A DNA stretch of 64,000 nt from positions 4,419 to 68,418 of the forward strand of contig CAYUUR010000004.1 of the NCBI GenBank assembly GCA_964448075.1, in the 5' to 3' direction. How positions within the stretch are numbered: the stretch's first letter is position 1; the number at the start of each line of letters is the position of its first letter. The notes beneath the pieces are model-generated. The model was not told where the DNA came from. It saw only the letters and a list, made by a program, of their open reading frames with translations, and searched no databases. This document shows positions 1 to 64,000 of the stretch, in pieces. Both the position numbers and the translations under genes were made by a program. The stretch comes from an uncultured Candidatus Saccharibacteria bacterium (lineage in GTDB: Bacteria > Patescibacteriota > Saccharimonadia > Saccharimonadales > CAYUUR01).

Positions 1-288
1 GCTGTAAAAGCGCTTGTTGATTCTTCTACAGAGCGTATTGCTGCCGGTGAAACGGTTGCCGAGATTGCACAGGACCCAAATGTGCGCTCAGTTCTGGACT
101 ACATATTAACGGCTAACATACCCGGAGACACAATTAATGCCCCTGAGCAGTTGCAAGAGGCGGCCGACCATCTTGACGCCGACTTGCGCTTGCGTTACGT
201 ACTCATGGACGAGCCTGAGCGAGACGCCGCCGCCATTAACTTGCTCGAAGGATTGATAGACCTAACATTAATGGAAAGAATTAAGTAA
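1..288 (+). CDS. hypothetical protein (5' end cut by window edge)
   Basis: Frame 1 is open from base 1 to TAA 286-288; the listed ORF 82..288 is only its tail. Acidic, Leu-rich C-terminus with no motif I recognise; not GrpE- or HrcA-like. Ends 11 nt before dnaK. Confidence 0.45.
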
Positions 289-299
289 AGGAGAAAATT

Positions 300-2219
300 A
301 TGGGTAAAATTATTGGAATCGATCTAGGAACTACTAACTCAGCTATGGCTGTCATGCAGTCAGGTAAGCCTGAGATTATTGCTAACAGTGAGGGCAACCG
401 TACGACGCCAAGTGTGGTCGCACTCAACAAAAACAACGAACGCTTAGTCGGTCAAGTTGCTCGCCGCCAGCAAGTAACCAACCCAAAAAACACCATTTAT
501 GAAATGAAGCGCCTGATTGGCCGAAGCTGGGAAGACAAAGAAGTCCAGCGCGATATCAAGCTGATGGGCTACGAAATGGTCAAGAGCGGCAAGGCCGTTA
601 AGGTCAAGATGGGTGACAAAGAATACAGCCCAGAAGAAATGAGCGCTATGGTCTTGAGCAAACTCAAAGCTGACGCAGAGGGCTTCCTTGGCGAGCCAGT
701 GACCGAAGCCGTCATTACCGTGCCTGCCTACTTTGATGACTCACAGCGCCAAGCTACTAAAGACGCTGGTAAGATTGCCGGTCTAGAAGTAAAGCGAATT
801 ATTAACGAACCAACTGCCGCAGCCCTCGCTTATGGTCTCGATAAAGGCAGCAAAAAAGACGAGAAGATTGCTGTCTACGACCTTGGTGGCGGTACGTTTG
901 ATGTATCGATCCTTGAACTCGGTGATGGTGTCTTTGAAGTAAAGTCTACCAACGGTGACACGCACCTTGGTGGTGCCGACTTTGACCGCGTGTTGGTCAA
1001 CTACTTTGTTGATGAGTTCAAAAAAGAACATGGTCTTGATATCAAAGACGACAATGCTGCTATGCAACGACTCCGTGATGAAGCAGAAAAAGCCAAGATT
1101 GAGCTTTCTTCGACAAACGAAGTCAACATCAACCTACCATTCCTAACTGCTGACGCCGATGGTCCAAAGCACTTTGAGCACAAACTGACCCGAGCAAAAT
1201 TAGAAAGCTTGGTTGGTGATCTTATCGACAAGACCGCCGTGCCATGCGAAAAGGCACTTAAGGACGCAGGTCTCAAGGCCAGTGATATTGACGCGGTTGT
1301 ATTGGTTGGTGGTATGACCCGTATGCCATCTGTACAAGAAAAAGTGCAGAAGATCTTTGGCAAAGAGCCGATGAAGGGCGTTAACCCGGACGAAGTTGTA
1401 GCTATTGGTGCGGCCATCCAGGGTGGAGTGTTGCAGGGTGACGTCAAAGACGTGCTGTTGCTTGACGTAACACCACTCTCACTCGGTATCGAAACTCTTG
1501 GTGGTGTGGCAACTAAGCTGATTGAACGCAATACGACCATCCCTACCAGCAAATCAGAAGTGTTCTCAACCGCTGCCGATAATCAACCACAAGTAGAAAT
1601 TCACGTAGTTCAAGGTGAGCGCGAAATGGTTGCGGATAATAAATCACTCGGCCGCTTTGTGCTTGACGGGATTCCATCAGCACCGCGCGGTGTGCCGCAG
1701 ATTGAAGTTACTTTTAACCTTGATGCGAACGGTATCTTGAACGTTACTGCCAAGGACAAGGGTTCTGGCAAAGAGCAGAGCATTACCATCCAAGGTAGTT
1801 CTGGTCTCAGCAAAGATGAAGTTGAAAAGATGGCCAAAGAAGCCGAAGCGCATGCTGAAGAAGATAAGAAAAAGCGTGAAGCAATCGACGCGCGTAATGT
1901 TCTAGACAGCGCTGTATACAATGCTGAGAAAATGAAGAACGACAACAAAGACAAGTTGTCCGAGGACGACGTAAAGACTCTAGACGAAGCCGTTGAGGCT
2001 GCCAAAAAAGTCGTGGCCGACGAAAAGGCCGACAAAGACACATTGGAAGCTGCTGCAAAAGAACTCAACGACAAGACTATGCCAATCGGTGCCAAGATGT
2101 ATCAAGAAGCATCAAAGGATGCCGAGACTGAGGATGGTGGATCGGAGACCGAGGAAAAGAAATCTGACAAAGATGAAACCGTAGAGGGCGAAGTCGTCGA
2201 CGAGAAAGAAGACAAGTAA
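300..2219 (+). CDS. dnaK: molecular chaperone DnaK (Hsp70)
   Basis: 639 aa with [21 protein letters not shown] and [10 protein letters not shown] signatures and an acidic C-terminal tail. AAGGAG at 288-293 lies 6 nt upstream of the ATG. Confidence 0.98.
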
Positions 2220-2295
2220 TAACACCAGGCGAAGATCGATTAGTTCATCTAGGCTTTCCATACAAACATAAGCATGATTAAGTAAAGGCAAAATA

Positions 2296-2877
2296 ATGAG
2301 CAGCAAACTACAAAAAATATACGCGTGGATTTTGACAGGGGGCGGCTTGGCCGGGCTGATTGCTATGACATGGCAAGCAGCCGAACGGATTGCGATGCTC
2401 AAGAATCCAACCTCGCCGCTCAGTTGCAACCTTAATCCGGTCATCGACTGTGGGTCTGTGTTGGATAACCGATGGGCGGCGTTGTTTGGTTTCCCTAACG
2501 CGTTCATTGGTATGGCGGTCTTTGCCATGCTCACGCTTGCTGGTATTTTGCTGCTTACCGGCAACAAGCCTAATCGTGCCTTCAAACATGTCATGCTGGC
2601 ACTCAGTACGGTGCTGTTGCTATTTAGTCTGTGGTTTTTCAGCATCAGCCTATATGTGATTGCCAAGATCTGTATATTTTGTCTAGTTGGTTGGGTGGTG
2701 GCGATTCCTATTTTTGTCTACACCTTGCAGTACTGGCTGGACGACGCAAAAAACACCGGCTGGAAGGGCAAGCTGAGCAAGTTTTTGGCAAGTAACCACC
2801 TCAACGTCGTAATAACGAGCTATGTGATTATGGCGGTGATGTATTTTGTAAAATTCAGCGAGTATTACTTCGGATAA
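2296..2877 (+). CDS. vitamin K epoxide reductase (VKOR) family membrane oxidoreductase
   Basis: 193 aa, multi-pass membrane protein. Has a loop cysteine pair (CNLNPVIDC) and a membrane-embedded CIFC (CXXC) motif, as in bacterial VKOR homologues that replace DsbB. Confidence 0.8.
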   Translation: MSSKLQKIYAWILTGGGLAGLIAMTWQAAERIAMLKNPTSPLSCNLNPVIDCGSVLDNRWAALFGFPNAFIGMAVFAMLTLAGILLLTGNKPNRAFKHVMLALSTVLLLFSLWFFSISLYVIAKICIFCLVGWVVAIPIFVYTLQYWLDDAKNTGWKGKLSKFLASNHLNVVITSYVIMAVMYFVKFSEYYFG

Positions 2878-2880
2878 ATT

Positions 2881-3147
2881 ATGGCACTTCAAAAACACGA
2901 GCAGGATTTATGGGATAGCGCTATGGTTAGCCTAGCGGCCGATTCTGATCACGTGGACAATTATCTTCGCGCAGAAGACGAAAGCGTAGATAATGAGAAC
3001 GTTGCCGAAACGCTTGTTGGACACAGGGAGGCTCTTAATCAAAAACTCGGCCACTGTTATGGCCTGAGCGATGATCAGGTTAGTGATGTACTCAAAGAAT
3101 ACCAACGACGTTACGAGTCAGTCCAAGATGACGGGGAGCAGCCTTAA
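2881..3147 (+). CDS. hypothetical acidic protein
   Basis: 88-aa ORF starting 3 nt after the VKOR stop; its TAA shares one base with the dnaJ ATG (TAATG). Asp/Glu-rich, no recognisable domain. Confidence 0.5.
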   Translation: MALQKHEQDLWDSAMVSLAADSDHVDNYLRAEDESVDNENVAETLVGHREALNQKLGHCYGLSDDQVSDVLKEYQRRYESVQDDGEQP

Positions 3148-4244
3148 TGAGTAAGAGGGATTATTATGAAACTCTAGGTGTTGGCAAGAATGCCAGCGCC
3201 GATGAGATCAAAAAAGCCTTCCGCAAGGCGGCTATCGAGCATCATCCTGACCGCGGTGGCGATGAAGCCAAGTTCAAAGAAGTCAACGAAGCCTATGAGG
3301 TACTAAAAGATTCCAGCAAGCGCCAACGCTATGATCAATTCGGTCACGCTGGCGTAGGCGGTTCAACTGGCGCCGGTGGCAATCCTTTTGAGGGGTATGG
3401 TGGCGCCGGTGGTCAGAACGTGCACTTTGACTTTGGTGACCTCGGGCTTGGTGATATATTCAGCAGTTTCTTTGGTGGTCAGCAACAGCAGCAGCATCGT
3501 TCGCGTAAGGGTCGTGATGTTGAGACCCGCGTAGAATTGACATTTGAGCAAGCCGTATTCGGCACGCAACTCGACCTTGACCTCGACCTTAATGACTCTT
3601 GTGAGCACTGTAAAGGAACTACAGTTGAACCGGGCCATGAGCTAAAAACATGTGATGAATGTAAGGGATCAGGCCAGGTCATGCATGTGACGAGGACTGT
3701 CTTCGGCAATATCCAGCAAGCCACAATCTGCCCAAAATGTGAAGGGCGAGGCAAAGTACCAGAAAAGGTTTGTTCAGTCTGTCACGGCAAGGGGGTTAAA
3801 CGTAAAAAGCAAAGCATCAAGCTAAAAGTCCCAGCCGGCGTGGATGATGGCGCGACTATCAGACTACGTGAACATGGCGAGGCGATTGCTAACGGTCCGA
3901 AGGGCGATTTGTATGTAAATCTCCGGGTAAAGCCACACAAGAAATTCACGCGAGAAGGTGATCTCATACTGAGCGAAGAACATGTCAGCATGGTAGAGGC
4001 GGCTCTAGGTACTGAAATAGATGTTGATACTGTCGATGGGCCAGTTCGCATGAAAGTGCCAGCTGGTACTCAGAGCGGCACGGACTTCAAGCTATCGAAT
4101 CACGGTGTACATCACCTTCGTAGTGAAAAGCGCGGCGCTCACATCGTAACTATCATCGTTGATATTCCAAGCAAACTAAGCAAAGAACAGAAAGAAATCC
4201 TGCAACAGTTCGCCAAGTCCCAGGGCAAAAAACACTTCTGGTAA
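3147..4244 (+). CDS. dnaJ: molecular chaperone DnaJ (Hsp40)
   Basis: 365 aa. J domain with HPD, a Gly/Phe-rich linker, four CxxCxGxG zinc-finger repeats and a C-terminal substrate-binding domain. Confidence 0.97.
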   Translation: MSKRDYYETLGVGKNASADEIKKAFRKAAIEHHPDRGGDEAKFKEVNEAYEVLKDSSKRQRYDQFGHAGVGGSTGAGGNPFEGYGGAGGQNVHFDFGDLGLGDIFSSFFGGQQQQQHRSRKGRDVETRVELTFEQAVFGTQLDLDLDLNDSCEHCKGTTVEPGHELKTCDECKGSGQVMHVTRTVFGNIQQATICPKCEGRGKVPEKVCSVCHGKGVKRKKQSIKLKVPAGVDDGATIRLREHGEAIANGPKGDLYVNLRVKPHKKFTREGDLILSEEHVSMVEAALGTEIDVDTVDGPVRMKVPAGTQSGTDFKLSNHGVHHLRSEKRGAHIVTIIVDIPSKLSKEQKEILQQFAKSQGKKHFW

Positions 4245-4350
4245 TAAGCTCGGTGCGACAAATAGATTCAGCCCGGTTTGGTTGCTACACCTATGTCTTA
4301 GTGTTAGCATAAGTGTAATAGGTAAGTTAAGGTTGGTTGTTCTGACGAGA

Positions 4351-6450
4351 ATGAACGTAAGAATACGAAACGTGAGCGGATTTTTTGCCAAACTGTCGTT
4401 GTTAGGGCTATTCGCTATTCCTGTCGTTATGATGACTTTATCAGCTAATGCTGAAACGATAATTACAGACTACGAATATGCCAATATAATGGGCGGTACT
4501 GGGGCCGAAGTTACTAACGCTGTCGCAACTGACAGCAATAATAATGTATATGTAGCGGGTTATTTTAATGGTACTGTCGACTTTGACCCCGGCGCTGGCA
4601 CAGACAACAAAACATCGGCTGGGGGCAGGGATATCTTCGTAACTAAAATCAACGCTGACGGCAGTTACGGCTATACCAAAACCATGGGTGGCGTTGGCAC
4701 TGATGGGGCTAACGCCGTCGCTACCGACCAAGATGGCAATATATACATTGCTAGCCCCTTTAATGGCACCGCCGACTTTGACCCCGGCGCCGGCACTGAC
4801 AATAAAACTTCCGCCGGAAGCACAGATATCGCACTGACCAAAATCAACGCCGACGGCACCTATGGCTATACCAAAACAATCGGTGATACCGGTGCTGATA
4901 CTCCTTATACCCTCGCCACCGACCAAGGCGACAATATATACGTTGCAGGCGCCTTCACTGCCACAGTCGACTTTGATCCTGGCGCCGGCACCGACAACAA
5001 AACATCGGCAGGTGGCACAGATGCATTCCTGACCAAAATAAATGCCGACAGCAGTTACGGCTATACCAAGATTATTGGTGGTGCTAGTGCTGATAGTGCT
5101 TATGCTATTGCTACCGACCAAGACAATAACGTATACATAGCTGCCAGATTCTATGCCACCGCCGACTTCGACCCCGGCGCCGGCACCGACAACAAAACCT
5201 CCGCTGGGAATATGGACGCCTCACTAACCAAAATCAACGCTGACGGTACTTACGGCTATACTAAAACCATAGGCGGCACTGCCTATGATCAAGTGAATTC
5301 TCTCGCAACTGACCAAAACAATAATGTATACATTGCGGGTAATTTCCAAGGTACCGCTGACTTCGACCCTGGCGCTGGTACGGATAATAAAACAGCTACA
5401 GGCGGGTCTGATGATGGTTTTGTGACGCGAATAAACGCTGACGGCTCCTACGGCTATAGTAAGTTTTTCGGCAGTACTAATAACGATAATGTTTATGCCG
5501 TCACCACCGACCAGGATGGTTATATATACTTAGCAGGGGAGTATATAGGCACTTTAGACTTCGACCCGGGCGCTGGCACCGACATTAGAACATCAGTAGG
5601 GTGGTCTGATGCATTTCTCACAAAAATGAATGCCGACGGTACTTATGTCTACGCAAAAACCATGGAAGGACAAAGTGGAGCTGATGAAAGTTATGGTAGT
5701 TCTGTTGCTTCTGACTCGAGTAATAGTATCTATTTAGCAGGCTATTTTTGGGGCACCCTAGACTTTAACCCTGATGTAGCCACAGACAGCAAAACCTCCG
5801 CCGGCAGCAGTGATGTTTTCCTCACCAAACTCACCCAAACCACCTACCAACAAATCACTGGCCTTGCACCATCCCTCGCAGCTAAGACTCTCTCTAACAC
5901 AGACGCCACAGACAACACCATTGAAAACGGTACTAGTGCTACCATACGCCTGTCGCTGAGTGACACCACTCCCATCGCCGACGTCACCACCACCTTCACC
6001 ACTGACCTCAACTGGTCCACCGTGACCGCCGACTCTAACCTCACCACCGGCACTGCCTTTGCCCACAACCTCACAGCTGCAGACGGTACTGCTGGCACCT
6101 TCACTCTCTATGTCCCCAAACTCCCGAACCACACGAGAGTAGGCATCTGTCCTGGAGCGAGCTCCCTAGCAGCAACAACAGAACAATGCGAAGGACTGTA
6201 CTACCTCACAGAAGGAGTAGACAACAACCTCACCACCACAACCATAGATGCCCAAGACTACTGGACCATTACCGGCCTCACCGGCACCGGAGGCTTCAGT
6301 GCAGAGGCTGCAGCAACCACTACAGACGCAGACACCGATACAGACGCTTTGGCGGAGACGGGGGAGAGCCAGACAAATATCTTGTATATTTCGTTGATTA
6401 TTCTAGGGATTTCTATAATTCGTTTGCGAAGTCGATACAGCAAAGCTTAG
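4351..6450 (+). CDS. sortase-anchored surface protein, seven-bladed SBBP-type beta-propeller, LAETG sorting signal
   Basis: 699 aa from ATG 4351 (listed ORF starts at 4282). Signal peptide ends ...TLSANA. Seven ~65-aa repeats follow (DFDPGAGTDNKTSAG..D.F.TKINADG.YGYTK...ATDQ..N.YIAG), then a Thr/Ala-rich stalk. LAETG (6349-6363) is followed by a hydrophobic helix and an RLRSRYSKA tail. Confidence 0.85.
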   Translation: MNVRIRNVSGFFAKLSLLGLFAIPVVMMTLSANAETIITDYEYANIMGGTGAEVTNAVATDSNNNVYVAGYFNGTVDFDPGAGTDNKTSAGGRDIFVTKINADGSYGYTKTMGGVGTDGANAVATDQDGNIYIASPFNGTADFDPGAGTDNKTSAGSTDIALTKINADGTYGYTKTIGDTGADTPYTLATDQGDNIYVAGAFTATVDFDPGAGTDNKTSAGGTDAFLTKINADSSYGYTKIIGGASADSAYAIATDQDNNVYIAARFYATADFDPGAGTDNKTSAGNMDASLTKINADGTYGYTKTIGGTAYDQVNSLATDQNNNVYIAGNFQGTADFDPGAGTDNKTATGGSDDGFVTRINADGSYGYSKFFGSTNNDNVYAVTTDQDGYIYLAGEYIGTLDFDPGAGTDIRTSVGWSDAFLTKMNADGTYVYAKTMEGQSGADESYGSSVASDSSNSIYLAGYFWGTLDFNPDVATDSKTSAGSSDVFLTKLTQTTYQQITGLAPSLAAKTLSNTDATDNTIENGTSATIRLSLSDTTPIADVTTTFTTDLNWSTVTADSNLTTGTAFAHNLTAADGTAGTFTLYVPKLPNHTRVGICPGASSLAATTEQCEGLYYLTEGVDNNLTTTTIDAQDYWTITGLTGTGGFSAEAAATTTDADTDTDALAETGESQTNILYISLIILGISIIRLRSRYSKA
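4474..5835 (+). repeat. seven tandem coding repeats, period about 195 bp (propeller blades)
   Basis: The GACTT[TC]GACCC core recurs at 4579, 4774, 4969, 5164, 5359, 5557 and 5761 (spacing 195, 195, 195, 195, 198, 204 bp), all in frame within the 4351..6450 CDS. Confidence 0.85.
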
Positions 6451-6464
6451 TAACTATCTGTATA

Positions 6465-7064
6465 ATGGTAATGGTGAAAAAGAGAATTAAGTATAGTTAC
6501 GATAAGGGGTTGAAGCGGAATAAATTGATTTCCATAGCTTCGCTTGTGGTCGCATCGGTGTTATTTGCCACGGGTCTCTACTTACTGCTATTAACATTCG
6601 CTCCAGTACTTAACATCCCTGGGCTTAATGCGCCGACTTCCACAGCAGTAAGCAATGACGTTAATCGTGTGGTGATTGAGAAGATCGATGTAGACGTACC
6701 ATTTCATACAGGTGGACCAGAGGCGCTTGAGAAGGGCGCCTGGCACCGTTTTCCTGAACGTGGCGACCCTGAAAATGGCGGTAACTTCGTACTCAGCGCA
6801 CACCGCTTTCAGCTCGGTATCACACCCCAACAGACACGCGCCAAGTCGCCATTTTATAAGCTTGACCAATTAGAAACAGGCGACAAGATAGTAATAACAT
6901 TCAACAAGAAAACATATAACTATGAAGTGACAGATAAATACGATGTAGAACGAACTGCAGTGGAAATCGAAGCGCCGTCAGATGCGCACAAATTAACGCT
7001 ATATAGCTGCTCTCTCAAAGGCGAGAAAGACGGGCGTATCGTGATAGAAGCTAAGCAACTGTAG
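6465..7064 (+). CDS. sortase (class E-like, inferred from LAxTG substrates)
   Basis: 199 aa from ATG 6465. N-terminal TM anchor, then VLSAHR (catalytic His region), LTLYSCS (TLxTC-type Cys) and GRIVIEA (Arg region). Lies immediately downstream of an LAETG protein. Confidence 0.85.
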   Translation: MVMVKKRIKYSYDKGLKRNKLISIASLVVASVLFATGLYLLLLTFAPVLNIPGLNAPTSTAVSNDVNRVVIEKIDVDVPFHTGGPEALEKGAWHRFPERGDPENGGNFVLSAHRFQLGITPQQTRAKSPFYKLDQLETGDKIVITFNKKTYNYEVTDKYDVERTAVEIEAPSDAHKLTLYSCSLKGEKDGRIVIEAKQL

Positions 7065-7067
7065 ACA

Positions 7068-7096
7068 TTGATTTTGTTGTACAAAGGTTGTATAAT
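7068..7096 (+). promoter_or_regulatory. candidate sigma70-type promoter TTGATT-17-TATAAT
   Basis: TTGATT at 7068-7073, a 17-nt spacer, TATAAT at 7091-7096. Lies just after the sortase stop and upstream of the GGDEF gene. Confidence 0.4.
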
Positions 7097-7132
7097 AGGC
7101 ACGATATGGTTTGTTTGGAGAAAAATACTGAA

Positions 7133-7996
7133 ATGAGCGCTAATTTGGGCCATGAGGCTCAGATTGATGGGCTCTACGAGGCCATCAATAATTATGCAGA
7201 AATTGACTCCACAAATCTTTCGTACGAAGAGCTCTTTGTTGCTTACACAGGAGTTATGAGCGTTGCCCAAGATGCATTAGGCATAGCTTCAGTTTTAGCA
7301 GAAGAACGGAATAACGCACATACCGACGCAGTGTTAGAGAAGCATCGTGCTGATGAAGTAACTGCCGAGCGTGATAAGTTGAAGCGTGTAATCAACGAAC
7401 AACAAAGCGGCATAGACAGTACAACATTTGTTGGCAATCGTCCTTCGTTCGAACTACACCTTGAGGATGCCGTTAAGGCTGCTAGTGAACGCGGACATGC
7501 TGAGCTTGTATTAATCGGACTAGACCTTGAAAACCTGCACGGAATTAACGCGTCTTATGGTTACACGTCTGGCGGCGATGCTTTACTTGTGATGCTTGCG
7601 GAAAAGTTACAGAGTGAGGAAGTTCGTACTTCTGGGCAGCTTATGTGGCGAGCAGATGATGTATTCAGATATGGTGGTGATGAGTTCTTTGTTATTTGTC
7701 GTCATATAGCGCCACGAAAAGCGTCAATGAAGCGAGATGACGTTGCTCACGAGGAGCATGTTCGGATTGAGAATGAACTCGATTCCATTATTCACGCTGC
7801 TGCAGACCAACTTGAGCTAAAGGATGGCGAAAAACGGCCTCATGCAGGGGTTACTGTTACCATTGAGTCGATGCGACCAGGTGATAGTGCTAAGGAATTG
7901 AGATCACGCACTTTAGCTTCTTTACGTGGCGCCAAGCGATACAAGCAGTCACTCTTACAACGAAGAGGCATCTCGTATGCTCGTAACGACTATTGA
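7133..7996 (+). CDS. GGDEF-domain protein (putative diguanylate cyclase)
   Basis: C-terminal GGDEF domain (NRPSFELHL, LDLENLHGINASYGY.SGGD, RYGGDEFFVI) follows a ~110-aa helical N-terminus. Start is ambiguous: TTG 7088 overlaps the -10 box, leaving ATG 7106 or ATG 7133 (GGAG at 7117-7120). Confidence 0.75.
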   Translation: MSANLGHEAQIDGLYEAINNYAEIDSTNLSYEELFVAYTGVMSVAQDALGIASVLAEERNNAHTDAVLEKHRADEVTAERDKLKRVINEQQSGIDSTTFVGNRPSFELHLEDAVKAASERGHAELVLIGLDLENLHGINASYGYTSGGDALLVMLAEKLQSEEVRTSGQLMWRADDVFRYGGDEFFVICRHIAPRKASMKRDDVAHEEHVRIENELDSIIHAAADQLELKDGEKRPHAGVTVTIESMRPGDSAKELRSRTLASLRGAKRYKQSLLQRRGISYARNDY

Positions 7997-8029
7997 CTCT
8001 TATAGCACAACCGTTCGATAATAGAACCA

Positions 8030-8140
8030 ATGCATAAGCTTAACCAATCCGGCTTAATTCCCTTACTTGTCACCATTTTAATTATGGTGGTCGCGGTTAT
8101 CGTACTTGTTTTTATGCGCGTCAATCAGGCACAACGCTAG
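8030..8140 (+). CDS. possible 36-aa single-TM small protein
   Basis: ATG 8030 to TAG 8138-8140 encodes MHKLNQSGLIPLLVTILIMVVAVIVLVFMRVNQAQR. Below the ORF-track size cutoff, with no clear SD. Only the hydrophobic-helix pattern supports it. Confidence 0.25.
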   Translation: MHKLNQSGLIPLLVTILIMVVAVIVLVFMRVNQAQR

Positions 8141-8159
8141 ACGATGTTATAGTAGCTAC

Positions 8160-9161
8160 ATGATTAACGCACTCACTATCAAAGACAATACCCTGAGCCA
8201 AACCAAAGAAATGCTCAGGCACGAAATATTAGGGCGTGGTTGGGAGCTCTGGTTCTATGATGTGTCGTATCCACAGATGCGCGTGCGACGTTCCGATGGC
8301 AAGATACTGGAGCTCTACGGATCAACCCCGCCGACTACAAGCTATGCCGCAGGATTAACTGCAGACAATAAGCTCATTTCTTCTATCTTGCATGCAGAAG
8401 CTGGCCTACCTGTTCCAGAAACCTATGCGCTCAGTAGTGCTGATAGCGGCAAAAATATTGCCAATCAACTTTTAGATACACAAAAGAAAATTGTCGTGAA
8501 ACCTTTGGATGCTGCACACGGTAATGGCGTGAGCGTGGGGATTGAAACGATTGAGGCATTTGAGCAGGCGGTTGCGGTTGCGCGTGAATTCAGTAGCACC
8601 GTCATTGTACAAGAGCACCTAACACAAAGTTATGATATAAGACTCCTCTGCATTGACTATGCGTGTGTGGCTGGGCTTTTGCGCTTGCCAGCATCGGTAG
8701 TCGGCGATGGCAAGCAAACGGTCAGCCAGTTAATTGCTCATGAAAACACCGATGAACGCAGAGGTGTTAATTATGCCAAAGAACTCAACATTATAAACAT
8801 TGATCATGCTAAACGCTTCTTAGGCAAACAGATACATGATATTCCGCCAGCAGGTAAGCACGTGCAAGTGGTCGGGACTGCAAATGTTGGTACGGGGGGT
8901 TCAACAAAGGATATATCGCGCATCACTCCAGCCTGGCTGACGGCTATGGCTGAACAAGCAGCAAGAGCTTCGCGTCTGCCGTGCTGTGGTGTTGATTTTC
9001 TACTCAGCAGTGAGCCAAGCTTGCAAGCGACAGAGTCCGAGTTGCAACCCAAGCTCCTAGAAATCAACAAGTCGCCCTCGCTTTTTATTCACGAAACACC
9101 AACAGAAGGCGACTCAATGCCGGTTATCAAACAATACGTTGATTATCTAGCTAGTCTGTAG
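8160..9161 (+). CDS. ATP-grasp ligase resembling the N-terminal ATP-grasp module of cyanophycin synthetase
   Basis: 333 aa from ATG 8160. Collinear with my recollection of CphA: VVKPLDAAHGNGVSVGI, IVQEHL..YDIRLL, VVGDGKQTVSQLI, GTANVGTGGSTKDIS, CGVDFLL, LLEINKSPS. No Mur-ligase module. Confidence 0.75.
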   Translation: MINALTIKDNTLSQTKEMLRHEILGRGWELWFYDVSYPQMRVRRSDGKILELYGSTPPTTSYAAGLTADNKLISSILHAEAGLPVPETYALSSADSGKNIANQLLDTQKKIVVKPLDAAHGNGVSVGIETIEAFEQAVAVAREFSSTVIVQEHLTQSYDIRLLCIDYACVAGLLRLPASVVGDGKQTVSQLIAHENTDERRGVNYAKELNIINIDHAKRFLGKQIHDIPPAGKHVQVVGTANVGTGGSTKDISRITPAWLTAMAEQAARASRLPCCGVDFLLSSEPSLQATESELQPKLLEINKSPSLFIHETPTEGDSMPVIKQYVDYLASL

Positions 9162-10389
9162 AAGTTGTTACATAGACAGCAGTGTTCAGATAATCTACAT
9201 CACGTGTAAACTGCGCAAGGTCAGGATTATGCAGCATGACGACAGCAGTCATTTTGTAACCGTCAGATGATTTACCAATTTTGTCACCTGGCCTATATTT
9301 GAGCTTGTAGTCGATTAATGAGGGCAGCTTCTGTAGTTCTGCCTCGTGTGCGATTCCAGTAAATATACCTGGTGTTTTAGGAAACAGCTCGAACACGCCA
9401 AATGGATCATTTCTCTTTGGGGCGATCAGTGGTGTTTTTCCGAGAGATAAACGCAGCGCGTTACCCGTGATATCGATACCATTTGCTATGTCATGCATAC
9501 GACTGCGGTACCCCCCGTTGCGCGCGCCAATCTCTACTATTCGTGGTCCGTCGGTTGTGAGAATAATTTCGATATGTGCTGCGGTGCTTTTCATGCCGAG
9601 TGCCCGACAGCCCAGAGCGGCAGTTTCACGAATTTCTTGGATCTTGCTTGCGGGCAGGGCAGATGGCAGTAGTCGACTATAGTGAAAGTTATCATCGTAG
9701 CCGATATCGTGTCCGGTTTGATAGTCAACGACCTCTTGTAATACAAAAGGTTGGCCAGTGCTATCTACAAACGCATCGACCGAATGGATGCTTCCTTCCA
9801 TAAATTCCTCGATGATAAACTGAGGTTTCTGATGCGGTGCATAGCGCTTATAAATTGCTGATTGTTTAGCCTGAATACGAGCAAATGATTCGAGCATCTC
9901 AGACTCGTTTGATACCTTGCTCACGAGGAGACTCTTTGCGAGGTTTGTGGGTTTGATGATCAATGGAAAAGCATGATTACGTGCGAAGTCCGTGAGGTCT
10001 TGCGCCGTGTTAACAATTGCAAAGTCTGGACTGATCTTAGCCGGCGCTTGTGCAAATAACTGGCGCATGACGAATTTGTCTGTGCAGGCTTGTGCCGCGG
10101 CAACAGGGCAACCGGCCAGGTCATATCTCTCTGCAAGTTTAGCGGCGATCACGATATATTGCTCGTAGAGCGCATAGACAGCATCAAAGGCGTGCACTTT
10201 ATGTAACTCATCAGCAGCAGCTATAATACTGGATTCATTAGAGAAGTCGCAGAGTACGCGACGCTTTATATGTTTATCTGGGTTAGCAACAGCGTGGTTG
10301 TCGCGCAGCAACACGTATTCGTTACCGTGGTCGAGGATGTATTTGTTGAGGCCACTGAAGCTCTGGCCAACGATTAAAATAGTGCTCAT
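9151..10389 (-). CDS. ATP-grasp carboxylate-amine / L-amino-acid-ligase-type enzyme
   Basis: 412 aa from ATG 10389 (listed ORF uses TTG 10398). Pre-ATP-grasp N-domain, PLIIKPTN, IIEEFMEGS, AHIEIILTTDGPRIVEIGARNGG. Its 3' end overlaps the convergent gene by 11 bp. Confidence 0.7.
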   Translation of the reverse strand: MSTILIVGQSFSGLNKYILDHGNEYVLLRDNHAVANPDKHIKRRVLCDFSNESSIIAAADELHKVHAFDAVYALYEQYIVIAAKLAERYDLAGCPVAAAQACTDKFVMRQLFAQAPAKISPDFAIVNTAQDLTDFARNHAFPLIIKPTNLAKSLLVSKVSNESEMLESFARIQAKQSAIYKRYAPHQKPQFIIEEFMEGSIHSVDAFVDSTGQPFVLQEVVDYQTGHDIGYDDNFHYSRLLPSALPASKIQEIRETAALGCRALGMKSTAAHIEIILTTDGPRIVEIGARNGGYRSRMHDIANGIDITGNALRLSLGKTPLIAPKRNDPFGVFELFPKTPGIFTGIAHEAELQKLPSLIDYKLKYRPGDKIGKSSDGYKMTAVVMLHNPDLAQFTRDVDYLNTAVYVTTSTD

Positions 10390-10391
10390 GC

Positions 10392-10420
10392 TTGACAAAA
10401 TTACCTTTTCATAATAAAAT
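10392..10420 (+). promoter_or_regulatory. candidate sigma70-type promoter TTGACA-17-TAAAAT
   Basis: Consensus TTGACA at 10392-10397, an exactly 17-nt spacer, TAAAAT at 10415-10420, 68 nt upstream of the rimB-like ATG. AAAATTACC is repeated at 10397 and 10416. Confidence 0.45.
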
Positions 10421-10487
10421 TACCATAAATTCATACAGAATTCAAGGTATTAGATACGCGTTTTGATACTATATAAGTGGTTCGTAT

Positions 10488-10985
10488 ATGAAAAAAGATT
10501 ACATTAGAAAAGTCGTTATTGGTCGCGCAGAGCTCTTGCATTTTATGGAGTTCTCGATTGCTGACGTACCCGCAAAGGTAGACACCGGCGCATATCGTTC
10601 ATCAGTCCATGCTGACAATATTGCCTTGAATGATGACGGTACAGAACTAACCTTCCGTCTACTTGGCCAACACCCCTTGTTCAAAACGGTCGCCGAGACG
10701 GTAACTACAAAGAACTTTGAGCGCGTCTGGGTGACAAATTCTTTTGGTCAAAGAGAAGAGCGGTTCGAAGTAAAGCTCAAAGTAAAGATCGGGCCAAAGG
10801 TGTTCTGGGGCAAGTTTACCTTGGCTAACCGGGCAAAGATGCTATATCCGATTCTGCTTGGACGTACGTTGCTCAATAAGCGATTTCTTGTTGACCCGTC
10901 GCTACAAGGTGTTAACAGGCTCGAATTAAAGAAGCAGTATGGTATCGTATTGCCAATAGACGAAGAAGAGGAATACAAAACATGA
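10488..10985 (+). CDS. RimK-associated retropepsin-like protease (RimB / ATP-dependent zinc protease family)
   Basis: 165 aa with AKVDTGAYRSSVHA and PILLGRTLL motifs typical of the family found next to rimK. Its stop overlaps the rimK start (ATGA). Confidence 0.75.
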   Translation: MKKDYIRKVVIGRAELLHFMEFSIADVPAKVDTGAYRSSVHADNIALNDDGTELTFRLLGQHPLFKTVAETVTTKNFERVWVTNSFGQREERFEVKLKVKIGPKVFWGKFTLANRAKMLYPILLGRTLLNKRFLVDPSLQGVNRLELKKQYGIVLPIDEEEEYKT

Positions 10986-11896
10986 ATATAGCAATTCTAT
11001 CCAATGGCCCCGGCAACTATTCAACTAAGCGTCTCAAAGAAGAGGCTTTGCTTCGTGGTCACACGGTACGCATTGTTAAGTATCGTGATTGTTATGCTGC
11101 AATCGAGCGTAGTAACCCGGCGGTAAGCTACCGAGGTGAAGATCTGCGCGGTATTGATGCTGTCATCCCGAGGATTGCTAGCAGCATGACTCGTTACGGT
11201 GCAGCTATTGTGCGTCAGTTCGAGATGCAGGGTGTGTACACGACCTCCACCTCCATTGCAATTGTACGTTCTCGCGACAAGCTGCGTAGCTTGCAGCTGC
11301 TTACTAGAACCGGTGTGGGCATCCCAAAGACTGTCTTCTCGCGGAACACTGCCGATATTGACGATTTGCTAGAGCAAGTCGGTGGCACTCCTGTTGTGAT
11401 AAAGCTGGCCCGTGGAACACACGGCAATGGCGTAGTACTGGCGGAGACCAAAAAGGCAGCCAAATCAGTACTTCAGGCGTTTTATTTGCACAACGAAGAC
11501 GGCACTAACATTCTGCTGCAGGAATTTATCGAAGAGGCTGGCGGTGAAGATATTCGTGCATTTGTGGTTGGCGGACGGGTTGTTGCCAGTATGAAGCGTC
11601 AAAGCCTTGACGATGACTTCCGTAGTAACCTACACCAAGGTGGTGAAGGTTCGGTTGTGAAGCTGACTGACGAAGAAAAGAAAACAGCCATCAAAGCCGC
11701 TCGTGCGATGGGTCTGCCAATCTGTGGCGTAGACATGATGCGCTCAACACATGGACCCCTTGTGCTTGAAGTGAATTCCAGCCCTGGTTTTGGCATCGAG
11801 AAGGTGACCGGACGTAACGTTGCGGCGCCAATTATTGATTATATCGAGCGAAACGCCACCAGCAAACGGGGCAAGCGTGATCGTATCGGCGCTTAA
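10982..11896 (+). CDS. rimK: RimK-family alpha-L-glutamate ligase (ribosomal protein S6 modification type)
   Basis: 304 aa ATP-grasp: MNIAILS.., VVIKLARGTHGNGVVLAE, ILLQEFIEEAGGEDIRAFVVGGRVV, GVDMMRS..GPLVLEVNSSPG. Confidence 0.9.
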   Translation: MNIAILSNGPGNYSTKRLKEEALLRGHTVRIVKYRDCYAAIERSNPAVSYRGEDLRGIDAVIPRIASSMTRYGAAIVRQFEMQGVYTTSTSIAIVRSRDKLRSLQLLTRTGVGIPKTVFSRNTADIDDLLEQVGGTPVVIKLARGTHGNGVVLAETKKAAKSVLQAFYLHNEDGTNILLQEFIEEAGGEDIRAFVVGGRVVASMKRQSLDDDFRSNLHQGGEGSVVKLTDEEKKTAIKAARAMGLPICGVDMMRSTHGPLVLEVNSSPGFGIEKVTGRNVAAPIIDYIERNATSKRGKRDRIGA

Positions 11897-12320
11897 GGCG
11901 CAATGGCGACTTGTTTTCGTTGTAGTATTTTTTCTGTTCTGCGCGCTGTTTGTGCCATTTCTGTATGAGCCGCGCAAGCTTGAAGTAGGATCGCAACTCT
12001 ATAGCATAGAGTACGCGAGTACGTCTGCGAAGCGCGAGATGGGGTTGTCTAATCGTGATTCCTTGCCAAGTGACACTGCCATGATTTTTGACTTTGGTAA
12101 ACCTGGTAAGTACTGCATATGGATGAAAGACATGCGTTTTCCGATCGATATTCTGTGGGTGGGTGCAGACAGGAAGGTTGCTGAAATACGACAAAACGTA
12201 CCACCAGATTCGTACCCAGAAAGTTTCTGCCCTAACACTGACGTCTCCTATGTGATTGAGCTCAATGCTGGCGAGGTAGCGCAGAGTGGTATCAGCGAAG
12301 GTGAACCTATCAGTTTTTGA
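11877..12320 (+). CDS. DUF192-domain protein with N-terminal membrane anchor
   Basis: GLSNRDSLPSDTAMIFDF..YCIWMKDMRFPIDILWV..VIELNAG matches the DUF192 pattern. There is no in-frame ATG before the domain except the listed 11820 start deep inside rimK, so in-frame GTG 11877, overlapping the rimK end, is the likelier start. Confidence 0.65.
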   Translation: MIVSALKAQWRLVFVVVFFLFCALFVPFLYEPRKLEVGSQLYSIEYASTSAKREMGLSNRDSLPSDTAMIFDFGKPGKYCIWMKDMRFPIDILWVGADRKVAEIRQNVPPDSYPESFCPNTDVSYVIELNAGEVAQSGISEGEPISF

Positions 12321-12347
12321 TTCCGCTCATGGTATGATTACTGCTAT

Positions 12348-12839
12348 ATGACGCCGTATATAATTCTTGGTATTTTGTTGGGCCTACCACTTGCTTTGGG
12401 TGTTTTATTTCGTGTTAGTGCGTCCGCGCTGTTCTTTAGTGTCATGGCTGGTGAGCTGCTTGGTCGCTATTTTCATAGTGAGGCAGGTGAAATCGCCCGA
12501 TCGTTCTTTAAGACCAACGCTGCCGCCGAATACGCTGAAGCATTCATAATCGTATTACCGATGTTCCTGACAGCACTCTTTATGCACGGATCAATATCTC
12601 GCGGCAAGACCGTCCTGCATGTTGTGCCTCTCGCAATCACTGGTATTGTACTGGCTGCATTTGTCTTGCCGATCCTACCGTACGAGATTCAACAGCAAGT
12701 TGCTACCATTCCGTTTGGTAAGCAGTTACTGGATACGCACAACATGATTATTGGCGTCGTGGTTTTGTTACAACTGATATCACTCTGGCTGCTCAGCCGT
12801 GCTCCCGGCGAGCCCCACAAAAAGAGCCACAAGAAGTAG
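12348..12839 (+). CDS. hypothetical integral membrane protein
   Basis: 163-aa ORF with about five hydrophobic helices and a basic tail. No recognisable domain. Confidence 0.55.
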   Translation: MTPYIILGILLGLPLALGVLFRVSASALFFSVMAGELLGRYFHSEAGEIARSFFKTNAAAEYAEAFIIVLPMFLTALFMHGSISRGKTVLHVVPLAITGIVLAAFVLPILPYEIQQQVATIPFGKQLLDTHNMIIGVVVLLQLISLWLLSRAPGEPHKKSHKK

Positions 12840-12868
12840 TTAACAGTCATTGTTTGTCGTCTAGCCTA

Positions 12869-13165
12869 TTAAAAGTTTAGGCTGAAACCAAAGAACCATA
12901 CAATGCTTACAGTTGCAATTACCGAGAGCGTGACGATGCTAATTACAGATAAAGATTTACGCTTTTTGAGATAGTATCCAGTAACTGCAAGAGCAAAAAC
13001 AAGTGAATACACATCCGGATGCTGTGCACCATCAAACAACAAAGCATAGTTAGAAAGGTTTGTGTTGAATGATTGCAAATAGAAAAGAGAGGCAATAAAC
13101 GCAAGAATCTCTAGAGGCTGAATTGCGTTAAGCTTATTCTGTGTTTTTTTGTTTGATTTCGGCAT
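12869..13165 (-). CDS. hypothetical small membrane protein
   Basis: 98 aa from ATG 13165 (MPKSNKKTQNK.. then three hydrophobic helices). The listed TTG start at 13243 would include the promoter-like TGTTATAAT. Confidence 0.45.
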   Translation of the reverse strand: MPKSNKKTQNKLNAIQPLEILAFIASLFYLQSFNTNLSNYALLFDGAQHPDVYSLVFALAVTGYYLKKRKSLSVISIVTLSVIATVSIVWFFGFSLNF

Positions 13166-13192
13166 AGGATACCCCACATTTAATTTACCAGA

Positions 13193-13201
13193 ATTATAAC
13201 A
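13193..13201 (-). promoter_or_regulatory. extended -10 element TGtTATAAT
   Basis: The minus strand reads TGTTATAAT (13201 down to 13193), 27 nt upstream of ATG 13165. Confidence 0.35.
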
Positions 13202-13332
13202 TAGGCATATGTACGCCGACTCTTCTGATTGACTTTTTAGCAAAAATAAGCATAATGTAAGAAGTTATTTTCCTAAGTTTGGTGCAAAAAGGAAAAGAGC
13301 AGCCCGAGCAAAACAAAGGTTTTCTCACCTAG

Positions 13333-13409
13333 GGGTCCATAGCTCAGCTGGTTAGAGCACCTGCCTTTTAAGCAGGGTGTCGTGGGTTCGAGTCCCACTG
13401 GACCCTCCA
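13333..13409 (+). tRNA. tRNA-Lys (anticodon TTT), CCA encoded
   Basis: Hand-folded cloverleaf: acceptor GGGTCCA/TGGACCC, D arm GCTC..GAGC, anticodon stem CCTGC/GCAGG with loop CTTTTAA (TTT at 13367-13369), T arm GTGGG-TTCGAGT-CCCAC, discriminator T, CCA. Confidence 0.95.
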
Positions 13410-13447
13410 ATAAAAACGCCTCATCGAAGATGGGGTATTTTTATTGG
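13407..13447 (+). terminator. hairpin whose outer stem starts with the tRNA CCA (CCAATAAAAA...TTTTTATTGG)
   Basis: Outer 10-bp A/T stem plus inner CCTCATC-GAA-GATGGGG stem containing a U-G pair (forms only in the plus-strand RNA). T-rich 3' arm. Confidence 0.6.
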
Positions 13448-13546
13448 TTGATCTCGTAGAGATTGAACGCACGAAGTGGGTGCGTTCATAAGGAGTGCGC
13501 GCAGGAATTTATTCCGAGCACATGACGCAATGGTTCGCAGAACATA
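13411..13546 (+). other. 136-nt module between direct repeats of the tRNA-Lys 3' end
   Basis: Bounded by exact 17-nt repeats (13394-13410 and 13547-13563). Contains hairpins at 13465-13487 and 13504-13515. Collinear blocks are shared with the 137-nt module at tRNA-His. Confidence 0.5.
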
Positions 13547-13563
13547 CCCACTGGACCCTCCAA
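13547..13563 (+). repeat. exact 17-nt copy of the tRNA-Lys 3' end (CCCACTGGACCCTCCAA)
   Basis: Identical to 13394-13410 (3' T-stem, acceptor 3' strand, discriminator, CCA, plus A). Confidence 0.9.
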
Positions 13564-13600
13564 ACAAAATGACTCACCATAGGTGGGTCTTTTTGTTTGG
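13560..13600 (+). terminator. second CCA-anchored hairpin (CCAAACAAAA...TTTTGTTTGG)
   Basis: Same design as 13407-13447. Inner stem GACTCACC-ATA-GGTGGGTC has one U-G pair, followed by a T-rich arm. Confidence 0.55.
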
Positions 13601-13685
13601 TAGTGTTCACCGTGTGAGTTCATCAGCAAAGCCTCGCAGAATAAAACTTATGGTAAACTGAGCGTAATACATAACAAGGATTAAT

Positions 13686-15005
13686 ATGGACGAAAACACC
13701 CCACCACAAGTTCCAAATGCTCAAGCACCCACAGAGCCAGAGCAGCCGCAACCGGCTTATAAATCGCTACCAGAAGAAGGTAATAACAAGCCAAAAAGTA
13801 AAAGAAAAATTGTTATTGTCCTCGTGGTTCTATTGCTTGTCATGGGTGTAGGTGCAGCGGCATTCTTTTTTTTCCGAAGCGAGCCGGCCGTCCAAACTAC
13901 AAATAACGCCGCAACTGAGGAACCCACCGTAAAGCCAACCCCTGCACCAACAAAGCTATGGCTCACATCCTACTACGACAAGACAGATAAGTTTGCAGAA
14001 ATTAGCTACGACGGATCTGAGGTAACATCAGTTAAACAACCCTATACTCCATCGACGAGCAGTAAATACATTGCACGAATTACTGAGAAAGGCGTAGAAG
14101 TATCAGCCGCAAGCAAGCCTGAAGAAGGTGTGGTAGTACTGGAGAAAAAGAAGGGCGAGTCAGTTGATTTTGCTTGGTATGATGATGCCGACGAGCTGAT
14201 TGTTTCAACCAAGCTTATTGCCAACAAGCCTGCAAAACCAGACCAGTACTATATTCCTGATGTTCGTCAGTCGTTTTATAAAGTAAACCCAGACGGTTCG
14301 GGTAAAGAGAAGTTGTTTGATCAACAGACAACCTACGGATCAGCATTCATTATTGGCGCATCTGACAAACGACAAGAATTCTACTGGGGAGTAGAGACGG
14401 AGGGGGGTCCAGCAGCACTACTCAACATCAGCTCTCTTGAAACCGGTGAACTTGTGAAAAAACTAAATCCAAAAGCCAATGATAGTGGAAAAATAACTAT
14501 CCTTGGCAGTAATGCGTACTATATTTCGACAGCTGACACCATCCGCAATATAAGCCTAGACACATACAAAGATAGCTTGGTAGCGAATCCTCTTGGTGAC
14601 ACAGCGGGTATCTCGACGACAGCCCTGACAGCGACATGTTCAGTCGGAGGTTCTATCGAGAGCATGATAAAAGTTTACGATAGTGCAGATACCTTACTAT
14701 TCAGCACTGTTACAAACAAGCCACATAAGAGTGGTATTTACCAATTGAATCTAGAAACAAAGAAGTACGTGAGTCTAACGGGGTTTGATTCAGTCAGACA
14801 AATAAAGTTGCTCGCGAGCACTGAAGAAAAAGTAATTTTCTCAAGAAGCGACGCAAATATATGTAACGCAAAGAACGAAAAATCAGCTCCGAGTACTATT
14901 ACTGTGTTTGACCAGGCCACCAAGAAAAGCACAGAGGTTGATATAGATAGTAGCGAAAAATATATCAATGCTTCAGTTGATTTTTTTGCCAAGCCAGCCA
15001 ACTAG
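13686..15005 (+). CDS. hypothetical N-terminally anchored extracytoplasmic protein
   Basis: 439 aa. Pro/Gln-rich N-terminus, Lys-rich stretch, one TM helix (IVIVLVVLLLVMGVGAAAFFFF), then ~370 aa with no motif I recognise. AAGGAT lies 5 nt upstream. Same architecture as 55982..57313. Confidence 0.65.
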   Translation: MDENTPPQVPNAQAPTEPEQPQPAYKSLPEEGNNKPKSKRKIVIVLVVLLLVMGVGAAAFFFFRSEPAVQTTNNAATEEPTVKPTPAPTKLWLTSYYDKTDKFAEISYDGSEVTSVKQPYTPSTSSKYIARITEKGVEVSAASKPEEGVVVLEKKKGESVDFAWYDDADELIVSTKLIANKPAKPDQYYIPDVRQSFYKVNPDGSGKEKLFDQQTTYGSAFIIGASDKRQEFYWGVETEGGPAALLNISSLETGELVKKLNPKANDSGKITILGSNAYYISTADTIRNISLDTYKDSLVANPLGDTAGISTTALTATCSVGGSIESMIKVYDSADTLLFSTVTNKPHKSGIYQLNLETKKYVSLTGFDSVRQIKLLASTEEKVIFSRSDANICNAKNEKSAPSTITVFDQATKKSTEVDIDSSEKYINASVDFFAKPAN

Positions 15006-15023
15006 TAGCCAGTCAAAACTAAA

Positions 15024-16679
15024 CTATGCAGGTGGAGGAGCAGTCACAATCTTGCGCGATTCTTTTTTGACCTGCTTACCCTGGTCGTCAACTTCATAAA
15101 CAAGTATTTCTCCAAACGGCATTTCTAGTTTGGCGACATCAGCATCGGAAATACCTTCAATGTATTTCATCAGGGCACGGATGGCGTTTCCGTGCGATAC
15201 AACCAGTACGTTCTGACCATCAAGCACTTTTGGCAGAATTTTTTCCGTATAGAACGGCACGGCACGGGCATAGACGTCTTTGAGCGATTCGCCGTTTGGC
15301 ACAGGGAAGTTCCATTCACGCCGGATGCGGTTAAATGTCTCTTCGCCGATGCTGTCGCGCATTTCCCACTTATTCTTGCCCGTATAATCGCCATAGTCAC
15401 GTTCGTTAATTGCATCACTGCGTTCAAATTGAACGTCAAATTGTTGCGAAGAATCGAGGATGCCCTCTAATGTTTCGAGCGCTCGAATCTGCTGGGATGT
15501 GAAAGCATAATCTATTGGCACATCAACAAGTTGCTGACCCAGCAAGGCAGCCTCGCGGAAGCCTTTTTCGCTCAAGTGCACATCCGTACTGCCAGTCCAC
15601 TTGCCGAGCGCGTTCCATTCTGATTCGCCATGACGAGTGATGAGCAGCTTGCCTGTTTTTTTGGTAGGAGGTTTGACCATATTGGTTGGTTTGCCTTCCA
15701 AAAAGCTGACGATGTTTTGAGCGGTCGTTTGGTTGATACGTTGGATTGCTTCGTAGGTGTTGTAGGCTATGTGTGGAGTAATGATGACATTGGGCATCTT
15801 TTTGAGTGCACTGATTTCTACACTCATCTCGAGCATACTTGTTGGTAGTTTTTCACGACGGAGCAAGAGCAGCTCTTCTTCAACGCTGAGTAGTTTTTCA
15901 CCTTCTATCACGTCAAGTCCAAGACCGCCGATTTGACCATTTTGTTTTGCCTCAAGCAGTGCTTTGGTATCAATAAGTTCACCACGGGCAGTGTTGATTA
16001 GCACTGCTCCGCGTTGCATTTTGCTGAGAGTCTCGGCGTTGATCAAGTGGTGATTTTCTGGAGTGTAGGGAATATGCAAAGACAAAACGTGACACTTCTT
16101 AATAGCCGTTTCAAAATCTACATATTCAAAGCCGATTTCCTTGGCGACCTCATCTTTTGGAAAGGGGTCGTAACCAATCACTTCCATGCCAAAGCCTCGA
16201 GCGATGCGCGCCATGTACTGGCCGATATGGCCACAGCCAAGAATCGCTAGGGTTTTGCCTTTGAGGTCATGGCCAGTGAGGGTGGGTGCATTGATGCTTC
16301 CAGACTTGACCGCTTCTAGTGTGCCGGGGATCTGCCTGGTTAAAGATAACAAAAGTGCAAAGGCATATTCAGCAACGGTGTTTTCGCCATAGGTCGGCAC
16401 ATTCACAACGACGATATTTTGAGCAGACACGGCGTTAAAGTCGATGTTGTTGTAGCCAGTCGAACGGCAAGCTATCAGACGGAGTTTGGGCATTTTGGCA
16501 ATTATTTCGGCCGTCACATCACTAGTTACAAATACGGATATAATCTCGGCTTCTGGGTCGGCATTCTCGGCGTTTATTGATTCGCCTACAAACCTATAAT
16601 CTTTCTGGACTTCATTTAATCCGTCTGTTAGATGAGACGTGTCTGTTTGGGTTGCATCATAAAAGACTATACTGGACAT
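15024..16679 (-). CDS. fusion protein: D-lactate-type D-2-hydroxyacid dehydrogenase (N) + 2,3-bisphosphoglycerate-dependent phosphoglycerate mutase (C)
   Basis: 551 aa. Residues 1-~340 carry GKTLAILGCGHIGQ (NAD fold), INTARGELID, LGLDVIEGE and ITPHIAYNT. Residues ~350-551 carry LLITRHGESEWN and VVSHGNAIRAL (histidine-phosphatase dPGM). Domain junction is near 15650. Confidence 0.9.
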   Translation of the reverse strand: MSSIVFYDATQTDTSHLTDGLNEVQKDYRFVGESINAENADPEAEIISVFVTSDVTAEIIAKMPKLRLIACRSTGYNNIDFNAVSAQNIVVVNVPTYGENTVAEYAFALLLSLTRQIPGTLEAVKSGSINAPTLTGHDLKGKTLAILGCGHIGQYMARIARGFGMEVIGYDPFPKDEVAKEIGFEYVDFETAIKKCHVLSLHIPYTPENHHLINAETLSKMQRGAVLINTARGELIDTKALLEAKQNGQIGGLGLDVIEGEKLLSVEEELLLLRREKLPTSMLEMSVEISALKKMPNVIITPHIAYNTYEAIQRINQTTAQNIVSFLEGKPTNMVKPPTKKTGKLLITRHGESEWNALGKWTGSTDVHLSEKGFREAALLGQQLVDVPIDYAFTSQQIRALETLEGILDSSQQFDVQFERSDAINERDYGDYTGKNKWEMRDSIGEETFNRIRREWNFPVPNGESLKDVYARAVPFYTEKILPKVLDGQNVLVVSHGNAIRALMKYIEGISDADVAKLEMPFGEILVYEVDDQGKQVKKESRKIVTAPPPA

Positions 16680-16710
16680 TACTACATAGTATAAGATAAG
16701 CGTAACCGTT

Positions 16711-17970
16711 ATGAAAATACATAAACTATTTGCTCGCCAGATATATGACTCACGTGGCTATCCGACAGTTGAGGCTGAGCTGTATTTAGACGATGGTTCA
16801 TTTGGTCGGGCCTCAGTACCATCTGGGGCGTCAACAGGCACTCATGAAGCTTTAGAATTACGAGATGGAACCAAAGATTATGACGGTAAGGGTGTGGAAA
16901 AAGCTGTGCGAAATATAAATGTTACGATTACGCACGCCCTACTCAAAAAATCATTCGACTCACAACAGCAGCTAGACAAGGCATTAATTGCGCTGGATGG
17001 CACAGATAATAAATCCAAACTTGGTGCCAATGCAATACTGGCGGTTTCTTTGGCGTTCGCTAAGGCTATGGCGGCTTCTGCTCAGCAGCCATTATTTCGA
17101 TACGTTCAGTCTATAGCTGGAGTCCAACAAGTTACTATGCCAGTCCCATATGTGAATGTTTTAAATGGCGGCAAGCATGCTGTAGGCGGCTTGAGCGTCC
17201 AAGAATGCATGATAGTGCCGCATGGCGCCAAGAACATGAACGACTCATTGAAGATGGCCAGTGAAGTATTCCATTCGTTAGGCAAAATTCTATCAGATGC
17301 CAAGCAACCGACGACGGTTGGTGACGAGGGTGGATACGCCCCGAGTTTGCAAAAAGAAGAGGACGGATTAGATCTTCTAGTGAAGGCAATTACTCACGCC
17401 GGCTATCAGCCCGGTAAACAGGTTAGTATCGCTATGGATGTTGCGGCGAGTGAACTGCTGGTCGATGGCAAATACGTATTTGGCAAAAGGCACTACACGA
17501 CTGACGAGCTAATCGCGTGGTATCAGAAACTGACTGAGGATTATCCGATAGTGTCGATAGAAGACGGGCTGAGCGAAGATGACTGGCTGGGTTGGGCCCA
17601 GCTGACAGCTCAGTGTGGCGGCAAGACACAGTTGGTTGGTGATGATTTGTTTGTCACTAATTCCCATCGTTTGCGAGAAGGCATAGACAAGCACGTTGCC
17701 AATAGTATATTGATAAAGCCAAACCAGATCGGTACGTTAACAGAAACAGTCGAGACGGTGCTGTTGGCCAAAGCGAACGGCTACCGAGCTATGGTTTCGC
17801 ATCGCTCTGGCGAGACAGAGGACACTAGCATTGCGCACATTGCCGTCGGGTTGGGTGTGGGTCAGATAAAGACAGGATCGTTTTCGCGCACAGAAAGGCT
17901 CTGTAAGTACAACGAACTACTCAGAATCGCCGAGCTCGTCCCGCATGTCCAATTTGGCAACGGCTTATAA
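16711..17970 (+). CDS. eno: enolase (phosphopyruvate hydratase)
   Basis: 419 aa with ARQIYDSRGYPTVEAE, SVPSGASTGTHEALELRDG, LVGDDLFVTN, IKPNQIGTLTET and SHRSGETEDT. Confidence 0.97.
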   Translation: MKIHKLFARQIYDSRGYPTVEAELYLDDGSFGRASVPSGASTGTHEALELRDGTKDYDGKGVEKAVRNINVTITHALLKKSFDSQQQLDKALIALDGTDNKSKLGANAILAVSLAFAKAMAASAQQPLFRYVQSIAGVQQVTMPVPYVNVLNGGKHAVGGLSVQECMIVPHGAKNMNDSLKMASEVFHSLGKILSDAKQPTTVGDEGGYAPSLQKEEDGLDLLVKAITHAGYQPGKQVSIAMDVAASELLVDGKYVFGKRHYTTDELIAWYQKLTEDYPIVSIEDGLSEDDWLGWAQLTAQCGGKTQLVGDDLFVTNSHRLREGIDKHVANSILIKPNQIGTLTETVETVLLAKANGYRAMVSHRSGETEDTSIAHIAVGLGVGQIKTGSFSRTERLCKYNELLRIAELVPHVQFGNGL

Positions 17971-18008
17971 TCAGTACATAACTGGTATCAAGGGAGTATA
18001 ATGTAGGT

Positions 18009-18899
18009 ATGAAGACAAAGATTGTTGTTGATGAAAACCATGTAAAGCGCATTCGTTCTGAGCTCGTAAAAGTTGGCATGACTAGCTATGGACTGTTGAA
18101 GAGTGAAACCCGTCATTTGCCAGAGCATATTCATGAGGATGAACATATCGGCGGAGTTGTCTACGGGCGTTATGAGCGCGGTTCCGGTATGATTGTGGCA
18201 ACCGACAAACGCATATTATTCCTTGACTATAAGCTGTTCTTCCAATCAACAGATGAGATTAAATATGAAGTGGTGAGCGGCGTAAGTGTTAATAAACAAG
18301 ACGGTACAGCTGGCGTGGTGCTACATACGCGACTCGGTGATTATAAACTGCGTTTTGTGAATCTAAAGTGTGCCAATCATTTTTTGCACTATATTCAAGG
18401 TAAGGCAGTTGAAATGGAAGAGGCCGAATCGGTTACTGCTCCTGCAGAAGTTCCTGCGGCTAGACAACGCAACACCACACAAGAACTATCAGCGGCAGCC
18501 CGCGTTTTCTTAGGCTCACATGAACTAGCCACGCTTTCGACTATTGACCATGAAGGTAACGTGCATGGCGCAGTAGTCTACTATACTGCAGACAAAAATA
18601 GTAACGTCTTTATTGTCACCAAAGAGCAGACTAACAAAGCTCACAATATTGAAGCTTTTCACCAAGTAGCCTTAACTATGTACGACCTGTCTACTATGCA
18701 GACACTACAGATCAGTGGCATCGCCCACGAAGAAGAGGATGCCAAGATACGACAAATGGTACAAGAAAAAATCCTCCGTCCTCGATTCAAAGACGGGAAG
18801 GGAGAGTTGCCTCCAATCTTACATATCCCAGCAGGCAAGTACGTTGTGTTTTGTATTAAGCCACTCACCTACACGTTCAACGACTACAAAAACGACTAA
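18009..18899 (+). CDS. two-domain protein: bacterial PH-like domain + pyridoxamine-5'-phosphate-oxidase-like split barrel
   Basis: 296 aa. The N-half (GGVVYGRYERGSGMIVATDKRILFLDY) resembles YokE-type bPH domains. The C-half (ATLSTIDHEGNVHGAVVYYTADKNSNVFIVTKEQTNK) resembles the PNPOx/general stress protein 26 fold. Confidence 0.55.
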   Translation: MKTKIVVDENHVKRIRSELVKVGMTSYGLLKSETRHLPEHIHEDEHIGGVVYGRYERGSGMIVATDKRILFLDYKLFFQSTDEIKYEVVSGVSVNKQDGTAGVVLHTRLGDYKLRFVNLKCANHFLHYIQGKAVEMEEAESVTAPAEVPAARQRNTTQELSAAARVFLGSHELATLSTIDHEGNVHGAVVYYTADKNSNVFIVTKEQTNKAHNIEAFHQVALTMYDLSTMQTLQISGIAHEEEDAKIRQMVQEKILRPRFKDGKGELPPILHIPAGKYVVFCIKPLTYTFNDYKND

Positions 18900-18939
18900 A
18901 TTTTGAACTTCTAGCCGCTTAAATGGTAGGCTAGGGGCA

Positions 18940-20352
18940 ATGACGGGTGCACGGTCATATTACAGAACTACTTTGTTAAGTACGGCATGCGTTAGTGTGC
19001 TGGCTGGGCTTTGGCTGGCACGCACCGACACCGCGCTAGTCATATATTTTTTGGCATGCATTGGCGTTGCTGGGTTATATCCGAGAACGCGCTATCTTGC
19101 TGTGGCGGCTATCTGCGGATTGCTGCTTGGTTATGTTCGGGGAGTGCAGTACGAGCCGCGACTCGCGATGTATGAATCGTTGCGTGGTCAGGTCGTCATG
19201 TTCCGTGGTACGGCAATAGAAGACAGTATATATGGCAAGGATGGTCAGCTGACGTTTGACACAACTGACATAACAGCAAACAATTCGCTACGATTGTCTG
19301 GTAAGATCCAGGTGGCTGGGCGAGGTGCGCAAATGGTCTACAAGGGGGATCGCATTACAGCAACGGGCAAGCTGTATCCAACCCGAGGTTCACGTCAGGC
19401 ACGGGTGAGTTATGCAACGATAAAGGTTGAATCTCGCTCCAATGCACTGGTAGATAAGATGCGACGTAACTATATGAGTGGCATGTTGTCTGCGCTACCC
19501 GAGCCGCATGCCTCATTTGGCATGGGGTTGTTGATCGGACAGCGTGACACCTTGCCTAAAGACGTTGCGGATGACTTGTCAGCAGTAGGTCTCACCCATC
19601 TTATTGCGGTCAGCGGGTATAACCTGACGATTATTATCATGTTTGCGCGTCGGGCTTTGGGGCGACGTTCAAAATATCAGACTGCAGTTGGTGCGGTTAT
19701 TCTGATGGTCTTGTTTCTGCTTATCACTGGTTTTAGTGCGTCTATTGTTCGTGCTGCGTTGGTGAGTGGTATGAGTTTGTTTGCTTGGTACTTTGGTCGT
19801 ACCTTCAAGCCGTTCCTGCTCATTATGAGTGCTGCGGCTATTACGGCGCTTTGGCATCCGTTTTTTGTTTGGACAGACATTGGCTGGTATTTGTCGTTTC
19901 TCGCTTTCTTTGGAGTGTTAGTGGTTGCGCCTTTAATTTTGCCGCCACCTTCGGGTAATAAACAACCAAATATGGTGAAGAGTGTGGCAGTAGAGAGTTT
20001 TTCTGCGCAGATAATGACGATCCCAATTATCATGTATATCTTTGGGCGTTTTTCTCCGGTGTCCCCGCTCGCTAATCTCCTGGTCGTGCCGCTCGTTCCC
20101 TATGCCATGCTCTCTGCGCTTGCAGCTGGTATTGCTGGCAGCATTGCCCCGGCCATAGCAGGTGTTTTTGCTTGGCCGGCTAAGGTTGTTCTCTCGTATA
20201 TGCTGAGCGTCGTTTCGTTAACGAGTGACTTACCTTTTGCAAGTAAGGAAGTTAAAATTCAGATGAATGTTATGTTGGTGGTTTACGTAGTCATAGTACT
20301 GCTTGTGCTGGTTAAGCAACACCGTCGCAGCCGCGATGATATGTTACAATAA
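18940..20352 (+). CDS. comEC: DNA internalisation competence protein ComEC/Rec2 (no beta-lactamase domain)
   Basis: 470 aa. N-terminal TM plus OB-like segment, then a polytopic competence domain with the LTHLIAVSGYNLTII motif. Ends right after the membrane domain. Confidence 0.85.
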   Translation: MTGARSYYRTTLLSTACVSVLAGLWLARTDTALVIYFLACIGVAGLYPRTRYLAVAAICGLLLGYVRGVQYEPRLAMYESLRGQVVMFRGTAIEDSIYGKDGQLTFDTTDITANNSLRLSGKIQVAGRGAQMVYKGDRITATGKLYPTRGSRQARVSYATIKVESRSNALVDKMRRNYMSGMLSALPEPHASFGMGLLIGQRDTLPKDVADDLSAVGLTHLIAVSGYNLTIIIMFARRALGRRSKYQTAVGAVILMVLFLLITGFSASIVRAALVSGMSLFAWYFGRTFKPFLLIMSAAAITALWHPFFVWTDIGWYLSFLAFFGVLVVAPLILPPPSGNKQPNMVKSVAVESFSAQIMTIPIIMYIFGRFSPVSPLANLLVVPLVPYAMLSALAAGIAGSIAPAIAGVFAWPAKVVLSYMLSVVSLTSDLPFASKEVKIQMNVMLVVYVVIVLLVLVKQHRRSRDDMLQ

Positions 20353-20383
20353 CAGATGAAATAGCAGGAAATGGAGGCTTATC

Positions 20384-21112
20384 ATGTCTGGACACTCCAA
20401 GTGGTCGACGATCAAACGACAAAAAGGTGCCAAGGATGCGGCACGTGGTGCGATATTTACCAAGCTTGGTAATGCGATTGCGTTGGCGGCGCGCGGTGGA
20501 GCAGACCCTGAAATGAACTTTAGTCTCCGGCTGGCAATTGATAAAGCCAAGGCTGCCAACATGCCGATGGCAAATATCCAGCGTTCTATTGACCGTGGCT
20601 CCGGCAAGCTGGGTGGTGAGCAGATACAAGAAGTTTTGTATGAAGGCTACGGTCCTGGCGGCGCGGCTATAATCGTGGAGTGTGCTACGGATAATGTTAA
20701 CCGCACGTATCCAGAAGTGAGATTGGCATTCAGTAAGCATGGCGGCAATATTGCCGAAAAAGGTGCGGTGGCTTTCCAGTTTGATCAAAAGGGTTCAATC
20801 CGCATTCCGAAAAAGGGTGATGAGGCAATGATGGCTGCACTTGATGCTGGCGGCGAGGATGTTATAGAAGACGAAGACGGATCGGTAATCTTGACCAATC
20901 CCAAACAGCTGGCGCAAGTTCGTGAAGCACTTAAGGAAAACGGACATGAAGTTACTGAAGCCGAGTTGGTTTTTGTCCCAAACAATACGGTGACAATTGA
21001 AGATGAAGCGACCGCAGGAAAGCTCATTCGTTTACTGGAAGCCCTTGAAGATAACGAGGACGTCAGTAATACCTATACGAATGTTGCTTCTTTCCCTGAT
21101 AGTAGCAGTTAG
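20384..21112 (+). CDS. yebC: YebC/PmpR family DNA-binding regulator
   Basis: 242 aa, MSGHSKWSTIKRQKGAKDAARGAIFTKL..., full-length family match. Confidence 0.95.
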   Translation: MSGHSKWSTIKRQKGAKDAARGAIFTKLGNAIALAARGGADPEMNFSLRLAIDKAKAANMPMANIQRSIDRGSGKLGGEQIQEVLYEGYGPGGAAIIVECATDNVNRTYPEVRLAFSKHGGNIAEKGAVAFQFDQKGSIRIPKKGDEAMMAALDAGGEDVIEDEDGSVILTNPKQLAQVREALKENGHEVTEAELVFVPNNTVTIEDEATAGKLIRLLEALEDNEDVSNTYTNVASFPDSSS

Positions 21113-21158
21113 CATAATCAATTTGACGTAATGAGTAGGCAGTAGTACCATATGGGTC

Positions 21159-22733
21159 ATGAAAACGGGTGCAATCTTTTTCATTACGTTGTTTGCGGTT
21201 ATATTTGTAGTCCCTCTGCGAGTGCATGCGCAGGGTTCGTCTGTGGTAATTTCACAATTGCAGACCGGTGGAGCAGTCACGGGCACTGCGAGTCATGAGT
21301 ATGTGGAATTCACAAATAATACGAATGCAGACATTGACATTACAGACTGGTGTTTGACCTACTCTAGCGCGTCGTCGACAGGTAGTGGTAGTGATCTAGC
21401 ATGTTTTGCCACACCAAACGTTTCACAGAGGCTTTATCTTGCTTCATTTGGATCGGTGCGCTTGGCGAGTAATGAGTTCTTGGCCGCCAATCCTTCCATT
21501 ACGGTAGATGCAACTTTTCGTGGTTCGGTGAGTGGAACCGGAGGACACGTTCATATTGTAGACTCCAGCCGGAGTATTGTTGATACGCTCGGATGGGGTA
21601 CTGCATTGTACGCAGAAGGTCAGGCCGTTGTTGCACCATCTGGCGGTCAGGTTTTGCAACGCAAGGTTAGTGCAGGTGTATATCAAGACAGCCAAGATAA
21701 CTCAACGGATTTTGTCCAGGCAAGTCTGGTAGTAACACCGGATACAGGATTGTATGAAGCCGTCGATGCGTGTATAAACCAAGACATATTTCCCGGCTTG
21801 CAAACGACGATTCCCGAAGGATTCGAGGTTGATCAATTTGGCGTCTGTCAAGAAATACCGCAACCCCCAGAATGCAAGGGCGTGATATTGTCGGAGATTG
21901 TTCCGAATCCGGCAGGAAATGACGTCGGCAATGAGTATATCGAACTCTTTAACCCAACGGGCGAGACCGTTCAGATGGAGGCCTGTCAATTGATGGTTGA
22001 TGAAGCAGTATACGCCTTTACGGAATCGATAGCTCCTTATGGGTATGCCTTAGTAACCGATATGAGCCTACCAAATAGTTCCGGAGCAACGGTGCGCTTC
22101 ATGACGACTGACGCGGAGGAGCTGGTTACGTATCCTGCTAATATGGCCGATGATGAAGCTTGGGCAGTCATATCTGGCTCTTGGCAGATAACAAACAAAA
22201 AAACACCAGCTCAAACCAACGAACCTTCCACTATTAAAATCGTGCCTGCAAGCGCAACACGTTCACTCGGTCCGTGTCCGGTCGGAAAGATTAGGAATCC
22301 ACAAACGAACCGGTGCCGCTCATTAAAGGGCGGAGGCTCTACACAACAGCCATGCGCGGCTGATCAAATACGAAATCCACAAACTAACCGTTGTCGTAAA
22401 GTTGCGAGTACTGTTGGTGTGCTCACTCCGTGTAGTCCTGGACAACAGCGGAATCCTGAAACTAATCGCTGCCGTAAGGTTACTACCGCAACAAACTTGC
22501 TCAAGCCCTGTGACGAAGGCGAAGAAAGGAATCCGGAGACAAACCGTTGTCGAAAAATTGCAGGTGTGGCCGGCGTGGCATCAACAGCACAAGCAGACAC
22601 TACCCAAATTAGGCAGAACTACCGAGTGGTCATGCTAGCACTCTTGCTTGCTATTAGCTATGGCGTTTATGAATACCGCCAAGAACTTAAAAATGGTGTA
22701 TCCAGGGTGATTGGTAAAGTCTTGCGAAGGTGA
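21159..22733 (+). CDS. membrane-anchored extracellular protein with two lamin-tail domains and four Cys/Arg-rich repeats
   Basis: 524 aa. Signal peptide (..LRVHA/QG), LTD 1 (VVISQLQTGG...HEYVEFTNNTNADIDITDW), LTD 2 (VILSEIVPNPAGNDVGNEYIELFNPTGETVQM), four C-x4-[IQE]RNP[QE]TNRCR repeats, and a C-terminal TM helix with a basic tail. Confidence 0.8.
   Translation: MKTGAIFFITLFAVIFVVPLRVHAQGSSVVISQLQTGGAVTGTASHEYVEFTNNTNADIDITDWCLTYSSASSTGSGSDLACFATPNVSQRLYLASFGSVRLASNEFLAANPSITVDATFRGSVSGTGGHVHIVDSSRSIVDTLGWGTALYAEGQAVVAPSGGQVLQRKVSAGVYQDSQDNSTDFVQASLVVTPDTGLYEAVDACINQDIFPGLQTTIPEGFEVDQFGVCQEIPQPPECKGVILSEIVPNPAGNDVGNEYIELFNPTGETVQMEACQLMVDEAVYAFTESIAPYGYALVTDMSLPNSSGATVRFMTTDAEELVTYPANMADDEAWAVISGSWQITNKKTPAQTNEPSTIKIVPASATRSLGPCPVGKIRNPQTNRCRSLKGGGSTQQPCAADQIRNPQTNRCRKVASTVGVLTPCSPGQQRNPETNRCRKVTTATNLLKPCDEGEERNPETNRCRKIAGVAGVASTAQADTTQIRQNYRVVMLALLLAISYGVYEYRQELKNGVSRVIGKVLRR
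22275..22556 (+). repeat. four tandem 78-bp (26-aa) coding repeats
   Basis: The first Cys codons fall at 22275, 22353, 22431 and 22509 (exact 78-bp spacing). Each unit is C....RNP.TNRCR plus a 10-aa linker. Confidence 0.85.
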
Positions 22734-22769
22734 TGCGTTGCTGGTGCAGAAAGCGTATGATAGTGGGAT

Positions 22770-23249
22770 ATGAGAATACTCGGCATAGATCCCGGTACAG
22801 GTATTTTAGGTTTTGGCATTATTGATACTTTGGCAAACGGCAAGACACGGCTTGTGGATGGTGGCGTGATTAGAACACCAGTAAAACAAGCCGACAGCGA
22901 CCGGCTAGAAACCATCTATAATGAGCTTCACGAACTAATCATCGAGCACGAGCCAACGGTAATGGCGGTTGAGAAGCTGTTTTTTTCACAAAATGTTACG
23001 ACGGCCATGAGTGTTAGCCAGGCGCGCGGCGTCGTGCTTTTATGCGGTAAGCAACATAAGCTCGAGTTGTTTGAATATACGCCGCAGCAAATTAAACAAG
23101 CGCTTACTGGTTATGGACGAGCCGACAAAAAACAAATTCAAGAAATGGTCCGGATTGTACTCTCGCTGCCAGAAATACCCCAGCCAGATGATGCCGCTGA
23201 TGCGCTTGCTGCGGCAATTTGTCACAGCATGAATCAGCGCCCAGCCTAG
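22770..23249 (+). CDS. ruvC: crossover junction endodeoxyribonuclease RuvC
   Basis: 159 aa with MRILGIDPGTGILGFGII, AVEKLFF and DAADALAAAICH. Confidence 0.95.
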   Translation: MRILGIDPGTGILGFGIIDTLANGKTRLVDGGVIRTPVKQADSDRLETIYNELHELIIEHEPTVMAVEKLFFSQNVTTAMSVSQARGVVLLCGKQHKLELFEYTPQQIKQALTGYGRADKKQIQEMVRIVLSLPEIPQPDDAADALAAAICHSMNQRPA

Positions 23250-23295
23250 TTTTGTACGGTGTTGGAAGGTGCCGCTTATGGTATAGTTAAAGGAA

Positions 23296-23721
23296 ATGAA
23301 ACGTGGGTTAACTACAAACCAAGACGGCTTTTCAATCATTGAATTAATGACGACGCTGGCGATATTGTCTTGGGTGATGCTGACAATCATAACGTTCATG
23401 ATTCAGATAGATGGAATCCTTGATAAGACAGAAAGAAGATTGACGGCAATAACGACCTTGTACGAGAAGTACCAAGAATACGAAACAAAGTCATTCACCT
23501 CCCTTACACAAGGAACAGCACTCAATAACTATGAGGTTGAAGATTTTGTAGATGAAATGCCAGCTGATTTGCGCGAGCCTCGTAGTGCAAAAGTTTACAT
23601 TCGTGACGTAACGCCCACATTGAAAAAACTTGACGTGCGGATTAGCTATAAGGAAACTAAAGATAAAGTTCGTACAATCAATATCTCTACCGGTATCCAA
23701 GAGAGCGGAGTAGGCCGATGA
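23296..23721 (+). CDS. type IV pilin-like protein (minor pilin)
   Basis: 141 aa. Prepilin leader and N-methylation motif (NQDG/FSIIELMTTLAIL) with Glu at +5. Confidence 0.8.
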   Translation: MKRGLTTNQDGFSIIELMTTLAILSWVMLTIITFMIQIDGILDKTERRLTAITTLYEKYQEYETKSFTSLTQGTALNNYEVEDFVDEMPADLREPRSAKVYIRDVTPTLKKLDVRISYKETKDKVRTINISTGIQESGVGR

Positions 23722-24431
23722 GAATTCGCAGTAACCAGACTGGCTTCACACTTGTTGAGATGCTCGTAGTTGTACCAATTACCCTCATTGTCTGCGTAGT
23801 CTTGCTATCTATTTTAGTGTCAAAAAACGGCGAGCTATATGAACGCAACGCAAGAGTTAGTTTGCGTATGGAAGGCTTAAATCTATTGGATAAACTACAA
23901 GACGAACTGACCTTTTCAAATAAGTTCAACGCAACATTGATCAGTGATCTTGATGACCCTAATGAGCCTAGTGGCGGATGGGATTATGATTCAACACCAA
24001 GTAATACATTAATAATCAGTCTGCCAGCAATTGATAAGCCTAGAAGCGATCCGTCGCGGCAGTTCGTCTACTATACGACAGGGCCAAATAACGGCGACAT
24101 CGCGATCAATAATATCATCTACTATGTTACAGACACTAACCTTTACCGCAGGGTTATTACGCCAGACACAACTGATGTTTCACCTGCTAATTTCTATAAA
24201 CAGACATGTCCGCCTGGTGATGCTACGCCAAGTTGTCAGGATGACTTAGAGATGTCCTCGAAAGTTGAATCATTAAACGTAACTTACTTTGACGAAAATA
24301 ATGTCGCAGTACAGAATAACCCCAACCTTGCAGATAAGATTAAAGTTACGCTCAATCTGACGGATATGGCAAACGGAAACGTTATTGATGAGACGGTCAG
24401 TATAACAGTAAAGAAATACAATGATTTCTAA
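23718..24431 (+). CDS. type IV pilin-like protein (minor pilin)
   Basis: 237 aa, SNQTG/FTLVEMLVVVPI prepilin motif. Start overlaps the upstream stop (ATGA). Confidence 0.8.
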   Translation: MRIRSNQTGFTLVEMLVVVPITLIVCVVLLSILVSKNGELYERNARVSLRMEGLNLLDKLQDELTFSNKFNATLISDLDDPNEPSGGWDYDSTPSNTLIISLPAIDKPRSDPSRQFVYYTTGPNNGDIAINNIIYYVTDTNLYRRVITPDTTDVSPANFYKQTCPPGDATPSCQDDLEMSSKVESLNVTYFDENNVAVQNNPNLADKIKVTLNLTDMANGNVIDETVSITVKKYNDF

Positions 24432-26277
24432 TAACAAAAACACCAGTACAAAGGGTTTTGTGATGCCGATGGTGCTGATAATGATGAGCACATTGATGAT
24501 TGTGGCAATTCTGATCAATCAAGCTATCGTTGTCAATCAAAGACAGATTACTCGTTATGGCTATGTGCTCATAGCACGTGCAGCAGCTAAAGCAGCAGTC
24601 GATTACGCCAAAGAAGAACTCGACAGTAACATTGCTTATTGTGGCACAGCCGAGAATCGCAATAGTCCGACCGACGATCAAGACTCAACTGTTCTTTACA
24701 ATGATGCAGATTATCAGGTGACGTACCAAGTAGAAATTTACGACAATATATGTAGCGGAACAGGCCGTAATATACGCGCGATCGGTAGAGTGTACATTCC
24801 GGATATTTCTTTGAATGTAGCTTACGTACAGGATATTCGTGTTCGCTTAGTACGAAGCGGTTTGTACACTGAGTCGCCGGATGATTTTTCTCCTGTGGCG
24901 TGGTATCGTTCGGACGTAGCAGCTTCGGTACGTCAGTCATCGGTAAGCGCCTTTGATGATAGCTTTAATGTTGACACAAAACACGAAGAGCAAACAAACG
25001 GCACTACACAAAACGCTGTCTGTGCGGCGAGTAATAATGACCTTGAGTTTCATACCGGCAATGAAAATGTCGGCGAACAAAACATAGGCGTCACATTTGA
25101 CAATGTATCTATTCCTCGTAATGCGACTATCACCAACGCGTATATCCAGTTTAGATCACGTGGCATTAATGGTACGGGCGGAACGAGTGCTCAATTAAGC
25201 CAACCGATAACTACGAGGATTCGTGCTTTTGACACCGCCAATAAAGCTGATTTTACGTGCCCAGGCAATAACCAGTTAAGTTCAACAAGCGGACTTACAT
25301 CAGGTCAAGTCGATTGGGCAATACCGGCATGGAGTACACAGAATCAGAGTGGGGCAGCACAACAAACACCAAGCCTTACTACGATGGTGCAGACTATTGT
25401 CAATCGTTCCGATTGGAATAGCGGCAACAATATGGGATTTCGCTTTCAGAAAGTAAGTGGCTCGGGACTCCGCAGCGCCTCATTCACTAGCCAGAACCAC
25501 ACACGGCTGTATGTCGAATGGACAACTGGTGGCTCTACAACGCAGGCGACCAATGGCTCAACAGTGACGCAATGGGTCGACCAGACAAGTAACGGCAATA
25601 ACCTTGATCTTGTTAACGGTAGTCCGGTACTTCGGACGGGCGTCCTTAACGGAAGGCAGGTTATTGAGTTTGTAGCGACTGGTGATGACCCAGATGTGCT
25701 TGCTAATACCGCGTTGATCCCGACGATCACTAACACGCAAGGCATGACTGCTATTGCTGTTATGCGTCCTATCAGTAGCGGCTCATCAACTGGTAATGAT
25801 CGGTATATTGGCTTGTTGAGTAACTCACAAACAGACGACACGACTGCACCCGCAGCAAGTGGCAACGTTCGTGCCTTTATGAGGAGTGCATTGTCTACGA
25901 GTCTAACCGCAGAGGCAAATGGTTATACCGCGCAAGCGCTGAGCAACGCGATTGGTAACAACTTCTCGTCAGGGTCTTGGGGCGTGTACGCATTCACGAT
26001 ATCAAATACAACAAATGAACGTTACTCTCGTAACGGTGCACCGAGCAATCTTTTTGCTGGTGGTAGCAACACGAGCTTCTCCTTGAACAAGCTGTTACTC
26101 GGTGGCACTACCAATGGTTCAGGAGCATACGTATTACCTGGAGATATGCAGATTGCAGAACTGGTTCTCTACGATAAGCCACTGTCATGTAGCCAAATTC
26201 GGTTAATCGAAAACTATTATGGACAGAACACGAGCTGGAATGTTGATAGTACAAACTATAACTGTCCGTTACAATAA
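24421..26277 (+). CDS. large pilus-associated protein: PilX-like hydrophobic N-terminus + LamG-like C-terminal lectin fold
   Basis: 618 aa. N-terminus KGFVMPMVLIMMSTLMIVAIL has no Glu+5, as in PilX. The C-terminus (WGVYAFTIS...LLLGG....GAYVLPGDMQIAELVLYDKPLS) follows the Laminin_G_3 pattern. Overlaps the upstream gene by 11 bp. Confidence 0.7.
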   Translation: MISNNKNTSTKGFVMPMVLIMMSTLMIVAILINQAIVVNQRQITRYGYVLIARAAAKAAVDYAKEELDSNIAYCGTAENRNSPTDDQDSTVLYNDADYQVTYQVEIYDNICSGTGRNIRAIGRVYIPDISLNVAYVQDIRVRLVRSGLYTESPDDFSPVAWYRSDVAASVRQSSVSAFDDSFNVDTKHEEQTNGTTQNAVCAASNNDLEFHTGNENVGEQNIGVTFDNVSIPRNATITNAYIQFRSRGINGTGGTSAQLSQPITTRIRAFDTANKADFTCPGNNQLSSTSGLTSGQVDWAIPAWSTQNQSGAAQQTPSLTTMVQTIVNRSDWNSGNNMGFRFQKVSGSGLRSASFTSQNHTRLYVEWTTGGSTTQATNGSTVTQWVDQTSNGNNLDLVNGSPVLRTGVLNGRQVIEFVATGDDPDVLANTALIPTITNTQGMTAIAVMRPISSGSSTGNDRYIGLLSNSQTDDTTAPAASGNVRAFMRSALSTSLTAEANGYTAQALSNAIGNNFSSGSWGVYAFTISNTTNERYSRNGAPSNLFAGGSNTSFSLNKLLLGGTTNGSGAYVLPGDMQIAELVLYDKPLSCSQIRLIENYYGQNTSWNVDSTNYNCPLQ

Positions 26278-26281
26278 CCAT

Positions 26282-26839
26282 ATGCATAAACACATACGTA
26301 TAATACGACAACGCGGTTTTACGCTTATCGAGATACTTATTGTTATGGCAATAATGGGCACGCTGGCAGTTGGCTACACCTACCTTTCAAGCCGAAACGG
26401 ACGCGACCGTGCATATCTGGTCCGTGCTGAATCTGAGGTTGTTACATTGGCGAATGCGGTTAAACTAAAGGTACAAGAAACAAATGAATACCCAGCAGAT
26501 GTTAATCGTGGTCTCCCACCGGGAATAGAAGAATACATTTCCACGCCAAATGAGGTCTGGCCAGATGCGCCCTGGCCAGACACGGTCTATGACTATGAAA
26601 ACTGGGACGGAGGCGACACAATTCAGATAAGCGTTCGTTTTTGTAGCCCTGGCGACAATGCGACCTGCAAGGCTAACGCACAAAAGTATCTAAAGAACGT
26701 GGTAGATGATAATGTGCTGGCTAACTGGGATGCTAACAGTTCGGTATATTTCTGTATCAAAGAAGGTAGTTGTCGCTCTCATTCGACCCGACCTGCCTCT
26801 CATCCGGGTTATCGCATACAGATTAGCAGCGCACGCTAA
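26282..26839 (+). CDS. type IV pilin-like protein
   Basis: 185 aa from ATG 26282 (the listed ORF start 26219 lies inside the upstream gene). RQRG/FTLIEILIVMAIMG prepilin motif. Confidence 0.8.
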   Translation: MHKHIRIIRQRGFTLIEILIVMAIMGTLAVGYTYLSSRNGRDRAYLVRAESEVVTLANAVKLKVQETNEYPADVNRGLPPGIEEYISTPNEVWPDAPWPDTVYDYENWDGGDTIQISVRFCSPGDNATCKANAQKYLKNVVDDNVLANWDANSSVYFCIKEGSCRSHSTRPASHPGYRIQISSAR

Positions 26840-26869
26840 CATTATCAGACTGATGGTATACTAAGGCGG

Positions 26870-27454
26870 ATGATTGTTACATTAGAGGGAATTGTATCCG
26901 AAAAACTTACAGACGTGGTGGTATTGAATGTCAATGGCGTCGGCTATGGACTGCTTGTTCCGCATGAGACACAAGCATCACTTCGTCAGTCAGAAACGGC
27001 CAAGCTATTTATTTACGAACATATACGTGAAACTGCGCATGACCTCTTTGGTTTTCAATCCTTTCAAGACAAGCAATTTTTTGAGCTTCTACTGAGCGTT
27101 ACAGGCGTCGGGCCAAAGATGGCGTTGAGTATTATGAATATTGGTAGTGTCGCAAGTGTACGTGCAGCCATAGCTGCCGGAGAGGTCAAGATCATTCAGC
27201 AGGCGAGTGGCGTTGGCAAACGGGTTGCCGAACGAATCGTTGTTGACTTGAAAGATAAGGTCGGTCTGGAGGGTGTTGATCTTGCGGCTACGGGTCTGCT
27301 ATACGGTGACGCAATCGCAAATCAAGATGACGCTGCGCAAGGTTTGATAGCTCTGGGCTATTCGCCACAAGACGCAATAGCCGCGCTGAATGATATTGAC
27401 ACCTCTCTACCAACAGAAGAGCGCATACGTATGGCACTGAAAGAACGGCGATAA
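26870..27454 (+). CDS. ruvA: Holliday junction DNA helicase subunit RuvA
   Basis: 194 aa with MIVTLEG.. OB domain, helix-hairpin-helix GVGPKMAL / [10 protein letters not shown], and C-terminal domain III. Confidence 0.95.
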
Positions 27455-27455
27455 T

Positions 27456-28481
27456 ATGGCTATCGAAAGAATACTGGCTACACAATCAACAGAAGACCCG
27501 GTTGAAGTAGAGCTAGAAATTACCTTGCGTCCCAAGGATTTTGCTAACTATATTGGGCAAGAACGCCTTAAGCAGAACCTACAGCTTGCAATTACTGCTG
27601 CCCAGCAGCGTGGCGAGCCACTTGACCATATACTTTTGTATGGACCACCGGGGCTTGGCAAGACAACACTTGCAAATGTTATTGCGCACGAAATGTCAGC
27701 TAATATTCGCATCACGTCGGGTCCGGCAATTGAGCGGGCAGGCGATCTTGCAAGTCTACTCACTAACCTACAAGACGGTGACATATTATTTATTGATGAA
27801 ATTCATCGCCTGCATCGTTCAGTCGAGGAAGTTTTATATAGTGCGATGGAAGACTACAAGCTGGACATTATGCTCGGCAAGGGCCCGAGCGCGCGAAGTC
27901 TGCGGCTTGATCTACCGCGCTTCACTATTATTGGTGCTACTACGCGAACTGGCGCACTTGCTGCACCACTACGAGATAGATTCGGCATGCTGCATCGACT
28001 AGACTTTTATGCACCAGATGAGATTCGTCAGATCATCGAACGAGCAGCATCGATCCTGAAGATCAAGATTGATACGCAGGCGGCTGAAGCGTTGGCGGAG
28101 CGGTCGCGCCTGACGCCACGTATCGCCAATCGTTTGCTTAAGCGTGTGAGAGACTACGCTGATGTGAACGGTGACGGAATTATCGATACTCATATTCAAA
28201 AGCAAGCTATGGAACTCTTGCAGATTGATGAGCTAGGCCTTGATCCGGGTGATCGTATGCTGCTCGAAGCGATCATTACACACTACAACGGTGGCCCCGT
28301 GGGCGTAGAGACTATTGCTGCAATCACAGCAGAAGAGCGTAGTACCATCGAAGATTTCTATGAGCCATACCTAATGCAGATGGGGCTATTAGAACGAACT
28401 CCGCGTGGCCGTAAGACAACGCCTCGTGCGAATAAACATATTGCCGCAAAAAAGCATAAAGACGACAATAAATTGCTATAA
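27456..28481 (+). CDS. ruvB: Holliday junction DNA helicase RuvB
   Basis: 341 aa with [12 protein letters not shown], Walker [10 protein letters not shown], Walker [11 protein letters not shown], and sensor [16 protein letters not shown]. Confidence 0.97.
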
Positions 28482-28490
28482 TACCAGTAC

Positions 28491-29072
28491 ATGCAACCAA
28501 ATCAATTATCCGGGAATGGGAAAAAACTGTTTGAGCTTATTGAGTTTGATGACCAAGAGCAGCTGTTGTACGAGGTAAGAAAGCATCCATTCGGTCTATT
28601 TGTTATTTACTTAACGGGTGTATTAATCGGAGTCTTGTTGTTTTCAATTTTTGCTGTGGCAGGTTTTGCTTTCGAGGGCGACCCTTTGAACTTAGGTATA
28701 GAACTATCAAACTATAAAGGTATATTTTTGCTGATTGGCCTTTTACTAGCCGTTCTAACGGCAGTTGTAGCTGGAATTGCGGGCTATTTGTACAAGAGTA
28801 ACGTAATTTTAGTAACCAACGACAAAATCGCCCAAGTGCTTTACAGGACACTGTTTGATAGAAAAATCTCACAGCTAAGCATTGGTGACGTACAAGATGT
28901 GACGGTAACGCAAAAGGGCGTGATCGCTCGCTCCTTTAACTTTGGTACCATTGTCGTTGAGACAGCAGGCGAGCAGCAAAACTACACTTTCACCTATGTG
29001 CCAGATCCTTATCAAGCAAGTAAGACCATCATCATGGCGCATGAGATTAATCTCAAACAATACGGCAACTAA
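28491..29072 (+). CDS. membrane protein with bacterial PH domain (YdbS/YdbT-like)
   Basis: 193 aa. Two TM helices after KHPFGLFVIY, then a bPH_2-like domain. Its stop codon abuts the stop of the convergent gene (29070-29075). Confidence 0.65.
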   Translation: MQPNQLSGNGKKLFELIEFDDQEQLLYEVRKHPFGLFVIYLTGVLIGVLLFSIFAVAGFAFEGDPLNLGIELSNYKGIFLLIGLLLAVLTAVVAGIAGYLYKSNVILVTNDKIAQVLYRTLFDRKISQLSIGDVQDVTVTQKGVIARSFNFGTIVVETAGEQQNYTFTYVPDPYQASKTIIMAHEINLKQYGN

Positions 29073-29363
29073 CTATTCGCTGAATGGATTATTGCGCGCG
29101 CGTTCAAATAGTGCACGGACTTCAACGTTCTGATCCTCTAGGTCTTTGATCTTTTGTATTGATTCTTCATCAATTGTCAGACGTTTAATGGCCTGTTCAC
29201 TGACTTGCGAGCTTGGCTCACGTTGTGTGTATGCGCCAATACGGGTGATTAAAAACCCATAGCAGCCGACAAGGCCAGCAATAAATAGAATCACGCGGTA
29301 ACGATAGAGAGCTTGTGAAAGCTTGTGTAGAGAATTGTGAATTCCTTGTGTGTTCATCTTCAT
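29073..29363 (-). CDS. hypothetical bitopic protein, last gene of the pilus machinery operon
   Basis: 96 aa, one TM helix (VILFIAGLVGCYGFLI). Its ATG overlaps the upstream stop by 4 bp. Confidence 0.5.
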   Translation of the reverse strand: MKMNTQGIHNSLHKLSQALYRYRVILFIAGLVGCYGFLITRIGAYTQREPSSQVSEQAIKRLTIDEESIQKIKDLEDQNVEVRALFERARNNPFSE

Positions 29364-29962
29364 TTCTTTATGTACACTCCCAGAATTACGTTAAACGTAA
29401 CCAATGAACGATTATCACTTGATGGTGCGACCGTTAGGCTACTAACTTGCGCGGTGCGACGGTTCTGCTCAAGTTCTCTGAGGAATGACAGCATGGTAGA
29501 GAAGGGAACGTAGGAGGTGCCATCAGTTTGCACGTTAATCTCGAGCTGGTAGACACCAGTAATGCCCTCGACAGGTTCGAGCTGTGTTATAGTACTGTCC
29601 GTTGCCTTTTTCTTTTTGTCGGTAGTTCCCAGCGTCGATGAAGGGAATGAGATGTTGGCAATCTTGATGCCCGTTCGGTTAGCAATGGCAATGATTTCGC
29701 GTACCGTTCTTGCTTGATCTTTTTCTTGAGGCACTACAGTACGGGCTATATTTTCGATCTCAGTATATTGCGCAATATCTTTTTTTGCCTGAACAAGCAC
29801 ACGTTGCTGTTCAGCAAGTTCAACGCTTGAGGATTTCAAATCGTACAGTGCCGTCGCACGTTCTTGGAGTAATTTGTCGCCCATGTAAACCGTGCCCACT
29901 ATGCCTGCACATAGCAGTAGGATTGATCCGCAGAGGAGTATAAACAGCTTTTTACTACTCAT
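29360..29962 (-). CDS. PilO-like type IV pilus assembly protein
   Basis: 200 aa from ATG 29962 (ATGA overlap with the pilN stop). N-terminal TM, coiled coil, then a ferredoxin-like C-domain in the position expected for PilO. Confidence 0.6.
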   Translation of the reverse strand: MSSKKLFILLCGSILLLCAGIVGTVYMGDKLLQERATALYDLKSSSVELAEQQRVLVQAKKDIAQYTEIENIARTVVPQEKDQARTVREIIAIANRTGIKIANISFPSSTLGTTDKKKKATDSTITQLEPVEGITGVYQLEINVQTDGTSYVPFSTMLSFLRELEQNRRTAQVSSLTVAPSSDNRSLVTFNVILGVYIKK

Positions 29963-30567
29963 TGTTTCTTCTCCGAATGAGTAAATACGAAAGGACTGTC
30001 CTTGGCAAAGAGTGCTCGAATGGTAATCTGGCAAGGGTAGTCGTCATTCTCAGAATCTTGATTTTCTTCGCTGGCACAGCTGATGTTTTGAATATCAGCT
30101 TTTTCAAATACTTTGTTGGCAGGGTCAGTCAAGTTAACTTGCACCTGTGTTGCGGTTTGATAATCTGCCGCTGCGAAGATGAGGTCTATGCCGCCACCGA
30201 GATCGTTAGTTATATTTAGATTCTGCAGTGCAGTACCAGGAGGAATTACACTGCCGATTGCTTTAAGTACTTCTGAAAAAAGTACCTCACGGGACAGTAC
30301 TTGATTGGCGAGCTTGACGCTGTTCGATATCTCATTGACCCGGTTCTGGGTATCTTCAAGATTTTGTTTAGCAAGCTGTTCTTTGGTTTCGGAAACCTGT
30401 CGACTATAGGCATCCACCTGGTAGTTAATATAGAGGGTGCCCGCAGCAACAATGGCAATCGTACCTGCTAGCCCTATGAGTAGGGCTACAATCCAACGCA
30501 GCAACGTTCGATTATGTCGTGCATAGGTAACGCTACTGTTAATGTCGGTTGGCAATAGGTTAATCAT
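29959..30567 (-). CDS. pilN: PilN-like type IV pilus assembly protein
   Basis: 202 aa with the typical MINLLP start, one TM helix and a coiled coil. ATGA overlap with the pilM stop. Confidence 0.7.
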   Translation of the reverse strand: MINLLPTDINSSVTYARHNRTLLRWIVALLIGLAGTIAIVAAGTLYINYQVDAYSRQVSETKEQLAKQNLEDTQNRVNEISNSVKLANQVLSREVLFSEVLKAIGSVIPPGTALQNLNITNDLGGGIDLIFAAADYQTATQVQVNLTDPANKVFEKADIQNISCASEENQDSENDDYPCQITIRALFAKDSPFVFTHSEKKQ

Positions 30568-31631
30568 GCAAAGATCTCCCCTGGCTCGATGAGGGCAAGG
30601 CCGGCGACAGTAAGGTACATTGAACGGTCGGCTTCGCTCGGTGGTTGTAGTTTGCCAAAATCAAGATACTCCCACGGGTGACAGGTGCGTACCGGCATGC
30701 GTAGTTTGTTGGTCATGTACTCTGAGACTCCTGGCATGTTTGCTCCACCACCCAGGGTAATGATTTGGCTAATCTTAGCGTTTGGCGCCGCATGCTCTTC
30801 ATAATAACGAATCATTCGCCTAACTTCCTTCATGAGTGAATCGAGCACTGGTCCTGCGGCTTCCAGTATTTGCTTTTGTTTTTTACTGACACCCAATCCG
30901 TATTTAACCTTGATGACGTGTGCTTCCTGGTGACTGACGCCTAGGGTCTGAGCAATGTTTTCTGTGAAGTTATCGCCTCCACCAGCAGCAGTACCTGTAA
31001 CGATTATATTGCGGTCATATATAGTAATGTCCGATGCTAATGAACCAAGATCTATTAAGATTGTCGGCGGGATAGTGCTCCCTTCACTCGAGCGAGCAAA
31101 TAGTCGTGCACCGGCATTAATTGTCGGTTCAATAGCGGCTACTTCTAGTCCTGCCAAGCGCGCAAAAAGAATATAGGAATCAACGAGTTTTTTTGGCGCC
31201 GCAACAAGAAGTAGCTGAGTTTCTGAGTCAGTCTGTTTAGTAATCTCGTAGTCGATGTACAGATCTTCAATTGCATGAGGTATATATTGCTCGGCTTCGG
31301 TCTGCACTGCATCTTTAATGTCTTTGGGGGATAGGTTTGGCAATTGTGCTGCGTGGCTATATGTGCGTGATGCTGGTATCGCCAGCGCGACACGACGAGT
31401 AGTGATCTTGCCTACCAGGTCAGATTTAATAAGTTGCTGCAGTGCCTCGGCTATAAGTTCGGGCTTAACCAGAATGCCATTATCGATAGCGGAGGGGTCG
31501 AACTTTGCCACACCAAAGCCAATAACCTTTGTTTTTTTGCTGCTCTTGGTAACCTGCATGATTTTGATGCTTTTGTAGCCAATATCAAGCGCAAAGATTG
31601 GTTTATCCTTGTATAGTAATGATTCATCCAT
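30564..31631 (-). CDS. pilM: type IV pilus assembly ATPase-fold protein PilM
   Basis: 355 aa, actin/FtsA-like fold (FALDIGYKSIKIMQV, LIDLGSLASDITIY, ITLGGGANMPG). Confidence 0.9.
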   Translation of the reverse strand: MDESLLYKDKPIFALDIGYKSIKIMQVTKSSKKTKVIGFGVAKFDPSAIDNGILVKPELIAEALQQLIKSDLVGKITTRRVALAIPASRTYSHAAQLPNLSPKDIKDAVQTEAEQYIPHAIEDLYIDYEITKQTDSETQLLLVAAPKKLVDSYILFARLAGLEVAAIEPTINAGARLFARSSEGSTIPPTILIDLGSLASDITIYDRNIIVTGTAAGGGDNFTENIAQTLGVSHQEAHVIKVKYGLGVSKKQKQILEAAGPVLDSLMKEVRRMIRYYEEHAAPNAKISQIITLGGGANMPGVSEYMTNKLRMPVRTCHPWEYLDFGKLQPPSEADRSMYLTVAGLALIEPGEIFA

Positions 31632-31710
31632 TGTTTATAACCATAAGCGACATTTCAATAATTATATCAGATAAATCTCTGTACGCATAAGTGTTGTACC
31701 GGGTTCTTGC

Positions 31711-31742
31711 AAAAGAAAATCGCCCGATATCCGGGCGATTTT
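31711..31742 (-). terminator. rho-independent terminator after pilA
   Basis: Minus-strand RNA: AAAATCGCCCGG-ATAT-CGGGCGATTTTCTTTTG. A GC-rich 7-bp core stem extended by A-U pairs and followed by a U tract, 21 nt after the pilA stop. Confidence 0.75.
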
Positions 31743-31762
31743 CAGGAGCGGAGCAACGAGTA

Positions 31763-32239
31763 CTAGTTGTTGTTAAGACCAAGCTTGACGTAAGGGTTTG
31801 TTGTGTTGTCCCCAGGTCGCTCGATAAAGGTCTTTAGTACGTAGCCAGTACAGTCATCAGTACAGCCAGTTGGATATGGTATGTAGAGATATTCTGCATC
31901 CGTATCTGGGTTGGCAACTGCTTGTGCTGCTGTTTGGTCGGCTACTGCTGCATTCGCAACAATCGCTGTACCATCAGGGTCATTGAGGCTTTCCGCGTCA
32001 ATACCTGGTAGGTCGGCTGCTACTACTGTTGATGGGTATGCACCGTTCTCGTTGTAGTACTCTTCTAGTTTGCTATGTACGTTGTTAGTGTCAGTAACAC
32101 GTTGTGTGTCACGAGCCTTTGCTTGCGCACCTTGGAAGTTGTTGAGTACGAGACCTGCCAAGATGGCGATGATTGCGATAACGATCAAAAGTTCGATAAT
32201 CGTGAAACCGCGTTGTGCATTCTTTAGTGTTTTGAACAT
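31763..32239 (-). CDS. pilA: major type IV pilin
   Basis: 158 aa from ATG 32239 (AGGAGG 12 nt upstream). Leader MFKTLKNAQRG/FTIIELLIVIAIIAILAG with Glu+5. C-terminal Cys pair (CTDDC). Confidence 0.9.
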   Translation of the reverse strand: MFKTLKNAQRGFTIIELLIVIAIIAILAGLVLNNFQGAQAKARDTQRVTDTNNVHSKLEEYYNENGAYPSTVVAADLPGIDAESLNDPDGTAIVANAAVADQTAAQAVANPDTDAEYLYIPYPTGCTDDCTGYVLKTFIERPGDNTTNPYVKLGLNNN

Positions 32240-32378
32240 GGGTTTGCCCACCCTCCTTGTTTAATTGTAAAAAGCCCTTTTATTTTTGATTTGGCTTATG
32301 CTTATACAGTACCACAAGCAAACAGAGATGCAAGCCTTTTTGATGATAATTTCAACGTATATTTACAGAGTGCACTGA

Positions 32379-33593
32379 TTAAATCTGACTCGAGAGATTA
32401 CTAATTGGGCCAATAACGCTGGCTGCGATCAGGCCTACCATCACGCCCATCACAACGATCATGATTGGCTCAAGTATTGAACTAAGACTATCGACAGTGG
32501 CATCAACCTCTTCTTCATAAAAATCTGCTACTTTTACCAATATCTCGTCGGTTTGCCCTGTCTCTTCGCCGATAGACATCATCTGACTGACGATGGGCGG
32601 GAACACCTTACTGTTGCCGAGTGGCACAGACAGTGGTTGTCCATTTGCGACTTCCTTGGATGCAGCAAGTAGCTCTTCTTCGATAACAGCGTTGCCAATA
32701 GCCTTTGCGGTAACATTGATTGATTCTAGAACGGTCACACCGGCACCGATGAGGCTCGCGAAAGTTCTTGCAAAGCGCGCGATGGCCACCTTACGAATAA
32801 TCATACTTAATATCGGTAGCTTCAACAGCATGATGTCTTTGTTGCGTCTTCCTTTTGGTGTCTTTATATATCTTCTTAACAGGTAGGACCCAACAAAACC
32901 GAGGATGAGCAGGATATACCAGCGATTGACCATAAAATCACTGATACTGAGCATAATTTTGGTCATGGTTGGCAACTCAGCATCTTCTCCAGCCAGATCT
33001 TTGATGATTGTGCCAATACGCGGCATTACAAACACCATCAGCAACATGAACACGCTCAGCGTAATTGTCAGAAGGATAATCGGGTAGGTCATAGCGCTCT
33101 TAAACTTACCTCTGATCTTGGCATCTTTCTCTTGCTGGACGGCAAGCTTTTTGAGAATGTCGTCCAATATACCGCCTGCTTCACCGGCGCGAACCATGTT
33201 TATGTAGATTGGCGAGAAGACATTAGGAAACTTTTCTAATGCATCGGCAAAAGATGTGCCACCTTCTACGTCTTTAGTAATTGCACTGATGACCTTTTTA
33301 AAATGCTCGTTCTCAGTTTGAACCTGTAACGTAGCCAGTGACCGAACGAGGGGCACGCCTGCATTGATCATGGTAGCGAGCTGGCGCGTGAAGATAACCA
33401 TATCTCTTAGCTTGACCTTTTTGCCGCCAAATTTTAGCAAAGCAAAACCACCAGACTTTTTTTCTGAGACATGCAAAGGCTTTAGTTTGCGTTCTCTCAA
33501 TAAGTCTTGAGCAACTTTTTGCGTTGTCGCCTCAATACTACCGTTTACACGTTTATCTGATTCATCGAGGGCGGTGTAGTTGAATGTTGGCAT
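32379..33593 (-). CDS. pilC: type IV pilus platform protein PilC (GspF family)
   Basis: 404 aa with a duplicated T2SSF domain and three TM segments. Confidence 0.95.
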   Translation of the reverse strand: MPTFNYTALDESDKRVNGSIEATTQKVAQDLLRERKLKPLHVSEKKSGGFALLKFGGKKVKLRDMVIFTRQLATMINAGVPLVRSLATLQVQTENEHFKKVISAITKDVEGGTSFADALEKFPNVFSPIYINMVRAGEAGGILDDILKKLAVQQEKDAKIRGKFKSAMTYPIILLTITLSVFMLLMVFVMPRIGTIIKDLAGEDAELPTMTKIMLSISDFMVNRWYILLILGFVGSYLLRRYIKTPKGRRNKDIMLLKLPILSMIIRKVAIARFARTFASLIGAGVTVLESINVTAKAIGNAVIEEELLAASKEVANGQPLSVPLGNSKVFPPIVSQMMSIGEETGQTDEILVKVADFYEEEVDATVDSLSSILEPIMIVVMGVMVGLIAASVIGPISNLSSQI

Positions 33594-33596
33594 ATT

Positions 33597-35354
33597 TTAC
33601 TCTCTTGTTACGCGGAGGATTTCTTCCAGGCTGGTCAGTCCTAGCATTGCTTTAATAAGGCCATCGAGCTGCATTGTGGTCATACCGTCTTTCACGGCTT
33701 CGTTCTGGATCTCTTCGCTAGTGGCGTTGCTCATGATCATCTTTTGGATGTTTGGCGTAACGGTCAGCGCTTCGTAAATACCCATTCGGCCGCGGTAGCC
33801 GGTTTTGTCTTCGGCGAGGTCTTTCTTGGGGCGCCAGAAGGTAAGCTTGCTCGTTTTTTCTGCTTTGTATGCAACTTGCGCTTCGTTGAACAAGTCCATG
33901 ACACGCTTCCAGTCATCTTGAGACTTAATACCAAAGGCTCGCTCGATTTCTTTGACTTCTTTCTCGTCGGGTGCATAACTCTCAGCATCTTCAGGCACGA
34001 GGCGCCGAACCAGTCGTTGGCCAACCACTACGCGCACAACTGATGCAATGAGGAATGGCTCGATGTTCATGTCAAGTAGACGCGGCAGACAAGTGGCGGC
34101 ATTGTTGGTGTGTAATGTGGAGAATACCAAGTGGCCGGTAAGCGCTGCCTGAACGCCAAGCCCTGCCGTTTCGCTGTCACGAATCTCACCAACCATGATA
34201 ACGTTTGGATCTTGACGCAGTAGTGCACGCAGACCATTTACAAATGTCATGCCCGCAACCGGATTAACTTGTGTCTGGTTGACGCCTTGCAGTCGGTATT
34301 CAACCGGATCCTCCACGGTAGATATGTTCACGTCGGGCTTATTGAGGATGTTGAGCACGCTGTGCAGGGTGGTTGATTTACCAGAACCAGTCGGTCCTGT
34401 TACTAAAACCATGCCGTGTGGTTGTGTTATGGCGCCATTAATGTCACGCAAAGCTTGCCCCCAAAAGCCGAGCTGTTCAAGTGTTGCAGGATCGCTGGAT
34501 TCGTCCAGTACACGCATAACAACCTTTTCGCCATCGGTAATCGGTAAGGTAGATACACGGAAGGCAAAGGTTCGGCTATTCAGCGTAATTTTGAATCGAC
34601 CGTCTTGTGGTGCGCGCCGTTCGTCGATCTTCAGACCCGACAGAATTTTGATGCGTGATACCAGTGCTGCGAGCGTGCGTTTTGGTAGTTTGTTGGCCTC
34701 ACGCAAGACGCCGTCAATTCTGTAACGGACTTGAACATGTTTTTCACGCGGCTCAATGTGTATATCACTAGCACTCGATTTGATGGCGTATTCAATGATT
34801 AGGTTAACCGTTTGGGCTATTGGCGAATCTTCTGTCAGATCCTCTTTGCTGACTTCTTCTTCGGCAGCGTCTTCATCGCCGTCGCCTTCACTCGCTACCT
34901 TGCTAATCTCGCTGCCAATATTACCGCGATACTGGTCAAGTGCGGCGAGGATATTACTTCGTGTGGCAATATAGATGCGAATGCCGGTGCCGATTTGTTT
35001 TTGCAAAAAGTTAATTGCCTGAACATCGTCTGGGTCTTCCATGGCGACTTCTTTGATCTCATCGTCACCAATACCAGTAATGACCGCCATGTACTGTCGG
35101 GCGATACGCTCGGGAATAAGCATCATGAGTTCGTGGTCAAGGCTCTTGGGGTCAATCTCTACAAAAGGAACTTCAATTTCTTCTGCAAAAGCTTTGGTAA
35201 GCTCGGCTTCGCTTAGCAGGTTTGAACTTACGGCGATTTCCTGGAGCGGCTTCTTCTCGGTCTTGACACGCTCCATCAGGCCTTTGAGTTGTTCCCCATC
35301 CACCTTTTTGTTCTTTTTGAGTAGTTTTTCTACAAAAGCATCAGATATACGCAT
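33597..35354 (-). CDS. pilB: type IV pilus extension ATPase PilB (GspE family)
   Basis: 585 aa from ATG 35354. Walker A GPTGSGKST, Asp box, Walker B VIMVGEIRD, His box LTGHLVFSTLHTN. Confidence 0.95.
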   Translation of the reverse strand: MRISDAFVEKLLKKNKKVDGEQLKGLMERVKTEKKPLQEIAVSSNLLSEAELTKAFAEEIEVPFVEIDPKSLDHELMMLIPERIARQYMAVITGIGDDEIKEVAMEDPDDVQAINFLQKQIGTGIRIYIATRSNILAALDQYRGNIGSEISKVASEGDGDEDAAEEEVSKEDLTEDSPIAQTVNLIIEYAIKSSASDIHIEPREKHVQVRYRIDGVLREANKLPKRTLAALVSRIKILSGLKIDERRAPQDGRFKITLNSRTFAFRVSTLPITDGEKVVMRVLDESSDPATLEQLGFWGQALRDINGAITQPHGMVLVTGPTGSGKSTTLHSVLNILNKPDVNISTVEDPVEYRLQGVNQTQVNPVAGMTFVNGLRALLRQDPNVIMVGEIRDSETAGLGVQAALTGHLVFSTLHTNNAATCLPRLLDMNIEPFLIASVVRVVVGQRLVRRLVPEDAESYAPDEKEVKEIERAFGIKSQDDWKRVMDLFNEAQVAYKAEKTSKLTFWRPKKDLAEDKTGYRGRMGIYEALTVTPNIQKMIMSNATSEEIQNEAVKDGMTTMQLDGLIKAMLGLTSLEEILRVTRE

Positions 35355-35493
35355 AGCTATTACAGACAGTATAAAGCATAACAATATTCAATAGGAAGTC
35401 CGATTATTGTATCGCCCCGTGCACCTGTTGCTAAGCAAAGTACAACATTCTATACTATATGTACGTAAGAAATTTCAGTGGAGGAGTGGTGCA

Positions 35494-36531
35494 ATGGCAG
35501 GCAAGACAGCAAAAAAAGAACCTAAAGAGACAAACGAAGACAAGTCAGTAGACGGCAAGGGTAAGGCACTCGGCCTGGCTCTTGATCAGATTGAAAAACA
35601 GTTTGGTAAGGGCTCAATCATGAAGATGGGCGAAGGCTATAAGATTGAGGTTGAATGCATTCCGACCGGCAGCATCTCGCTTGACCTGGCACTTGGCGGT
35701 GGTATTCCAAAAGGCCGAATCATCGAGATATATGGCCCTGAATCATCTGGTAAGACAACGCTGACACTGCATGCTATTGCTGAGATTCAGCGTCAAGGTG
35801 GCACAGCGGCGTTTATTGACGCAGAGCACGCGCTTGACCCAGCCTATGCCAAGCGCATCGGCGTTGACGTTGAGAATTTGCTCTTGAGCCAACCAGATAA
35901 CGGTGAGCAGGCACTTGAGATTACTGAGACTTTAGTTCGGTCATCGGCCGTCGACCTGGTGGTGGTGGACTCTGTTGCGGCATTGGTGCCACGCGCAGAA
36001 ATCGAAGGTGACATGGGTGATAGTCACATGGGCCTTCAAGCACGTCTGATGAGCCAGGCGCTACGTAAGCTAACTGGTGTTATCAATAAGAGCAAGACCA
36101 CTGTTATATTCATTAACCAGATTCGTATGAAGATTGGCGTTATGTTCGGCAACCCAGAGACAACTACTGGTGGTAATGCCCTCAAGTTCTATGCCTCAGT
36201 CCGTATGGATATTCGGCGTATTGGCCAGATCAAGATGGGCGAAAAGATCATCGGTAACCGAACACGCGTCAAGGTAGTCAAAAACAAGATTGCGCCACCG
36301 TTCCGCCAGGCAGAGTTCGACATAATGTACAACCAAGGTATTAGCAAGTCAGGCGATATCCTCGACCTCGCTGTAGAAAACGACATCGTAGAGAAAGCTG
36401 GCGCATGGTTTGCCTATGAAGACGCCAAGATTGGCCAGGGCCGCGAAGCCGCCAAGAAGTACCTAGAGGAAAATCCAAAAGTTCTCGACAAGATCGCCAA
36501 ACAAGTTAAAGAAGCCGCCAGCAAGGAGTAG
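35494..36531 (+). CDS. recA: recombinase RecA
   Basis: 345 aa from ATG 35494 (GGAGGAG at 35481-35487). [65 protein letters not shown]. Confidence 0.97.
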
Positions 36532-36535
36532 ACCG

Positions 36536-36850
36536 ATGGAACGAATAGAGCTGCAAGACATGACACCACGCGCAGAAGGTTGCACGGCTATTCTGCGAGA
36601 TGACGGCATGAGACAAGAAGTCCCAACCTGTATGGGTGGTGCTGCAATTGTCGGCTGTGTTGATTTTGACAATTGCGGCCAGGTTTCTGGCGAGCGTTGG
36701 GATGACCCAAAGCGCGGTCGGGTGATCCAACGTAGCGAAGATGGTACTGTGATATCTGAAGTTACTGTTCGTAGAGGCTCCTTAACCACGAGCGAGGTTA
36801 TGGCGTCAATGGCAGCCAAACAAGCCGCCGAAGCCGCGAAGGAGAATTAG
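36536..36850 (+). CDS. hypothetical Cys-containing protein between recA and recX
   Basis: 104 aa, with AAGGAG 7 nt upstream, starting 4 nt after the recA stop. Four Cys (C16, C32, C40, C46). No known motif. Confidence 0.5.
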   Translation: MERIELQDMTPRAEGCTAILRDDGMRQEVPTCMGGAAIVGCVDFDNCGQVSGERWDDPKRGRVIQRSEDGTVISEVTVRRGSLTTSEVMASMAAKQAAEAAKEN

Positions 36851-36851
36851 T

Positions 36852-37031
36852 ATGGCAGGAACACACGAACTACCATTTAATCTGTCACGACCAGCGAGTG
36901 AGCAGGTTGCTCCACAGTCAGAAGAAACAGACCAAACGGAGCGACGACGATCCAACGCACACGTACTTGCCCAAATGGGCACCAGTGAATATCTAACTGT
37001 TTTACCGGTAAAACCTACGCAGGAAGATTGA
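36852..37031 (+). CDS. possible 59-aa protein
   Basis: ATG 36852 to TGA 37029-37031, with AAGGAG 7 nt upstream (36839-36844). Encodes MAGTHELPFNLSRPASEQVAPQSEETDQTERRRSNAHVLAQMGTSEYLTVLPVKPTQED. Just below the ORF-track cutoff. Confidence 0.35.
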   Translation: MAGTHELPFNLSRPASEQVAPQSEETDQTERRRSNAHVLAQMGTSEYLTVLPVKPTQED

Positions 37032-37094
37032 GCATGACGAATCTTTTCGCGCAAGCGGAAATTGACGGTATGACTAAGATTTGCTAGTCAAGCT

Positions 37095-37709
37095 ATGAAG
37101 ATTACTGATATTAAGAGTCAGGTGAAGCGGCAGGGGCGGTATTCGATTTATGTTGACGGCAAATACTCGTTTAGTTTGAGCGAGAATGAACTACTGACGG
37201 CTGGGCTCAGGATCGGCCAGGATTACACAAAAGAAGAGTTTGATGAGTTGCAGAAAAAGGCGGTGCTGGATAAAGCCTACATGCGCGCCTATGACCAGCT
37301 CTCGCGACGCGCTCGTAGTGAATGGGAAATGCGCGATTACCTCAAACGTAAAGAATACGATGAGCCAACAATCGACAAGATAGTTAACACGTTAAGAGAC
37401 AAAGGTTATATAGATGACTTTACGTTTGCTCAGAGCTGGGTGCACAATCGTCGCCTGCTCAAACCAATGAGCACAATACGCCTGCGTCACGAATTGCGTC
37501 AGAAACGCGTGTCTGATGACGCTATCAGCCGCGCTCTAGAGGAAGACGAATCATCGGAACAAGATGTTCTCAGGGAACTTGTGACACGCAAACGCCAGCA
37601 AACGCGCTATCAAGATGTCGACAAACTAAAGCAGTATTTGCTGAGACAAGGCTTCCGATATGACGACATCCGAACGGCTCTAGAGGATCAAGAGGACGAA
37701 CAATTCTAG
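37095..37709 (+). CDS. recX: recombination regulator RecX
   Basis: 204 aa with three-helix repeat architecture (GRYSIYVDG.., RARSEWEMRDYLKRK, LRQGFRYDDI). Confidence 0.88.
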   Translation: MKITDIKSQVKRQGRYSIYVDGKYSFSLSENELLTAGLRIGQDYTKEEFDELQKKAVLDKAYMRAYDQLSRRARSEWEMRDYLKRKEYDEPTIDKIVNTLRDKGYIDDFTFAQSWVHNRRLLKPMSTIRLRHELRQKRVSDDAISRALEEDESSEQDVLRELVTRKRQQTRYQDVDKLKQYLLRQGFRYDDIRTALEDQEDEQF

Positions 37710-38260
37710 GCTGGTGCGGTGGCGTTAGCTGCGGCTGACTCTGACCCGGCTACTGCTGCGCGTTGCAGTGGTGTTGGCTGCAAAGGGTCTTTAACAACAA
37801 TCTTGCGGTCGGTTATTTCAACAATTTGGTTGCGGTCTACAGTAGTATTGCCGCTTTTCAGACTTTTGAATAGAGAGGTTTGAGTATAGAGCTTTTGAAT
37901 ATAAAATGTGGTGCCTTCAGCTGCAAAGTCAGTCACTTTACCAAGCTTTTGTTTGCTGACAGTCACTACTTGATGACCCATGAGCGGGAAGTGAATAGTG
38001 AGCAGTTCTTTGAGGCGAATTAAGTCATCAGGTTGTGCCAGCACGTCATAATCATCGATAACTAGCCCCTGTGGTAGTACTTCACGAACATCTTGACTGA
38101 GTAGTATCAGCTTCTTCTTGGCGCGAGAATCTTGGCAGTACCACCCCTCAATCTTGAGATTAGTTGGATTGATGATGAGTTCATCGGCGGTGGCAACTTG
38201 ACCACCCACACGAAGGCTCATGACCGGAACGTTCACGAGTGATTTACTGAGTTGCAACAT
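37706..38260 (-). CDS. hypothetical protein with two PRC-barrel-like domains
   Basis: 184 aa. VMSLRVGGQVATADELI.. and LMGHQVVTVSKQKLGKVTDF.. resemble PRC barrels. Shares a palindromic CTAG stop overlap with recX. Confidence 0.5.
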   Translation of the reverse strand: MLQLSKSLVNVPVMSLRVGGQVATADELIINPTNLKIEGWYCQDSRAKKKLILLSQDVREVLPQGLVIDDYDVLAQPDDLIRLKELLTIHFPLMGHQVVTVSKQKLGKVTDFAAEGTTFYIQKLYTQTSLFKSLKSGNTTVDRNQIVEITDRKIVVKDPLQPTPLQRAAVAGSESAAANATAPA

Positions 38261-38322
38261 AGCACTACCAGTATAACGTATTTGCTTTTGCTTGCCAGGG
38301 GTATCGAACAGGCGGTACCATT

Positions 38323-38763
38323 ATGCAGATGTCGCAGACACACATATCCCACTCAGCTGAAGAGACCGAAGCAACCGGTGCTGCCATTGCCGCACGCTTG
38401 CGTGGCGGTGAGGTTATTGAACTGAGCAGCGATCTCGGCGGCGGCAAGACAACATTGGTGCGTGGGCTCGTAGCGGCCACTGGCAGTACAGACCGCGTTG
38501 CCAGCCCCACATTTACTATCAGCAAAGTGTATGAAGCACCACAGTTTGCGATTCATCACTTCGATTTTTATCGTTTGCCAGAAGCCGGCTTGATTCGTCA
38601 CGAACTAGAAGATGTCCTAGGCGACGCAGATATCGTGACAATCATTGAGTGGAGTGATGTCGTAGCTGAGGTGCTGCCAAAAGACACCATACGTATCCAT
38701 ATAAAGACGATAAGCGAAACAGAAAGAGAGATTACTATCACGGAACCAAGGATGACAGACTGA
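38323..38763 (+). CDS. tsaE: tRNA t6A37 biosynthesis ATPase TsaE
   Basis: 146 aa with the P-loop SSDLGGGKTTLVRGL, SPTFTI, and HFDFYRL. Confidence 0.9.
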   Translation: MQMSQTHISHSAEETEATGAAIAARLRGGEVIELSSDLGGGKTTLVRGLVAATGSTDRVASPTFTISKVYEAPQFAIHHFDFYRLPEAGLIRHELEDVLGDADIVTIIEWSDVVAEVLPKDTIRIHIKTISETEREITITEPRMTD

Positions 38764-39155
38764 TGCTGATACTCACCATACGCACTGACAAACCTGAGTC
38801 GGAAATTGGTCTGTATGATGATGAAACACAGATCGCCTACGTCACGTGGCAGGCACACCGCGAACTTGCGGAAACGATACACCACAAGCTCAAAGCGCTG
38901 CTTCAACAAAACAGCAAATCACTTGATGACCTAGAAGCGGTTGTGTGCTACGAGGGCCCCGGCAGTTTTACGGGACTAAGGATCGGCATAAGTGTGGCAA
39001 ATGCGTTGGCTTATAGTTTGGGAATTCCGGCCGTCGCGACCAGTGGTGATAACTGGATAAAACAAGCGATCGATAGACTGTTAAAAGGCGACACTGACGC
39101 AGTCTTGTTGCCAGAGTACGGTGGCGAAATTCATATCACAAAGCCCAAAAAGTAA
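38763..39155 (+). CDS. tsaB: TsaB-like protein (short form, N-terminal domain only)
   Basis: 130 aa with GPGSFTGLRIGISVANALAYSLGIP. About 100 aa shorter than typical TsaB. Start overlaps the tsaE stop. Confidence 0.75.
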   Translation: MLILTIRTDKPESEIGLYDDETQIAYVTWQAHRELAETIHHKLKALLQQNSKSLDDLEAVVCYEGPGSFTGLRIGISVANALAYSLGIPAVATSGDNWIKQAIDRLLKGDTDAVLLPEYGGEIHITKPKK

Positions 39156-39341
39156 ATTGCGTTCGCAAAATTCCCAGCGTATTATATAGTCAGGATTTTG
39201 ATCGTTTTGGGAACAAGTCCATCTAGATAACTAATAACTGATTTTTCAGACTGTCGGTCAAGCCCATGTGTGGGTCGGACTAAAGAAGTGATAGTGATCG
39301 TCCATAGGCTGGCATCTGGTTGATACAGAAAGGAAATAAAC

Positions 39342-40859
39342 ATGGATCCAATTACCATAGTTTTAGTAGCTGTGGCTGGAGTCGCTGCTGGATTTGGCGG
39401 AAGTACCGCCGTTACCAAGAAGCAACTTGGTAGTGCACAAGCCAACGCAGAGAAGGAGCTAGCCAAGGCAAAAAAAGAAGCCAACAAGCTGGTTGACCAG
39501 GCGCGTGAAGAGGCTGCGCAAGCAACTGAAGAAGCGCGCAAAGATGAACAAACACGCCGACGTGAAATCAAGCAGATTGAGCAACGTTTACTGGATCGTG
39601 AAGTCTCGCTTGATAAAAAACTCGACACTATCGATAAGCGCGCAGAATCACTGCGTAAGGCCGAGGATGAAGTAGAGGATCTCAAGAACGAAATCCGCGC
39701 CATTCGCACTAAGCAACAAGAAAAGCTTGAGAAAATCGCCAAGCTGACCAAAGAAGATGCCGCTGACAAGTTGATGAAGATGACCGAACGAGACATCAAA
39801 AACGACATGCTCGGCCTTATCGCCAAGAAGCAAAATGAAGCCCGTGATACTGCCGAGGATCAGGCGGGACTAATCATCGTGCAAGCTATGGAACGCATGG
39901 CCAGTGAAGTAACGGCTGAACGAACCGTAACGAGTATCAAGCTAGAAGATGAAGAGATGAAAGGTCGGATTATCGGCAAGGAAGGCCGTAATATTCAGGC
40001 CTTGCAGCGGGCAACAGGTGTCGACATTATGGTGGACGATACACCGGGCTATGTTGTGCTTAGTAGCTTTGACCCTATCCGTCGTGAGGTGGCTCGTCAA
40101 GCTATGGAAATGCTACTTAAGGACGGTCGTGTACACCCAGGACGCATCGAAGAAGTTGTGGAAAAGGCCCAGAAGAATGTCCACAAAGATGTTATCAAGG
40201 CAGGTGAGGATGCGGCGCGAGAAGTCGGTGTTATTGGTATTCCGCGGGAAGTCTTGGAACTCCTCGGTGAGCTTAAATACCGAACTAGCTACGGCCAGAA
40301 TGTGCTCAAACACAGCACCGAGATGGCACATATTGCCGGAATCATTGCCGAAGAGATTGGTGCAGATGTCAAGACAACCAAGTACGCCGCACTCGTGCAT
40401 GACCTTGGTAAAGCCCTCACCCACAAAATGGAAGGTAAGCACCACCACATTAGCGGAGAAATGTTGCGTAAGTATGGTGCGCCAGAAGAAGTCGCTTTGG
40501 CAGCAGAGCAGCATCATGATGACGTTGAAGCGACCACCAAAGAAGCGTTGGTCGTCCGCGTGGTGGATGCCATTAGCGCCTCACGACCAGGTGCTCGCAA
40601 TATCAGTGCTGAGAACTTCGCTGACCGCATGCGCGACCTCGAAAACGTTGCTACCGGATTTGATGGCGTAGACAAAGCGTACGCAATTAGTGCCGGACGC
40701 GAAGTCCGTGTCTTTGTACAGCCAAAGTCAATTGATGACCTATCGGCTATCAGAATGGCTCGTGATATTGCTACTAAGATTGAGTCGACCATGCAATACC
40801 CAGGAACGATTAAAGTCAATGTCATCCGCGAAACCCGCGCGATCGAATTCGCCAAGTAG
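39342..40859 (+). CDS. rny: ribonuclease Y
   Basis: 505 aa. N-terminal TM, Lys/Glu/Ala coiled coil, KH domain (GRIIGKEGRNIQAL), HD domain (LVHDLGKA). Confidence 0.95.
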   Translation: MDPITIVLVAVAGVAAGFGGSTAVTKKQLGSAQANAEKELAKAKKEANKLVDQAREEAAQATEEARKDEQTRRREIKQIEQRLLDREVSLDKKLDTIDKRAESLRKAEDEVEDLKNEIRAIRTKQQEKLEKIAKLTKEDAADKLMKMTERDIKNDMLGLIAKKQNEARDTAEDQAGLIIVQAMERMASEVTAERTVTSIKLEDEEMKGRIIGKEGRNIQALQRATGVDIMVDDTPGYVVLSSFDPIRREVARQAMEMLLKDGRVHPGRIEEVVEKAQKNVHKDVIKAGEDAAREVGVIGIPREVLELLGELKYRTSYGQNVLKHSTEMAHIAGIIAEEIGADVKTTKYAALVHDLGKALTHKMEGKHHHISGEMLRKYGAPEEVALAAEQHHDDVEATTKEALVVRVVDAISASRPGARNISAENFADRMRDLENVATGFDGVDKAYAISAGREVRVFVQPKSIDDLSAIRMARDIATKIESTMQYPGTIKVNVIRETRAIEFAK

Positions 40860-40897
40860 CACACCAACTTCCACCCAGCGATGACCTAGGCTATACT

Positions 40898-41506
40898 GTG
40901 GCCATGCAACAAGAGATAGAAGTGAAGTTTTTGAACGTTGATTTTGACGACGTTCGTACAAGGCTAATAAAGCTTGGTGCAGTCTGTGAACAACCGATGC
41001 GCCTGATGCGCCGCGTAGTAATTGATTATCCTGACAGAAAAATGCAAGCAACCGGTGATAGTTGGGTGCGTGTTCGTGATGAGGGAGACAAGGTTACTTT
41101 AACCTTTAAAAAGACTACTGAGCATGAATTTGGTGGTGCGCATGAGATTGAAACGACCGTCGGAGATTACCAGAAGACCATTGATATATTCTTGGCAATT
41201 GGATTAATCGTCCACACCGCCCAAGAAACCAAACGCGAAACATGGAAGATTGACGGTGTAGAAGTAGTGCTGGATGAATGGCCATGGCTCAATCCTTACA
41301 TCGAGATTGAAGGGCGGAGCGAGCAAGCGGTGAAGGACGTAGCGCAAAAACTTGGCTATGACTGGAACGACGCTGTCTTTGGTAGTGTCACAACTGCTTA
41401 TCGCCACCAATATCCCGCAATCACCAAGGATGAACACATATCGCAGATTCCAGAGATCAAGTTTGACCTACCAGCTCCAGAATGGTTCTTGAAGGGCAAC
41501 GAGTGA
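40898..41506 (+). CDS. CYTH-domain protein (CyaB-type adenylyl cyclase / triphosphatase family)
   Basis: 202 aa with an N-terminal EIEVKFL (ExExK) signature and a triphosphate-tunnel beta pattern. Confidence 0.8.
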   Translation: MAMQQEIEVKFLNVDFDDVRTRLIKLGAVCEQPMRLMRRVVIDYPDRKMQATGDSWVRVRDEGDKVTLTFKKTTEHEFGGAHEIETTVGDYQKTIDIFLAIGLIVHTAQETKRETWKIDGVEVVLDEWPWLNPYIEIEGRSEQAVKDVAQKLGYDWNDAVFGSVTTAYRHQYPAITKDEHISQIPEIKFDLPAPEWFLKGNE

Positions 41507-42072
41507 ACTTTGTAATTTTGCATGGCACGGATGCTGACCATACAAGCAACTGGTTCCCGTGGCTAAAATCGCAACTTGAAGTGCTTGGTCATAATGTATG
41601 GGCGCCAGATCTTCCTGGTGCTGATCGTCCTGATCCAAAACGCTACAATGAATATTTACTGTCGCGGGGTTGGGATTTCAACGATGCCGTTTTGATTGGT
41701 CATTCGTCGGGGGCACTGGAGATTCTGGCGCTCGTTACTGCGCTACCGGCAGCAACCAAGGTAAAGACAGCCATTTTGGTTGGCTCTTTCACAGAACGTA
41801 TGCTGGATGATCCGAGCTGGGAAATGCTGTCAGAAATTTTCAGTCGTCCATTTGATTTCGATGTCATCAAACAACAAGTGGGAAATTTCATATTTGTGCA
41901 TTCAGAAGATGATCCGTACTGTCCGATTGGCCAAGCTGAGGAGTTACACAGTAAGCTCGGTGGCGAGTTTATACGATTTAAAGACAAAGGACACTTCTGC
42001 CTTAATGATGGGCCAGAGTTTGTCGAGCTACCAGAACTACTTGAGATTATCGAACAGAAAGTGATCGCGTGA
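41503..42072 (+). CDS. alpha/beta serine hydrolase (YdeN/RBBP9-like)
   Basis: FVILHG.., nucleophile elbow LIGHSSGA, and HSEDDPYCP. GTG 41503 overlaps the upstream TGA (GTGA); the listed ATG 41482 is the alternative start. Confidence 0.7.
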   Translation: MNFVILHGTDADHTSNWFPWLKSQLEVLGHNVWAPDLPGADRPDPKRYNEYLLSRGWDFNDAVLIGHSSGALEILALVTALPAATKVKTAILVGSFTERMLDDPSWEMLSEIFSRPFDFDVIKQQVGNFIFVHSEDDPYCPIGQAEELHSKLGGEFIRFKDKGHFCLNDGPEFVELPELLEIIEQKVIA

Positions 42073-42860
42073 ACATTCTATATATCGGCGATGTTATGGC
42101 GGAGCCAGGCGTTCGAGTCGTTGAACGTGTGCTACCAAAATTACGAGCCGAACGCTCAATTGATTTTGTAGTCGCCCAGGCAGAGAACGTCAGTGACGGT
42201 AAAGGATTTGTGCCGGCAGACATGAAACGGTTGCAAAAAGCCGGCGTGGATTTCTTTACTGGCGGTAACTGGACTGCGCACAAAACCGAGATTCATTCTC
42301 TTTTGACTGATCCAAACAGTCCTGTGATCGGCCCAGCCAACATGCATAACTGTCCTGGCGATGGCTGGAAGATTGCGCAAACCAAACATGGCAAAGTTCT
42401 GGTGGTCAGCTTGCTTGGTGCGATTGTGGGGCGGGATGCTGATACTCCGGTAGATAACCCTTTGCATGCCATAGATACGATTATTGCAGAGCAAGGTGAC
42501 GATACTGCTGCAGTAGTTGTTAACTTTCATGGCGATTATAGTAGCGAGAAAGTAATCATTGGACACTATCTTGATGGGCGCGCCAGCTTAGTTGTGGGCG
42601 ATCATTGGCATGTACCAACGGCCGATGCGCGTGTATTGCCAAAAGGCACAGCTCACATAACTGATGTCGGCATGTGCGGCACGCTCAATTCGTCACTTGG
42701 CGTGACGTTTGAATCAGTCCTGACGCGCTGGAAAGACGGCAAAATCGTGAAGAACGAAATAGAAGGCTCCGGCCCAACCCAATTCTGTGCCGTCCTCGCC
42801 GACATCGATGAAACCACAAGCCGCGCTCATTCTATTGAGCAGGTTCGTCTAATCGTTTGA
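42069..42860 (+). CDS. ymdB: YmdB-family metallophosphoesterase (2',3'-cyclic nucleotide phosphodiesterase type)
   Basis: 263 aa with MNILYIGDVMAEPG, QAENVSDGKG, GNWTAHK, VNFHGDYSSEK. GTGA overlap with the upstream gene. Confidence 0.88.
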   Translation: MNILYIGDVMAEPGVRVVERVLPKLRAERSIDFVVAQAENVSDGKGFVPADMKRLQKAGVDFFTGGNWTAHKTEIHSLLTDPNSPVIGPANMHNCPGDGWKIAQTKHGKVLVVSLLGAIVGRDADTPVDNPLHAIDTIIAEQGDDTAAVVVNFHGDYSSEKVIIGHYLDGRASLVVGDHWHVPTADARVLPKGTAHITDVGMCGTLNSSLGVTFESVLTRWKDGKIVKNEIEGSGPTQFCAVLADIDETTSRAHSIEQVRLIV

Positions 42861-42907
42861 CATGATGCTTGTGTATAGCTGATGAGGATCGGGTATACTC
42901 ATATTTC

Positions 42908-43522
42908 ATGAGCGGCATAGCACCAGAAGAGTATGGGTTTAAGGCAGATATGCCAAATAGCTTTCGATATATTCGTGGTATTTTGCCTCGGTCTGCAAGC
43001 GAAGACCTCGCGTATTATGCCCAACTTCCAAAGTTAGCAAAATGCGTTGGGGCACAGATCAGAACAAACGTGCGTCGTGCGGGAATTGATATAATTAGTC
43101 GCGAGGAAAGCACGCAAGTAGTCCGAGAGAACCCAAACATTCGATACGGTGGTTTATACGGTGAGCTCGTTCGGCTGCGTGACAAAACTGCGCCACAATT
43201 GAATGATTATGCCGAAGTGCTGGTGGGAGACGTGGTAACGCGTCAGGTGTCTCCTGATGTGTGCTTGATTTCCCAAGAAATTGCTGCGGAGGATGAGGTG
43301 TGGCTTTCAGAAGAGCGGGCTTTGGTGCTGGCGTCAATTTCTAAAGTCATTAAGGGTGAAGTGAATTTAGCTGAACCTGACAATTACTATTTTGATATTG
43401 CGATGTATCACCCAGAAAACACGGATGGCATAGATATTGTGACTGAATACATTGCAGAAAAGGCGTCAAAAAGTGTTGAAGTAAGCCAAGTTTATTTGTT
43501 CTCTCCGCCAAAACCAACTTGA
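42908..43522 (+). CDS. hypothetical protein
   Basis: 204 aa from ATG 42908 (listed start 42869). No recognisable motif. Confidence 0.45.
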   Translation: MSGIAPEEYGFKADMPNSFRYIRGILPRSASEDLAYYAQLPKLAKCVGAQIRTNVRRAGIDIISREESTQVVRENPNIRYGGLYGELVRLRDKTAPQLNDYAEVLVGDVVTRQVSPDVCLISQEIAAEDEVWLSEERALVLASISKVIKGEVNLAEPDNYYFDIAMYHPENTDGIDIVTEYIAEKASKSVEVSQVYLFSPPKPT

Positions 43523-43530
43523 GCTAGGGC

Positions 43531-43719
43531 CTAGATTTCTTTTTTGCCAGTAAAGCCGACGGCTGCAATGATGACACTCATGAACATGTCGATCATGACT
43601 ATTTTTATCATTGGTAGCTCTGCGTTAACGGCAAGTAGGATAGCGCTTCCAAGCCAGATGGTTGCAATGACGCCCGCTGTGTAGGGGTATTTGATGAACA
43701 AGATCATTTCTTTAAGCAT
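43531..43719 (-). CDS. hypothetical two-TM small protein
   Basis: 62 aa. Its start overlaps the stop of the ABC1 kinase gene by 8 bp, suggesting co-translation. Confidence 0.5.
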   Translation of the reverse strand: MLKEMILFIKYPYTAGVIATIWLGSAILLAVNAELPMIKIVMIDMFMSVIIAAVGFTGKKEI

Positions 43720-45271
43720 TGCTTGGTGTCTCCTTTGGCGCTATCGGCGGTTGTGTCTTCATTCTAATACGTTCGGTCAGTTGACGAAAGAGTGCTGGGT
43801 CACGTTCGGCCACCCGTTCAAGCCAGTTACCAACGATTTCAAGTGCATCAGCGATGTTCATATTGTCATCTTGTTGACTGCTTAACTCTGGATGGTCGTG
43901 TTCTACTTGGCGAATAACAGCGTCAAACACGACAGGCAAAACAATCTTATTTCGCCCGAGGGTTTCTATAAGTGACAGATATGTTTGTGCGGCACGCAGA
44001 ATTTCTGATGCCTCGAGCTTCACGACCAAACCGAACCGATTATTTTTGTTGATCATTTGGTTGACGATTTTGACAATTCTGCCATCAGCAAGCATCGGCT
44101 TAAGATCGGCCGTACCGATGGCACCAGCAAAGGCTTCTTGGGCAACGCGGCCGACTTCGTGCGTGAAGTTGTTCTGTGTTTTTACGACATCTGCTGTGGT
44201 GTTATTTGATAATGCGCTTAGTCTCCTGAGTGCACGGTAGAGATCCCGCACAAAGAATCGCATAAACTGCTCAAACAAATTGCTGATGTTTTGATTGCTT
44301 TCAAACAGACGATTCCATTCGTATATGACCCCAAAGAACGCTGCTTTGTCTGGGGGTGTATGAGCAGCTATACCAAAGTCAATTAGGCCGACGCGATTGT
44401 CCGTTAACAGCTTAATGTTGCCGGGGTGAGGATCGCCCGGTACGCGCTCTAAGTTGAAGATGCCATTAAGTTCTTCAAAACCCAGTGTAATTAATTGTTC
44501 GTCCAGATCAGAGCCAAGCTGGTCAAAGACGTACTTTTTGGGGTCCACGCCTTGTTCTTGTAGTTTGACTATTGCGGCGACTGAAATCCCCTCCATATAT
44601 TCTTGTACGATGATGTGGTCAGTGCAGAGATTAGCAAATGTTTCCGGTATGAGGTATTTTGGATGGTCTTTGTAATGTTCGTACAGTTCGTGTGCAAACT
44701 CGGCTTCTGCCTTGTAGTCGGTTTCTAACAGAGTGGCGGTACGGAATTCTTTGAGCGCCGAGACAACACTGACATCCATGTTTTTGTATAGTTTTGTGAA
44801 GAACGTGCGGCTAAAGGCGCTGAGCAGTTTGAGATCCCAGCGCAATAGCTCGCGAATCATTGGCCTGAGCACCTTGATGATAATTGGTTTACCATTGGCG
44901 TGTTGCCCGTAGTACACCTGACCAAAGCTACCGGCGGCAAACGGTTGCGGTTGCACGAGTGTTATTTGAGAAAGTTGATCAGGGGTAAGTTCTTTTTGCA
45001 GTATGCCAACAATATCGAGCGGTTCTGTCTCTAAGTCCTCAAAGATGCGCAGACGTTCGGGGTTGTGCCATTTTTTCATGACCGTACTTCTGAGCAAGAC
45101 GCCTTGCAAGAACTTCACATAAACACCTCCGAGCGAAACAAACTCGTCACACACAATGGTGTAGAGCCGATCCTCTTGACCGCGTTTGTGCATGTAGTAA
45201 GCGCGCGTTATGAGTCGCGCCAGCCGTGCGGTGCGGTGTCTTTTGATTGCTGCAATTGAGCTTTCGCGCAT
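43712..45271 (-). CDS. ABC1/UbiB-family atypical protein kinase
   Basis: 519 aa from ATG 45271 (TTG 45280 listed). AAGSFGQVYYG, KVLRP, PHPGNIKLL, LIDFGI. Confidence 0.88.
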   Translation of the reverse strand: MRESSIAAIKRHRTARLARLITRAYYMHKRGQEDRLYTIVCDEFVSLGGVYVKFLQGVLLRSTVMKKWHNPERLRIFEDLETEPLDIVGILQKELTPDQLSQITLVQPQPFAAGSFGQVYYGQHANGKPIIIKVLRPMIRELLRWDLKLLSAFSRTFFTKLYKNMDVSVVSALKEFRTATLLETDYKAEAEFAHELYEHYKDHPKYLIPETFANLCTDHIIVQEYMEGISVAAIVKLQEQGVDPKKYVFDQLGSDLDEQLITLGFEELNGIFNLERVPGDPHPGNIKLLTDNRVGLIDFGIAAHTPPDKAAFFGVIYEWNRLFESNQNISNLFEQFMRFFVRDLYRALRRLSALSNNTTADVVKTQNNFTHEVGRVAQEAFAGAIGTADLKPMLADGRIVKIVNQMINKNNRFGLVVKLEASEILRAAQTYLSLIETLGRNKIVLPVVFDAVIRQVEHDHPELSSQQDDNMNIADALEIVGNWLERVAERDPALFRQLTERIRMKTQPPIAPKETPSNA

Positions 45272-45283
45272 GGATGTCAACGC

Positions 45284-45442
45284 CTATTTCTTGGCAAAGC
45301 CAATAAGAAAGAGCACTAAAGTACAGAAGTTAACTGCTAAGAAAAGCTGAAAGATCTCGTCTGGATTTTCTCTGGTAAGCGCCATGAAAATAATTGCCAC
45401 CCAAATCAACAAGATAGTGAAAAATATCGACGCGTACCTCAT
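45284..45442 (-). CDS. possible 52-aa two-TM protein
   Basis: ATG 45442 to TAG 45284-45286 encodes MRYASIFFTILLIWVAIIFMALTRENPDEIFQLFLAVNFCTLVLFLIGFAKK. Ends 12 nt before the ABC1 kinase ATG. No SD seen. Confidence 0.3.
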   Translation of the reverse strand: MRYASIFFTILLIWVAIIFMALTRENPDEIFQLFLAVNFCTLVLFLIGFAKK

Positions 45443-45598
45443 CTAACTGTATTATCCCATACCCCTCGGTGTTACGCCAGAGTAGCATGTACAACATGTC
45501 GCTGATGGCGGGAAACAGAAACATCTGGCGCGATGCACGCTTTTCGGGTATAATCTCCCTCTGTTAGTGTAATTCCCAACAAGTGAAAAGTTCATCAT

Positions 45599-45675
45599 CG
45601 GGGTGTGGCGCAGTTGGCTAGCGCGCGCGGTTTGGGACCGCGAGGTCGAAGGTTCGAGTCCTTTCACCCCGACCA
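45599..45675 (+). tRNA. tRNA-Pro (anticodon TGG), CCA encoded
   Basis: Acceptor CGGGGTG/CACCCCG, D arm GCGC..GCGC, anticodon stem CGCGG/CCGCG with loop TTTGGGA (TGG at 45633-45635), T arm GAAGG-TTCGAGT-CCTTT, discriminator A, CCA. TATAAT at 45549-45554 upstream. Confidence 0.95.
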
Positions 45676-45712
45676 ATCAAAGAGTCCACAGCAATGTGGG
45701 CTTTTTGATTGG
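45673..45712 (+). terminator. CCA-anchored hairpin (CCAATCAAAG...CTTTTTGATTGG)
   Basis: The outer stem uses the tRNA CCA. Inner stem GTCCACA-GCAA-TGTGGGC has one U-G pair. T-rich 3' arm. Confidence 0.6.
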
Positions 45713-45842
45713 TTCTTTGCATTGTAGAAAAGTGATAGTTGATTTTTGAACAGTCTGTGAACTTTACAGGCAGTAATGTTTACGTTTACTGAAAAAAGTT
45801 ATACAATCTTGTTCAACATAAAGCTGACAGGAGGGTTAAAGT

Positions 45843-46694
45843 ATGTCAATTGAGTCAGGGCCTCAGGTAGAGAATTTTGCACCCTTGCCATCTGTTGAAG
45901 TAGTTTCTAATTCAATAGAAAGGAAATTGGTTGGTATTTTGATGGCGGGAGGTTTGCTTATGTCTGCTTGTACTGGATCAGAGAGCAATGAGACAGGAAC
46001 TCCTCCAGGCGGCATAATTGAGACGGGCACTACATCTTCAGTTGATGTGATTGCATGTTCCTTAGGTTCTACAATGGAAGGATGCTACGAGTATACAGAA
46101 ATGTTCGATTTTTACAGAGAAGCAGTCAACCTAGTAGATCCATACCTGCAGGATCAATTTGAACCGGATTTGGTTAGTCCGGAGTATGCATATATTAAAA
46201 GTGGCGATAGTATATCGCGAGCTTGCATGCCAGATTCCAAGGAACCAGCTCCACTCGGCTCAGACGCTTACCTTTACTGCCCTGTTACCCAGGAGATTGT
46301 AATCGGGCAGGATTAACTGTGGTCATTTTATACTGAACAGGGCGATGCAGCACCAGTGGTGGGGTTGGCTCACGAAGTAGGTCACCATATTCAAAACGCT
46401 AGCGGCAATCATGTAAATTTTGGAGTTTATCGAGCGGATACTATTAGATCCGAGAATCAGGCCGACTGCATTGCCGGCGCTTGGTTTAATTATGTAGACC
46501 TACAGGGATATGTAGAATTGGACGACATCGATGACATTGAAGGGCTTATATCTGTGATTGCATCAAGCGAAGCGGATGTATACCGTGATCATGGGACGGT
46601 GCAGGAGCGCACAGAGTCCTTTATATATGGGTACGATAATGGGATACAGGGTTGCAACCAATACTTTACAGACTATCCGATAATCGGAGGCTAG
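45843..46694 (+). pseudogene. YpfJ-type neutral zinc metallopeptidase interrupted by one in-frame TAA
   Basis: ORFs 45843..46316 and 46356..46694 are in the same frame. The only stop between them is TAA 46314-46316. Read-through gives ..YCPVTQEIVIGQD*LWSFYTEQGDAAPVVGLAHEVGHHIQN.. with an intact HExxH. AGGAGG precedes ATG 45843. Confidence 0.7.
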
Positions 46695-46705
46695 TTACTA
46701 GATCA

Positions 46706-47425
46706 TTAGGCAGCAAGAAGGCTGAGCCGATCTTCGGTCAGATCTAATTGTTCGTTGATGTGCGCAATAACGTGTGGCGCCAGCGGGAAGTCGGGACTGC
46801 GAAGCGCAAGACGCATGACTGGCACGGCAGGTGTATATTTGCGCGCGAGTTTAGGGACTTTTGGACCTACCGTATAGATAAGCCCCGTAGCGTTATCCGT
46901 AAAGTCGGACAACTTGATAACACCCAGCCATGGGTCGCCATTGAGGAAGAGATCGCTGACATGTGCAAGGTAGTCTTCGTTTTTGGTTTCGGGGTTAAAT
47001 TCAGGGTTGGTAACGCCTGCCACGAGCCGTGCAACGCGTGGGTTGAACCAAGTGCTAAGCGTGGCTAGAGCAGCGTTTTTGGGGTCAGGAGCGCCATCGC
47101 CAGCGAGGGTTTTGGCGTGGTCTTCGACGCTATCATGCAAGAGCGCCGCACATATGACATCAATATCATCGACTTCGTAGTGAGACATAATCCTCGTCGC
47201 TACCCGGACAATATGATTAATGTATGGTTCACGCGTGCGGTGCTGGTCTTTGTGTAGTTCGTATGCAGCCACGAAGGCTTGATTGGCTTTGTGTTGGTCT
47301 TCAACACTGAAGCGTGAGACTTCGTAGCTAAAACGTTGCACCAGACCTTCCGTACCAAACATTTCTGTTATGGCATGCAAGGGCATGACGGCTATTTGTG
47401 ATTCAGGAGAGTGTAGTGTTTCCAT
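46706..47425 (-). CDS. HD-domain (p)ppGpp-hydrolase-like protein (SpoT/Mesh1 hydrolase type, no synthetase domain)
   Basis: 239 aa. HKDQHRTREPYINHIVRVA and AALLHDSVEDH match the RelA/SpoT hydrolase HD motif. Confidence 0.75.
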   Translation of the reverse strand: METLHSPESQIAVMPLHAITEMFGTEGLVQRFSYEVSRFSVEDQHKANQAFVAAYELHKDQHRTREPYINHIVRVATRIMSHYEVDDIDVICAALLHDSVEDHAKTLAGDGAPDPKNAALATLSTWFNPRVARLVAGVTNPEFNPETKNEDYLAHVSDLFLNGDPWLGVIKLSDFTDNATGLIYTVGPKVPKLARKYTPAVPVMRLALRSPDFPLAPHVIAHINEQLDLTEDRLSLLAA

Positions 47426-47546
47426 GTTTCATTATAGCCATACATGTGGTGTCAGCACAAGCGAAAACTGACTATAATATAGTTGTGGTTTGGAGGCTGT
47501 TATTGCATACTACTGATGAACTTATCGGAGTTTTCGGGACAATTAT

Positions 47547-48176
47547 ATGAGAGAAGAACTACAAACAATTTATACAGAGCGACTCATGCTTCCTAGTGAC
47601 GACCCGAGTGTGGCAGATTTTTTGGGTCGGTACGAAGAAGAACCATGGCGACATTACCATACGCTTACACATATTGAGCAAATGACACATTTTTTGCTAA
47701 TGCGGGAGGGTCGTATTGCCGACATACCAACTGTGCTACTGGCAACGCTAGGACACGATGTTGTTTATGATCCTACAGTTGGCGACGGGCAAAACGAAGA
47801 GCAAAGCGCCATGTTGACCCTAGAGACTTTTGCAGGCAAACAACCAGCAGAACGCTTGCGCAAAGCGTCAGCATATATATTGGCAACGGCTTCGCATCAA
47901 TGGAAAGGGTCTGATCATGATCTTGGCTATTTTTTGGACGCGGACATGTCAATCCTTGCCGCTGAGCCAGACGTCTTTGATGCGTATGATGTGGCTATCG
48001 CTCAAGAATATGCTCATGTTGATCCAGAACTATTTCGCAAGGGCAGAGCAGTTTTTTTGGCAGAATGGGCCGATGAGCAAAAGGTAATTTTTGCCGTGCC
48101 AGAGATTCGCGCAGAGCTAGAAGACCAGGCAAAAGCAAATCTTAGCCGCACCCTAGCCAGCTACCTGAACGAATAG
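47547..48176 (+). CDS. HD-superfamily hydrolase-like protein (tentative)
   Basis: 209 aa. WRHYHTLTHIEQM and LGHDVVYDP resemble the metal-binding His/Asp pattern of a small uncharacterised HD-like family. Confidence 0.55.
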   Translation: MREELQTIYTERLMLPSDDPSVADFLGRYEEEPWRHYHTLTHIEQMTHFLLMREGRIADIPTVLLATLGHDVVYDPTVGDGQNEEQSAMLTLETFAGKQPAERLRKASAYILATASHQWKGSDHDLGYFLDADMSILAAEPDVFDAYDVAIAQEYAHVDPELFRKGRAVFLAEWADEQKVIFAVPEIRAELEDQAKANLSRTLASYLNE

Positions 48177-48246
48177 CTGGCCGTGTAACCTACTTGCCAT
48201 TTTGTTGCGCGTGGCGCAAACTTAAGGTTATAAACGAGGGAATACT

Positions 48247-49725
48247 ATGAGTGGCGAAGCCTTACAACAATCAGAAATACTCGATAATTTTGAGTTTATC
48301 TCGCTCTTATCTGATTGGCAGCAGGAGGTCGCTCGCTATGACAGCAATGACAGCGATTTGTACCAAAGTCTTGTCGACCGTTACGGAGATATGGGCGGGG
48401 TTGATCGAGCCGAGGAAACGGTTTCTTATCTACACGGGCTTTCTTTAGACGCCTACATTGCTGAGCATCGTGATAATGACGGAGTAATTGACAGGCAGTT
48501 TGAACTCCGAGCAATGGCAGAGTCAGAGCGTGAAGCAGCCAAAGCGCAAGTTATTGCTCATGCTGAGCGTCAGGGTGCCGATGTATTTACACTGTATGGT
48601 TTGCAACATTCACTAAGACAGCAGAAGAATACCGATCTATCAGAAGTCGTCAATGAAGTGCGCCAGGCGCGCGATAATTTGCGGGCAGTGGATGAGTTTG
48701 TCCGTGAGCATGGGGGAGAAGTGGTAACGGTGTATGACCAGCTTCAAACAGTGCAAGCCGGCCAACTAACTGGTGAAGGCATAACGATTGTTGACCGTAA
48801 CGTGGTCTTGCCAATTAATCCAGTAACCGCACGGCTGGTTGGGCCAAGTTATCATCCTCAGGAGCTCCAGGTCACAGACGAGGAAGTCCAAGAAGTTGAC
48901 CAAATTACCGTAAATGCAGCTGCTCTCGTCCGCCGTGGTGCAGTTATTGTGTCCCCTGAGGCAGTCCTGGATGCAGAAAAGTGGCTTTCCACCGGCAATA
49001 TAGTAGGTAATGTAGTGTTGACTGCTGGTGAAGTGCCGGCTGGTCCACTGAAAATCCCACATGACAAGGAATCGTATCTTGACCATTACACGCGACGGCT
49101 TAATGCCTTCAGACACGTTGGTAGGTTGGCAGCAGAGAGTATTCGACCTCCGCGTTTGAGCAACGTCGAAGTAATTAATCAGTTGGCTGAACTGGTCGGT
49201 GAGATTCCTTATAACGAAGGTTTGGCTGAATACGGGATCAGATTTACCGCCAAGCCTTTGCAAGATATCGGCGGACGCGCCTGGCGTCTCGAGATAGATA
49301 CTGGTAGCCAGAGGTCTAGCAGGCTGATTGTAGAGCGAGACGATGTGCACTCGCCTGGTTGTGGATCACGCGGTGAGCGGACTGCCAGCACGACGCGCTT
49401 GATTGCCGACTTACGCAGTGGTACGGTGCAAACGCTCACCCAGTCGACACATATTGGGCGAGACGTAATGTTCCCACGGCCATCAGTTGATAGTCCGTAC
49501 GAGTTGCTGAGTCGTTTTGCAAAAAGTAGTACGTTTCTGCTTTTTCGTACTCCTGAAGAAATGTTAGACCTGCTTGAGTACCAGCTCGTATCAGAGCCGG
49601 AAGATTCTTCTGGTTTTGGCAATCGGCGCTCTAAAGTCGTTGCACTTGAAGACGTTGCACTCGAAGACAAGGTGGATAATTTATCGCTTGGTGTAGCTCG
49701 GCTGATGCTTCGTCATCACGACTAA
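48247..49725 (+). CDS. hypothetical cytoplasmic protein (orphan)
   Basis: 492-aa uninterrupted ORF, acidic, with no TM segment, signal peptide or motif I recognise. Confidence 0.55.
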   Translation: MSGEALQQSEILDNFEFISLLSDWQQEVARYDSNDSDLYQSLVDRYGDMGGVDRAEETVSYLHGLSLDAYIAEHRDNDGVIDRQFELRAMAESEREAAKAQVIAHAERQGADVFTLYGLQHSLRQQKNTDLSEVVNEVRQARDNLRAVDEFVREHGGEVVTVYDQLQTVQAGQLTGEGITIVDRNVVLPINPVTARLVGPSYHPQELQVTDEEVQEVDQITVNAAALVRRGAVIVSPEAVLDAEKWLSTGNIVGNVVLTAGEVPAGPLKIPHDKESYLDHYTRRLNAFRHVGRLAAESIRPPRLSNVEVINQLAELVGEIPYNEGLAEYGIRFTAKPLQDIGGRAWRLEIDTGSQRSSRLIVERDDVHSPGCGSRGERTASTTRLIADLRSGTVQTLTQSTHIGRDVMFPRPSVDSPYELLSRFAKSSTFLLFRTPEEMLDLLEYQLVSEPEDSSGFGNRRSKVVALEDVALEDKVDNLSLGVARLMLRHHD

Positions 49726-49774
49726 CAGGTAGACTTGGGCAATACGCTTGTGGTAAAATTCACCGAGTACATTA

Positions 49775-52324
49775 ATGGGTAACACGGTGAAAATAAAGAG
49801 CAGATATCTACTTGCAGTCATAGTCCTTGCAATTGGCGTCATAACGCCGATGTTTTTGTTTGCCCAGAATGCGTCGGCAGCAACCTTCGCAGTTGATTCA
49901 ACACTTGATGCAACGGATGACAACATTGGTAATGGCCTTTGCGATGACGGTGCCGGCAACTGTACGTTGCGTGCTGCAATCCAGGAGGCAAATGCTACGC
50001 CAGCAGCCGATACGATTACTTTTGCCATTGCCGGAGCTGGCCCACATACGATAGCATTACTTGATTTTCTGCCAGACATCACCACCCCAGTAACAATTAA
50101 TGGTACGAGCCAGACAGGTGCGAGCTGTGGAGATTTGGTGCCTGATGTACTCCCGGCAGAGTCGAATGATGTGCATGATTTACGAATTGTACTTGATGGA
50201 TCAGCCCTGACATACGTAGCTGTAGATGTCGCAATGCTAGTCTTCGGAAACGGCTCCTCCGGGTCCGCCGTAAGCGGACTAGCCGTTGTGAATGCTGGGC
50301 AGAATGCAATCGATTCTGTGTCAGGATTAGTAATCGGCGATGGTGTGTCGAACATGACAATTAACTGCAATTATTTCGGTGCGAGTGCTGATGGCGTTAC
50401 GTTTGCCGAAAACCTTGGAACTGACCTCTACTCTTCAAACGCAGGAGGCTCAAATATCACTATAGAGGATAACCTCTTTGCAAAAAGACTCATAGTCAAT
50501 GAAGGTAGTAACTATATTGTGACGTCAAACCTCTTCTGCACTGACGAATCAGGTTTAAATGAACTTACCGACACAGAAGACTATTCTCAGGGGATTTATT
50601 TAGACGGCACGACAGCAAGTCAGGTTAATAACAACGTTGTAGCGGGGTGTGAGAATCAAGGGGTGGGTGTGAATGCTGCCGATGACACTAACATCTCGGA
50701 AAACTACATTGGCGTCAATATGAATGGTGTCGGTCTTGGTAATGGATCGGGTGGTATAGAAGCTACAATTCCTACCTCGTTGACAGTCACTGCAAACTTA
50801 ATTGCGAATAATGATGGTGTTGGTATTCAGGTTTCAGAAGGCACCGGAGAGGCCTTCGATAACACCATCCGAGAAAATTTAAGCGACGGAGCTAGTATCT
50901 CTGGAGCTATCGGAGGCACATTCACGCTTCGCAACAATACGATATTTGATAATCAGCATGGCGTTTCGGCGTTTGCCAACGCCGAGGTAGATGATAATAG
51001 TATCTATAGTAATGATCTCACTGGCGTTAGGGTTAGGAGTAGGGGTGCAGTAGTTACTGGCAACCTAATTGGGCTTAATACTGATGGGGAACCGGCAGGG
51101 AATGGGACTGTCGGAGTTGAGGTATTTTACGGGAGTGACCTGGGCGCTACAGAGGAGCCGTCGATAATAGGTGGAAATACTCCTGAAGAAAGAAATGTAA
51201 TATCTTCAAACACTGATTCTGGCGTACATATCTATAACGATGGTTGTTCAGTGACACGTGACACAAGGATAACTGGAAACTACATTGGTTTGAATGCGGA
51301 TGGTGAGGTTTCAGCTGGTTACGGCAATGGCGGTTCTGGCATACAAGTTAACGAAATATTCACAGAAGATTGTGGCGGCGGTGTTTCGGTCTACAATCAT
51401 GCAATTGGTGGCGACAACCCCGGAGAGCAAAACGTAATTGCTGGCAATGAAGGTGATGGCGTGCAAGTGTTTAGTGTACCTATTGAGATGTGCGACGACG
51501 AGTTTGACGAGTATCCTGGCGATACATATAAGTGTGCAGGCTCGGACGTATTTAACATTGCCATATTGCCAAACAGTATTTATGGTAATGGTGGCTTGGG
51601 AATCAACTTGGCAACCGACACAGATAACGATGGTATTGCCGATATTGAGACGGGTCCGGCAACGAAAAATACCACAGACCCGGCAACGTACCCGGCAGAG
51701 CAGGCCAATCATTTCGTCGCCTACCCAGAGATTACTGATGCGGTATACGGAGACGACTACGTCAAGGTTGTATACGATTTTGATGCTAAGGATGACGACG
51801 GGACTATAGACGTGGTTGGGTATAGGTTGGATTTTTATATAAATGACAGCCAGGATCCGTCTGGCTATGGACAGGGCAAAACGCATCTTGGTCATTTCTT
51901 TGTAGATGGCGACGAAGCGGCAGCAGAACATACCTTCATAACTGATTTAGCGCTTGGCGACTACGTAAATGTATCGGCCACTGCAACGCTGCTGACAACC
52001 GATTCCTTCATTCCCGAAGAAGAAGTGGTTTTTGGTGCTGATGTGTATATTAGTAGCAAAGAGAGCCCTAATATGATTAGCAAGATTAGTAACTTCTTCA
52101 TGCCAACTGCCAGTGCCGCAGAAGTAACACCAACCGAAGGCAGCTATATATATGGCTCAACCTCAGAATTCTCTTCATTCACTAGCCTCAGCGAGGACCC
52201 AGCTAATAGCCTAGCTGATACGGGAGCCTCAAGAACTACCGTGCTGGCTGTTGTGGCTTTGTTGCTAACCGCCGGCGGAGTAGTGTTCTCCACGAAACGT
52301 CGAGTGATCTTTGTACATAAATAG
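49775..52324 (+). CDS. sortase-anchored surface protein: CSLREA-type N-domain + parallel beta-helix repeats + LADTG signal
   Basis: 849 aa. Signal peptide ..AQNASA/ATF, GNCTLRAAIQEAN, many NxxGxG beta-helix turns, and LADTG (52211-52225) followed by a TM helix and a KRRVIFVHK tail. Confidence 0.85.
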   Translation: MGNTVKIKSRYLLAVIVLAIGVITPMFLFAQNASAATFAVDSTLDATDDNIGNGLCDDGAGNCTLRAAIQEANATPAADTITFAIAGAGPHTIALLDFLPDITTPVTINGTSQTGASCGDLVPDVLPAESNDVHDLRIVLDGSALTYVAVDVAMLVFGNGSSGSAVSGLAVVNAGQNAIDSVSGLVIGDGVSNMTINCNYFGASADGVTFAENLGTDLYSSNAGGSNITIEDNLFAKRLIVNEGSNYIVTSNLFCTDESGLNELTDTEDYSQGIYLDGTTASQVNNNVVAGCENQGVGVNAADDTNISENYIGVNMNGVGLGNGSGGIEATIPTSLTVTANLIANNDGVGIQVSEGTGEAFDNTIRENLSDGASISGAIGGTFTLRNNTIFDNQHGVSAFANAEVDDNSIYSNDLTGVRVRSRGAVVTGNLIGLNTDGEPAGNGTVGVEVFYGSDLGATEEPSIIGGNTPEERNVISSNTDSGVHIYNDGCSVTRDTRITGNYIGLNADGEVSAGYGNGGSGIQVNEIFTEDCGGGVSVYNHAIGGDNPGEQNVIAGNEGDGVQVFSVPIEMCDDEFDEYPGDTYKCAGSDVFNIAILPNSIYGNGGLGINLATDTDNDGIADIETGPATKNTTDPATYPAEQANHFVAYPEITDAVYGDDYVKVVYDFDAKDDDGTIDVVGYRLDFYINDSQDPSGYGQGKTHLGHFFVDGDEAAAEHTFITDLALGDYVNVSATATLLTTDSFIPEEEVVFGADVYISSKESPNMISKISNFFMPTASAAEVTPTEGSYIYGSTSEFSSFTSLSEDPANSLADTGASRTTVLAVVALLLTAGGVVFSTKRRVIFVHK

Positions 52325-52350
52325 CTAACATTCCATATGCGATCCGTATT

Positions 52351-52359
52351 TGCTATACT
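52351..52359 (+). promoter_or_regulatory. extended -10 element TGcTATACT
   Basis: TGCTATACT at 52351-52359 lies 13 nt before ATG 52373. This argues against the listed 52337 start. Confidence 0.35.
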
Positions 52360-52372
52360 TAGCATAAGCTAT

Positions 52373-54283
52373 ATGAAAGGCATATCATTGAGAAACAGGA
52401 CAGGCACTTTTTTAGCACTTTCGGTGTTTGTTATTGTAGGTGCGGCATCAATCTTTTTGTATTCCCCTATGGTGTCAGCCGCAACCTTTGAAGTTGATTC
52501 AACGCTTGATACTACAGACAACGATGCAGGTAACGGTATCTGTGATGACGGGTCGGGTAACTGCACTCTACGTGCTGCTATAGAAGAGGCTAATGGTAAC
52601 GGCGGTTCAGACGTTATTAATTTTGCAATATCTGGAGCAGGTGTTCACACCATTGTACTGGAAGAGGCGTTGCCCGTGATATCGGAAACCTTAGTAATTG
52701 ACGGCACTAGCCAATCCGGAGCCAGTTGCGGCGATCTGGTTCCCAGCCTGCCAAGCTCATCCAATATACCCCATAACTTACTGATTGAGGTTACGTACCA
52801 AGATGATGACGCAAGTTCATACGGAACAGCGTTTCTTATTGACTCGTCTGGTTTGGGTGAAGCTAGTAATACGACCATACAAGGATTGGTGATTAACCAT
52901 AATACTACCTGGAACGGCGAGTTTGTGGCCATTAATGTGGGTAGGGATACGGAGGGTGTTTTCTATGATGAGAATGTGTCAATTAATTGTAACTACATCG
53001 GTACAAATGCCACGGGTACGGCTATCTTAGACTCTACTATAGGCGTCAGTTATGGTTCAATTATCGAAGGACTTACAGTAACCAATAATCTTATCTCTAC
53101 TACAGGAGTCGGCGTGAGAGGGGAGAGCCTGCATCAAGCAACAACCTTGAGTAGTAACTTAATTGGCACGGATGCAAGTGGGGAGCAGCCTTTGGGGCAA
53201 GAAGATGGCATTATCGGGAACCTTACAGATACAACTATTCAAGGAAACGTAATATCAGGTAATACAAACGACGGCGTTAGATTTAATTATGGTTCACAAA
53301 GTATAATCGGTAACTATATTGGACTATCCGTGTCCGGTGAGCCACTTGGCAACTTAGGCAATGGTGTGCGGGCAGATTCCGAGAGTATAGATTATCGAAT
53401 CGGTGGAGACATGGCAGGCGAACGGAATATAATATCCGCGAACGGCAACAACGGTGTAAGGATCTATAATCATCTGGAGACAGGCGATAGCTGTTCCGCA
53501 ACGATTAACCAGCGGGGAGCTGTTCAGGGTAATTACATTGGTACGGATGCTGACGGATTGATCGCCGAAGGCTATGGGAATAATCAGAATGGAGTCCAAG
53601 TAAATGAAACTACTACCGCAGCTCCTTGTGGGGTTGCTAATAGTATATATCGTATTCAAATCGGTGGAGATGCCAGTGAGGGCAATGTAATTGCCGGTAA
53701 TGGCAACGATGGTGTGCAGATTTTTCAGGCACCCGGAGCTGACGTGTTTGGTATTTCAGTAATAGGTAACAGTATATTTGGCAACGAGAACCTAGGTATC
53801 AATCTCGCCCAAGACTCTGCTAATGATGACGTAGCGGATGTCGATACGGGCCCAAATGAAAATCGTTCTTTTGCCCTTACCTACCCATCCGAGCAAGCCA
53901 ATAACTACATTAACTATCCAGTTATCAATAGTTCGCGTAGTAATGAAGCAGAGTTAGTTATAAATTACGATTTCACCGCGGGTTTGATTGAAGAAAGCGA
54001 AGACGGTTTATCGCTACGTGCCGAAGACTTGGTGGGGTATCGTTTGGATTTCTACCTAAACGATCAACTTGGTAATCTAGGATACGGTGAAGGTAAACGT
54101 CATATCGGTAGCTTCATCGTTGATGGCAGTGAAGATGATGCAGAACATGTTTTTTCTGGGATCTCTAACATTGACGATAACCTAACTGTTTCTGCAACTG
54201 CAACCGTGCTATGGAGGAACAATAATTGCAACCAGAATTCAAGAAGTGGAAATGGGCCACCATATGTTTCGAATTGTGAGTAA
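52373..54283 (+). CDS. secreted CSLREA/beta-helix protein, paralog of 49775..52324, lacking its own anchor
   Basis: 636 aa from ATG 52373. Signal peptide ..SPMVSA/ATF, GNCTLRAAIEEAN, collinear with the upstream paralog to ..VSATATVL. It then ends with an unrelated 23-aa tail and no LAxTG. Confidence 0.8.
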   Translation: MKGISLRNRTGTFLALSVFVIVGAASIFLYSPMVSAATFEVDSTLDTTDNDAGNGICDDGSGNCTLRAAIEEANGNGGSDVINFAISGAGVHTIVLEEALPVISETLVIDGTSQSGASCGDLVPSLPSSSNIPHNLLIEVTYQDDDASSYGTAFLIDSSGLGEASNTTIQGLVINHNTTWNGEFVAINVGRDTEGVFYDENVSINCNYIGTNATGTAILDSTIGVSYGSIIEGLTVTNNLISTTGVGVRGESLHQATTLSSNLIGTDASGEQPLGQEDGIIGNLTDTTIQGNVISGNTNDGVRFNYGSQSIIGNYIGLSVSGEPLGNLGNGVRADSESIDYRIGGDMAGERNIISANGNNGVRIYNHLETGDSCSATINQRGAVQGNYIGTDADGLIAEGYGNNQNGVQVNETTTAAPCGVANSIYRIQIGGDASEGNVIAGNGNDGVQIFQAPGADVFGISVIGNSIFGNENLGINLAQDSANDDVADVDTGPNENRSFALTYPSEQANNYINYPVINSSRSNEAELVINYDFTAGLIEESEDGLSLRAEDLVGYRLDFYLNDQLGNLGYGEGKRHIGSFIVDGSEDDAEHVFSGISNIDDNLTVSATATVLWRNNNCNQNSRSGNGPPYVSNCE

Positions 54284-54557
54284 GATTACTGTAGCCATAG
54301 TCGTTGTCTTAGCGACGCTTGTATCTATGCCGGCTTATGCACATGCAGCAGAAATCACGCCAGATCCAAGTACATACAGCCATGGTTCGACGTCAGAATT
54401 TTCTGCGTACAGGAATCTGAACGAAGGAGGCGTAACTGACGGTAGCCTGGCTGATACCGGAGACCCGGGTTATTACCACCTCATAATAGGCGGCTTGCTC
54501 TTAAGTGGTGCTGCAGCTTTCTTACTCGTTCGTAAGCAGAAGCACCTAGCGAACTAA
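54246..54557 (+). CDS. small signal-peptide protein with LADTG sortase signal
   Basis: 103 aa (GTG 54246; ATG alternatives at 54252 and 54264). Signal peptide MFRIVSKITVAIVVVLATLVSMPAYAHA/AE. The mature ~45 aa are homologous to the C-terminus of the 849-aa paralog. LADTG (54447-54461) is followed by a TM helix and an RKQKH tail. Overlaps the upstream gene in another frame. Confidence 0.65.
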   Translation: MEMGHHMFRIVSKITVAIVVVLATLVSMPAYAHAAEITPDPSTYSHGSTSEFSAYRNLNEGGVTDGSLADTGDPGYYHLIIGGLLLSGAAAFLLVRKQKHLAN

Positions 54558-54583
54558 AGTCTAGCGACGTATAATGTAGAGCA

Positions 54584-55228
54584 ATGAACTATCTAATCGC
54601 CATTCTCGGTGTGTTGTTTCTTCTGGTCTTGTCCGAGTACTTGTGGCGCGCACAGCACGTTCGCGGGGAGATTGGCCGCAAATTAGTTCACGTCACTGTG
54701 GGCATGTACGTAGCCTTTTGGCCGTACTTTATGTCGTGGCAAGAGATCCGAGTGATGTGTGTGGCGTTTTTCTTGGTAGTACTTGTTTCGCAAAGACTAA
54801 ACACCTTTAAGGCTATTCATGAGGTCAAGCGCAAAACACACGGGGAGTTACTTTTTCCAGTCGGGATTCTCATAGCTTCATTGCTCGCGTCAACAGAACT
54901 TGTCTTTACTGTGGCGGTATTGCACCTCGCTTTAGCCGATGGGTTCGCAGCAATATTCGGCACTATCTATGGTGAGCGTCGCCATTACCGCGTGTTTACC
55001 TATAAGAAGAGCGTGGTCGGCACGGTGACATTTCTCATTATATCGTTCCTTCTGATCGGTTATGTTGTTTTGATGCAGGGTTCTTCCTACGCACTGGCCA
55101 ACATATGGATCGTTATCTGGTTGCCGTTAATCGCTGCATTCATGGAGAACGTTGGCGTGTTAGGAACAGATAATGTGTTGGTACCGCTGGTTGTTGTCGC
55201 TGGTCTAAATACGCTGCAACTTATCTGA
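54584..55228 (+). CDS. cytidylyltransferase-family membrane protein (CdsA / dolichol-phytol kinase-like)
   Basis: 214 aa, polytopic. RKLVHV and LADGFAAIFGTIYG....KKSVVGTVTF follow the CTP-transferase family pattern. Confidence 0.65.
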   Translation: MNYLIAILGVLFLLVLSEYLWRAQHVRGEIGRKLVHVTVGMYVAFWPYFMSWQEIRVMCVAFFLVVLVSQRLNTFKAIHEVKRKTHGELLFPVGILIASLLASTELVFTVAVLHLALADGFAAIFGTIYGERRHYRVFTYKKSVVGTVTFLIISFLLIGYVVLMQGSSYALANIWIVIWLPLIAAFMENVGVLGTDNVLVPLVVVAGLNTLQLI

Positions 55229-55241
55229 TATACTGGTGAGC

Positions 55242-55823
55242 ATGACTAGACAGAAAAACATCCCTAAAAAATCTCCATATCAAAAAGCTAAGCAGCACCT
55301 CGAAGACTACCTGAGTGAATTTGTGTACGGTGGTATTGATGGTGCGGTGACAACCTTTGCGGTTGTGGCCGGTGCAACTGGTGCACGATTTGAGGCCAAA
55401 ATTTTGTTGGTGCTCGGCTTCGCTAATTTGATCGCTGACGGATTCTCCATGGGTGTTGGGTCGTACCTATCTACCAAATCTGAGCAGCAACTTATGGAAA
55501 AGAAGGGTGAGTCAATCGCTGATGAGCCTTCGCCCGTTATTAACGGTGTTACAACGTACGCTTCATTTATACTTGTTGGACTCGTACCACTGTTGGTATT
55601 TACAGCGGACTTTATCTTTAACCTTGGCATGAACAATATGGATGCATTCTACTTAACGGCCTTCATGACTGCGCTCGCTTTTGTGGGTATTGGTTTACTA
55701 AAGAGTCGCGTGGCTCAAGCGCCCCGCGTTCGTTCGATTATGGAAACATTGGTTTTGGGTGTGATTGCGGCAGGCCTTGCCTACGTCTTGGGTGACTTGC
55801 TCGAGAAGCTCATCACTGGATAG
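55242..55823 (+). CDS. VIT1/CCC1-family metal (iron/manganese) transporter
   Basis: 193 aa from ATG 55242 (GTG 55236 listed). FVYGGIDGAVTTFAVVAGATGA and GFANLIADGFSMGVGSYLS. Confidence 0.82.
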   Translation: MTRQKNIPKKSPYQKAKQHLEDYLSEFVYGGIDGAVTTFAVVAGATGARFEAKILLVLGFANLIADGFSMGVGSYLSTKSEQQLMEKKGESIADEPSPVINGVTTYASFILVGLVPLLVFTADFIFNLGMNNMDAFYLTAFMTALAFVGIGLLKSRVAQAPRVRSIMETLVLGVIAAGLAYVLGDLLEKLITG

Positions 55824-55836
55824 ACCAGACCGTCTC

Positions 55837-55845
55837 TGTTATAAT
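55837..55845 (+). promoter_or_regulatory. extended -10 element TGtTATAAT upstream of tRNA-Gly
   Basis: TGTTATAAT at 55837-55845, 21 nt before the tRNA 5' end. Confidence 0.45.
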
Positions 55846-55866
55846 AGCGTGGTCCATCGACACTGT

Positions 55867-55941
55867 GCGGGTGTTGTATAGTGGCTAATATGCTAGCCTT
55901 CCAAGCTGGAGACGAGAGTTCGATTCTCTCCACCCGCACCA
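55867..55941 (+). tRNA. tRNA-Gly (anticodon TCC), CCA encoded
   Basis: Acceptor GCGGGTG/CACCCGC, anticodon stem CTAGC/GCTGG with loop CTTCCAA (TCC at 55900-55902), T arm GAGAG-TTCGATT-CTCTC, discriminator A, CCA. Confidence 0.93.
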
Positions 55942-55984
55942 ATCCTTTGTTCTCCTTGCGCGAGAGTAAAGGATTGGTTTTTTA
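55939..55984. terminator. CCA-anchored hairpin shared with the convergent gene (CCAATCCTTT...AAAGGATTGG + T tract)
   Basis: A 10-bp outer stem, an inner short stem, then TTTTTT. The stop of the minus-strand gene (55982-55984) lies in the T tract, so the hairpin may act in both directions. Confidence 0.55.
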
Positions 55985-57313
55985 GTCGGTAGTGACGCCA
56001 AAGATCGTGGTGTTGTTGTCGCCCTGGAGGATGGTCACTGATTTCTTGGTGGCAACGTCATAATTAGCCATGGTGAAATCATCGGCTTCACCAGTTCTCG
56101 AAATGACGTATTTGTCGCTAATGTAGTCAACATGTTCTATGAGATCTGCGGATTCGTAAAAAAGCAGCCCTTCGTTTTCTTTCACCAGGAAGAGTTGTTT
56201 GTCGGCGGTGTAGTATGGCGTATTGGTGCCAGCCGTGAAGCCAGTCAGCGTGGTCCTGCTTAGAAGTGTGCCGTTGGCATTTTTCTCGCCAGCATTGCCG
56301 ATCCGTGCAATTTCGGTCGGTTTGTCTGTGCCGCCTAACTTCATGAGGTTCACGACATACGGTGGCAACAAGCTTGCGCCTATACCATCGGGATTAGCTG
56401 GGTAAACACCAGTCATGTAAATCATCAGTGAAGTATCGCTTGAAACGGAAATACTCGCAAGTTCGTTAGCCTGGACGTCTTCTAGTAACGCAGTCCGTTT
56501 GGTGCTTTTGGTATCAAAGCTATAGGTGTTTTCTGGTCCGCCGTCACAGTTGTAGCAACCTGTTTGGTAGACCATGCGCTCTGCTTTACTCGACCAGCCT
56601 AGGATGAATGCTCCTGCAGTCTCTGCAGTGAAGAGTGTCTTAGCGTTCTGGCCTGACATATCAATGGTACGCACTTGGTTCTTATCCTTAGTACTTTTTA
56701 GGTAACCAAAGGCCAGTCCCGTATTATCGGCGTCGAGTTTGAGGCTGGTAATCTGTGAACCTGCTTCTCCTTCAAACACTTTCTTGTAGGTTTCTCCGTT
56801 GTCAGTACTGGTGTATATAACGTTATCGTCTACGAATGCTACATTTGGGCCAAAGGTGTCAGCGGCTGTCAGTGCGCTGTCGCGGGTAAGTTTTTGGATC
56901 TCTTTTCGTTCGCCTCCAGCGGCAGGTCGCGTAAATAGCGCAACGGGGTCGGAAGCGACAGCACGGTATGCATAGGCAACGCTGTTTGGCTCGTAAGTAA
57001 GTGTGGCCGGCTTTGTTTCGGCTGGCTGGACGGTTGCTGCGGGTGTCTCTTCTGGACGGTCCTGAGTGAGTAGGTAGCCTACAACTCCTGCGCCGGCCAG
57101 CAGCGCCACCAATATAATCACGGCAATGATAGGCTTCTTTTTTGATTTCTTGGGTGCTACTACAGGGTTTGGAGCAGCCTCTGGTGACGATTCCATTTCC
57201 ATGTGCTGACCAGCTGATTGAAACAGCTCGTCCTCTGTCTTTATTGGTGGGGTTGGTGCGGGCGGTGTGCTTGGTTGTTCGTTTGTGCTAGGAGTTTGCG
57301 GTTCTTGATCCAT
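55982..57313 (-). CDS. hypothetical N-terminally anchored extracytoplasmic protein
   Basis: 443 aa. Pro/Thr-rich N-terminus, KKSKKK, a TM helix (IIAVIILVALLAGAGVVGYLL), then ~360 aa of beta-rich sequence. Same layout as 13686..15005. Confidence 0.65.
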   Translation of the reverse strand: MDQEPQTPSTNEQPSTPPAPTPPIKTEDELFQSAGQHMEMESSPEAAPNPVVAPKKSKKKPIIAVIILVALLAGAGVVGYLLTQDRPEETPAATVQPAETKPATLTYEPNSVAYAYRAVASDPVALFTRPAAGGERKEIQKLTRDSALTAADTFGPNVAFVDDNVIYTSTDNGETYKKVFEGEAGSQITSLKLDADNTGLAFGYLKSTKDKNQVRTIDMSGQNAKTLFTAETAGAFILGWSSKAERMVYQTGCYNCDGGPENTYSFDTKSTKRTALLEDVQANELASISVSSDTSLMIYMTGVYPANPDGIGASLLPPYVVNLMKLGGTDKPTEIARIGNAGEKNANGTLLSRTTLTGFTAGTNTPYYTADKQLFLVKENEGLLFYESADLIEHVDYISDKYVISRTGEADDFTMANYDVATKKSVTILQGDNNTTIFGVTTD

Positions 57314-57363
57314 ACTAATTGGTTTCCGTTTATGCTTAGTAGTATAGGAATATAACCTCTGTT

Positions 57364-57393
57364 TTGCAAGAATAGCACCAGTGAAGGTATAAT
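57364..57393 (+). promoter_or_regulatory. candidate promoter TTGCAA-18-TATAAT for tRNA-Arg
   Basis: TTGCAA at 57364-57369, TATAAT at 57388-57393, 20 nt before the tRNA 5' end. Confidence 0.5.
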
Positions 57394-57413
57394 ATGCCAG
57401 TTAGTCAAGGTAC

Positions 57414-57490
57414 GCCCCGGTAGCTCAGCTGGATAGAGCAAGTGGGTTCTAACCATTAGGTCGGGGGTTCGAATCCCTCCCGGGGTACCA
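57414..57490 (+). tRNA. tRNA-Arg (anticodon TCT), CCA encoded
   Basis: Acceptor GCCCCGG/CCGGGGT (G1-U72), D arm GCTC..GAGC, anticodon stem AGTGG/CCATT with loop GTTCTAA (TCT at 57448-57450), T arm GGGGG-TTCGAAT-CCCTC, discriminator A, CCA. Confidence 0.93.
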
Positions 57491-57528
57491 AGCAAAACGT
57501 CCATGCCCTGCATGGGCTTTTTGTTTGG
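57488..57528 (+). terminator. CCA-anchored hairpin (CCAAGCAAAA...TTTTTGTTTGG)
   Basis: Inner stem GTCCATGC-CCT-GCATGGGC has one U-G pair. T-rich 3' arm. Confidence 0.6.
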
Positions 57529-57720
57529 TCCTACCATGATTCAAACACTCGACGCCAAGGGTCGGGGTGAAAACTGCCCGGTGGCAGTTTGCAAGAGAAT
57601 CTTCACCTGACAACTTGTTGTCATGGCAGAAGTTCTGGGCCTGCTGAAAGTAGGTCGAATCCCTGTCCGCCCTGTCTGGCAGACAGGCGGGCCTCCCTGG
57701 GTAGCATGTCGCTAATGCCT
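57529..57720 (+). ncRNA. candidate structured RNA containing a scrambled copy of the tRNA-Arg T-arm/acceptor 3' part
   Basis: No ORF on either strand is credible. Hairpins: AAACTGCC-CGGT-GGCAGTTT (57571-57590), TGACAA-CTTG-TTGTCA (57609-57624), and an 11-bp bulged stem (57665-57691). TAGGTCG+AATCCCT (57651-57664) and CCTCCCTGGGTAGCA (57692-57706) copy tRNA-Arg. Bounded by terminators on both sides. Confidence 0.3.
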
Positions 57721-57752
57721 AAAAAGACTTCAATAAGAAGTCTTTTTATTTT
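57721..57752 (+). terminator. rho-independent terminator
   Basis: AAAAAGACTTC-AATAA-GAAGTCTTTTT followed by ATTTT, 15 nt before the next ATG. Confidence 0.65.
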
Positions 57753-57766
57753 GCTATAGTTATGCC

Positions 57767-58690
57767 ATGAAGATTGATGCCGAAAAACAGTTTCAGCCAA
57801 CTCAGCAGTCTGTTGCATACATACTGGCCTCCTATGACTTGTCACTAATTAGCTTTGAGCCTGCACAAACTGGCATTGAAAACTGCACGTTGTTCGTGAC
57901 GACAAACAAAGGCGACTTTGTTCTCCGGGTGTATCGGCAGTCTAAAAAGACGAGTGACGAGATTGCACTTGAACTGGATTTTATCCGCTATCTTGATGAG
58001 AACGGTATACCAGTAGCAGCAGCAATTGCCAGTGTAAAAGGAGAGTATGTCATAGCTCACCAAGGTTGGCAGTCAATACTGATGCGCAAAGTAGCGGGTA
58101 AACACGCGCATTCATACGATGGTGAACTTGTTAGGAATCTTTCTGTTCTGCAGGCAAAGATGCACATGCTTTCACAAGAATATAAGAGCACTTTTCCTAT
58201 TTTACAGCCCTTAAGCATCCTAGAAGACACAATATTTATCCCAAAAGTCGATACATCCAAAATTAACAGTGAAGCACACCTACTCTTGAAGCGCGCACTA
58301 GATTATACAGTGTCACTTCCAGTCGGGTTGCCAACCGGTCTGTGTCACCTTGATTATGATGCAGACAATGTTCTGTTTGATGAGGCACAGCAGATAGCCG
58401 CCGTGCTTGATTTTGATGACCTCGCGCTTGCTCCGTTTGTTGTGTGTCTCAGCTACACGTTATGGGACGTTATGTCTCAAGAAGACACGCAGTTAGTCAA
58501 AGACTACATCACTTCATATGCTACAGTCCGAAACCTGACCAATCAGGAGCTAGAATTAATCCCAAAGATCATGCTTTTTAGACACTACATGATTGCCGGA
58601 CTTGTTATGCTTGATGGCGATATGGATGCTGAGACTACTGCAAAGTACATTCGTGTTGAACAGGTAATCATGAGCTGGCAATTAAGCTAA
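57767..58690 (+). CDS. phosphotransferase-family kinase (APH / homoserine kinase II / choline kinase-like)
   Basis: 307 aa with Brenner motif LCHLDYDADNVLF and LDFDDLA. Substrate unknown. Confidence 0.75.
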   Translation: MKIDAEKQFQPTQQSVAYILASYDLSLISFEPAQTGIENCTLFVTTNKGDFVLRVYRQSKKTSDEIALELDFIRYLDENGIPVAAAIASVKGEYVIAHQGWQSILMRKVAGKHAHSYDGELVRNLSVLQAKMHMLSQEYKSTFPILQPLSILEDTIFIPKVDTSKINSEAHLLLKRALDYTVSLPVGLPTGLCHLDYDADNVLFDEAQQIAAVLDFDDLALAPFVVCLSYTLWDVMSQEDTQLVKDYITSYATVRNLTNQELELIPKIMLFRHYMIAGLVMLDGDMDAETTAKYIRVEQVIMSWQLS

Positions 58691-58770
58691 TAGCTATGTC
58701 CTCTGCGATAATATTGGATTGTATAGCTCGTACGCTTGCCTTGAGGGCGCATTTGCTGAATACTTGAATC

Positions 58771-59277
58771 ATGCAGCGGCCAGCACAATTTCGAGACCCA
58801 CAATTAGACACTTCCGGTAATATAATTGGGTTCTATCCGCGTGAGTTTTATGTCTTTGATAACTTCTCGTCCTTCCAGGTTGACTATAGGGGACGACGCT
58901 GGCCAACATCAGAACATGCCTATCAGGCGTCGCACTTCTTTGAGACCGCTCCAGAACTGGTAGAAGCAATCTTTGAGGCGCGTTCGGCCCACGACGCGTA
59001 TAAGATCGCAAAAGCCAATGGGGACAAGGCGCCAAAAAATTGGGAAGAGGTAAAGGTCGGCGTCATGTATGAGATCTGTAAGCTCAAGCTAACTCAAAAC
59101 CCATACGTACTAGAAAAGTTATCATTGAGTGGCGATCTTAATATCATCGAGGATTCTCCAAAAGATGACTTCTGGGGATGGGGGCCAAACCGTGATGGCC
59201 GTAATGAGCTTGGCAAAATCTGGATGAAGCTACGCGATGAGCTTCGCTCTGGTAAAATTACATCACAAAAATCGTAA
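58771..59277 (+). CDS. NADAR (YbiA/DUF1768) family protein
   Basis: 168 aa with FDNFSSFQVDYRGRRWPTSEHAYQASHF and the DFWGWG.. pattern. Confidence 0.8.
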   Translation: MQRPAQFRDPQLDTSGNIIGFYPREFYVFDNFSSFQVDYRGRRWPTSEHAYQASHFFETAPELVEAIFEARSAHDAYKIAKANGDKAPKNWEEVKVGVMYEICKLKLTQNPYVLEKLSLSGDLNIIEDSPKDDFWGWGPNRDGRNELGKIWMKLRDELRSGKITSQKS

Positions 59278-59373
59278 ATTATACACAATTCTTTATCTCT
59301 GTATTACCCTTTACTTAACAGATATACATAAGTAGTATAAGTACATGGCTTTTGGAGGGGCAGTTTTTTTATA

Positions 59374-62300
59374 ATGACGGATGCAGTTAAGGTTAATAAG
59401 AGACGGCTATGGCAGGTCCTATTCACCGTTTTCTCTATAGCTTTGCTTGCCGTGATACTCAGGCCAATTATGACCGAGGCTGCAGCATATACCTGGGATG
59501 GCGGTGGCGCCGACAATAACTGGAGTACCTGTGCTAACTGGACTACAGATTTTTGTCCTGGTGCCAGCGATACGGCAACCTTTAATGGCACATCAACGAA
59601 AGATGTTACTATCGATGGCGGATTTGGTGGAACAGTAACCTCGATAACTATTGCGTCTGGTTACACGGGGACTATAACAATGGCGCGCTCACTAACCGTA
59701 AGTACGTCATTCTCTCAGGCCACCGGCACATTTACGGCAGCAAACCAATCGTTCGATATGAATGGCACTTTCACACTTTCTGGTGGGATCTTCACAGCAT
59801 CGAGCGGTAGCACAACTCTGGCTGGAGCGATGACCGTTTCCGGCAGTCCTACTTTTAATGCAAATAGCGGTACCTGGACGTTTGATGGCACAACGACAGC
59901 AACCTTATCTTGCAATAACATAACGTTTAACCTGGTCACGTTCAATCACGATACAAACGCCGGTAAAACAGTTAGTTCGAACTGTACTTTGCCGCTTGGC
60001 AATAACCCTTCAACCGGAGCATCAACTACTCAGGATTTGACGATCAATGGGACGTTGACAGGGACTGGCACATTAACAATAGGTGCGAAAAACAGCGCCA
60101 ACCTTTTGACTCTCAACAGCGGCGGTTCTCTATCTGGGTTTACCGGGCTGGATGCGGGGTCGGTAACCATAGCGGGTACTTATGATTTCAGTACTTACAC
60201 TACGCTCTTTGCAGTAAGTTCGCCGTATAGTCAAACTTCCGGAACGGTTACACTGCCAAATGGTGCGGACTTCAATAATACGTTCACGGTTAGTAGTGGC
60301 GCTACGCTCAACGCCTCATCGGGCATCACGAACTTTGCAGGTAATTTCACTTTGGACGCGGGGTCGATATTTAATCACAATAATGGCACCCTTGACTTTG
60401 ACGGGGCGAATGCGGGGCTCTTGACGTGCAATGGAGCGAGTATCTATAACGCCACCTTTACGCATACGTCCAACTTCACCAAAACCATCGGCACCACTTG
60501 TACGGTTCCCCTAGGCAACAACCCTACCATAGGCAGTGACGGTACGGCCGATGTTACGGTGAACGGTACGTTGTCTGGTACTGGTACTCTTTCTCATGGG
60601 ACAAAAGCATCTGGTAATCTACTGACTCTTAGCTCCACTGGAGCTTTATCAGGCTTTAGTGGTCTTGGGCCTGGCTCGCTAACTGTCACTGGAGGAACTT
60701 ATGACTTTGGGGCTTACAGCGCTTTAGTGTTCCCCGGGGCTTACAGTCAAACAGCCGGCACGGTTACGATACCTAGCGGCTCTGATTTTAATAGTACATT
60801 CAGTGTGAGTAGCGGAGCTACATTTAACGCTCCGTCTGGTACGGCAACTTTTGCCAGTACGTTTACACTAGCAGCCGGCTCTATTTTTAACGCAAACTCT
60901 GGAACAATTACTTTTGATGGCGCGGTCACGGCTACTATTACCTGCAATAGCGCCGTCTTTAACCTAGTGACTTTTGCTCACAGCAGTAACTTTACCAAGA
61001 CTGTCAGTTCCGGTTGCACATTGCCTTTGGGCAATAATCCAACAGTAGGAAGTGGAAGTTTCCCAGATATTATTGTAGGAGGTACTCTGTCAGGAACTGG
61101 GACATTGACCATTGGCGGAAAGGCAGCACAGAATACACTTATCATAAATAGTGGTGGTTCACTATCAGGTTTTAGCGCACTAGATGCCGGAACTGTTAGT
61201 TTGGCAGCAGGAACCCATAACTTCGGCAGTCTTACTACTTTCGCGACTAGGGCTGATTTCTCGCTCGTGAGCGGAGTTATTTTTACGGCACCAAGTGGAA
61301 CCTTGTCATTGTATGAAGACTTTACTGTAAATGCTGGCGCAACATTCAACGCGAACGGAGGCACAGTTGTTTTCACGGATCCCGGCTATAACTCAGCAAT
61401 AATTAACTGTAACAACGTCACTTTTAATTTGGTGGTATTTGACAACTCACAACCGAGAACTTTCAACAATTGCGCTATGCAAATAGCAGACTCGACAGTT
61501 GACGTAAGTTCTACGCAGATTGTCTTAGGTACGAACTCTTCTATTACTGGGGGTGGCAATACGTATCTTCACGGTATGAGATTAACCATAAACCAAGGCT
61601 CTTCAATTTCGGGCTTTTCTGAGTTACTGATTGCTGAAATAGAACTTAAAGATAATGCTAGTTTGGATATTTCCGCTATGGACTATGTATACATAACAAA
61701 TAACTTAACCATGAGGACTGGTAGTAGTCTAACTCAAGGGACCGCTGAGTTAGAGATCGGTAGCATCGGGATGTCAGACGGTGGCGCATCGCTCATTGGC
61801 GGCAGTGGCCCGATGCTATTTCACAACGATGTAGACATTGTAGGCTCCGCAGATGTATTAACGCTTACGTCTGGCATGGCAAAATTTGAAGGTAATTTGG
61901 AGCTTGGAGGTGCCACTTCGATCGATGCTAACGGTGGTGTGGTTGAGTTTACGGATGACGGCTTTGGTGGTGCGTACACGGTTGCTTGTAACGGCGCAGT
62001 ATTTAATGAAGTGACATTCACAAGGGATATTGGGACGCTGACCATTGCAGACACATGCGAATTTCTACTCGGTAATAATCCGTCTATTACGGTTGGGCCT
62101 GATTTTCGATTATATGGCCAGCTAACTGGCACTGGCACACTGACGGTTATCGGATCGCTTAGCCCAAGAGGTAGCAGTGTCGATCTCTCTGGGTTTACTG
62201 GTCTACAGACTGATGATTTGTTCATAGGGGTTGCTGGAACGGCTACCAGCCTGAACTTAGGAGCGTTTAACACGGTTGATGTAGATGGTGATTTTTCGGT

Positions 62301-63057
62301 GGCAGCTGATGGTGTGTTCACGGCGACATCAGCAAACATGACCGTTGCCGGAGATTTTAGCGTCGATGACGCCGGCACATTCAATCATAATAACGGAACT
62401 GTTATTCTTGATGGTAGTGATCAGACAATCAACGGCACTACTTTTTATAACCTGAACAAGACTGTCGCAACCGCCGCAACACTCACAATGTCAGCCGGTA
62501 GGACTGTGACAATCCAAGGAACGCTCACGCTTAAAGATGCTTCTGGCCAATTACTCAGTATCGTTTCTTCTGATCCCGGGGTTACTCAGTGGGGGATAAA
62601 TGCAAGTGGTGACACGGAGATTAGGTATGTATCTGTAACTGACAGCAATAATGTCGGATCAGCGATTACGGCATTAGACAGTGAAAATGGCGGCAACAAC
62701 ATCAATTGGTTGTTCGTAGATACGTCTATTGATAGCGATCCCGAAGAAGAGGCTACGCAAACTGATGATAGTACCATCAAAGCAATTACCGATGATGAGG
62801 TAGTCACATATTATGAAGAGAGTACAGATAGTACCAATGACGACGATAAGAGTGATAATGAGACAGACGACTATCGTGACGATGGTTTGTCTGATTTCGG
62901 CGCAGCAACGACTGATCAGATCAAGTCACCAGTTACTACAAGTGAAAACAAACTGCCCGCAATAGTTGTGCGCATCGCGCTTGGCGGACTAGTAGCGCTC
63001 ATCGTTTTTGTTCTAGTGAGGTTGTTTGTTCGTCCAGGTGCCCCGCCATTGGAATAG
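59374..63057 (+). CDS. giant repetitive surface protein with C-terminal membrane anchor
   Basis: 1227 aa. N-terminal signal/anchor (WQVLFTVFSIALLAVIL), YTWDGGGADNNWST start, six modules of ~150-190 aa (each FN[AH]N.GT..F[DT]..., C.N..F..V.F, NCTLPLGNNP, G.L.GTGTL), an Asp/Glu/Thr-rich linker, and a terminal TM helix. No LAxTG. Confidence 0.85.
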   Translation: MTDAVKVNKRRLWQVLFTVFSIALLAVILRPIMTEAAAYTWDGGGADNNWSTCANWTTDFCPGASDTATFNGTSTKDVTIDGGFGGTVTSITIASGYTGTITMARSLTVSTSFSQATGTFTAANQSFDMNGTFTLSGGIFTASSGSTTLAGAMTVSGSPTFNANSGTWTFDGTTTATLSCNNITFNLVTFNHDTNAGKTVSSNCTLPLGNNPSTGASTTQDLTINGTLTGTGTLTIGAKNSANLLTLNSGGSLSGFTGLDAGSVTIAGTYDFSTYTTLFAVSSPYSQTSGTVTLPNGADFNNTFTVSSGATLNASSGITNFAGNFTLDAGSIFNHNNGTLDFDGANAGLLTCNGASIYNATFTHTSNFTKTIGTTCTVPLGNNPTIGSDGTADVTVNGTLSGTGTLSHGTKASGNLLTLSSTGALSGFSGLGPGSLTVTGGTYDFGAYSALVFPGAYSQTAGTVTIPSGSDFNSTFSVSSGATFNAPSGTATFASTFTLAAGSIFNANSGTITFDGAVTATITCNSAVFNLVTFAHSSNFTKTVSSGCTLPLGNNPTVGSGSFPDIIVGGTLSGTGTLTIGGKAAQNTLIINSGGSLSGFSALDAGTVSLAAGTHNFGSLTTFATRADFSLVSGVIFTAPSGTLSLYEDFTVNAGATFNANGGTVVFTDPGYNSAIINCNNVTFNLVVFDNSQPRTFNNCAMQIADSTVDVSSTQIVLGTNSSITGGGNTYLHGMRLTINQGSSISGFSELLIAEIELKDNASLDISAMDYVYITNNLTMRTGSSLTQGTAELEIGSIGMSDGGASLIGGSGPMLFHNDVDIVGSADVLTLTSGMAKFEGNLELGGATSIDANGGVVEFTDDGFGGAYTVACNGAVFNEVTFTRDIGTLTIADTCEFLLGNNPSITVGPDFRLYGQLTGTGTLTVIGSLSPRGSSVDLSGFTGLQTDDLFIGVAGTATSLNLGAFNTVDVDGDFSVAADGVFTATSANMTVAGDFSVDDAGTFNHNNGTVILDGSDQTINGTTFYNLNKTVATAATLTMSAGRTVTIQGTLTLKDASGQLLSIVSSDPGVTQWGINASGDTEIRYVSVTDSNNVGSAITALDSENGGNNINWLFVDTSIDSDPEEEATQTDDSTIKAITDDEVVTYYEESTDSTNDDDKSDNETDDYRDDGLSDFGAATTDQIKSPVTTSENKLPAIVVRIALGGLVALIVFVLVRLFVRPGAPPLE

Positions 63058-63112
63058 CGTTAAATTAGTGATCATTCTTTTGAAGGGGGCTATTTTTTGC
63101 TATGCTTGCTAC

Positions 63113-63652
63113 ATGGTCTACGTCTTTGTCGGTATTGTGTTTACAGTATTTCTTCTGAAGATATATCTTCTCATGAAACATCCCAAGGGTCCTGGCCGGG
63201 CAAACCAAGATGCACATAATTTACAGGCTTTGTCGTCACCCTTGGCAGGTACCTACACGTGTGGTTATAGCAACATCGGGTTTTGCACGCTAATAGTCGA
63301 CACCAACGGTGTGAAGTGTGAACAGGCTGGACAGACCATATTCCAGCTAGCAATTACTGATATTGTCGAGGTAAATACCTCATATTGGGCAATCCAGTTT
63401 GTAACATCTACAGAAAAGTACTCAATTACAAGTTTGCATAAGCCTGAAGCAAATCAGCTCGTCGGCGCAGTAAGTAGAAGCGCAATAGCAACCGAGCCAA
63501 GCACGCTAAAGGAATTTGAGCATATCTTAAGTGCTCATAATGTGAGTTTTAAACGAAAAATCACATTGCAAAAACACATGGTTATTGGCCTAGTTGGCGG
63601 TGTTCTCTCATTGCTTTTTCTCGCATACTTGGTCTTTATGGCGCTTCAGTAA
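63113..63652 (+). CDS. hypothetical protein with N- and C-terminal TM helices
   Basis: 179 aa from ATG 63113 (the listed TTG 63026 overlaps the upstream gene). No motif recognised. Confidence 0.45.
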   Translation: MVYVFVGIVFTVFLLKIYLLMKHPKGPGRANQDAHNLQALSSPLAGTYTCGYSNIGFCTLIVDTNGVKCEQAGQTIFQLAITDIVEVNTSYWAIQFVTSTEKYSITSLHKPEANQLVGAVSRSAIATEPSTLKEFEHILSAHNVSFKRKITLQKHMVIGLVGGVLSLLFLAYLVFMALQ

Positions 63653-63668
63653 TAATAGGTTCGTTGTA

Positions 63669-63697
63669 TTGTAAATAAATCATTCCTGGTATATAAT
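63669..63697 (+). promoter_or_regulatory. candidate promoter TTGTAA-17-TATAAT for tRNA-His
   Basis: TTGTAA at 63669-63674, TATAAT at 63692-63697, 16 nt before the tRNA G-1. Confidence 0.5.
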
Positions 63698-63713
63698 CAC
63701 CTCTGTTATTTAT

Positions 63714-63791
63714 GGCGGGCTTAGCTCAGTTGGTTAGAGCGTCGGGTTGTGGTTCCGAAGGTCGTGGGTTCGATCCCCATAGCTCGCCCCA
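63714..63791 (+). tRNA. tRNA-His (anticodon GTG) with encoded G-1 and CCA
   Basis: G-1 at 63714 opposite discriminator C. Acceptor GCGGGCT/AGCTCGC, anticodon stem TCGGG/TCCGA with loop TTGTGGT (GTG at 63749-63751), T arm GTGGG-TTCGATC-CCCAT, CCA. Confidence 0.93.
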
Positions 63792-63829
63792 TGAAAAGAC
63801 CAGTCCTTCCGGGCTGGTTTTTTCATGGG
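63788..63829 (+). terminator. CCA-anchored hairpin (CCCATGAAAA...TTTTCATGGG)
   Basis: A 10-bp outer stem, plus inner ACCAGTCC-TTCC-GGGCTGGT with one U-G pair, followed by a T tract. Confidence 0.6.
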
Positions 63830-63928
63830 CATGTTTATGTGAGCGAACCTGAGAACGCGAAGCGTGGGTTCGACAAACAAAGGCACGCGCAGAAGCTCGC
63901 TTCGAGCATGTCTGCAGTTTGTATCCAT
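63792..63928 (+). other. 137-nt module between direct repeats of the tRNA-His 3' end
   Basis: Bounded by exact 19-nt repeats (63773-63791 and 63929-63947). Contains a further 11-nt T-arm copy CGTGGGTTCGA (63863-63873) and a GAAG-CTCG-CTTC hairpin (63892-63903). Collinear with the tRNA-Lys module. Confidence 0.5.
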
Positions 63929-63947
63929 ATCCCCATAGCTCGCCCCA
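63929..63947 (+). repeat. exact 19-nt copy of the tRNA-His 3' end (ATCCCCATAGCTCGCCCCA)
   Basis: Identical to 63773-63791 (from T-loop A58 through CCA). Confidence 0.9.
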
Positions 63948-63986
63948 AATAAAAATGATCCCAGTTGGGGTCATTTTTATTTGGGG
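63943..63986 (+). terminator. second CCA-anchored hairpin (CCCCAAATAAAAA...TTTTTATTTGGGG)
   Basis: Same design as 63788-63829. Inner stem TGATCCCA-GT-TGGGGTCA has one U-G pair. Confidence 0.55.
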
Positions 63987-64000
63987 CTAACCTGTGTTCG

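Follow-up and report, generated by a model that had tools for sequence, protein, structure and literature searches.

A lamin-tail-domain membrane protein encoded beside comEC in Saccharibacteria, a candidate envelope partner of the DNA-uptake channel

Introduction

A large part of bacterial diversity belongs to the CPR/Patescibacteria, whose genetics can currently be approached through natural transformation only. In most of these bacteria, ComEC lacks the nuclease domain and ComEA is not recognisable. Méheust and colleagues reported that just 31% of CPR genomes have the ComEA KO, and they suggested an alternative mechanism of DNA binding (PMC6744442). Candidatus Southlakia epibionticum ML1 is naturally transformable via comEC (PMC10633639).

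Lamin tail domains (LTDs) recur in extracellular enzymes that act on nucleic acids, as in ExeM, Hvo_1477, the haloarchaeal MBL-LTD proteins, and the DNA-degradation loci of Izemoplasma. In some members of the DNase I family, an LTD stands in place of a duplicate helix-hairpin-helix (HhH) domain. The LTD of ExeM is dispensable for degradation of extracellular DNA (eDNA) in vivo. The original prediction for the protein described here had stated that LTDs occur in extracellular nucleases and also in some ComEC proteins. The first part agrees with the literature, in which LTDs are fused to metallo-beta-lactamases or nucleases. For the second part, ComEC-LTD fusions were not found in a published survey of ComEC domains (PMC6299819).

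Here we describe a protein with two LTDs that is encoded near comEC in the window (the whole 64,000-nt stretch of saccharibacterial DNA that we analysed). Literature searches with locus tags, or for LTDs together with Patescibacteria, found no paper that discusses this family.

Results and discussion

Architecture of the protein

The gene encodes 524 amino acids (Table 1), and a database entry (P0001) is 100% identical. A signal peptide, two LTDs, four repeats, and a C-terminal transmembrane (TM) anchor had been predicted, and hydropathy, Pfam, and the AF2 model agree with all of these. Kyte-Doolittle (KD) hydropathy is 2.4 across residues 4-22, and an AxA-type motif suggests the cleavage site of the predicted signal peptide. 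At the other end, a hydrophobic 17-mer (residues 490-506) has a KD value of 1.72, and the AF2 helix spans residues 488-523. The end of the TM helix carries a conserved juxtamembrane motif, GYxxYE(W/Y)RxE; in the alignment of homologues, Y501 and R507 are invariant and E505 is present in at least 90% of members. By the positive-inside rule, the topology would be N-out/C-in. Together, the signal peptide, the C-terminal TM helix, and the basic tail suggest a type I membrane protein.

Table 1. Coordinates of the LTD protein, its parts, and the neighbouring genes. Nucleotide positions are those of the window.
Feature	Residues (aa)	Position (nt)	Strand	Basis
comEC (Competence + DUF4131)		18940..20352	+	Pfam, NCBIfam, synteny
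yebC, 46-nt gap to LTD gene		20384..21112	+	Pfam
CDS of LTD / Cys-hairpin membrane protein, stop codon counted	1-524	21159..22733	+	ORF list, translation
Predicted signal peptide (hydrophobic core aa 4-22, then VHA/QG)	1-25	21159..21233	+	Hydropathy, AF2 helix 2-17
LTD 1, Ig-like, net charge -8	26-190	21234..21728	+	Pfam, AF2, Foldseek
Cys-containing beta linker, net charge -8	191-240	21729..21878	+	Alignment, AF2
LTD 2, net charge -13	241-350	21879..22208	+	Pfam, AF2, alignment
Cys-hairpin repeat 1, CPVGKIRNPQTNRCR	373-387	22275..22319	+	AF2 beta-hairpin 377-379/386-388
Cys-hairpin repeat 2, CAADQIRNPQTNRCR	399-413	22353..22397	+	Translation, alignment, AF2
Cys-hairpin repeat 3, CSPGQQRNPETNRCR	425-439	22431..22475	+	Translation, AF2; weak TNFR_nem PF25314 match at 425-441
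Cys-hairpin repeat 4, CDEGEERNPETNRCR	451-465	22509..22553	+	Translation, alignment, AF2
TM helix	488-506	22620..22676	+	KD, AF2 helix 488-505, invariant residues
Short basic cytoplasmic tail, net charge about +5	507-524	22677..22730	+	Charge, AF2 helix 507-523
ruvC, 36 nt downstream of LTD gene		22770..23249	+	Pfam

The HMM search that had been proposed for the LTD (PF00932) gave a match well above the cutoff (E = 2.8e-18; 66.7 bits vs. 34.3) in two stretches of the protein, and all 69 of the 69 aligned homologues match this family as well. The AF2 model (pLDDT 84.3) contains two Ig-like sandwiches. The best Foldseek matches in the PDB are the Ig folds of lamin A/C and lamin B: the top entries (1ifr, 3jt0, and 2lll) have a probability of 1.00 and target-normalised TM-scores of 0.61-0.73, with 0.73 for 1ifr. 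LTD 1 contains the best Pfam stretch (25-147) and AF2 strands from 29 to 188 with pLDDT above 90, and it matches the lamin A/C Ig fold. LTD 2 contains the second Pfam stretch, has AF2 strands from 243 to 345, and includes the invariant residues E246, E262, N265, and Y325. The linker between them has the motif DxCxNxxxxxxLQxxxPxGxxxDxxGxC, in which D203, C205, and P219 are near-invariant (alignment A1), and confident AF2 strands at 198-232. The two LTDs and the linker have a net charge of about -29 and a pI of 4.05. Across 84 family members, the head is always acidic (-12 to -73, median -30 to -34), which is unfavourable for DNA binding.

Beyond the LTDs, Pfam reported just a sub-threshold TNFR-like match, so no DNA-binding domain was recognised. 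No NCBIfam family matched, neither Pfam nor NCBIfam identified a catalytic domain (nuclease or phosphoesterase), and a PDB sequence search with a profile of the 69 homologues gave no matches at E ≤ 1. Like this protein, ExeM/NucH, Hvo_1477, the haloarchaeal MBL-LTD protein "ComA", and the LTD-containing DNase I proteins are secreted or membrane-associated and are found in a context of nucleic-acid uptake or degradation, and ExeM shares its signal peptide and its hydrophobic region at the C-terminus. Unlike those nucleases, the window protein lacks any catalytic domain and combines two LTDs with a family-specific stalk of Cys-hairpins; where there is a nuclease near the LTD gene, it is encoded by a separate gene.

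The family is large and is found across the Saccharibacteria. Searching with the whole protein identified at least 2397 homologues. Searching with the repeat module alone identified 1303 clusters at 50% identity (955 at E ≤ 1e-10), and the top 150 clusters all share the same layout.

The Cys-hairpin repeats

The four C-x5-RNPxTNRCR hairpin repeats are spaced by exactly 26 amino acids (78 nt), as had been noted from the DNA; they begin at nt 22275, 22353, 22431, and 22509. The cysteine, arginine, and threonine positions are invariant among the 69 homologues (in repeat 1, these are C373, R379, T383, R385, and C386), and RNPxTNRC does not occur elsewhere in a six-frame translation of the window. 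The AF2 model has one disulfide per 26-residue unit, with disordered linkers between the units. Of the ectodomain, the repeat stalk is the only basic part, with a charge that is mild across the family (median +3 to +5). The repeat units are just 47-60% identical to each other as DNA, and Tandem Repeats Finder found no tandem repeat in 21100-22800, which implies that the repeats are old and have been maintained at the protein level. On these grounds, we rejected a recent origin by duplication or slippage.

TNF-receptor-like modules (PF25314; "TNF receptor-like" in ECOD) are likewise small, disulfide-braced beta-hairpins in tandem. PF25314 (TNFR_nem) matches 54 of the 69 homologues at E ≤ 1 (best E-value 1.3e-7), and some homologues have a precomputed PF25314 annotation. 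In the window protein, the full sequence scored 13.2 bits and the isolated repeat region 23.2 bits (E = 6.9e-5), both below the gathering cutoff of 27, and just half of the profile is matched (positions 18-34 of 34). For the S. epibionticum protein, DPAM classifies the repeats as TNF receptor-like with a probability of 0.941.

The repeats had instead been likened to the viral 2-cysteine adaptor (PF08793), which would imply a role in DNA condensation or as an adaptor, as in P64 of ascoviruses. The resemblance is at the level of a pattern, C...NPxT[GN]RC, and P64, which has four of these motifs (vs2C-ad), does bind DNA (PMC6163548). However, the same paper credits this binding mainly to the Arg-rich stretches of P64 and gives no known function for vs2C-ad (PMC6163548). 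PF08793 had no match to the window protein or to the isolated repeat region at E ≤ 10, nor to any of the 69 family members at E ≤ 1, although HMMER's filters may drop very weak matches; as described above, TNFR_nem does match most of the family, and DPAM places the repeats of the orthologue in the TNF-receptor-like fold. The context differs as well: 2-cysteine adaptors belong to proteins of NCLDVs, where their fusion partners are OTU peptidases, kinases, or basic repeats (PMC6163548), while the LTD family is found in MAGs of Saccharibacteria, and a scan of a collection of viral contigs found no relatives. Homology to PF08793 is thus largely refuted at the level of sequence profiles, and we consider it very improbable.

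Linkage to comEC

The ComEC of the window was described as lacking the beta-lactamase nuclease domain and as separated from the LTD gene by yebC only. Indeed, Pfam finds the Competence and DUF4131 domains but no Lactamase_B (metallo-beta-lactamase) domain, and yebC is the sole intervening gene. Linkage to comEC in relatives had been set beforehand as a test, and it is strong: of 58 informative loci, 50 have comEC upstream within 5 kb and in the same orientation. At 31 of these 50 loci, yebC intervenes; at the other 19, comEC and the LTD gene are directly adjacent, with neither yebC nor ruvC nearby. When we clustered flanking ORFs without bias towards any family, ComEC was the commonest neighbour (52 of 86 loci) and was always upstream on the same strand. 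In a relative whose protein is 35% identical, independent gene calls with precomputed Pfam annotations give the same gene order.

The median gaps are 50 nt from comEC to yebC, 46 nt from yebC to the LTD gene (47 loci), and 52 nt from comEC to the LTD gene if directly adjacent, which is operon-like. With a median gap of 16 nt to the LTD gene (43 loci), ruvC is probably co-transcribed with it. A scan of 18800-23400 for promoters and terminators gave counts that were not clearly above those from shuffled sequences, and we treat it as uninformative; it placed the end of a promoter-like site 8 nt ahead of the ATG of the LTD gene and no terminator-like site in the intergenic gaps that flank the gene.

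Some of this linkage could reflect shared ancestry. Many Saccharibacteria keep the gene order over about 35 kb (dnaK, rimK, comEC, recAX, and T4P genes), so much of the synteny of the yebC-type loci could be inherited rather than selected. Also, in at least one clade (loci L066, L067, L075, and L076), yebC, the LTD gene, and ruvC are together without comEC within 10 kb. However, the linkage of comEC and the LTD gene persists through rearrangements that removed yebC and ruvC, and it is conserved while the genes upstream of comEC in the window (enolase and bPH-PNPOx) are not. Among uncharacterised envelope proteins, the LTD family alone accompanies comEC across the Saccharibacteria.

The 19 directly adjacent loci contain an array of a membrane-anchored His-Me nuclease, ComEC, and the LTD protein. 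The nuclease belongs to GmrSD_C (PF07510, E = 4.7e-21) and carries a hydrophobic anchor at its N-terminus as well as the conserved motif VQIDHVVALSDAWQKG. Its gene is upstream of comEC at all 17 of the 17 directly adjacent loci with enough sequence, and it is adjacent to or overlaps comEC at 15 of them. None of these loci retains yebC, ruvCAB, or the remainder of the island; their outer flanks vary, and a rough tree separates them into at least three groups. Neither the window nor any of the yebC-type loci contains the nuclease gene.

Comparison with ComEA

No ComEA had been seen in the window. We relaxed a regular expression for the HhH motif until it recovered RuvA as a positive control, and no other ORF in the window had a ComEA-type HhH, so this observation stands. 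A genome-wide search for comEA had been proposed, and we ran it on a relative: the annotation tables for the complete genome of S. epibionticum contain no ComEA, K02237, or PF12836, and HhH domains are found in cytoplasmic enzymes only. Pfam found no HhH family (PF12836 and related) in the LTD protein or its 69 homologues, and NCBIfam gave no match for the LTD protein.

The LTD protein resembles ComEA in that it is predicted to be extracytoplasmic and tethered to the membrane, in that its gene is beside comEC, as in comEA-comEC operons, and in that it is found in a transformable lineage without an annotated ComEA. It differs from ComEA in lacking the HhH domain, in being anchored at the opposite end (C-terminal, after a cleaved signal peptide, instead of N-terminal), and in having a mostly acidic ectodomain. 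Also, the phenotype of its orthologue in Tn-seq data is unlike that of comEC, as discussed below.

Possible functions

The original prediction was that this protein is the surface DNA receptor of the competence system. The linkage to comEC and the lack of an annotated ComEA in S. epibionticum favour this idea, while the acidic head, the failed analogy to the 2-cysteine adaptor, the Tn-seq data, and the findings on T4P-2 count against it. A role in DNA binding is a plausible hypothesis. In our view, this uncharacterised protein is most likely a partner of ComEC in the envelope, and it may well serve the DNA-uptake apparatus as an accessory part, working alongside the nuclease-less ComEC channel on the outer side of the membrane. 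The family's layout is an acidic head of two LTDs, a stalk of three to five basic beta-hairpins that are braced by disulfides (PCxxGQxRNPETNRCR, about 26 amino acids apart), the TM helix, and the basic tail. The TM helix and the membrane-proximal repeats would position the protein beside ComEC; the invariant arginines, asparagines, and threonines of the hairpins might contact incoming nucleic acid or a conserved partner in the envelope; and the acidic, faster-evolving head might project through or above the wall.

A somewhat unlikely, but serious, alternative is that the LTD protein is needed at the surface or in the envelope for epibiotic growth (for host attachment, organisation of the envelope, or wall anchoring) and has no role in DNA uptake, and that its proximity to comEC reflects general conservation of gene order, such as the 35 kb of synteny described above. 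One line of evidence is from SEML1_0775 of S. epibionticum ("lamin tail domain-containing protein"), which is a putative orthologue based on synteny and architecture in published tables rather than on a sequence alignment. Both loci have the order comEC, yebC, LTD gene, ruvC, and both proteins have two LTDs and a TNFR-like repeat region, but SEML1_0775 is longer (630 amino acids, with an N-terminal extension), and there ruvC is followed by a PBP gene and ruvA instead of by pilin genes and ruvA as in the window. The published tables flag SEML1_0775 as a Patescibacteria-enriched core family; of 116 such enriched genes, Wang and colleagues found 73 to be essential, with envelope proteins frequent among them. 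In the published Tn-seq data, which measure growth rather than transformation, SEML1_0775 was not essential at T0 but was essential at T1 and T2 (NE/ES/ES), with 450.7, 104.2, and 12.9 normalised reads at 30, 6, and 1 insertion sites. In contrast, the com genes were all called NE, and comEC, comFC, and dprA were each NE/NE/NE. If the effect is genuine, then SEML1_0775 has a function beyond ComEC-dependent transformation. However, the transposon bears a tuf terminator, so the effect may be polar: downstream on the same strand, ruvC starts after 5 nt and the gene for a class A PBP, which is essential, follows 43 nt further, and both show a similar depletion at T0. Furthermore, T4P-2, whose genes are in this island, functions in binding to the host, and TM7x does not need these genes for competence, which implies that being in the island does not by itself predict a role in competence. 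The membrane-adjacent tandem repeats might also resemble stalks that span or bind the wall.

The fast evolution of the acidic head would fit with a surface role as well. Relative to the window, the LTD protein of L001 is 77% identical (90-99% for the neighbours) and that of L002 is 47% identical (80-85% for the neighbours), and its dN is 0.144 vs. 0.006-0.05 for the neighbours. However, its whole-gene dN/dS relative to L001 is about 0.10, with dS near saturation, and is equal to that of ComEC, so positive selection as the cause of this divergence is unsupported. Also, the 19 loci, in at least three groups, at which comEC, the LTD gene, and the nuclease gene stay together without the island count against general conservation of gene order as the explanation, as do enolase and bPH-PNPOx, which are not conserved beside the pair. 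If the protein does act in epibiotic growth, it would be a conserved and possibly essential surface component of the epibiont, one that appears in the tables of the published Tn-seq study and is not discussed there.

The LTD protein might instead be a surface scaffold that holds eDNA, RNA, or a secreted nuclease for nucleotide salvage, independently of ComEC-mediated transformation. LTDs are repeatedly joined to extracellular nucleases and other proteins of eDNA metabolism, the directly adjacent loci have a membrane-anchored His-Me nuclease in the same operon, and Saccharibacteria do not synthesize nucleotides de novo and do not need the com genes for growth. Such a role would explain how the LTD protein could be essential while ComEC is dispensable. 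Nevertheless, we view it as improbable: the protein has no nuclease domain of its own, the yebC-type loci (including the window) lack the nuclease gene, the head is acidic, the clustering of flanking ORFs found no linked nucleoside transporter, and even in ExeM, eDNA is degraded in vivo without the LTD.

As a probable partner of ComEC, the LTD protein is a testable candidate for the DNA-capture component that the Saccharibacteria appear to lack. The question can be addressed directly, as S. epibionticum has both an orthologue and transformation assays and the island has been described in TM7x. The operon of the GmrSD_C nuclease, the nuclease-less ComEC, and the LTD protein fits with a module for DNA import. 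In one large set of lineages, this operon appears to fill the role proposed here for the LTD protein and ComEC, and its products would correspond to EndA, ComEC, and ComEA of Gram-positive bacteria. More speculatively, and we would not yet wager on it, Saccharibacteria and perhaps other CPR without ComEA might import DNA by an undescribed three-part module, in which the GmrSD_C nuclease would replace the beta-lactamase domain of ComEC, the nuclease-less ComEC would be the channel, and the LTD protein would be a non-homologous analogue of ComEA that binds DNA via its Arg/Asn/Thr hairpins.

Architecture of the LTD protein

The gene between yebC and ruvC (the LTD gene) encodes a 524-amino-acid protein. 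The original prediction described a signal peptide, two lamin-tail domains (LTDs), four repeats at 78-nt spacing, and a C-terminal transmembrane anchor, and all of these are present (see the table). An AlphaFold2 model, with 69 homologues as input (mean pLDDT 84.3), has two confident Ig-like sandwiches, then four beta-hairpins (pLDDT 56-81) with disordered linkers between them, and finally a long C-terminal helix. Its top PDB matches by Foldseek are the Ig folds of lamin A/C and lamin B. We will call the two LTDs and their linker the head (pI 4.05) and the repeat region the stalk (pI 10.0).

Features of the LTD protein and of the genes discussed (window coordinates unless a relative's locus is named)
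Feature	Position	Strand	Remarks
RimK / ATP-grasp cluster	8106-11896; L087 3177-5503		upstream of the comEC island
551-aa fusion ORF	15024-16679	-	adjoins the enolase gene
Enolase gene	16711-17970
bPH_3 gene	18009-18899		directly upstream of comEC
DNA-uptake, recombination and pilus island	18940-37709
comEC	18940-20352	+	Competence and DUF4131 domains only; island start
yebC			follows comEC
LTD gene	21159-22733	+	follows yebC
Signal peptide	aa 4-22		N-terminal hydrophobic segment, then VHA|QG
Two lamin-tail domains			PF00932, E = 2.8e-18, two stretches
Beta linker with Cys			between the two LTDs
Four C-x5-RNPxTNRCR repeats	start at aa 373, 399, 425, 451		spacing exactly 26 aa (78 nt)
Hydrophobic helix	22620-22676 (aa 488-506)		after the repeats
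Juxtamembrane motif region	22620-22700 (aa 488-514)
Basic tail			C-terminal to the helix
ruvC			follows the LTD gene
Four pilin-like genes	23296-26839		between ruvC and ruvA
ruvA, ruvB, bPH_2 membrane protein			in this order
Two unknown ORFs, pilM, pilin gene, pilC, pilB		-	in this order, after the bPH_2 gene
recA, recX			end of island, after pilB
Three acidic ORFs	49775-54283 and 59374-63057
LexA-type gene	L005 7298-7726
GmrSD_C nuclease gene	L005 7761-8486		upstream of nuclease-less comEC

The four repeats are not a chance pattern: a six-frame translation of the window contains no other RNPxTNRC-type motif, the units are just 47-60% identical to each other as DNA, and their Cys, Arg, and Thr are invariant in the 69 homologues. 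They are the best-conserved region of the protein, and Tandem Repeats Finder reported no tandem repeat in 21100-22800. The proposed likeness to the 2-cysteine adaptor motif found no support, as PF08793 has no match in the protein or in the isolated repeat region (E ≤ 10) and matches 0 of 69 family members (E ≤ 1). The nearest Pfam model is TNF-receptor-like (PF25314): 54 of the 69 members match it, with a best E of 1.3e-7, though the score of the window protein itself falls short of the gathering cutoff. DPAM also gave a TNF-receptor-like fold to the repeats of the orthologue from Ca. Southlakia epibionticum (Wang et al. 2023, PMC10633639). Searches of NCBIfam with the LTD protein, and of PDB sequences with a profile of the 69 homologues (E ≤ 1), found no match.

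A large family

Database searches with the full-length sequence yield at least 2397 relatives (E ≤ 1e-3). The best 120 are nearly all full-length and LTD-annotated, and they carry the label Saccharibacteria wherever they are named. The LTD gene is annotated as "lamin tail domain-containing protein" and nothing more, and our literature search found no paper on the family, on the Cys-hairpin stalk, on the association with comEC, or on the operon of nuclease, comEC, and LTD genes described below. With the repeat module alone as query, there are matches to 1303 representative clusters (50% identity) at E ≤ 1e-3, of which 955 pass E ≤ 1e-10; in the 150 best of the 1303, the module occupies a corresponding place in the protein. 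The number of repeats per member is between two and five, most often four, and their commonest spacing is 26 amino acids. All 84 members considered have a strongly acidic head, with a median net charge of -30 to -34 and no value above -12. Their repeat blocks are neutral to basic, with a median of +3 to +5 and extremes of -1 and +17. At the end of the transmembrane helix, the motif GYxxYE(W/Y)RxE is kept family-wide, with Y501 and R507 invariant. Such conservation is unusual for a simple anchor and points to a specific contact within the membrane or at its surface, or else to an unrecognised sorting signal; none of NCBIfam's C-terminal sorting models matches the protein.

Linkage to comEC

Relatives of the LTD gene were gathered from 86 loci, of which six come from genomes and 80 from metagenomes, and all their flanking ORFs within 6 kb entered an unbiased clustering. 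The commonest neighbour is ComEC (52 loci), always upstream and on the same strand, followed by RuvC (49), YebC (46), RuvA (40), RuvB (38), a bPH membrane protein (32), RecA (27), and RecX (23). The association with comEC extends to relatives: comEC is at most 5 kb away in 50 of the 58 loci with sufficient upstream sequence. Of the other eight, which lack a nearby comEC, four or five group as a single clade in which yebC-LTD-ruvC is retained.

There are two arrangements. In 31 loci, the order is that of the window, comEC-yebC-LTD-ruvC(-ruvA-ruvB), and a relative with 35% identity has the same order according to independent gene calls and precomputed Pfam matches. In 19 loci, comEC directly adjoins the LTD gene, and yebC and ruvC are not nearby. 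Median gaps are operon-like (52 nt from comEC to LTD, 46 nt from yebC to LTD, and 16 nt from LTD to ruvC). A rough neighbour-joining tree of LTD proteins splits the directly adjacent loci into at least three groups that are interleaved with the yebC type; its deep nodes are unreliable, so it gives no firm figure for how many rearrangements were independent.

Many Saccharibacteria share their gene order across tens of kilobases, so the yebC-type arrangement alone is weak functional evidence. For example, dnaK, the rimK cluster, comEC, recAX, and the type IV pilus (T4P) genes come in the same order in the window and in the 35%-identical relative, and the RimK / ATP-grasp cluster lies upstream of the comEC island in the window and in the distant relative L087 alike. 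The two informative observations are that the adjacency and co-orientation of comEC and the LTD gene outlast the loss of the rest of the island, and that a nuclease gene joins them there.

This gene, which encodes a GmrSD_C nuclease (PF07510, His-Me finger), precedes comEC in 17 of 17 directly adjacent loci with sufficient sequence (L005 as well as L003, L006, L009, L012, L018, L032, L034, L037, L038, L041, L047, L049, L061, L063, L065, and L080); neither the window nor the yebC-type loci have it. It usually adjoins or overlaps comEC (median gap 0 nt). The protein, which is membrane-anchored or secreted, has an N-terminal hydrophobic anchor and a conserved VQIDHVVALSDAWQKG motif. A nuclease gene beside a ComEC without the beta-lactamase domain would make functional sense, and we consider it a candidate functional replacement for that domain or for EndA. 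A LexA-like HTH gene often precedes it; in L005, L003, L006, L009, L012, and L034 its product is small, has a LexA-type DNA-binding domain and no peptidase domain, and could regulate the nuclease-comEC-LTD operon.

The window's island matches two of the T4P loci reported for TM7x, locus two, which includes recAX, and locus three, which has five pilins (PMC11623550). Its four pilin-like genes have N_methyl motifs, and one encodes 618 amino acids without a Pfam domain. This insertion is found only in the window's closest relatives (L001 and L002); elsewhere ruvC is mostly followed directly by ruvA. The 296-amino-acid protein encoded upstream of comEC has bPH_3 and pyridoxamine-5'-phosphate-oxidase-like domains, and its gene is conserved there in close relatives only.

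Genetic data from Ca. Southlakia epibionticum

Ca. Southlakia epibionticum is naturally transformable, and deleting comEC abolishes transformation and not growth (Wang et al. 2023, PMC10633639). The gene order is as in the window: comEC (SEML1_0777), yebC (0776), the LTD gene (0775), and ruvC (0774). The tables of that study mark SEML1_0775 as a Patescibacteria-enriched core family and give it two LTDs and a TNFR-like region; the text does not discuss it. Tn-seq calls at T0, T1, and T2 (NE, not essential; GD, growth defect; ES, essential) were NE/ES/ES for SEML1_0775: from 53 input sites, 30, 6, and 1 remained, with normalised reads of 450.7, 104.2, and 12.9. The genes comEC, comFC, and dprA were unaffected (NE/NE/NE). 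At face value, then, the LTD protein does something that ComEC does not.

A polar effect is a live alternative because the transposon is an hph cassette with the tuf promoter and terminator, because the same strand carries ruvC from 5 nt downstream and, 43 nt further on, an essential class A PBP gene, and because the T0 depletion of both resembles that of SEML1_0775. That insertions in yebC are tolerated shows only that there is a promoter downstream of them.

The annotation tables for this transformable relative contain no ComEA, K02237, or PF12836 (PMC10633639), and helix-hairpin-helix (HhH) matches are limited to RpoA, DnaE, LigA, UvrC, and MutY. Méheust et al. (2019, PMC6744442) found the ComEA KO in just 31% of CPR genomes and suggested another mechanism of DNA binding; according to the same study, CPR have essentially no ComEC/beta-lactamase fusion.

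Possible functions

The best-supported reading, which we offer tentatively, is that the LTD protein serves the nuclease-less ComEC as an accessory, anchored in the membrane on its extracytoplasmic side. The transmembrane helix and the membrane-proximal repeats would lie beside ComEC, the invariant Arg/Asn/Thr hairpins might contact DNA or a conserved partner, and the acidic head would project outward. It is possible that the protein is a non-homologous stand-in for a known competence component; the mechanism originally proposed, a surface DNA receptor, is partly contradicted. The LTDs themselves are unlikely to be a DNA-binding surface because the head is acidic. Should the LTD protein bind DNA at all, the candidate region would be the stalk.

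Prokaryotic LTDs occur with membrane-associated hydrolases, and membrane targeting was proposed (Mans et al. 2004, as described in papers that cite it). The LTD of ExeM is dispensable for eDNA degradation in vivo and adds to activity in vitro. In halophile DNase I enzymes, an LTD takes the place of the duplicate HhH domain of other such enzymes, and an analogous DNA-binding role was proposed. LTDs are also found in Hvo_1477, haloarchaeal MBL-LTD proteins, and Izemoplasma DNA-degradation loci. The association with extracellular nucleic-acid handling is recurrent, and any activity of the domain itself is putative.

In the main rival reading, the protein belongs to the envelope or to host interaction, is required for epibiotic growth, and has no part in DNA uptake. 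We think this somewhat unlikely. The Tn-seq call for SEML1_0775 favours it, as does the precedent of the T4P-2 genes of the same island, which act in host binding and which competence in TM7x does not require (PMC11623550). The LTD protein also diverges faster than its neighbours (dN of 0.144 versus 0.006-0.05), but its dN/dS of about 0.10 is the same as for ComEC. A scaffold for scavenging nucleic acids would reconcile essentiality with the DNA context; we consider this improbable. With these findings, an established genetic system can be used directly to ask what substitutes for ComEA and for the nuclease domain of ComEC in CPR bacteria.

Other genes in the window

At the protein level, the enolase is just 76% identical to its counterpart in L001, and its synonymous differences are saturated; for most of the genes around it, identity is 90-99%, and dS is 0.4-0.6 for several. 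Across the region, dS differs widely between genes, which suggests a recombination mosaic. By its domains, the adjoining 551-amino-acid ORF is a D-2-hydroxyacid dehydrogenase (2-Hacid_dh and NAD-binding domains) fused to a phosphoglycerate-mutase-type histidine phosphatase. Finally, three large and very acidic ORFs (pI about 4.05), one with a right-handed beta-helix and two (648 and 1227 amino acids) without a Pfam domain, probably encode further surface proteins.

Follow-up and report, generated by a model that had tools for sequence, protein, structure and literature searches.

Organization of the region downstream of tRNA-Arg

The window (the whole 64,000-nucleotide stretch of Candidatus Saccharibacteria DNA that was analysed) contains five tRNA genes, and behind one of them, an intact tRNA-Arg(TCT), an initial annotation had placed a structured region bounded by two terminators. 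Both terminators were recovered by a terminator scan, and the three local hairpins of that annotation, a perfect 8-bp stem with a CGGT loop, a 6-bp stem with a CTTG loop, and a bulged hairpin, are all present (Table 1). The genes flanking the insert are APH, whose promoter and start (ATG at 57767) lie downstream of terminator 2, and a 443-aa open reading frame (ORF) without a Pfam match. The region had been called ORF-free; strictly this is not so, since mechanical ORFs overlap it (e.g., a 56-aa ORF with a TTG start at 57589-57759 of the plus strand), none of them with support. The fold z-score of the 262-nt stretch was -5.47 against shuffled sequences, a figure in which both terminators are included.

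In terminator 1, the TTTGTTTGG run extends the stem by pairing with the tRNA CCA and an A-rich run. The T-arm of tRNA-Arg has an antisense copy, which had been missed in the initial annotation; it is the sole non-tRNA match in the window (0.26 expected per 64 kb), and family members have one at the same place. In the minimum free energy (MFE) fold it forms hairpin P1 with the sense copy (CUCGAC pairs with GUCGGG); P1 is helix 1 of the compensatory-change analysis. The module that follows belongs to a family termed type D (motif GGGCCTGCTGRARGTAGG) and has the conserved tail GGGCCTGCTGAAAGTA. A long-range pairing GGTGAA/TTCACC, proposed earlier within this region, competes with helix P4, and it is P4 that is kept by compensatory changes in relatives.

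Table 1. Features of the tRNA-Arg locus and two related cassettes of the window.
Feature	Position	Strand	Evidence
tRNA-Arg(TCT), intact	57414..57490	+	ARAGORN; Rfam tRNA model, 62.5 bits
Terminator 1	57491..57528	+	Core hairpin 57499-57517 and T run (terminator scan)
Antisense copy of tRNA-Arg T-arm	57538..57553	+	GATTCAAACACTCGAC versus GATTCGAACCCCCGAC, 13/16
Sense copy of variable loop and T-stem 5' strand (AGGGTCGGGGT)	57558..57568	+	Hairpin P1 with antisense copy
Type D module, 84 nt, three helices	57569..57652	+	nhmmer relatives; alignment A7; compensatory changes
hp1, AAACTGCC-CGGT-GGCAGTTT	57571-57590	+	In type D module; read from sequence
Helix P4, GAATCTTC/GAAGTTC	57597-57604 with 57629-57635	+	In type D module
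hp2, TGACAA-CTTG-TTGTCA	57608-57623	+	In type D module
Displaced (right) tRNA copy, part 1, GGTCGAATCCCT	57653..57664	+	tRNA 52-64 minus one T
hp3, 25-28-nt palindromic insertion (bulged hairpin)	57665..57692	+	Splits displaced tRNA copy; flanked by CCT duplication
Displaced tRNA copy, part 2, CTCCCTGGGTAGCA	57693..57706	+	Acceptor 3' strand, CCA mutated to GCA
Ancestral tRNA trailer (TGTCGCTAATGCC) and terminator 2	57707..57752	+	Orthology to L012 9947-10003; terminator scan (57720-57748 and T run)
tRNA-Lys cassette	13410..13600	+	Type A; model R1 match 13471-13554, E 1e-7
tRNA-His cassette	63792..63986	+	Type A variant; model R1 match 63859-63933, E 3.5e-6

The insert is flanked by a direct repeat of the tRNA 3' segment (TCGAATCCCT...CCTCCCTGGGTAGCA versus tRNA-Arg). 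Its left copy is the last ~22 nt of tRNA-Arg itself, from the T-loop to CCA. In the right copy, the 13 of 15 matches between CCTCCCTGGGTAGCA (57692-57706) and the tRNA-Arg 3' end, which had been noticed earlier, are real: 0.02 such matches are expected in 64 kb, and this one is unique in the window apart from the tRNA. The copy is degenerate, as described; the reading of TAGGTCG as a plain copy of the tRNA variable loop was not sustained. GTAGGTCGA forms the conserved 3' terminus of the module and recurs behind a tRNA-Glu that has CAACA as its variable region; TAGGTCG is therefore not simply derived from the variable loop of tRNA-Arg. A homologue of the palindromic insertion hp3 occurs at the same position of a tRNA-Lys-like copy (L011, 255-283), and related insertions are found in L099, L054, and L144.

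Origin of the outer tRNA copy

The trailer, terminator 2, and APH promoter of the window are orthologous to an empty (element-free) tRNA-APH site in L012, where the trailer adjoins the tRNA directly; the orthology includes the degenerate copy and the 13 nt after it. The outer degenerate copy is therefore the original chromosomal tRNA end, displaced and now lying ~216 nt downstream of the tRNA-Arg 3' end. In L005, likewise, tRNA, terminator, and APH follow one another without an insert. The displaced copy is in decay: it carries two substitutions, its CCA has become GCA, and a small palindrome has been inserted into it. The Arg copy of the cassette is probably inactive. The suggestion of an older integration scar thus held in substance; the word scar undersells what lies between the repeats, a member of a conserved family of structured modules.

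The tRNA-Arg(TCT) locus shows turnover among relatives: the window has type D there, L002 type B, and L115 type A together with cargo DNA. An all-against-all blastn comparison of the data set yielded no filled/empty pair with identical flanks. That the repeat end is the junction is seen in L121 and L147, which are 97.8% identical up to the last repeat base and unrelated beyond it. A search of the species genomes with the APH protein alone gave no match, and a scan of the same genomes with an alignment gave distant relatives only.

Related cassettes in the window and in other Saccharibacteria

Copies of the tRNA 3' end lie behind three of the five window tRNAs (Lys, Arg, and His), in agreement with the initial annotation, and none was found downstream of tRNA-Pro or tRNA-Gly. 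The three loci share a common layout: tRNA, CCA-pairing terminator, antisense T-arm copy, sense copy of the T-arm 5' half, structured module, T-loop-to-CCA copy of the tRNA, and second terminator. Downstream of tRNA-Lys and tRNA-His the 3'-end copies are exact over 16-19 nt. Behind terminator 1, the Lys cassette has an antisense/sense hairpin (13462-13488), a 19-mer (13500-13518), and an exact 16-nt repeat (13547-13562), followed by terminator 2. In the His cassette, the module is a variant (CGCAGAAGCTCGCTTCGAG at 63888-63906); the repeat, exact over 17 nt (63931-63947), extends to 19 nt, has its end at 63947, and is followed by terminator 2. The type A model R1, which matches both, had no match at E <= 1 in the Arg stretch (57491-57752). 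A contig of a near-identical strain, L007, ends short of tRNA-Lys.

The type A 19-mer, CGCAGGAATTYATTCCGAG, has more than 120 exact matches in metagenomes, exactness being a property of the search, which took exact matches only. About 75 of the ~120 places lie 60-126 nt behind a same-strand tRNA of any isotype, and the cassettes are always co-linear with the tRNA. The tRNA-tail copy is most often 18 nt long (positions 59-76); among 66 elements, 20 carry an exact copy and 33 one with no more than two mismatches, while controls with non-cognate tRNAs were never better than four mismatches. A covariance model built on a hand-set structure gave 99 matches, with 92.6% of cells paired and 256 double-change cells versus 66 +/- 8 in shuffles; controls with slid helices were 20-50% paired. 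RNAalifold, run on the MAFFT alignment A6, returned only eight pairs, the register being shifted by bulges. The solid helices contain 27 G.T pairs and only 7 A.C pairs, as counted on the model alignment (an ungapped count is confounded by a conserved C.A position), and the folded strand is therefore the tRNA-sense strand. Up to three model matches occur on one 2.2-kb contig, and insert size across cassettes is 110-230 nt. In younger members, L061 and L043 among them, the antisense copy reaches across the acceptor strand, and the single strand can adopt a 12-bp stem from which an NCCA tail protrudes freely.

The type D family has five members, behind tRNA-Arg, tRNA-Lys, and tRNA-Glu: the Arg module and those of L104, L012, L071, and L025. 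With an nhmmer profile built from the window and L012, matches, each adjoining a tRNA, were obtained in L071 (E 2e-12), L104 (2.5e-11), and L025 (1.6e-4). A check of helix covariation in these relatives, which the initial annotation had proposed, revealed compensatory changes in three type D helices. P4 is paired in 91% and hp2 in 93% of cases (five sequences, so that the statistics are thin), and 12 double-change pairs were counted versus 5.5 +/- 1.8 in shuffles (n = 5, again thin). The perfect 8-bp stem of hp1 is seen by eye in all five members (AAACTGCC, AAACAGCC, GACATGCC, GAACAGCC, and GAACCGCC). In L104, L012, and L025, the order of parts is the same: tRNA with terminator, antisense/sense T-arm hairpin, module, and a tRNA copy beginning at the T-loop. 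L071 has the mirror arrangement, the module lying within the T-loop of a near-complete tRNA copy beside an intact duplicate. What is duplicated there is the tRNA 5' part together with 18 nt of flanking host DNA instead of the 3' tail, and thus no single fixed target duplication explains all cases. The same locus contains a perfect AATC-GATT fold-back junction.

In relatives, the same architecture is found behind tRNAs of every isotype, with differing modules in the same T-loop slot. Tandem arrays and cargo occur in L075, L099, L086, and L115, and in some relatives cargo DNA separates the tRNA from an older cassette. Decay in L086 and L115 has affected the middle copy but not the repeat outside it, which is older and still exact; this hints at selection or gene conversion acting on the module-adjacent repeat and, therefore, at a possible function. 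Partial tRNA copies and assembly breaks arise from the cassettes, the Logan contigs L001, L003, and L004 starting inside them.

Clustering of neighbour ORFs across ~110 loci revealed no consistently adjacent protein family and no shared recombinase. None of the cassettes inspected encodes a protein, no integrase was found on inspection of the inserts of L086, L115, and L002, and neither an integrase nor a remnant of one is present in or next to the ~216-nt Arg insert. An ORF behind the repeat of L002 appears HNH-like by eye and has no Pfam match. No match to the 19-mer was found in 2.9 million IMG/VR contigs, to a type A cassette in GenBank phages, or to the Arg spacer in PLSDB plasmids (Saccharibacteria elements are poorly sampled in all three collections). 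Three viral-contig matches to the tRNA-His repeat lie inside unrelated coding-like sequence and were set aside as chance.

Rfam 15 scans covered the window (gathering score), the region (E <= 10), and canonical relatives, and returned tRNAs only. Only tRNA passes in the window, and no known RNA family explains the stretch; the best non-tRNA scores were 14-23 bits, versus gathering scores of 50-100. The signal recognition particle RNA (SRP), 6S, tmRNA, and ribozyme families were rejected for the Arg stretch because of this result. A promoter scan of 56800-58200 called no site between terminator 1 and the module, promoter-like sites being confined to 57341-57393. The stretch may still encode an unannotated sRNA, the alternative suggestion of the initial annotation, although neither an Rfam match nor a promoter call in that interval speaks for it. 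A search of the literature found no description of these tRNA-end cassettes.

Interpretation

We consider the chances about even that the Arg region is an old, decayed, non-autonomous, protein-less miniature cassette, of a kind inserted at the tRNA T-loop/3' end in Saccharibacteria. From the distribution of the cassettes we infer that they may be mobile. A cassette would enter at the T-loop via duplicative or site-specific recombination, after which the tRNA on the left would be complete and followed by a fresh CCA-pairing terminator, the old end having been pushed outward. What is recognised in the conserved helices may be a single strand, folded and of tRNA sense, and probably DNA if integron attC sites or IS200/IS605 ends are a guide; the enzyme that recognises it would act in trans from a gene at another place in the genome. 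Conserved cassette segments are interleaved with antisense and sense segments specific to the tRNA, an arrangement that a simple cut-and-paste element cannot explain and that requires target-derived duplication, reprogramming, or gene conversion. A bolder version of the miniature-cassette reading, which we regard as unlikely, is that Saccharibacteria have an integron-like or guide-like cassette system docking at tRNA genes. Several protein-less structured families would then enter the universal T-loop in the form of folded single strands, or else by way of an RNA intermediate, each insertion regenerating the tRNA end, with arrays growing outward and a trans-acting enzyme reading motifs such as the 19-mer hairpin.

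Against a DNA element speak the interleaving of segments, the different duplication in L071, and the exact outer repeat of L086 and L115; no recombinase or transposase was identified, and strong conservation of structure is equally expected of a functional RNA. The cassettes could be tRNA-linked structured RNAs produced by read-through of terminator 1, their tRNA-derived arms mimicking an acceptor/T-arm minihelix that ends in NCCA and is matured by tRNA-processing enzymes, with modules A, B, C, and D as payloads. Such a role would account for the compensatory changes, the wobble asymmetry fitting the tRNA-sense strand, the NCCA-tailed stem of the younger members, the better conservation of the module-adjacent copy than of other tRNA-derived segments, and the constant co-linear orientation. 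We nevertheless find it doubtful: a strong terminator precedes every cassette, with no promoter-like site after terminator 1 in the window (other loci were judged by eye), truncation or splitting affects half of the repeats, one and the same tRNA locus holds unrelated module types in close relatives, and no Rfam family matches. In addition, the Arg copy has GCA for CCA and no acceptor-strand complement, its antisense segment covering the T-arm only, and the Lys copy of the window has no acceptor-stem mimic.

A conventional scar, left when an integrase-bearing prophage or island inserted at the tRNA-Arg T-loop, duplicated the 3' end as attL/attR, and then lost its interior by deletion to ~200 nt of arms, would fit the displaced ancestral end and the cargo islands at the same sites. 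A direct repeat from the T-loop to CCA, as is present here, is the classic signature of tRNA-targeting integrases and defines a T-loop sublocation class, as Williams reportedly described in 2002. tRNA fragments serving as attR sites have also been reviewed (PMC9897764). Such an origin is nonetheless quite unlikely in our view. Cassette size and layout are the same in ~100 independent loci of all isotypes, which random deletions would not produce; the inserts inspected lack an integrase, the neighbours share no protein family, and the viral, phage, and plasmid searches were negative. Internal helices with compensatory changes are, moreover, not expected of double-stranded arm sites. Very improbable, finally, is a non-mobile by-product of repair or replication, in which fold-back priming and template switching at the palindromic T-arm/terminator leave persistent inverted and direct partial duplications. 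The sense-antisense-sense arrangement does start right after the TGG of the terminator, L071 has its fold-back junction, and the duplicated segment varies in size, but the conserved non-tRNA modules, including the more than 120 19-mer copies (exact by search design) and the covarying helices at hundreds of loci behind many isotypes, are left unexplained.

Several other candidates were rejected. Guide-like segments pair with each other, which misfits a bridge or seek RNA of IS110/IS1111. For a TnpB omega-RNA with a tRNA-matching guide, there is no nuclease gene, and truncation affects half of the would-be guides. Reverse transcription primed by a tRNA and halted at m1A58 would fit the 18-nt length, but not the strand logic or the antisense copy. 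Casposon-type target duplication and archaeal-type T-loop introns were considered and set aside.

tRNA genes are classic landing sites for large integrative elements; here they harbour miniature, gene-less structured cassettes, which occur at every isotype, fall into several families of unrelated modules, and are conserved in Saccharibacteria from many environments. If mobile, the cassettes would imply that ultra-small episymbiont genomes use a route of recombination, and an enzyme, yet to be described; if RNAs, they would be a large non-coding family that Rfam lacks. They also mark hot spots at which cargo DNA enters these genomes.

Comparison with known systems

Like MITE/PATE (IS200/IS605 derivatives), REP, and Rickettsia palindromic elements, the cassettes are short, structured, and multi-copy, reside in small genomes, and are presumably mobilised in trans. 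In contrast to all of these, their tRNA-derived segments are interleaved with conserved ones. REPs are only 20-40 nt long, and IS200/IS605 elements neither duplicate their target nor show specificity for tRNAs; hairpins are present, as in an IS200/IS605-type MITE, but the unit is flanked by a 16-22-nt tRNA repeat, which that family does not produce. With tRNA-like structures, such as the tRNA-like domain of tmRNA and plant mitochondrial t-elements, the younger cassettes share a fold of acceptor/T stem and NCCA tail, but many copies, the three of the window among them, have lost the mimic.

The likeness to attL/attR sites in tRNA genes lies in the T-loop-to-CCA direct repeat, with a functional tRNA restored on the left and the old end displaced to the right, and in the accretion of successive insertions at one tRNA. 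The cassettes differ from such elements in being inserts of 110-230 nt without integrase or other protein, in their constant layout at ~100 loci of all isotypes with no phage or plasmid counterpart found, and in their antisense tRNA copy and covarying helices. Compared with integron cassettes with a folded attC (and the folded attP of CTX phage), the target is the tRNA T-loop rather than attI or dif, the units have no ORFs, and the repeat, at 18 nt, far exceeds the integron core site in length; no R/L box consensus of attC (R''/L''-L'/R', GTTRRRY core) was evident by eye in the window and family members. In both systems, however, small recombinase-less units are inserted next to one fixed site, older units are pushed outward into arrays, and an imperfect hairpin, folded in a strand-specific manner, is conserved in structure rather than in sequence.

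The stretch downstream of tRNA-Arg

The window is part of a metagenome-assembled genome of Candidatus Saccharibacteria (Patescibacteria), and the closest species-level loci related to its downstream APH-family kinase belong to Saccharibacteria and Patescibacteria assemblies. The contig from which the window was taken is poorly sampled, and among APH homologues the nearest shows 76% identity. All hairpins listed for the stretch in the initial annotation were located in the sequence, and folding of 57491-57752 against shuffles gave z = -5.47, terminators included. The reported tRNA 3'-end copy also held up, being unique in 64 kb (0.02 expected). An Rfam scan (to E <= 10), which had been proposed there, matched no family except tRNA. 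One assignment was not borne out: "TAGGTCG", regarded as tRNA copy, is module sequence, since GTAGGTCGA adjoins a tRNA-Glu with a different variable region; the true copy begins at about GGTCGAATCCCT (tRNA 52-64 minus one T). An antisense T-arm copy, missed in the annotation, is the sole non-tRNA match in the window (0.26 expected).

Features of the tRNA-Arg region and related sites (window positions)
Feature	Position	Strand	Remark
tRNA-Arg(TCT)	57414-57490	+	sigma-70-like promoter upstream
Terminator-like sites downstream of tRNA-Arg	57499-57517; 57720-57748		terminator scan
Antisense T-arm copy	57538-57553		13/16
Type D (Arg) module	57569-57652		
hp3	57665-57692		25-28-nt palindrome in displaced copy; flanked by CCT duplication
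Copy of tRNA 3' end	57692-57706		13/15
APH start codon	57767		
CCA-paired terminators after all five tRNAs	13407-13447; 45673-45712; 55939-55978; 57488-57528; 63788-63829		
443-aa ORF between tRNA-Gly and tRNA-Arg	55982-57313	-	
1227-aa ORF after NADAR	59374-63057	+	

Related loci on contigs of other assemblies and metagenomes (L numbers) were compared with the window. L012 has a tRNA-Lys(ctt) free of the element, and behind it come ATCCCGCTAATGTTTAAACTCC, a terminator, and GCTATAGTTAGCGC before the start codon (ATG) of APH; in the window, the degenerate copy leads straight into TGTCGCTAATGCC, the second terminator, and GCTATAGTTATGCC before the corresponding ATG. Since trailer, terminator and APH start match the element-free site, the degenerate copy stands where the tRNA ended ancestrally. 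All sequence between the T-loop of today's tRNA-Arg and 57692 has been added. In L005, tRNA, terminator and APH follow with nothing between. The displaced copy is in decay: besides hp3 it carries two substitutions, and its CCA has become GCA. L011 has a homologue of hp3 at the equivalent point of a tRNA-Lys-like copy, and related palindromes occur in L099, L054 and L144; hp3 thus represents a second kind of recurrent insertion, smaller still than the first. L011, a public Saccharibacteria contig, starts (positions 1-19) with AGATGTGTATAAGAGACAG, which is the Nextera transposase adapter; the deposited assembly (JAHBAU020000025.1) thus still contains untrimmed adapter.

Cassettes behind tRNA-Lys and tRNA-His

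The layout at tRNA-Lys and tRNA-His is the same as at tRNA-Arg, making three such cassettes in the window. Their common order is tRNA, CCA-pairing terminator, antisense/sense T-arm hairpin, module, tRNA 3'-end copy (exact over 16 nt at Lys and 19 nt at His), and second CCA-pairing terminator. The Lys and His modules (type A) are homologous to each other, and neither is homologous to the Arg module (type D). No 3'-end copy was found behind tRNA-Pro or tRNA-Gly of the window. In the Lys hairpin, where GAACGCAC pairs with GTGCGTTC, the sequence has diverged from that of the tRNA; what is maintained is pairing, not identity to the tRNA.

All five window tRNA genes encode CCA, and in the extended terminator stem the CCA, together with an A-rich run, is paired to a T-rich run that finishes with TGG (e.g., CCAATAAAAA...TTTTTATTGG). 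In the precursor, the terminator helix thus sequesters the mature 3' end. A terminator of this kind also follows the displaced copies at Lys and His.

The type A and type D families

The 19-mer CGCAGGAATTYATTCCGAG of the Lys module also lies behind tRNA-Lys in L013, a distant Saccharibacteria assembly, and has at least 120 exact matches in metagenome contigs and none in IMG/VR. Among the matches listed, a tRNA stands 60-126 nt upstream on the same strand in about 75 of ~120 places, the isotypes being Met, Lys, Ser, Arg, Ala, Gln, Glu, Asp, Trp, Val, Phe, Asn, Leu, Thr, Pro and His. Downstream of the module, the tail of the cognate tRNA is repeated exactly, most commonly over 18 nt (positions 59-76). 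This 18-mer is exact in 20 of 66 distinct elements and has at most two mismatches in 33; the best non-cognate control had 4. Other tail copies are 3'-truncated or interrupted by further small insertions. A covariance model built from 20 members matched the Lys (E 1e-7) and His (E 3.5e-6) cassettes of the window and gave no match in its Arg region. With this model, 99 copies were found in 83 loci, up to three of them on one 2.2-kb contig. Of the cells in the alignment of these copies, 92.6% pair (20-50% in slid controls), and double-side changes number 256 cells versus 66 +/- 8 in shuffles; the counts lean towards structure because the alignment is fitted to the model, and the margin is still large.

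The 19-mer hairpin was also observed in a different conserved, non-tRNA context (L042, ~999-1150; L064, ~1689-1840; L066, - strand, ~1092-1110), followed by GCTGCATAGCGAG..GATTTTTTTAACGAT..AAGGGACAGGACGAACCAGAAGACAGCCCC, and, in L041 and L062, with an AT-rich hairpin upstream of an ORF. It may be a reusable binding module.

A local blastn search matched the Arg stretch to L012 over 35 nt (88.6% identity, E 6.6e-4), and an nhmmer profile of these two sequences revealed three more members of type D, the family to which the stretch belongs.

Members of the type D family
Contig	Location	Search	Repeat
Window	behind tRNA-Arg(TCT)	used in profile	13/15, split by hp3
L012	behind tRNA-Glu	used in profile	13 nt
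L104	behind tRNA-Lys(ctt)	nhmmer, E 2.5e-11	exact 20 nt, plus second terminator
L025	behind tRNA-Lys(ctt)	nhmmer, E 1.6e-4	truncated near position 71
L071	adjoins tRNA-Arg(cct)	nhmmer, E 2e-12	module within T-loop of tRNA copy

All members share the order GGTGA, hp1, GCAAGRGAATCTTC, hp2, GAAGTTC, YGGGCCTGCTGRARGTAGGTCGA, and hp1 is a perfect 8-bp stem in each, with a different sequence every time. The comparison of helices among relatives, suggested in the initial annotation, revealed that pairing is kept in P4 (91%) and hp2 (93%), with 12 double-change pairs versus 5.5 +/- 1.8 in shuffles, a consistent structural signal from a small sample (n = 5 sequences). L012 (DATLCF010000001.1) is labelled Nevskiaceae and L025 (DATHJH010000018.1) Candidatus Limnocylindria; both carry an APH locus of Saccharibacteria type, terminators that pair with CCA, and type D cassettes. 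A wrong label or a binning error is probable for both.

Across the solid helices of type A, 27 G.T pairs stand against 7 A.C pairs, so the strand that folds is the tRNA-sense one, whether this is RNA or top-strand ssDNA. Most type A members end helix P3b in a triloop closed by C-G (GAA 26, AAA 13, GCA 5, GTA 3). Triloops of the d(C-GNA-G) kind are unusually stable in DNA and are not known to be so in RNA; the P3b loops lean towards ssDNA, which is only suggestive. In the window, a scan of 56800-58200 found no promoter-like site between the first terminator and the module; at loci outside it, this was judged by eye.

Arrays, cargo and turnover

Cassettes form arrays, acquire cargo and turn over at the same loci. 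At tRNA-Arg(TCT), the window carries type D, L002 (the relative with the 76% identical APH) type B followed by an extra ORF, and the syntenic L115 type A with 480 nt of cargo. The extra ORF of L002, the closest relative, lies between the tRNA-Arg repeat and APH (251-586) and encodes 111 aa with Cys/His motifs (CYDCHH...DFDH...CSNCH), HNH-like by eye; a Pfam search at E <= 0.01 gave no match. Tandems consist of a type B and then a type A unit in L075, both repeats being exact, and of type C and then type A in L099. Between tRNA-Asn and an older cassette, L086 contains a 5.4-kb block (6100-11600) encoding DUF1905, ArsR- and XRE-type regulators, a cation-efflux-like protein, thioredoxins, DsbD, MsrB, MsrA and glutaredoxin, with no integrase or recognisable recombinase; the block is an oxidative-stress island. 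In L071, the T-loop of a near-complete copy of tRNA-Arg (positions 1-53) contains module D; next come an AATC/GATT fold-back junction, 18 duplicated nt of host flank, and the intact tRNA. L121 and L147 share 97.8% identity as far as the final base of the repeat, past which they are unrelated. No protein family is consistently present beside cassettes, and neither GenBank phages (type A cassette as query) nor PLSDB plasmids (Arg spacer as query) gave a match.

Mirror-image 5' variants were also seen (L002, 3440-3560; L027, 10405-10515, -; L025, 8068-8193; L104, 1544-1590, -; L071, 1440-1568). Here a promoter is followed by a partial tRNA 5'-end copy (8-20 nt, sometimes with host flank), a short insert, often including an antisense D-arm copy, and the intact tRNA; the L002 variant is at a tRNA-His orthologous to that of the window. 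The 443-aa and 1227-aa ORFs of the window had no Pfam match. As tRNA-Gly and tRNA-Arg are only ~130 nt apart in L115, the 443-aa gene is an insertion between two tRNAs. Logan assemblies L001, L003 and L004, from related samples, have position 1 inside tRNA or cassette repeats (L001 in the tRNA-Arg T-arm, L003 and L004 at AGGTTCG of the sense copy); the cassettes fragment short-read assemblies.

Interpretation

In the reading with the best support, to which we give about even credence, 57491-57706 is a decayed member of a set of miniature non-autonomous cassettes that insert at the tRNA T-loop/3' end. With each insertion the tRNA would stay functional and gain a new terminator, and its old end would be pushed outward. 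The comparisons establish the layout, the type D membership, the structural conservation, the origin of the displaced end, and the arrays, cargo and turnover at shared loci. The insertion mechanism, we infer, would act on a folded single strand through a trans-acting enzyme. The cassette reading leaves unexplained the interleaving of tRNA-specific with conserved cassette segments, the exact module-adjacent repeat beside a decayed younger middle copy in L086 and L115, and the L071 duplication, which consists of the tRNA 5' part and host flank. Among the rival readings, a functional tRNA-linked RNA seems unlikely, and an origin as a repair by-product very improbable.

An ordinary integrase scar, trimmed by deletion, is distinctly unlikely; the attL/attR signature of elements integrating into tRNA genes was reportedly described by Williams in 2002. 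The cassettes resemble such elements in their direct repeat and displaced tRNA end, the classic form of that signature (PMC9897764), but differ in that no integrase was found in or beside the inspected inserts and no free element in the collections searched. A literature search found no description of these cassettes. They resemble integron cassettes in array growth and structure-based conservation. There is a small but real chance that they form a distinct cassette system; we class the finding as tRNA-targeted insertion, a known kind, in a new form.

Follow-up and report, generated by a model that had tools for sequence, protein, structure and literature searches.

Integration into tRNA genes was reportedly classified by sublocation by Williams in 2002. 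In archaea, non-canonical T-arm introns are said to transpose between tRNA genes, an account attributed to Fujishima (2010); bacteria, to our knowledge, do not possess a splicing endonuclease. MITEs and cis-mobilisable elements are small, non-coding, and non-autonomous, with the latter flanked by att sites. Folded single-strand recombination sites include the attC of integrons and the attP of the CTX phage. Genomes of the Saccharibacteria and their relatives are below 1 Mb in size, their tRNA genes are single-copy, and few mobile elements have been recognised in them. The report on mycobacteriophage Ms6 places its attB in the T loop of a tRNA-Ala gene (PMC1762012). In an archaeon, a 1.8-kb recombinase element has left behind a fragment of tRNA-Thr (PMC3293823).

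A non-coding insert of approximately 155 nt (segment 63792-63947) lies directly 3' of the tRNA-His gene in the window, the whole 64-kb stretch of DNA that was analysed. This and all other features described here are on the + strand. The tRNA-His(GTG) gene is at 63715-63791, with its CCA encoded and G-1 encoded at 63714. Its sigma-70-like promoter (TTGTAA, 17 nt, TATAAT; 63669-63697) was the only promoter-like site identified by a promoter scan within 63600-64000; none was found inside 63792-63947, and a strong terminator stands ahead of the module. The order at this locus is the intact tRNA, a terminator hairpin, a short left arm, a piece like the 5' half of a T arm, a structured cassette, an exact copy of the tRNA from T loop to CCA, and a second terminator hairpin. 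The final 19 nt of the tRNA (A58 to A76, ATCCCCATAGCTCGCCCCA, 63773-63791) recur exactly at 63929-63947, with 137 nt separating the copies, and an exact 19-nt repeat inside 160 nt is far beyond chance. Both copies are followed by their own long hairpin beginning in the encoded CCA: a terminator at 63788-63829 and a terminator-like hairpin at 63942-63987 with 22-nt arms that are 95% complementary.

The left part of the module, X (63830-63862), includes CGAACC at 63844-63849, an inverted copy of GGTTCG, and GCGAAG stands before the T-arm copy. The latter is 11 nt long (CGTGGGTTCGA, 63863-63873), is identical to 63763-63773, and comprises the 5' half of the T arm with the first part of the T loop. 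The cassette that follows, referred to as type A, is a long hairpin of approximately 55 nt (63874-63928). It consists of P2 (CAAAC, 63874-78, with GTTTG, 63917-21), P3 (AGGCA, 63881-85, with TGTCT, 63909-13), a conserved internal loop with CGCGCA (63886-91) opposite GAGCA (63904-08), the apical hairpin GAAG-CTCG-CTTC (63892-63903), and the tail TATCCAT (63922-28). The module has no coding potential; overlapping ORFs are short and run through tRNA-His, and there is no credible ORF between the repeats. An acceptor 5' strand, a D arm, and an anticodon arm, all of which a tRNA containing an intron would possess, are not recognisable in the interrupted tRNA copy, and ARAGORN and Rfam detect no tRNA there, only the intact one upstream.

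The sister module at tRNA-Lys(TTT) (13394-13600; tRNA gene 13333-13409) is also of type A. Its repeat, CCCACTGGACCCTCCA, is present as 16-nt copies at 13394-13409 and 13547-13562, each with a terminator hairpin (13407-13447 and 13560-13600). Because the two terminators are 76% alike across a 55-nt repeat, duplication of the 3' end together with its terminator is possible at this tRNA. Between them are a small hairpin (13451-13463), GAAGTGGGT (13473-13481), and the type A core, with CGCGCA at 13498-13503, the hairpin GGAA-TTTA-TTCC at 13504-13515, and GAGCA at 13516-13520. An earlier, sequence-only reading of this DNA had described the exact 19-nt repeat 137 nt apart at tRNA-His, the internal copy of the T-arm 5' half, and the placement of both hairpins between CGCGCA and GAGCA, all of which were found as described. 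Its description of the His module as a T loop split after A58 is anatomically accurate. The 136 nt that it gave for the Lys module holds if the repeat is taken to include the A that follows both copies; the 16-nt copies themselves are 137 nt apart.

Taken as a pair, the interiors of the Lys and His modules are only marginally similar. Global alignment gave z = 2.45, with 26 of 2000 shuffles equally good, falling to z = 1.6 once the T-arm-like piece was left out. Local alignment was not significant (z 0.7) and BLAST found no link between the two. Homology is therefore argued not from the pair but from further family members. Five of these were identified in other Saccharibacteria, sharing the core and the block order, to give a total of seven type A members from six genomes or contigs. 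Two are behind tRNA-Lys (L002 and L003), one is behind tRNA-Glu (L048), one is behind a decayed tRNA-Glu-like remnant (L042), and one is behind tRNA-Arg (L058), which brings the number of tRNA species followed by type A to four (Lys, His, Glu, and Arg). All seven carry the internal loop CGCRCA / GAGCA around the hairpin. Without mismatches, CGCRCAG-N11-GAGCA occurs in the 64-kb window only at the Lys and His sites; allowing one mismatch adds two matches, both inside coding DNA. A metagenome scan returned 22 matches, of which 20 are chance occurrences in high-GC coding DNA and two, L042 and L048, are real.

The GAAG..GTGGGT piece accompanies type A even behind tRNA-Glu, which has GCGGG as its own T stem. 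This T-arm-like piece thus appears to be intrinsic to type A. Since the piece behind tRNA-Glu is not Glu-like, simple tandem duplication of the tRNA followed by cassette insertion was rejected for this type. The exact second copies of the tRNA end are 16, 19, 18, 21, 17, and 12 nt in the window and its relatives. They start at T-loop positions 57-61, except for the 12-nt copy in L055, which is acceptor strand and CCA only. The second copy is degenerate in L002, L042, L048, and the Arg module of the window.

The apical hairpin of type A is paired in all seven members and three of its four pairs covary, with changes on both sides. For the whole proposed structure, 86.6% of cells pair, compared to 21-54% in controls slid by 1-3 columns, and seven pairs have changed on both sides, compared to 0-3 in these controls. 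None of 500 shuffles reached the observed values for pairing and double-sided change. This argues against chance similarity and indicates a structure that is being maintained rather than decaying. The modules had been proposed to be sisters with a hairpin kept through compensatory change, and both proposals are borne out by the additional members, although the pairwise alignment is marginal: the shared blocks exceed the T-arm sequence common to the tRNAs, and none of the members has lost the hairpin.

Because G.U outnumbers A.C by 11:1 when the structure is read on the tRNA-sense strand, the predicted fold is assigned to that strand. The structure may act as either RNA or DNA. The MFE z-scores of the modules are modest (-2.4 to +0.4). 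For GUGGG to pair with the local T-stem 3' strand, whether of Lys, His, or Glu, G.U pairs must be allowed. The idea that a tRNA-like minihelix or cloverleaf forms in general was rejected because the acceptor 3' strand has no conserved 5' partner; in the His module GUGAGC or GCGAAGC could pair with GCUCGC, and there is nothing comparable in Lys, L003, or L058. The CGCRCA / GAGCA loop was also compared by eye with a kink-turn and with SRP domain IV. Both were rejected, as the bases needed for the sheared pairs are Watson-Crick paired in the hairpin, the loop is not GNRA, and the Rfam SRP model gives no match.

A second structured cassette, type B, is unrelated to type A and is found in the same kind of frame. 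In the window it is at tRNA-Arg(TCT) (module 57488-57752; tRNA gene 57414-57490). After the terminator hairpin there are three covarying hairpins around TTGCAAGAGAATCTTCACCTG (57589-57609), an extra hairpin (approximately 57667-57691), a degenerate copy of the tRNA-Arg end (CCTCCCTGGGTAGCA, 57692-57706, 13/15 matches), and a second terminator (approximately 57720-57752). Among three type B sequences there are eight compensatory pairs, and one G.U pair is retained in all three. The flanking T-arm copies look local, and tandem duplication followed by insertion is possible for this type. Modules are present at three of the five tRNAs of the window, and all of its type A and type B cores, two A and one B in 64 kb, are linked to tRNAs. 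A third kind of insert is seen in relatives, on the 5' side of tRNA-Lys.

One tRNA-Lys site is filled in some relatives and empty in others, as is expected of an integrating element. At the RimK-linked tRNA-Lys locus, type A is present in the window and L002, type B is present in L020 and L055, and there is no 3' module in L023, L027, L051, L052, L054, and L056. The L003 tRNA-Lys has type A, but without the RimK synteny. In L055, the terminator adjoining the tRNA resembles the lone terminator of the module-free L051; given this and the likeness of the two terminators at tRNA-Lys in the window, either terminator may be the one that arrived with a module. The His locus of L058 is syntenic with that of the window, with the same order of NADAR gene, 179-aa protein, and tRNA-His. 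Both of its terminator hairpins, the first 20 nt or so of its left arm, and its repeat are near-identical to those of the window, yet the interior is type B. The tRNA-Arg of L058 carries type A, which is the reverse of the window, where tRNA-Arg carries type B. Both genomes in which two loci were seen (those of the window and L058) therefore bear A and B. On these sequences, frame and cassette are separable, with the cassette replaceable by an unrelated type B in a near-identical frame. The suggestion that the module moved between tRNA genes is supported by the presence of type A at Lys, His, Glu, and Arg and by this exchange of types at syntenic loci. The second cassette family, the separability of frame and cassette, and the shared blocks beyond the T-arm sequence are new relative to the sequence-only reading. 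Beyond the second hairpin in L058 there is a convergent glycosyltransferase gene.

A close parallel is with elements that use a T-loop tyrosine integrase. In both there is one intact, rebuilt tRNA with a displaced 3' end downstream, and a site that is filled or empty depending upon the strain; here the direct repeats of the tRNA 3' segment are 19 nt at His, 16 nt at Lys, and 12-21 nt in relatives. However, only about 140 nt lie between the repeats here, with no integrase or other gene, the same interior is behind four tRNA species, two unrelated cassettes are interchangeable, and a structured cassette stands between the T-arm 5' copy and the T-loop/3' copy. Like MITEs, the modules are small and non-coding, have several dispersed copies per genome (two A and one B in 64 kb) with patchy occupancy, and are presumably moved in trans. 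Unlike MITEs, they have no terminal inverted repeats, their inverted repeats being internal hairpins and terminators, their flanking repeats are 12-21 nt long and made of tRNA sequence, where a MITE has a target duplication of 2-10 bp, and their helices are kept by compensatory change rather than decaying. In the disrupted tRNA genes of archaea, too, short structured inserts that are related to one another occupy a single T-loop position in different tRNAs, and orphan fragments lie beside intact genes, although here the insert is in a truncated copy lacking the tRNA 5' half, not in a working gene. The self-splicing tRNA introns of the same phylum again show tRNA genes being targeted by insertions. 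These are several hundred nt, however, and in the anticodon loop of working tRNAs, Rfam finds no intron here, and the paper on them does not speak of duplications, repeats, pseudogenes, or the T arm. Integron attC and CTX attP share with the modules an imperfect hairpin, conserved unpaired bases, covarying stems, and cassette-like exchange at a fixed docking site, but the core sequences differ and no integron integrase or attI was found here.

It is tentatively suggested, at somewhat short of an even chance, that segment 63792-63947 is one copy of a miniature, non-autonomous, non-coding cassette integrated at the 3' ends of tRNA genes in Saccharibacteria. The module would have entered through conservative recombination in the 12-21 nt with which the tRNA gene ends, from T loop to CCA, the sublocation of T-loop-type tyrosine integrases. 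Of the two recombinant junctions, one would rebuild a complete tRNA and terminator, while the other would leave a displaced tRNA end and its own terminator downstream, generating attL/attR-like repeats. As the module encodes no protein, it would have to be moved either by a trans-acting recombinase or through short-homology recombination once DNA has been taken up. This machinery would recognise the conserved hairpin and loop as folded on the tRNA-sense strand; alternatively, these would be a transcribed RNA. Insertions breaking single-copy tRNA genes would be lethal, and this would explain why only duplication-bearing arrangements are seen.

Several observations count against a mobile cassette. 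There is no integrase, transposase, or reverse transcriptase beside any module in the gene tables of related loci, and the 20 window ORFs scanned with Pfam are housekeeping genes with no recombinase. Neither an autonomous parent element nor a phage or plasmid bearing attP was found by pattern scans of viral contigs or BLAST of phage records. A degenerate type A pattern did match viral contigs 16 times, all in one coding region of related enterobacterial prophages and lacking the hairpin; these were rejected as a chance match multiplied by relatedness. Three tighter type A/B patterns found nothing in the viral contigs, nor did the BLAST of phage records. An empty frame, with the T-arm copy but no cassette, was not met among the loci examined, and the separation of the T-arm copy from the T-loop/3' copy by type A is unlike a canonical attR. 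We know of no site-specific integrase that is not specific for one tRNA, and because one scaffold is at four tRNA species, extra assumptions are needed.

The covarying helices, the invariant loop, and the 11:1 excess of G.U would fit a functional RNA at least as well, and the main rival to the mobile cassette, though rather unlikely in itself, is a small structured RNA on a tRNA-like scaffold that is useful to the host or at least transcribed. Read-through past the first terminator would yield a T-stem mimic (GUGGG paired with CCCAC, CCCAU, or CCCGC) whose loop contains the cassette hairpin; after it would come the acceptor 3' strand, CCA, and a terminator, and the tRNA-like 3' end would give processing or stability. 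On this view A and B are separate RNA species, and recombination between the conserved T-arm flanks would have shuffled the two among tRNA loci. The helices around an invariant internal loop in A, the three covarying hairpins in B, the G.U pair common to all three type B sequences, the dependence of the T-stem pairing on G.U, and the presence of both types in both two-locus genomes are consistent with this. So are the orientation of every module with its tRNA, each ending in a terminator, and the conservation of the cassette core where the second tRNA end has decayed (L002, L042, and L048). Yet the module lies behind a strong terminator and lacks its own promoter, the z-scores are modest, and the acceptor 3' strand has no partner with which to form a general minihelix or cloverleaf. 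Rfam, at the gathering score and at E up to 10, returned only tRNAs and chance matches on terminators, with no RNA family. Six RimK-linked tRNA-Lys loci are without a 3' module, copy number and location vary, and the two type A copies in the window are rather different, which is not the pattern of an RNA gene that is essential.

Decayed remnants of larger integrated elements, either prophages or genomic islands, in which internal deletion has left attL, a few arm sequences, and attR, are an improbable source of the modules. Repeats from T loop to 3' end are the classic scar of tRNA-integrating elements and some second copies are degenerate (L002, L042, L048, and the window Arg module), but independent deletions would not yield equal sizes and both type A modules in the window have 137 nt between repeats. 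Nor would decay be expected to maintain helices by compensatory change, to put the same 55-nt or so cassette behind four tRNA species, or to swap A and B in a conserved frame, and nothing related was seen in the viral contigs or phage records. More improbable still is that the scaffold and its variable tail of 12-21 nt form a programmable RNA, a guide or a tRNA-end mimic, targeting a trans-acting recombinase or nuclease to tRNA genes, with A and B as alternative scaffolds. If true, ultra-small genomes would harbour a mobile cassette that is protein-less, is directed by RNA, and homes to tRNA genes. As a guide-RNA-like element proper, with the 12-21 nt of tRNA 3' end as the programmable guide, it would resemble the right-end RNA of TnpB or the tRNA-homing crRNA of type V-K CRISPR transposons. 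Such a guide would account for a single scaffold paired with Lys, His, Glu, and Arg tRNA ends, a GAGCA-to-repeat distance of 18-26 nt in all intact type A members, and a fold on the transcribed strand. It is a remote prospect, however, as no TnpB, IscB, Cas12, or IS110-type gene is near any module in the locus gene tables or the Pfam results for the window ORFs, Rfam gives no match of omega-RNA or bridge-RNA type, the guide is degenerate in several copies with an intact scaffold, and the first terminator and T-arm copy are left unexplained. Chance similarity or an assembly artefact is effectively refuted. The similarity of the Lys and His interiors is weak when taken alone, and short-read contigs do break inside tRNAs (L001 runs from tRNA-Arg to tRNA-His and L021 ends at tRNA-Lys). 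Against this, the repeats are exact over 16-21 nt, the covariation statistics speak against chance, and the same architecture is in independent NCBI, JGI, and ENA assemblies, with L001 (Logan) covering the window Arg module.

If the modules are mobile cassettes, they would be an overlooked and very compact class of tRNA-targeting element, in which the tRNA is spared by the duplicated end and frame and cassette recombine. If they are RNAs, they would be a natural case of small RNAs borne on a tRNA-like scaffold. In practice, short-read assemblies break at the tRNA genes that carry modules, the resulting orphan tRNA fragments are liable to be miscalled by annotation pipelines, and the modules can serve as a marker of recent DNA exchange between strains.

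ARAGORN and Rfam place five tRNA genes in the window, each of them lying on the + strand and encoding its own CCA: tRNA-Lys (13333-13409), tRNA-Pro (45599-45675), tRNA-Gly (55867-55941), tRNA-Arg (57414-57490) and tRNA-His (63715-63791). The 3'-terminal 19 nt of tRNA-His, A58 to A76 (ATCCCCATAGCTCGCCCCA, 63773-63791), has an exact second copy at 63929-63947, and the 5' half of the T arm and the start of the T loop are copied exactly as CGTGGGTTCGA at 63863-63873. A long hairpin starting within the CCA follows each copy of the tRNA end (63788-63829 and 63942-63987), the first of which scores as a terminator. The one promoter-like site within 63600-64000 is that of tRNA-His itself, at 63669-63697. 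The tRNA-Lys module has the same layout, with a 16-nt repeat (13394-13409 and 13547-13562) and hairpins at 13407-13447 and 13560-13600; the spacing between repeat copies is 137 nt at both genes. The sequence-only reading thus holds in all its details.

Each of the five tRNA genes has a terminator hairpin (CCA and an A-rich arm, then a T-rich arm and TGG) that begins within the encoded CCA, at 13407-13447, 45673-45716, 55939-55980, 57488-57528 and 63788-63829, so that the tRNA 3' end forms part of the terminator stem. A CTCTGTT(A) motif beside TATAAT is common to tRNA promoters (45555-45575, 55833-55850, 57355-57395 and 63690-63712). The 45 bases 5' of tRNA-His are identical in L058, a contig from a distant relative, though the adjacent protein is 59% identical.

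When the Lys and His interiors were aligned and compared with dinucleotide shuffles, local alignment was not significant, and global alignment gave z = 2.45, which dropped to 1.6 once the T-arm-like piece was left out. BLAST found no link between them. Since this sequence similarity is weak by itself, the question of homology needed further members. A pattern scan of species-representative genomes gave two matches, L002 and L003, both Saccharibacteria MAGs with the element directly 3' of tRNA-Lys(UUU). A metagenome scan gave one contig with it behind tRNA-Glu(CUC) (L048) and one behind a decayed tRNA-Glu-like remnant (L042); the other 20 matches were due to chance. The L058 member, with the core variant CGCACAG, lies behind tRNA-Arg(UCU). 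The sample comprises only seven members of type A and four of type B. Type A occurs behind four tRNA species, and all seven members have the block order GAAG..G(T)GGGT, 16 nt, CGCRCAG, an 11-nt hairpin remainder and GAGCA, with apical hairpins GGAA-TTTA-TTCC, GAAG-CTCG-CTTC, GGTGC-TG-GCACC, GGAA-TATA-TTCC and GGAA-TGTG-TTCC. Within the window, Lys and His are the sole sites of the type A core, and Arg is the sole site of the type B core. In L042 (1430-1650) the remnant ahead of the cassette, ..TTCGACTCCACAAGGGTCACCA, is no longer called by ARAGORN. No recognisable second tRNA-end copy was found behind this cassette, which looks like an old, eroding copy.

The same type A architecture was obtained by RNAalifold on an unsupervised alignment and from single-sequence folds. 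It comprises a T-stem-like outer helix, in which GUGGG pairs with a local CCCAC, CCCAU or CCCGC, a variable helix P2, a 3-5 bp helix P3, an internal loop (CGCRCA / GAGCA) containing two G-C pairs and, distal to it, the apical hairpin. No sequence similarity links the P2 helices of different members (examples are GUUC/GAAC, CAAAC/GUUUG, GGCCG/CGGCC and CGUC/GACG), and because no common alignment columns are possible P2 was left out of the pair counts, which were made on the seven-member alignment for helices with common columns. In these, 86.6% of cells are paired, against 21-54% with the partner slid by 1-3 columns, and double-sided changes occur in seven pairs, compared with 0-3 in the slid controls; none of 500 shuffles was as good. 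The apical hairpin, first proposed to covary from the Lys and His copies, is borne out by the family: it is paired in all seven members, with covariation in three of its four pairs. The minimum free energy z-scores are modest (-2.4 to +0.4). The ratio of G.U to A.C in the helices of types A and B is 11:1, which assigns the fold to the tRNA-sense strand. Rfam searches with types A and B of the window gave no family, even with E values as high as 10 admitted.

The type B cassette is unrelated to type A. Its module in the window (57488-57752), after tRNA-Arg(TCT), has three covarying hairpins, a degenerate tRNA-end copy and a second terminator. The segment 57529-57706 is homologous to the modules after tRNA-Lys in L020, a relative's locus, and tRNA-His in L058; the fold common to these three sequences has three hairpins placed around TTGCAAGAGAATCTTCACCTG, and eight of its pairs are compensatory. 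The local tRNA end is copied after each, over 21 nt exactly in L020, 20 nt in L058 and at 13 of 15 positions in the window (CCTCCCTGGGTAGCA, 57692-57706, ahead of the second terminator). A variant with a 12-nt repeat lies behind tRNA-Lys in a further relative, L055. Immediately 5' of the tRNA-end copy in the Arg module is a small hairpin, CCGCCCTGTC..GACAGGCGGG (~57667-57691), and a near-identical one precedes the tRNA-Lys end copy in L055 (minus strand, ~4700-4730), as if nested within the repeat.

The gene order leading up to tRNA-Lys (RimB-like gene, RimK, DUF192 gene, membrane protein, then the tRNA) ties the window's locus to those of a series of relatives. The ATP-grasp/RimK/RimB-like/DUF192 cluster, at 8106-12320 in the window and 5' of tRNA-Lys, is syntenic across many Saccharibacteria and served to fetch the matching locus from relatives. 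The 3' side of the RimK-linked tRNA-Lys is occupied by type A in the window and in L002 and by type B in L020 and L055, and is empty in L023, L027, L051, L052, L054 and L056. In L003, type A is behind tRNA-Lys but without the RimK synteny. The most telling comparison for turnover is that with L058 (GCA_964510235.1; the JGI contig L059 is identical). Both have the gene order tRNA-Arg, NADAR gene, 179-aa protein and tRNA-His, the protein being only 59% identical. The tRNA-His frame is near-identical (promoter-proximal bases, tRNA, terminator 1, the following ~20 nt, tRNA-end copy and terminator 2), whereas L058 has a type B interior and the window a type A one; at tRNA-Arg the converse is seen. 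Frame and cassette can thus be separated, and one cassette can be exchanged for another. The T loop of tRNA-His in L058 is TTCAATC, not TTCGATC, and its second copy likewise has CAATC; the second copy tracks the local tRNA.

The piece GAAG..GTGGGT is retained by type A behind tRNA-Glu, though the T stem of Glu is GCGGG, and it therefore belongs to the cassette rather than being a copy from the host tRNA. As had been suspected, the tRNA-His variable loop and T arm are similar in sequence to this piece. In type B, by comparison, the T-arm-like pieces that flank the cassette look local in origin (GGTCGGGG at tRNA-Arg, GTCGTGGGT at tRNA-His and, in L020, GGA.GTGGG twice). Either terminator may have arrived with the module: the two tRNA-Lys terminators are 76% alike across a 55-nt repeat, and the tRNA-adjacent terminator of L055 resembles the single terminator of the module-free L051.

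The modules thus have repeats, a family across four tRNA species, a maintained structure, presence/absence polymorphism and A/B exchange in a conserved frame; the mode of insertion is inferred. If recombination took place inside a tRNA gene, between its T loop and CCA, it would yield an intact tRNA and terminator, then the interior, then the displaced tRNA end and terminator, a product that the module layout matches. T-loop-type integrases, for example that of phage Ms6 (PMC1762012), give the same layout of rebuilt tRNA and displaced end, and the tRNA-Thr fragment left behind by an archaeal 1.8-kb recombinase element (PMC3293823) parallels the displaced end. Because of this fit, the module is tentatively taken as a miniature, non-autonomous integrative cassette, which places it with tRNA-targeting integrative elements, a known kind. 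Against this, no recombinase gene was found: Pfam scans of 20 ORFs of the window gave housekeeping genes (DnaJ, sortase, GGDEF, ATP-grasp/RimK, enolase, RuvB, PilM, PilC, RecA, RecX and YmdB), and neither they nor the gene tables of related loci contain an integrase, transposase or reverse transcriptase. No free form or anything else related to the modules was found in viral contigs and phage records. The 16 matches to a degenerate type A pattern in viral contigs (L004-L019) lie in a single coding region of related enterobacterial prophages, and so are one chance match multiplied by relatedness in the viral collection.

A single scaffold at four tRNA species and an RNA-like pattern of selection also count against an integrative cassette. 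The main rival, a small RNA on a scaffold of T arm and acceptor 3' end, produced by read-through, is compatible with that reading and is possible, if less likely. That the modules are decayed remnants of larger elements is improbable, a guide-RNA-like element is very doubtful, and an artefact is scarcely credible. Should the RNA or RNA-guided readings be true, the finding could be categorically new. Literature searches found no published description of these modules; a recent survey of Patescibacteria tRNA introns deals with those of group I that lie in the anticodon loop, and its text does not mention duplications, repeats, pseudogenes or the T arm.

A further module, type C, is found on the 5' side of tRNA-Lys in L052 (~6760-6870), L053 (~6760-6980, two tandem copies) and L054 (~6035-6153). 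Here the tRNA's initial 18 nt, as far as the D loop, precede a module of ~95 nt, after which comes the complete tRNA. The module contains AGAGCACCTG of tRNA-Lys as an inverted copy and a covarying hairpin, GTGAC-ATA-GTCAC in one genome and GTGGC-GTA-GCCAC in another. Short-read (Logan) contigs, L001 (window 57461-63751) and L021, have ends that fall within tRNA-Arg, tRNA-His and tRNA-Lys, which suggests branching of the assembly graph at these genes, perhaps because the modules vary between alleles in the population.
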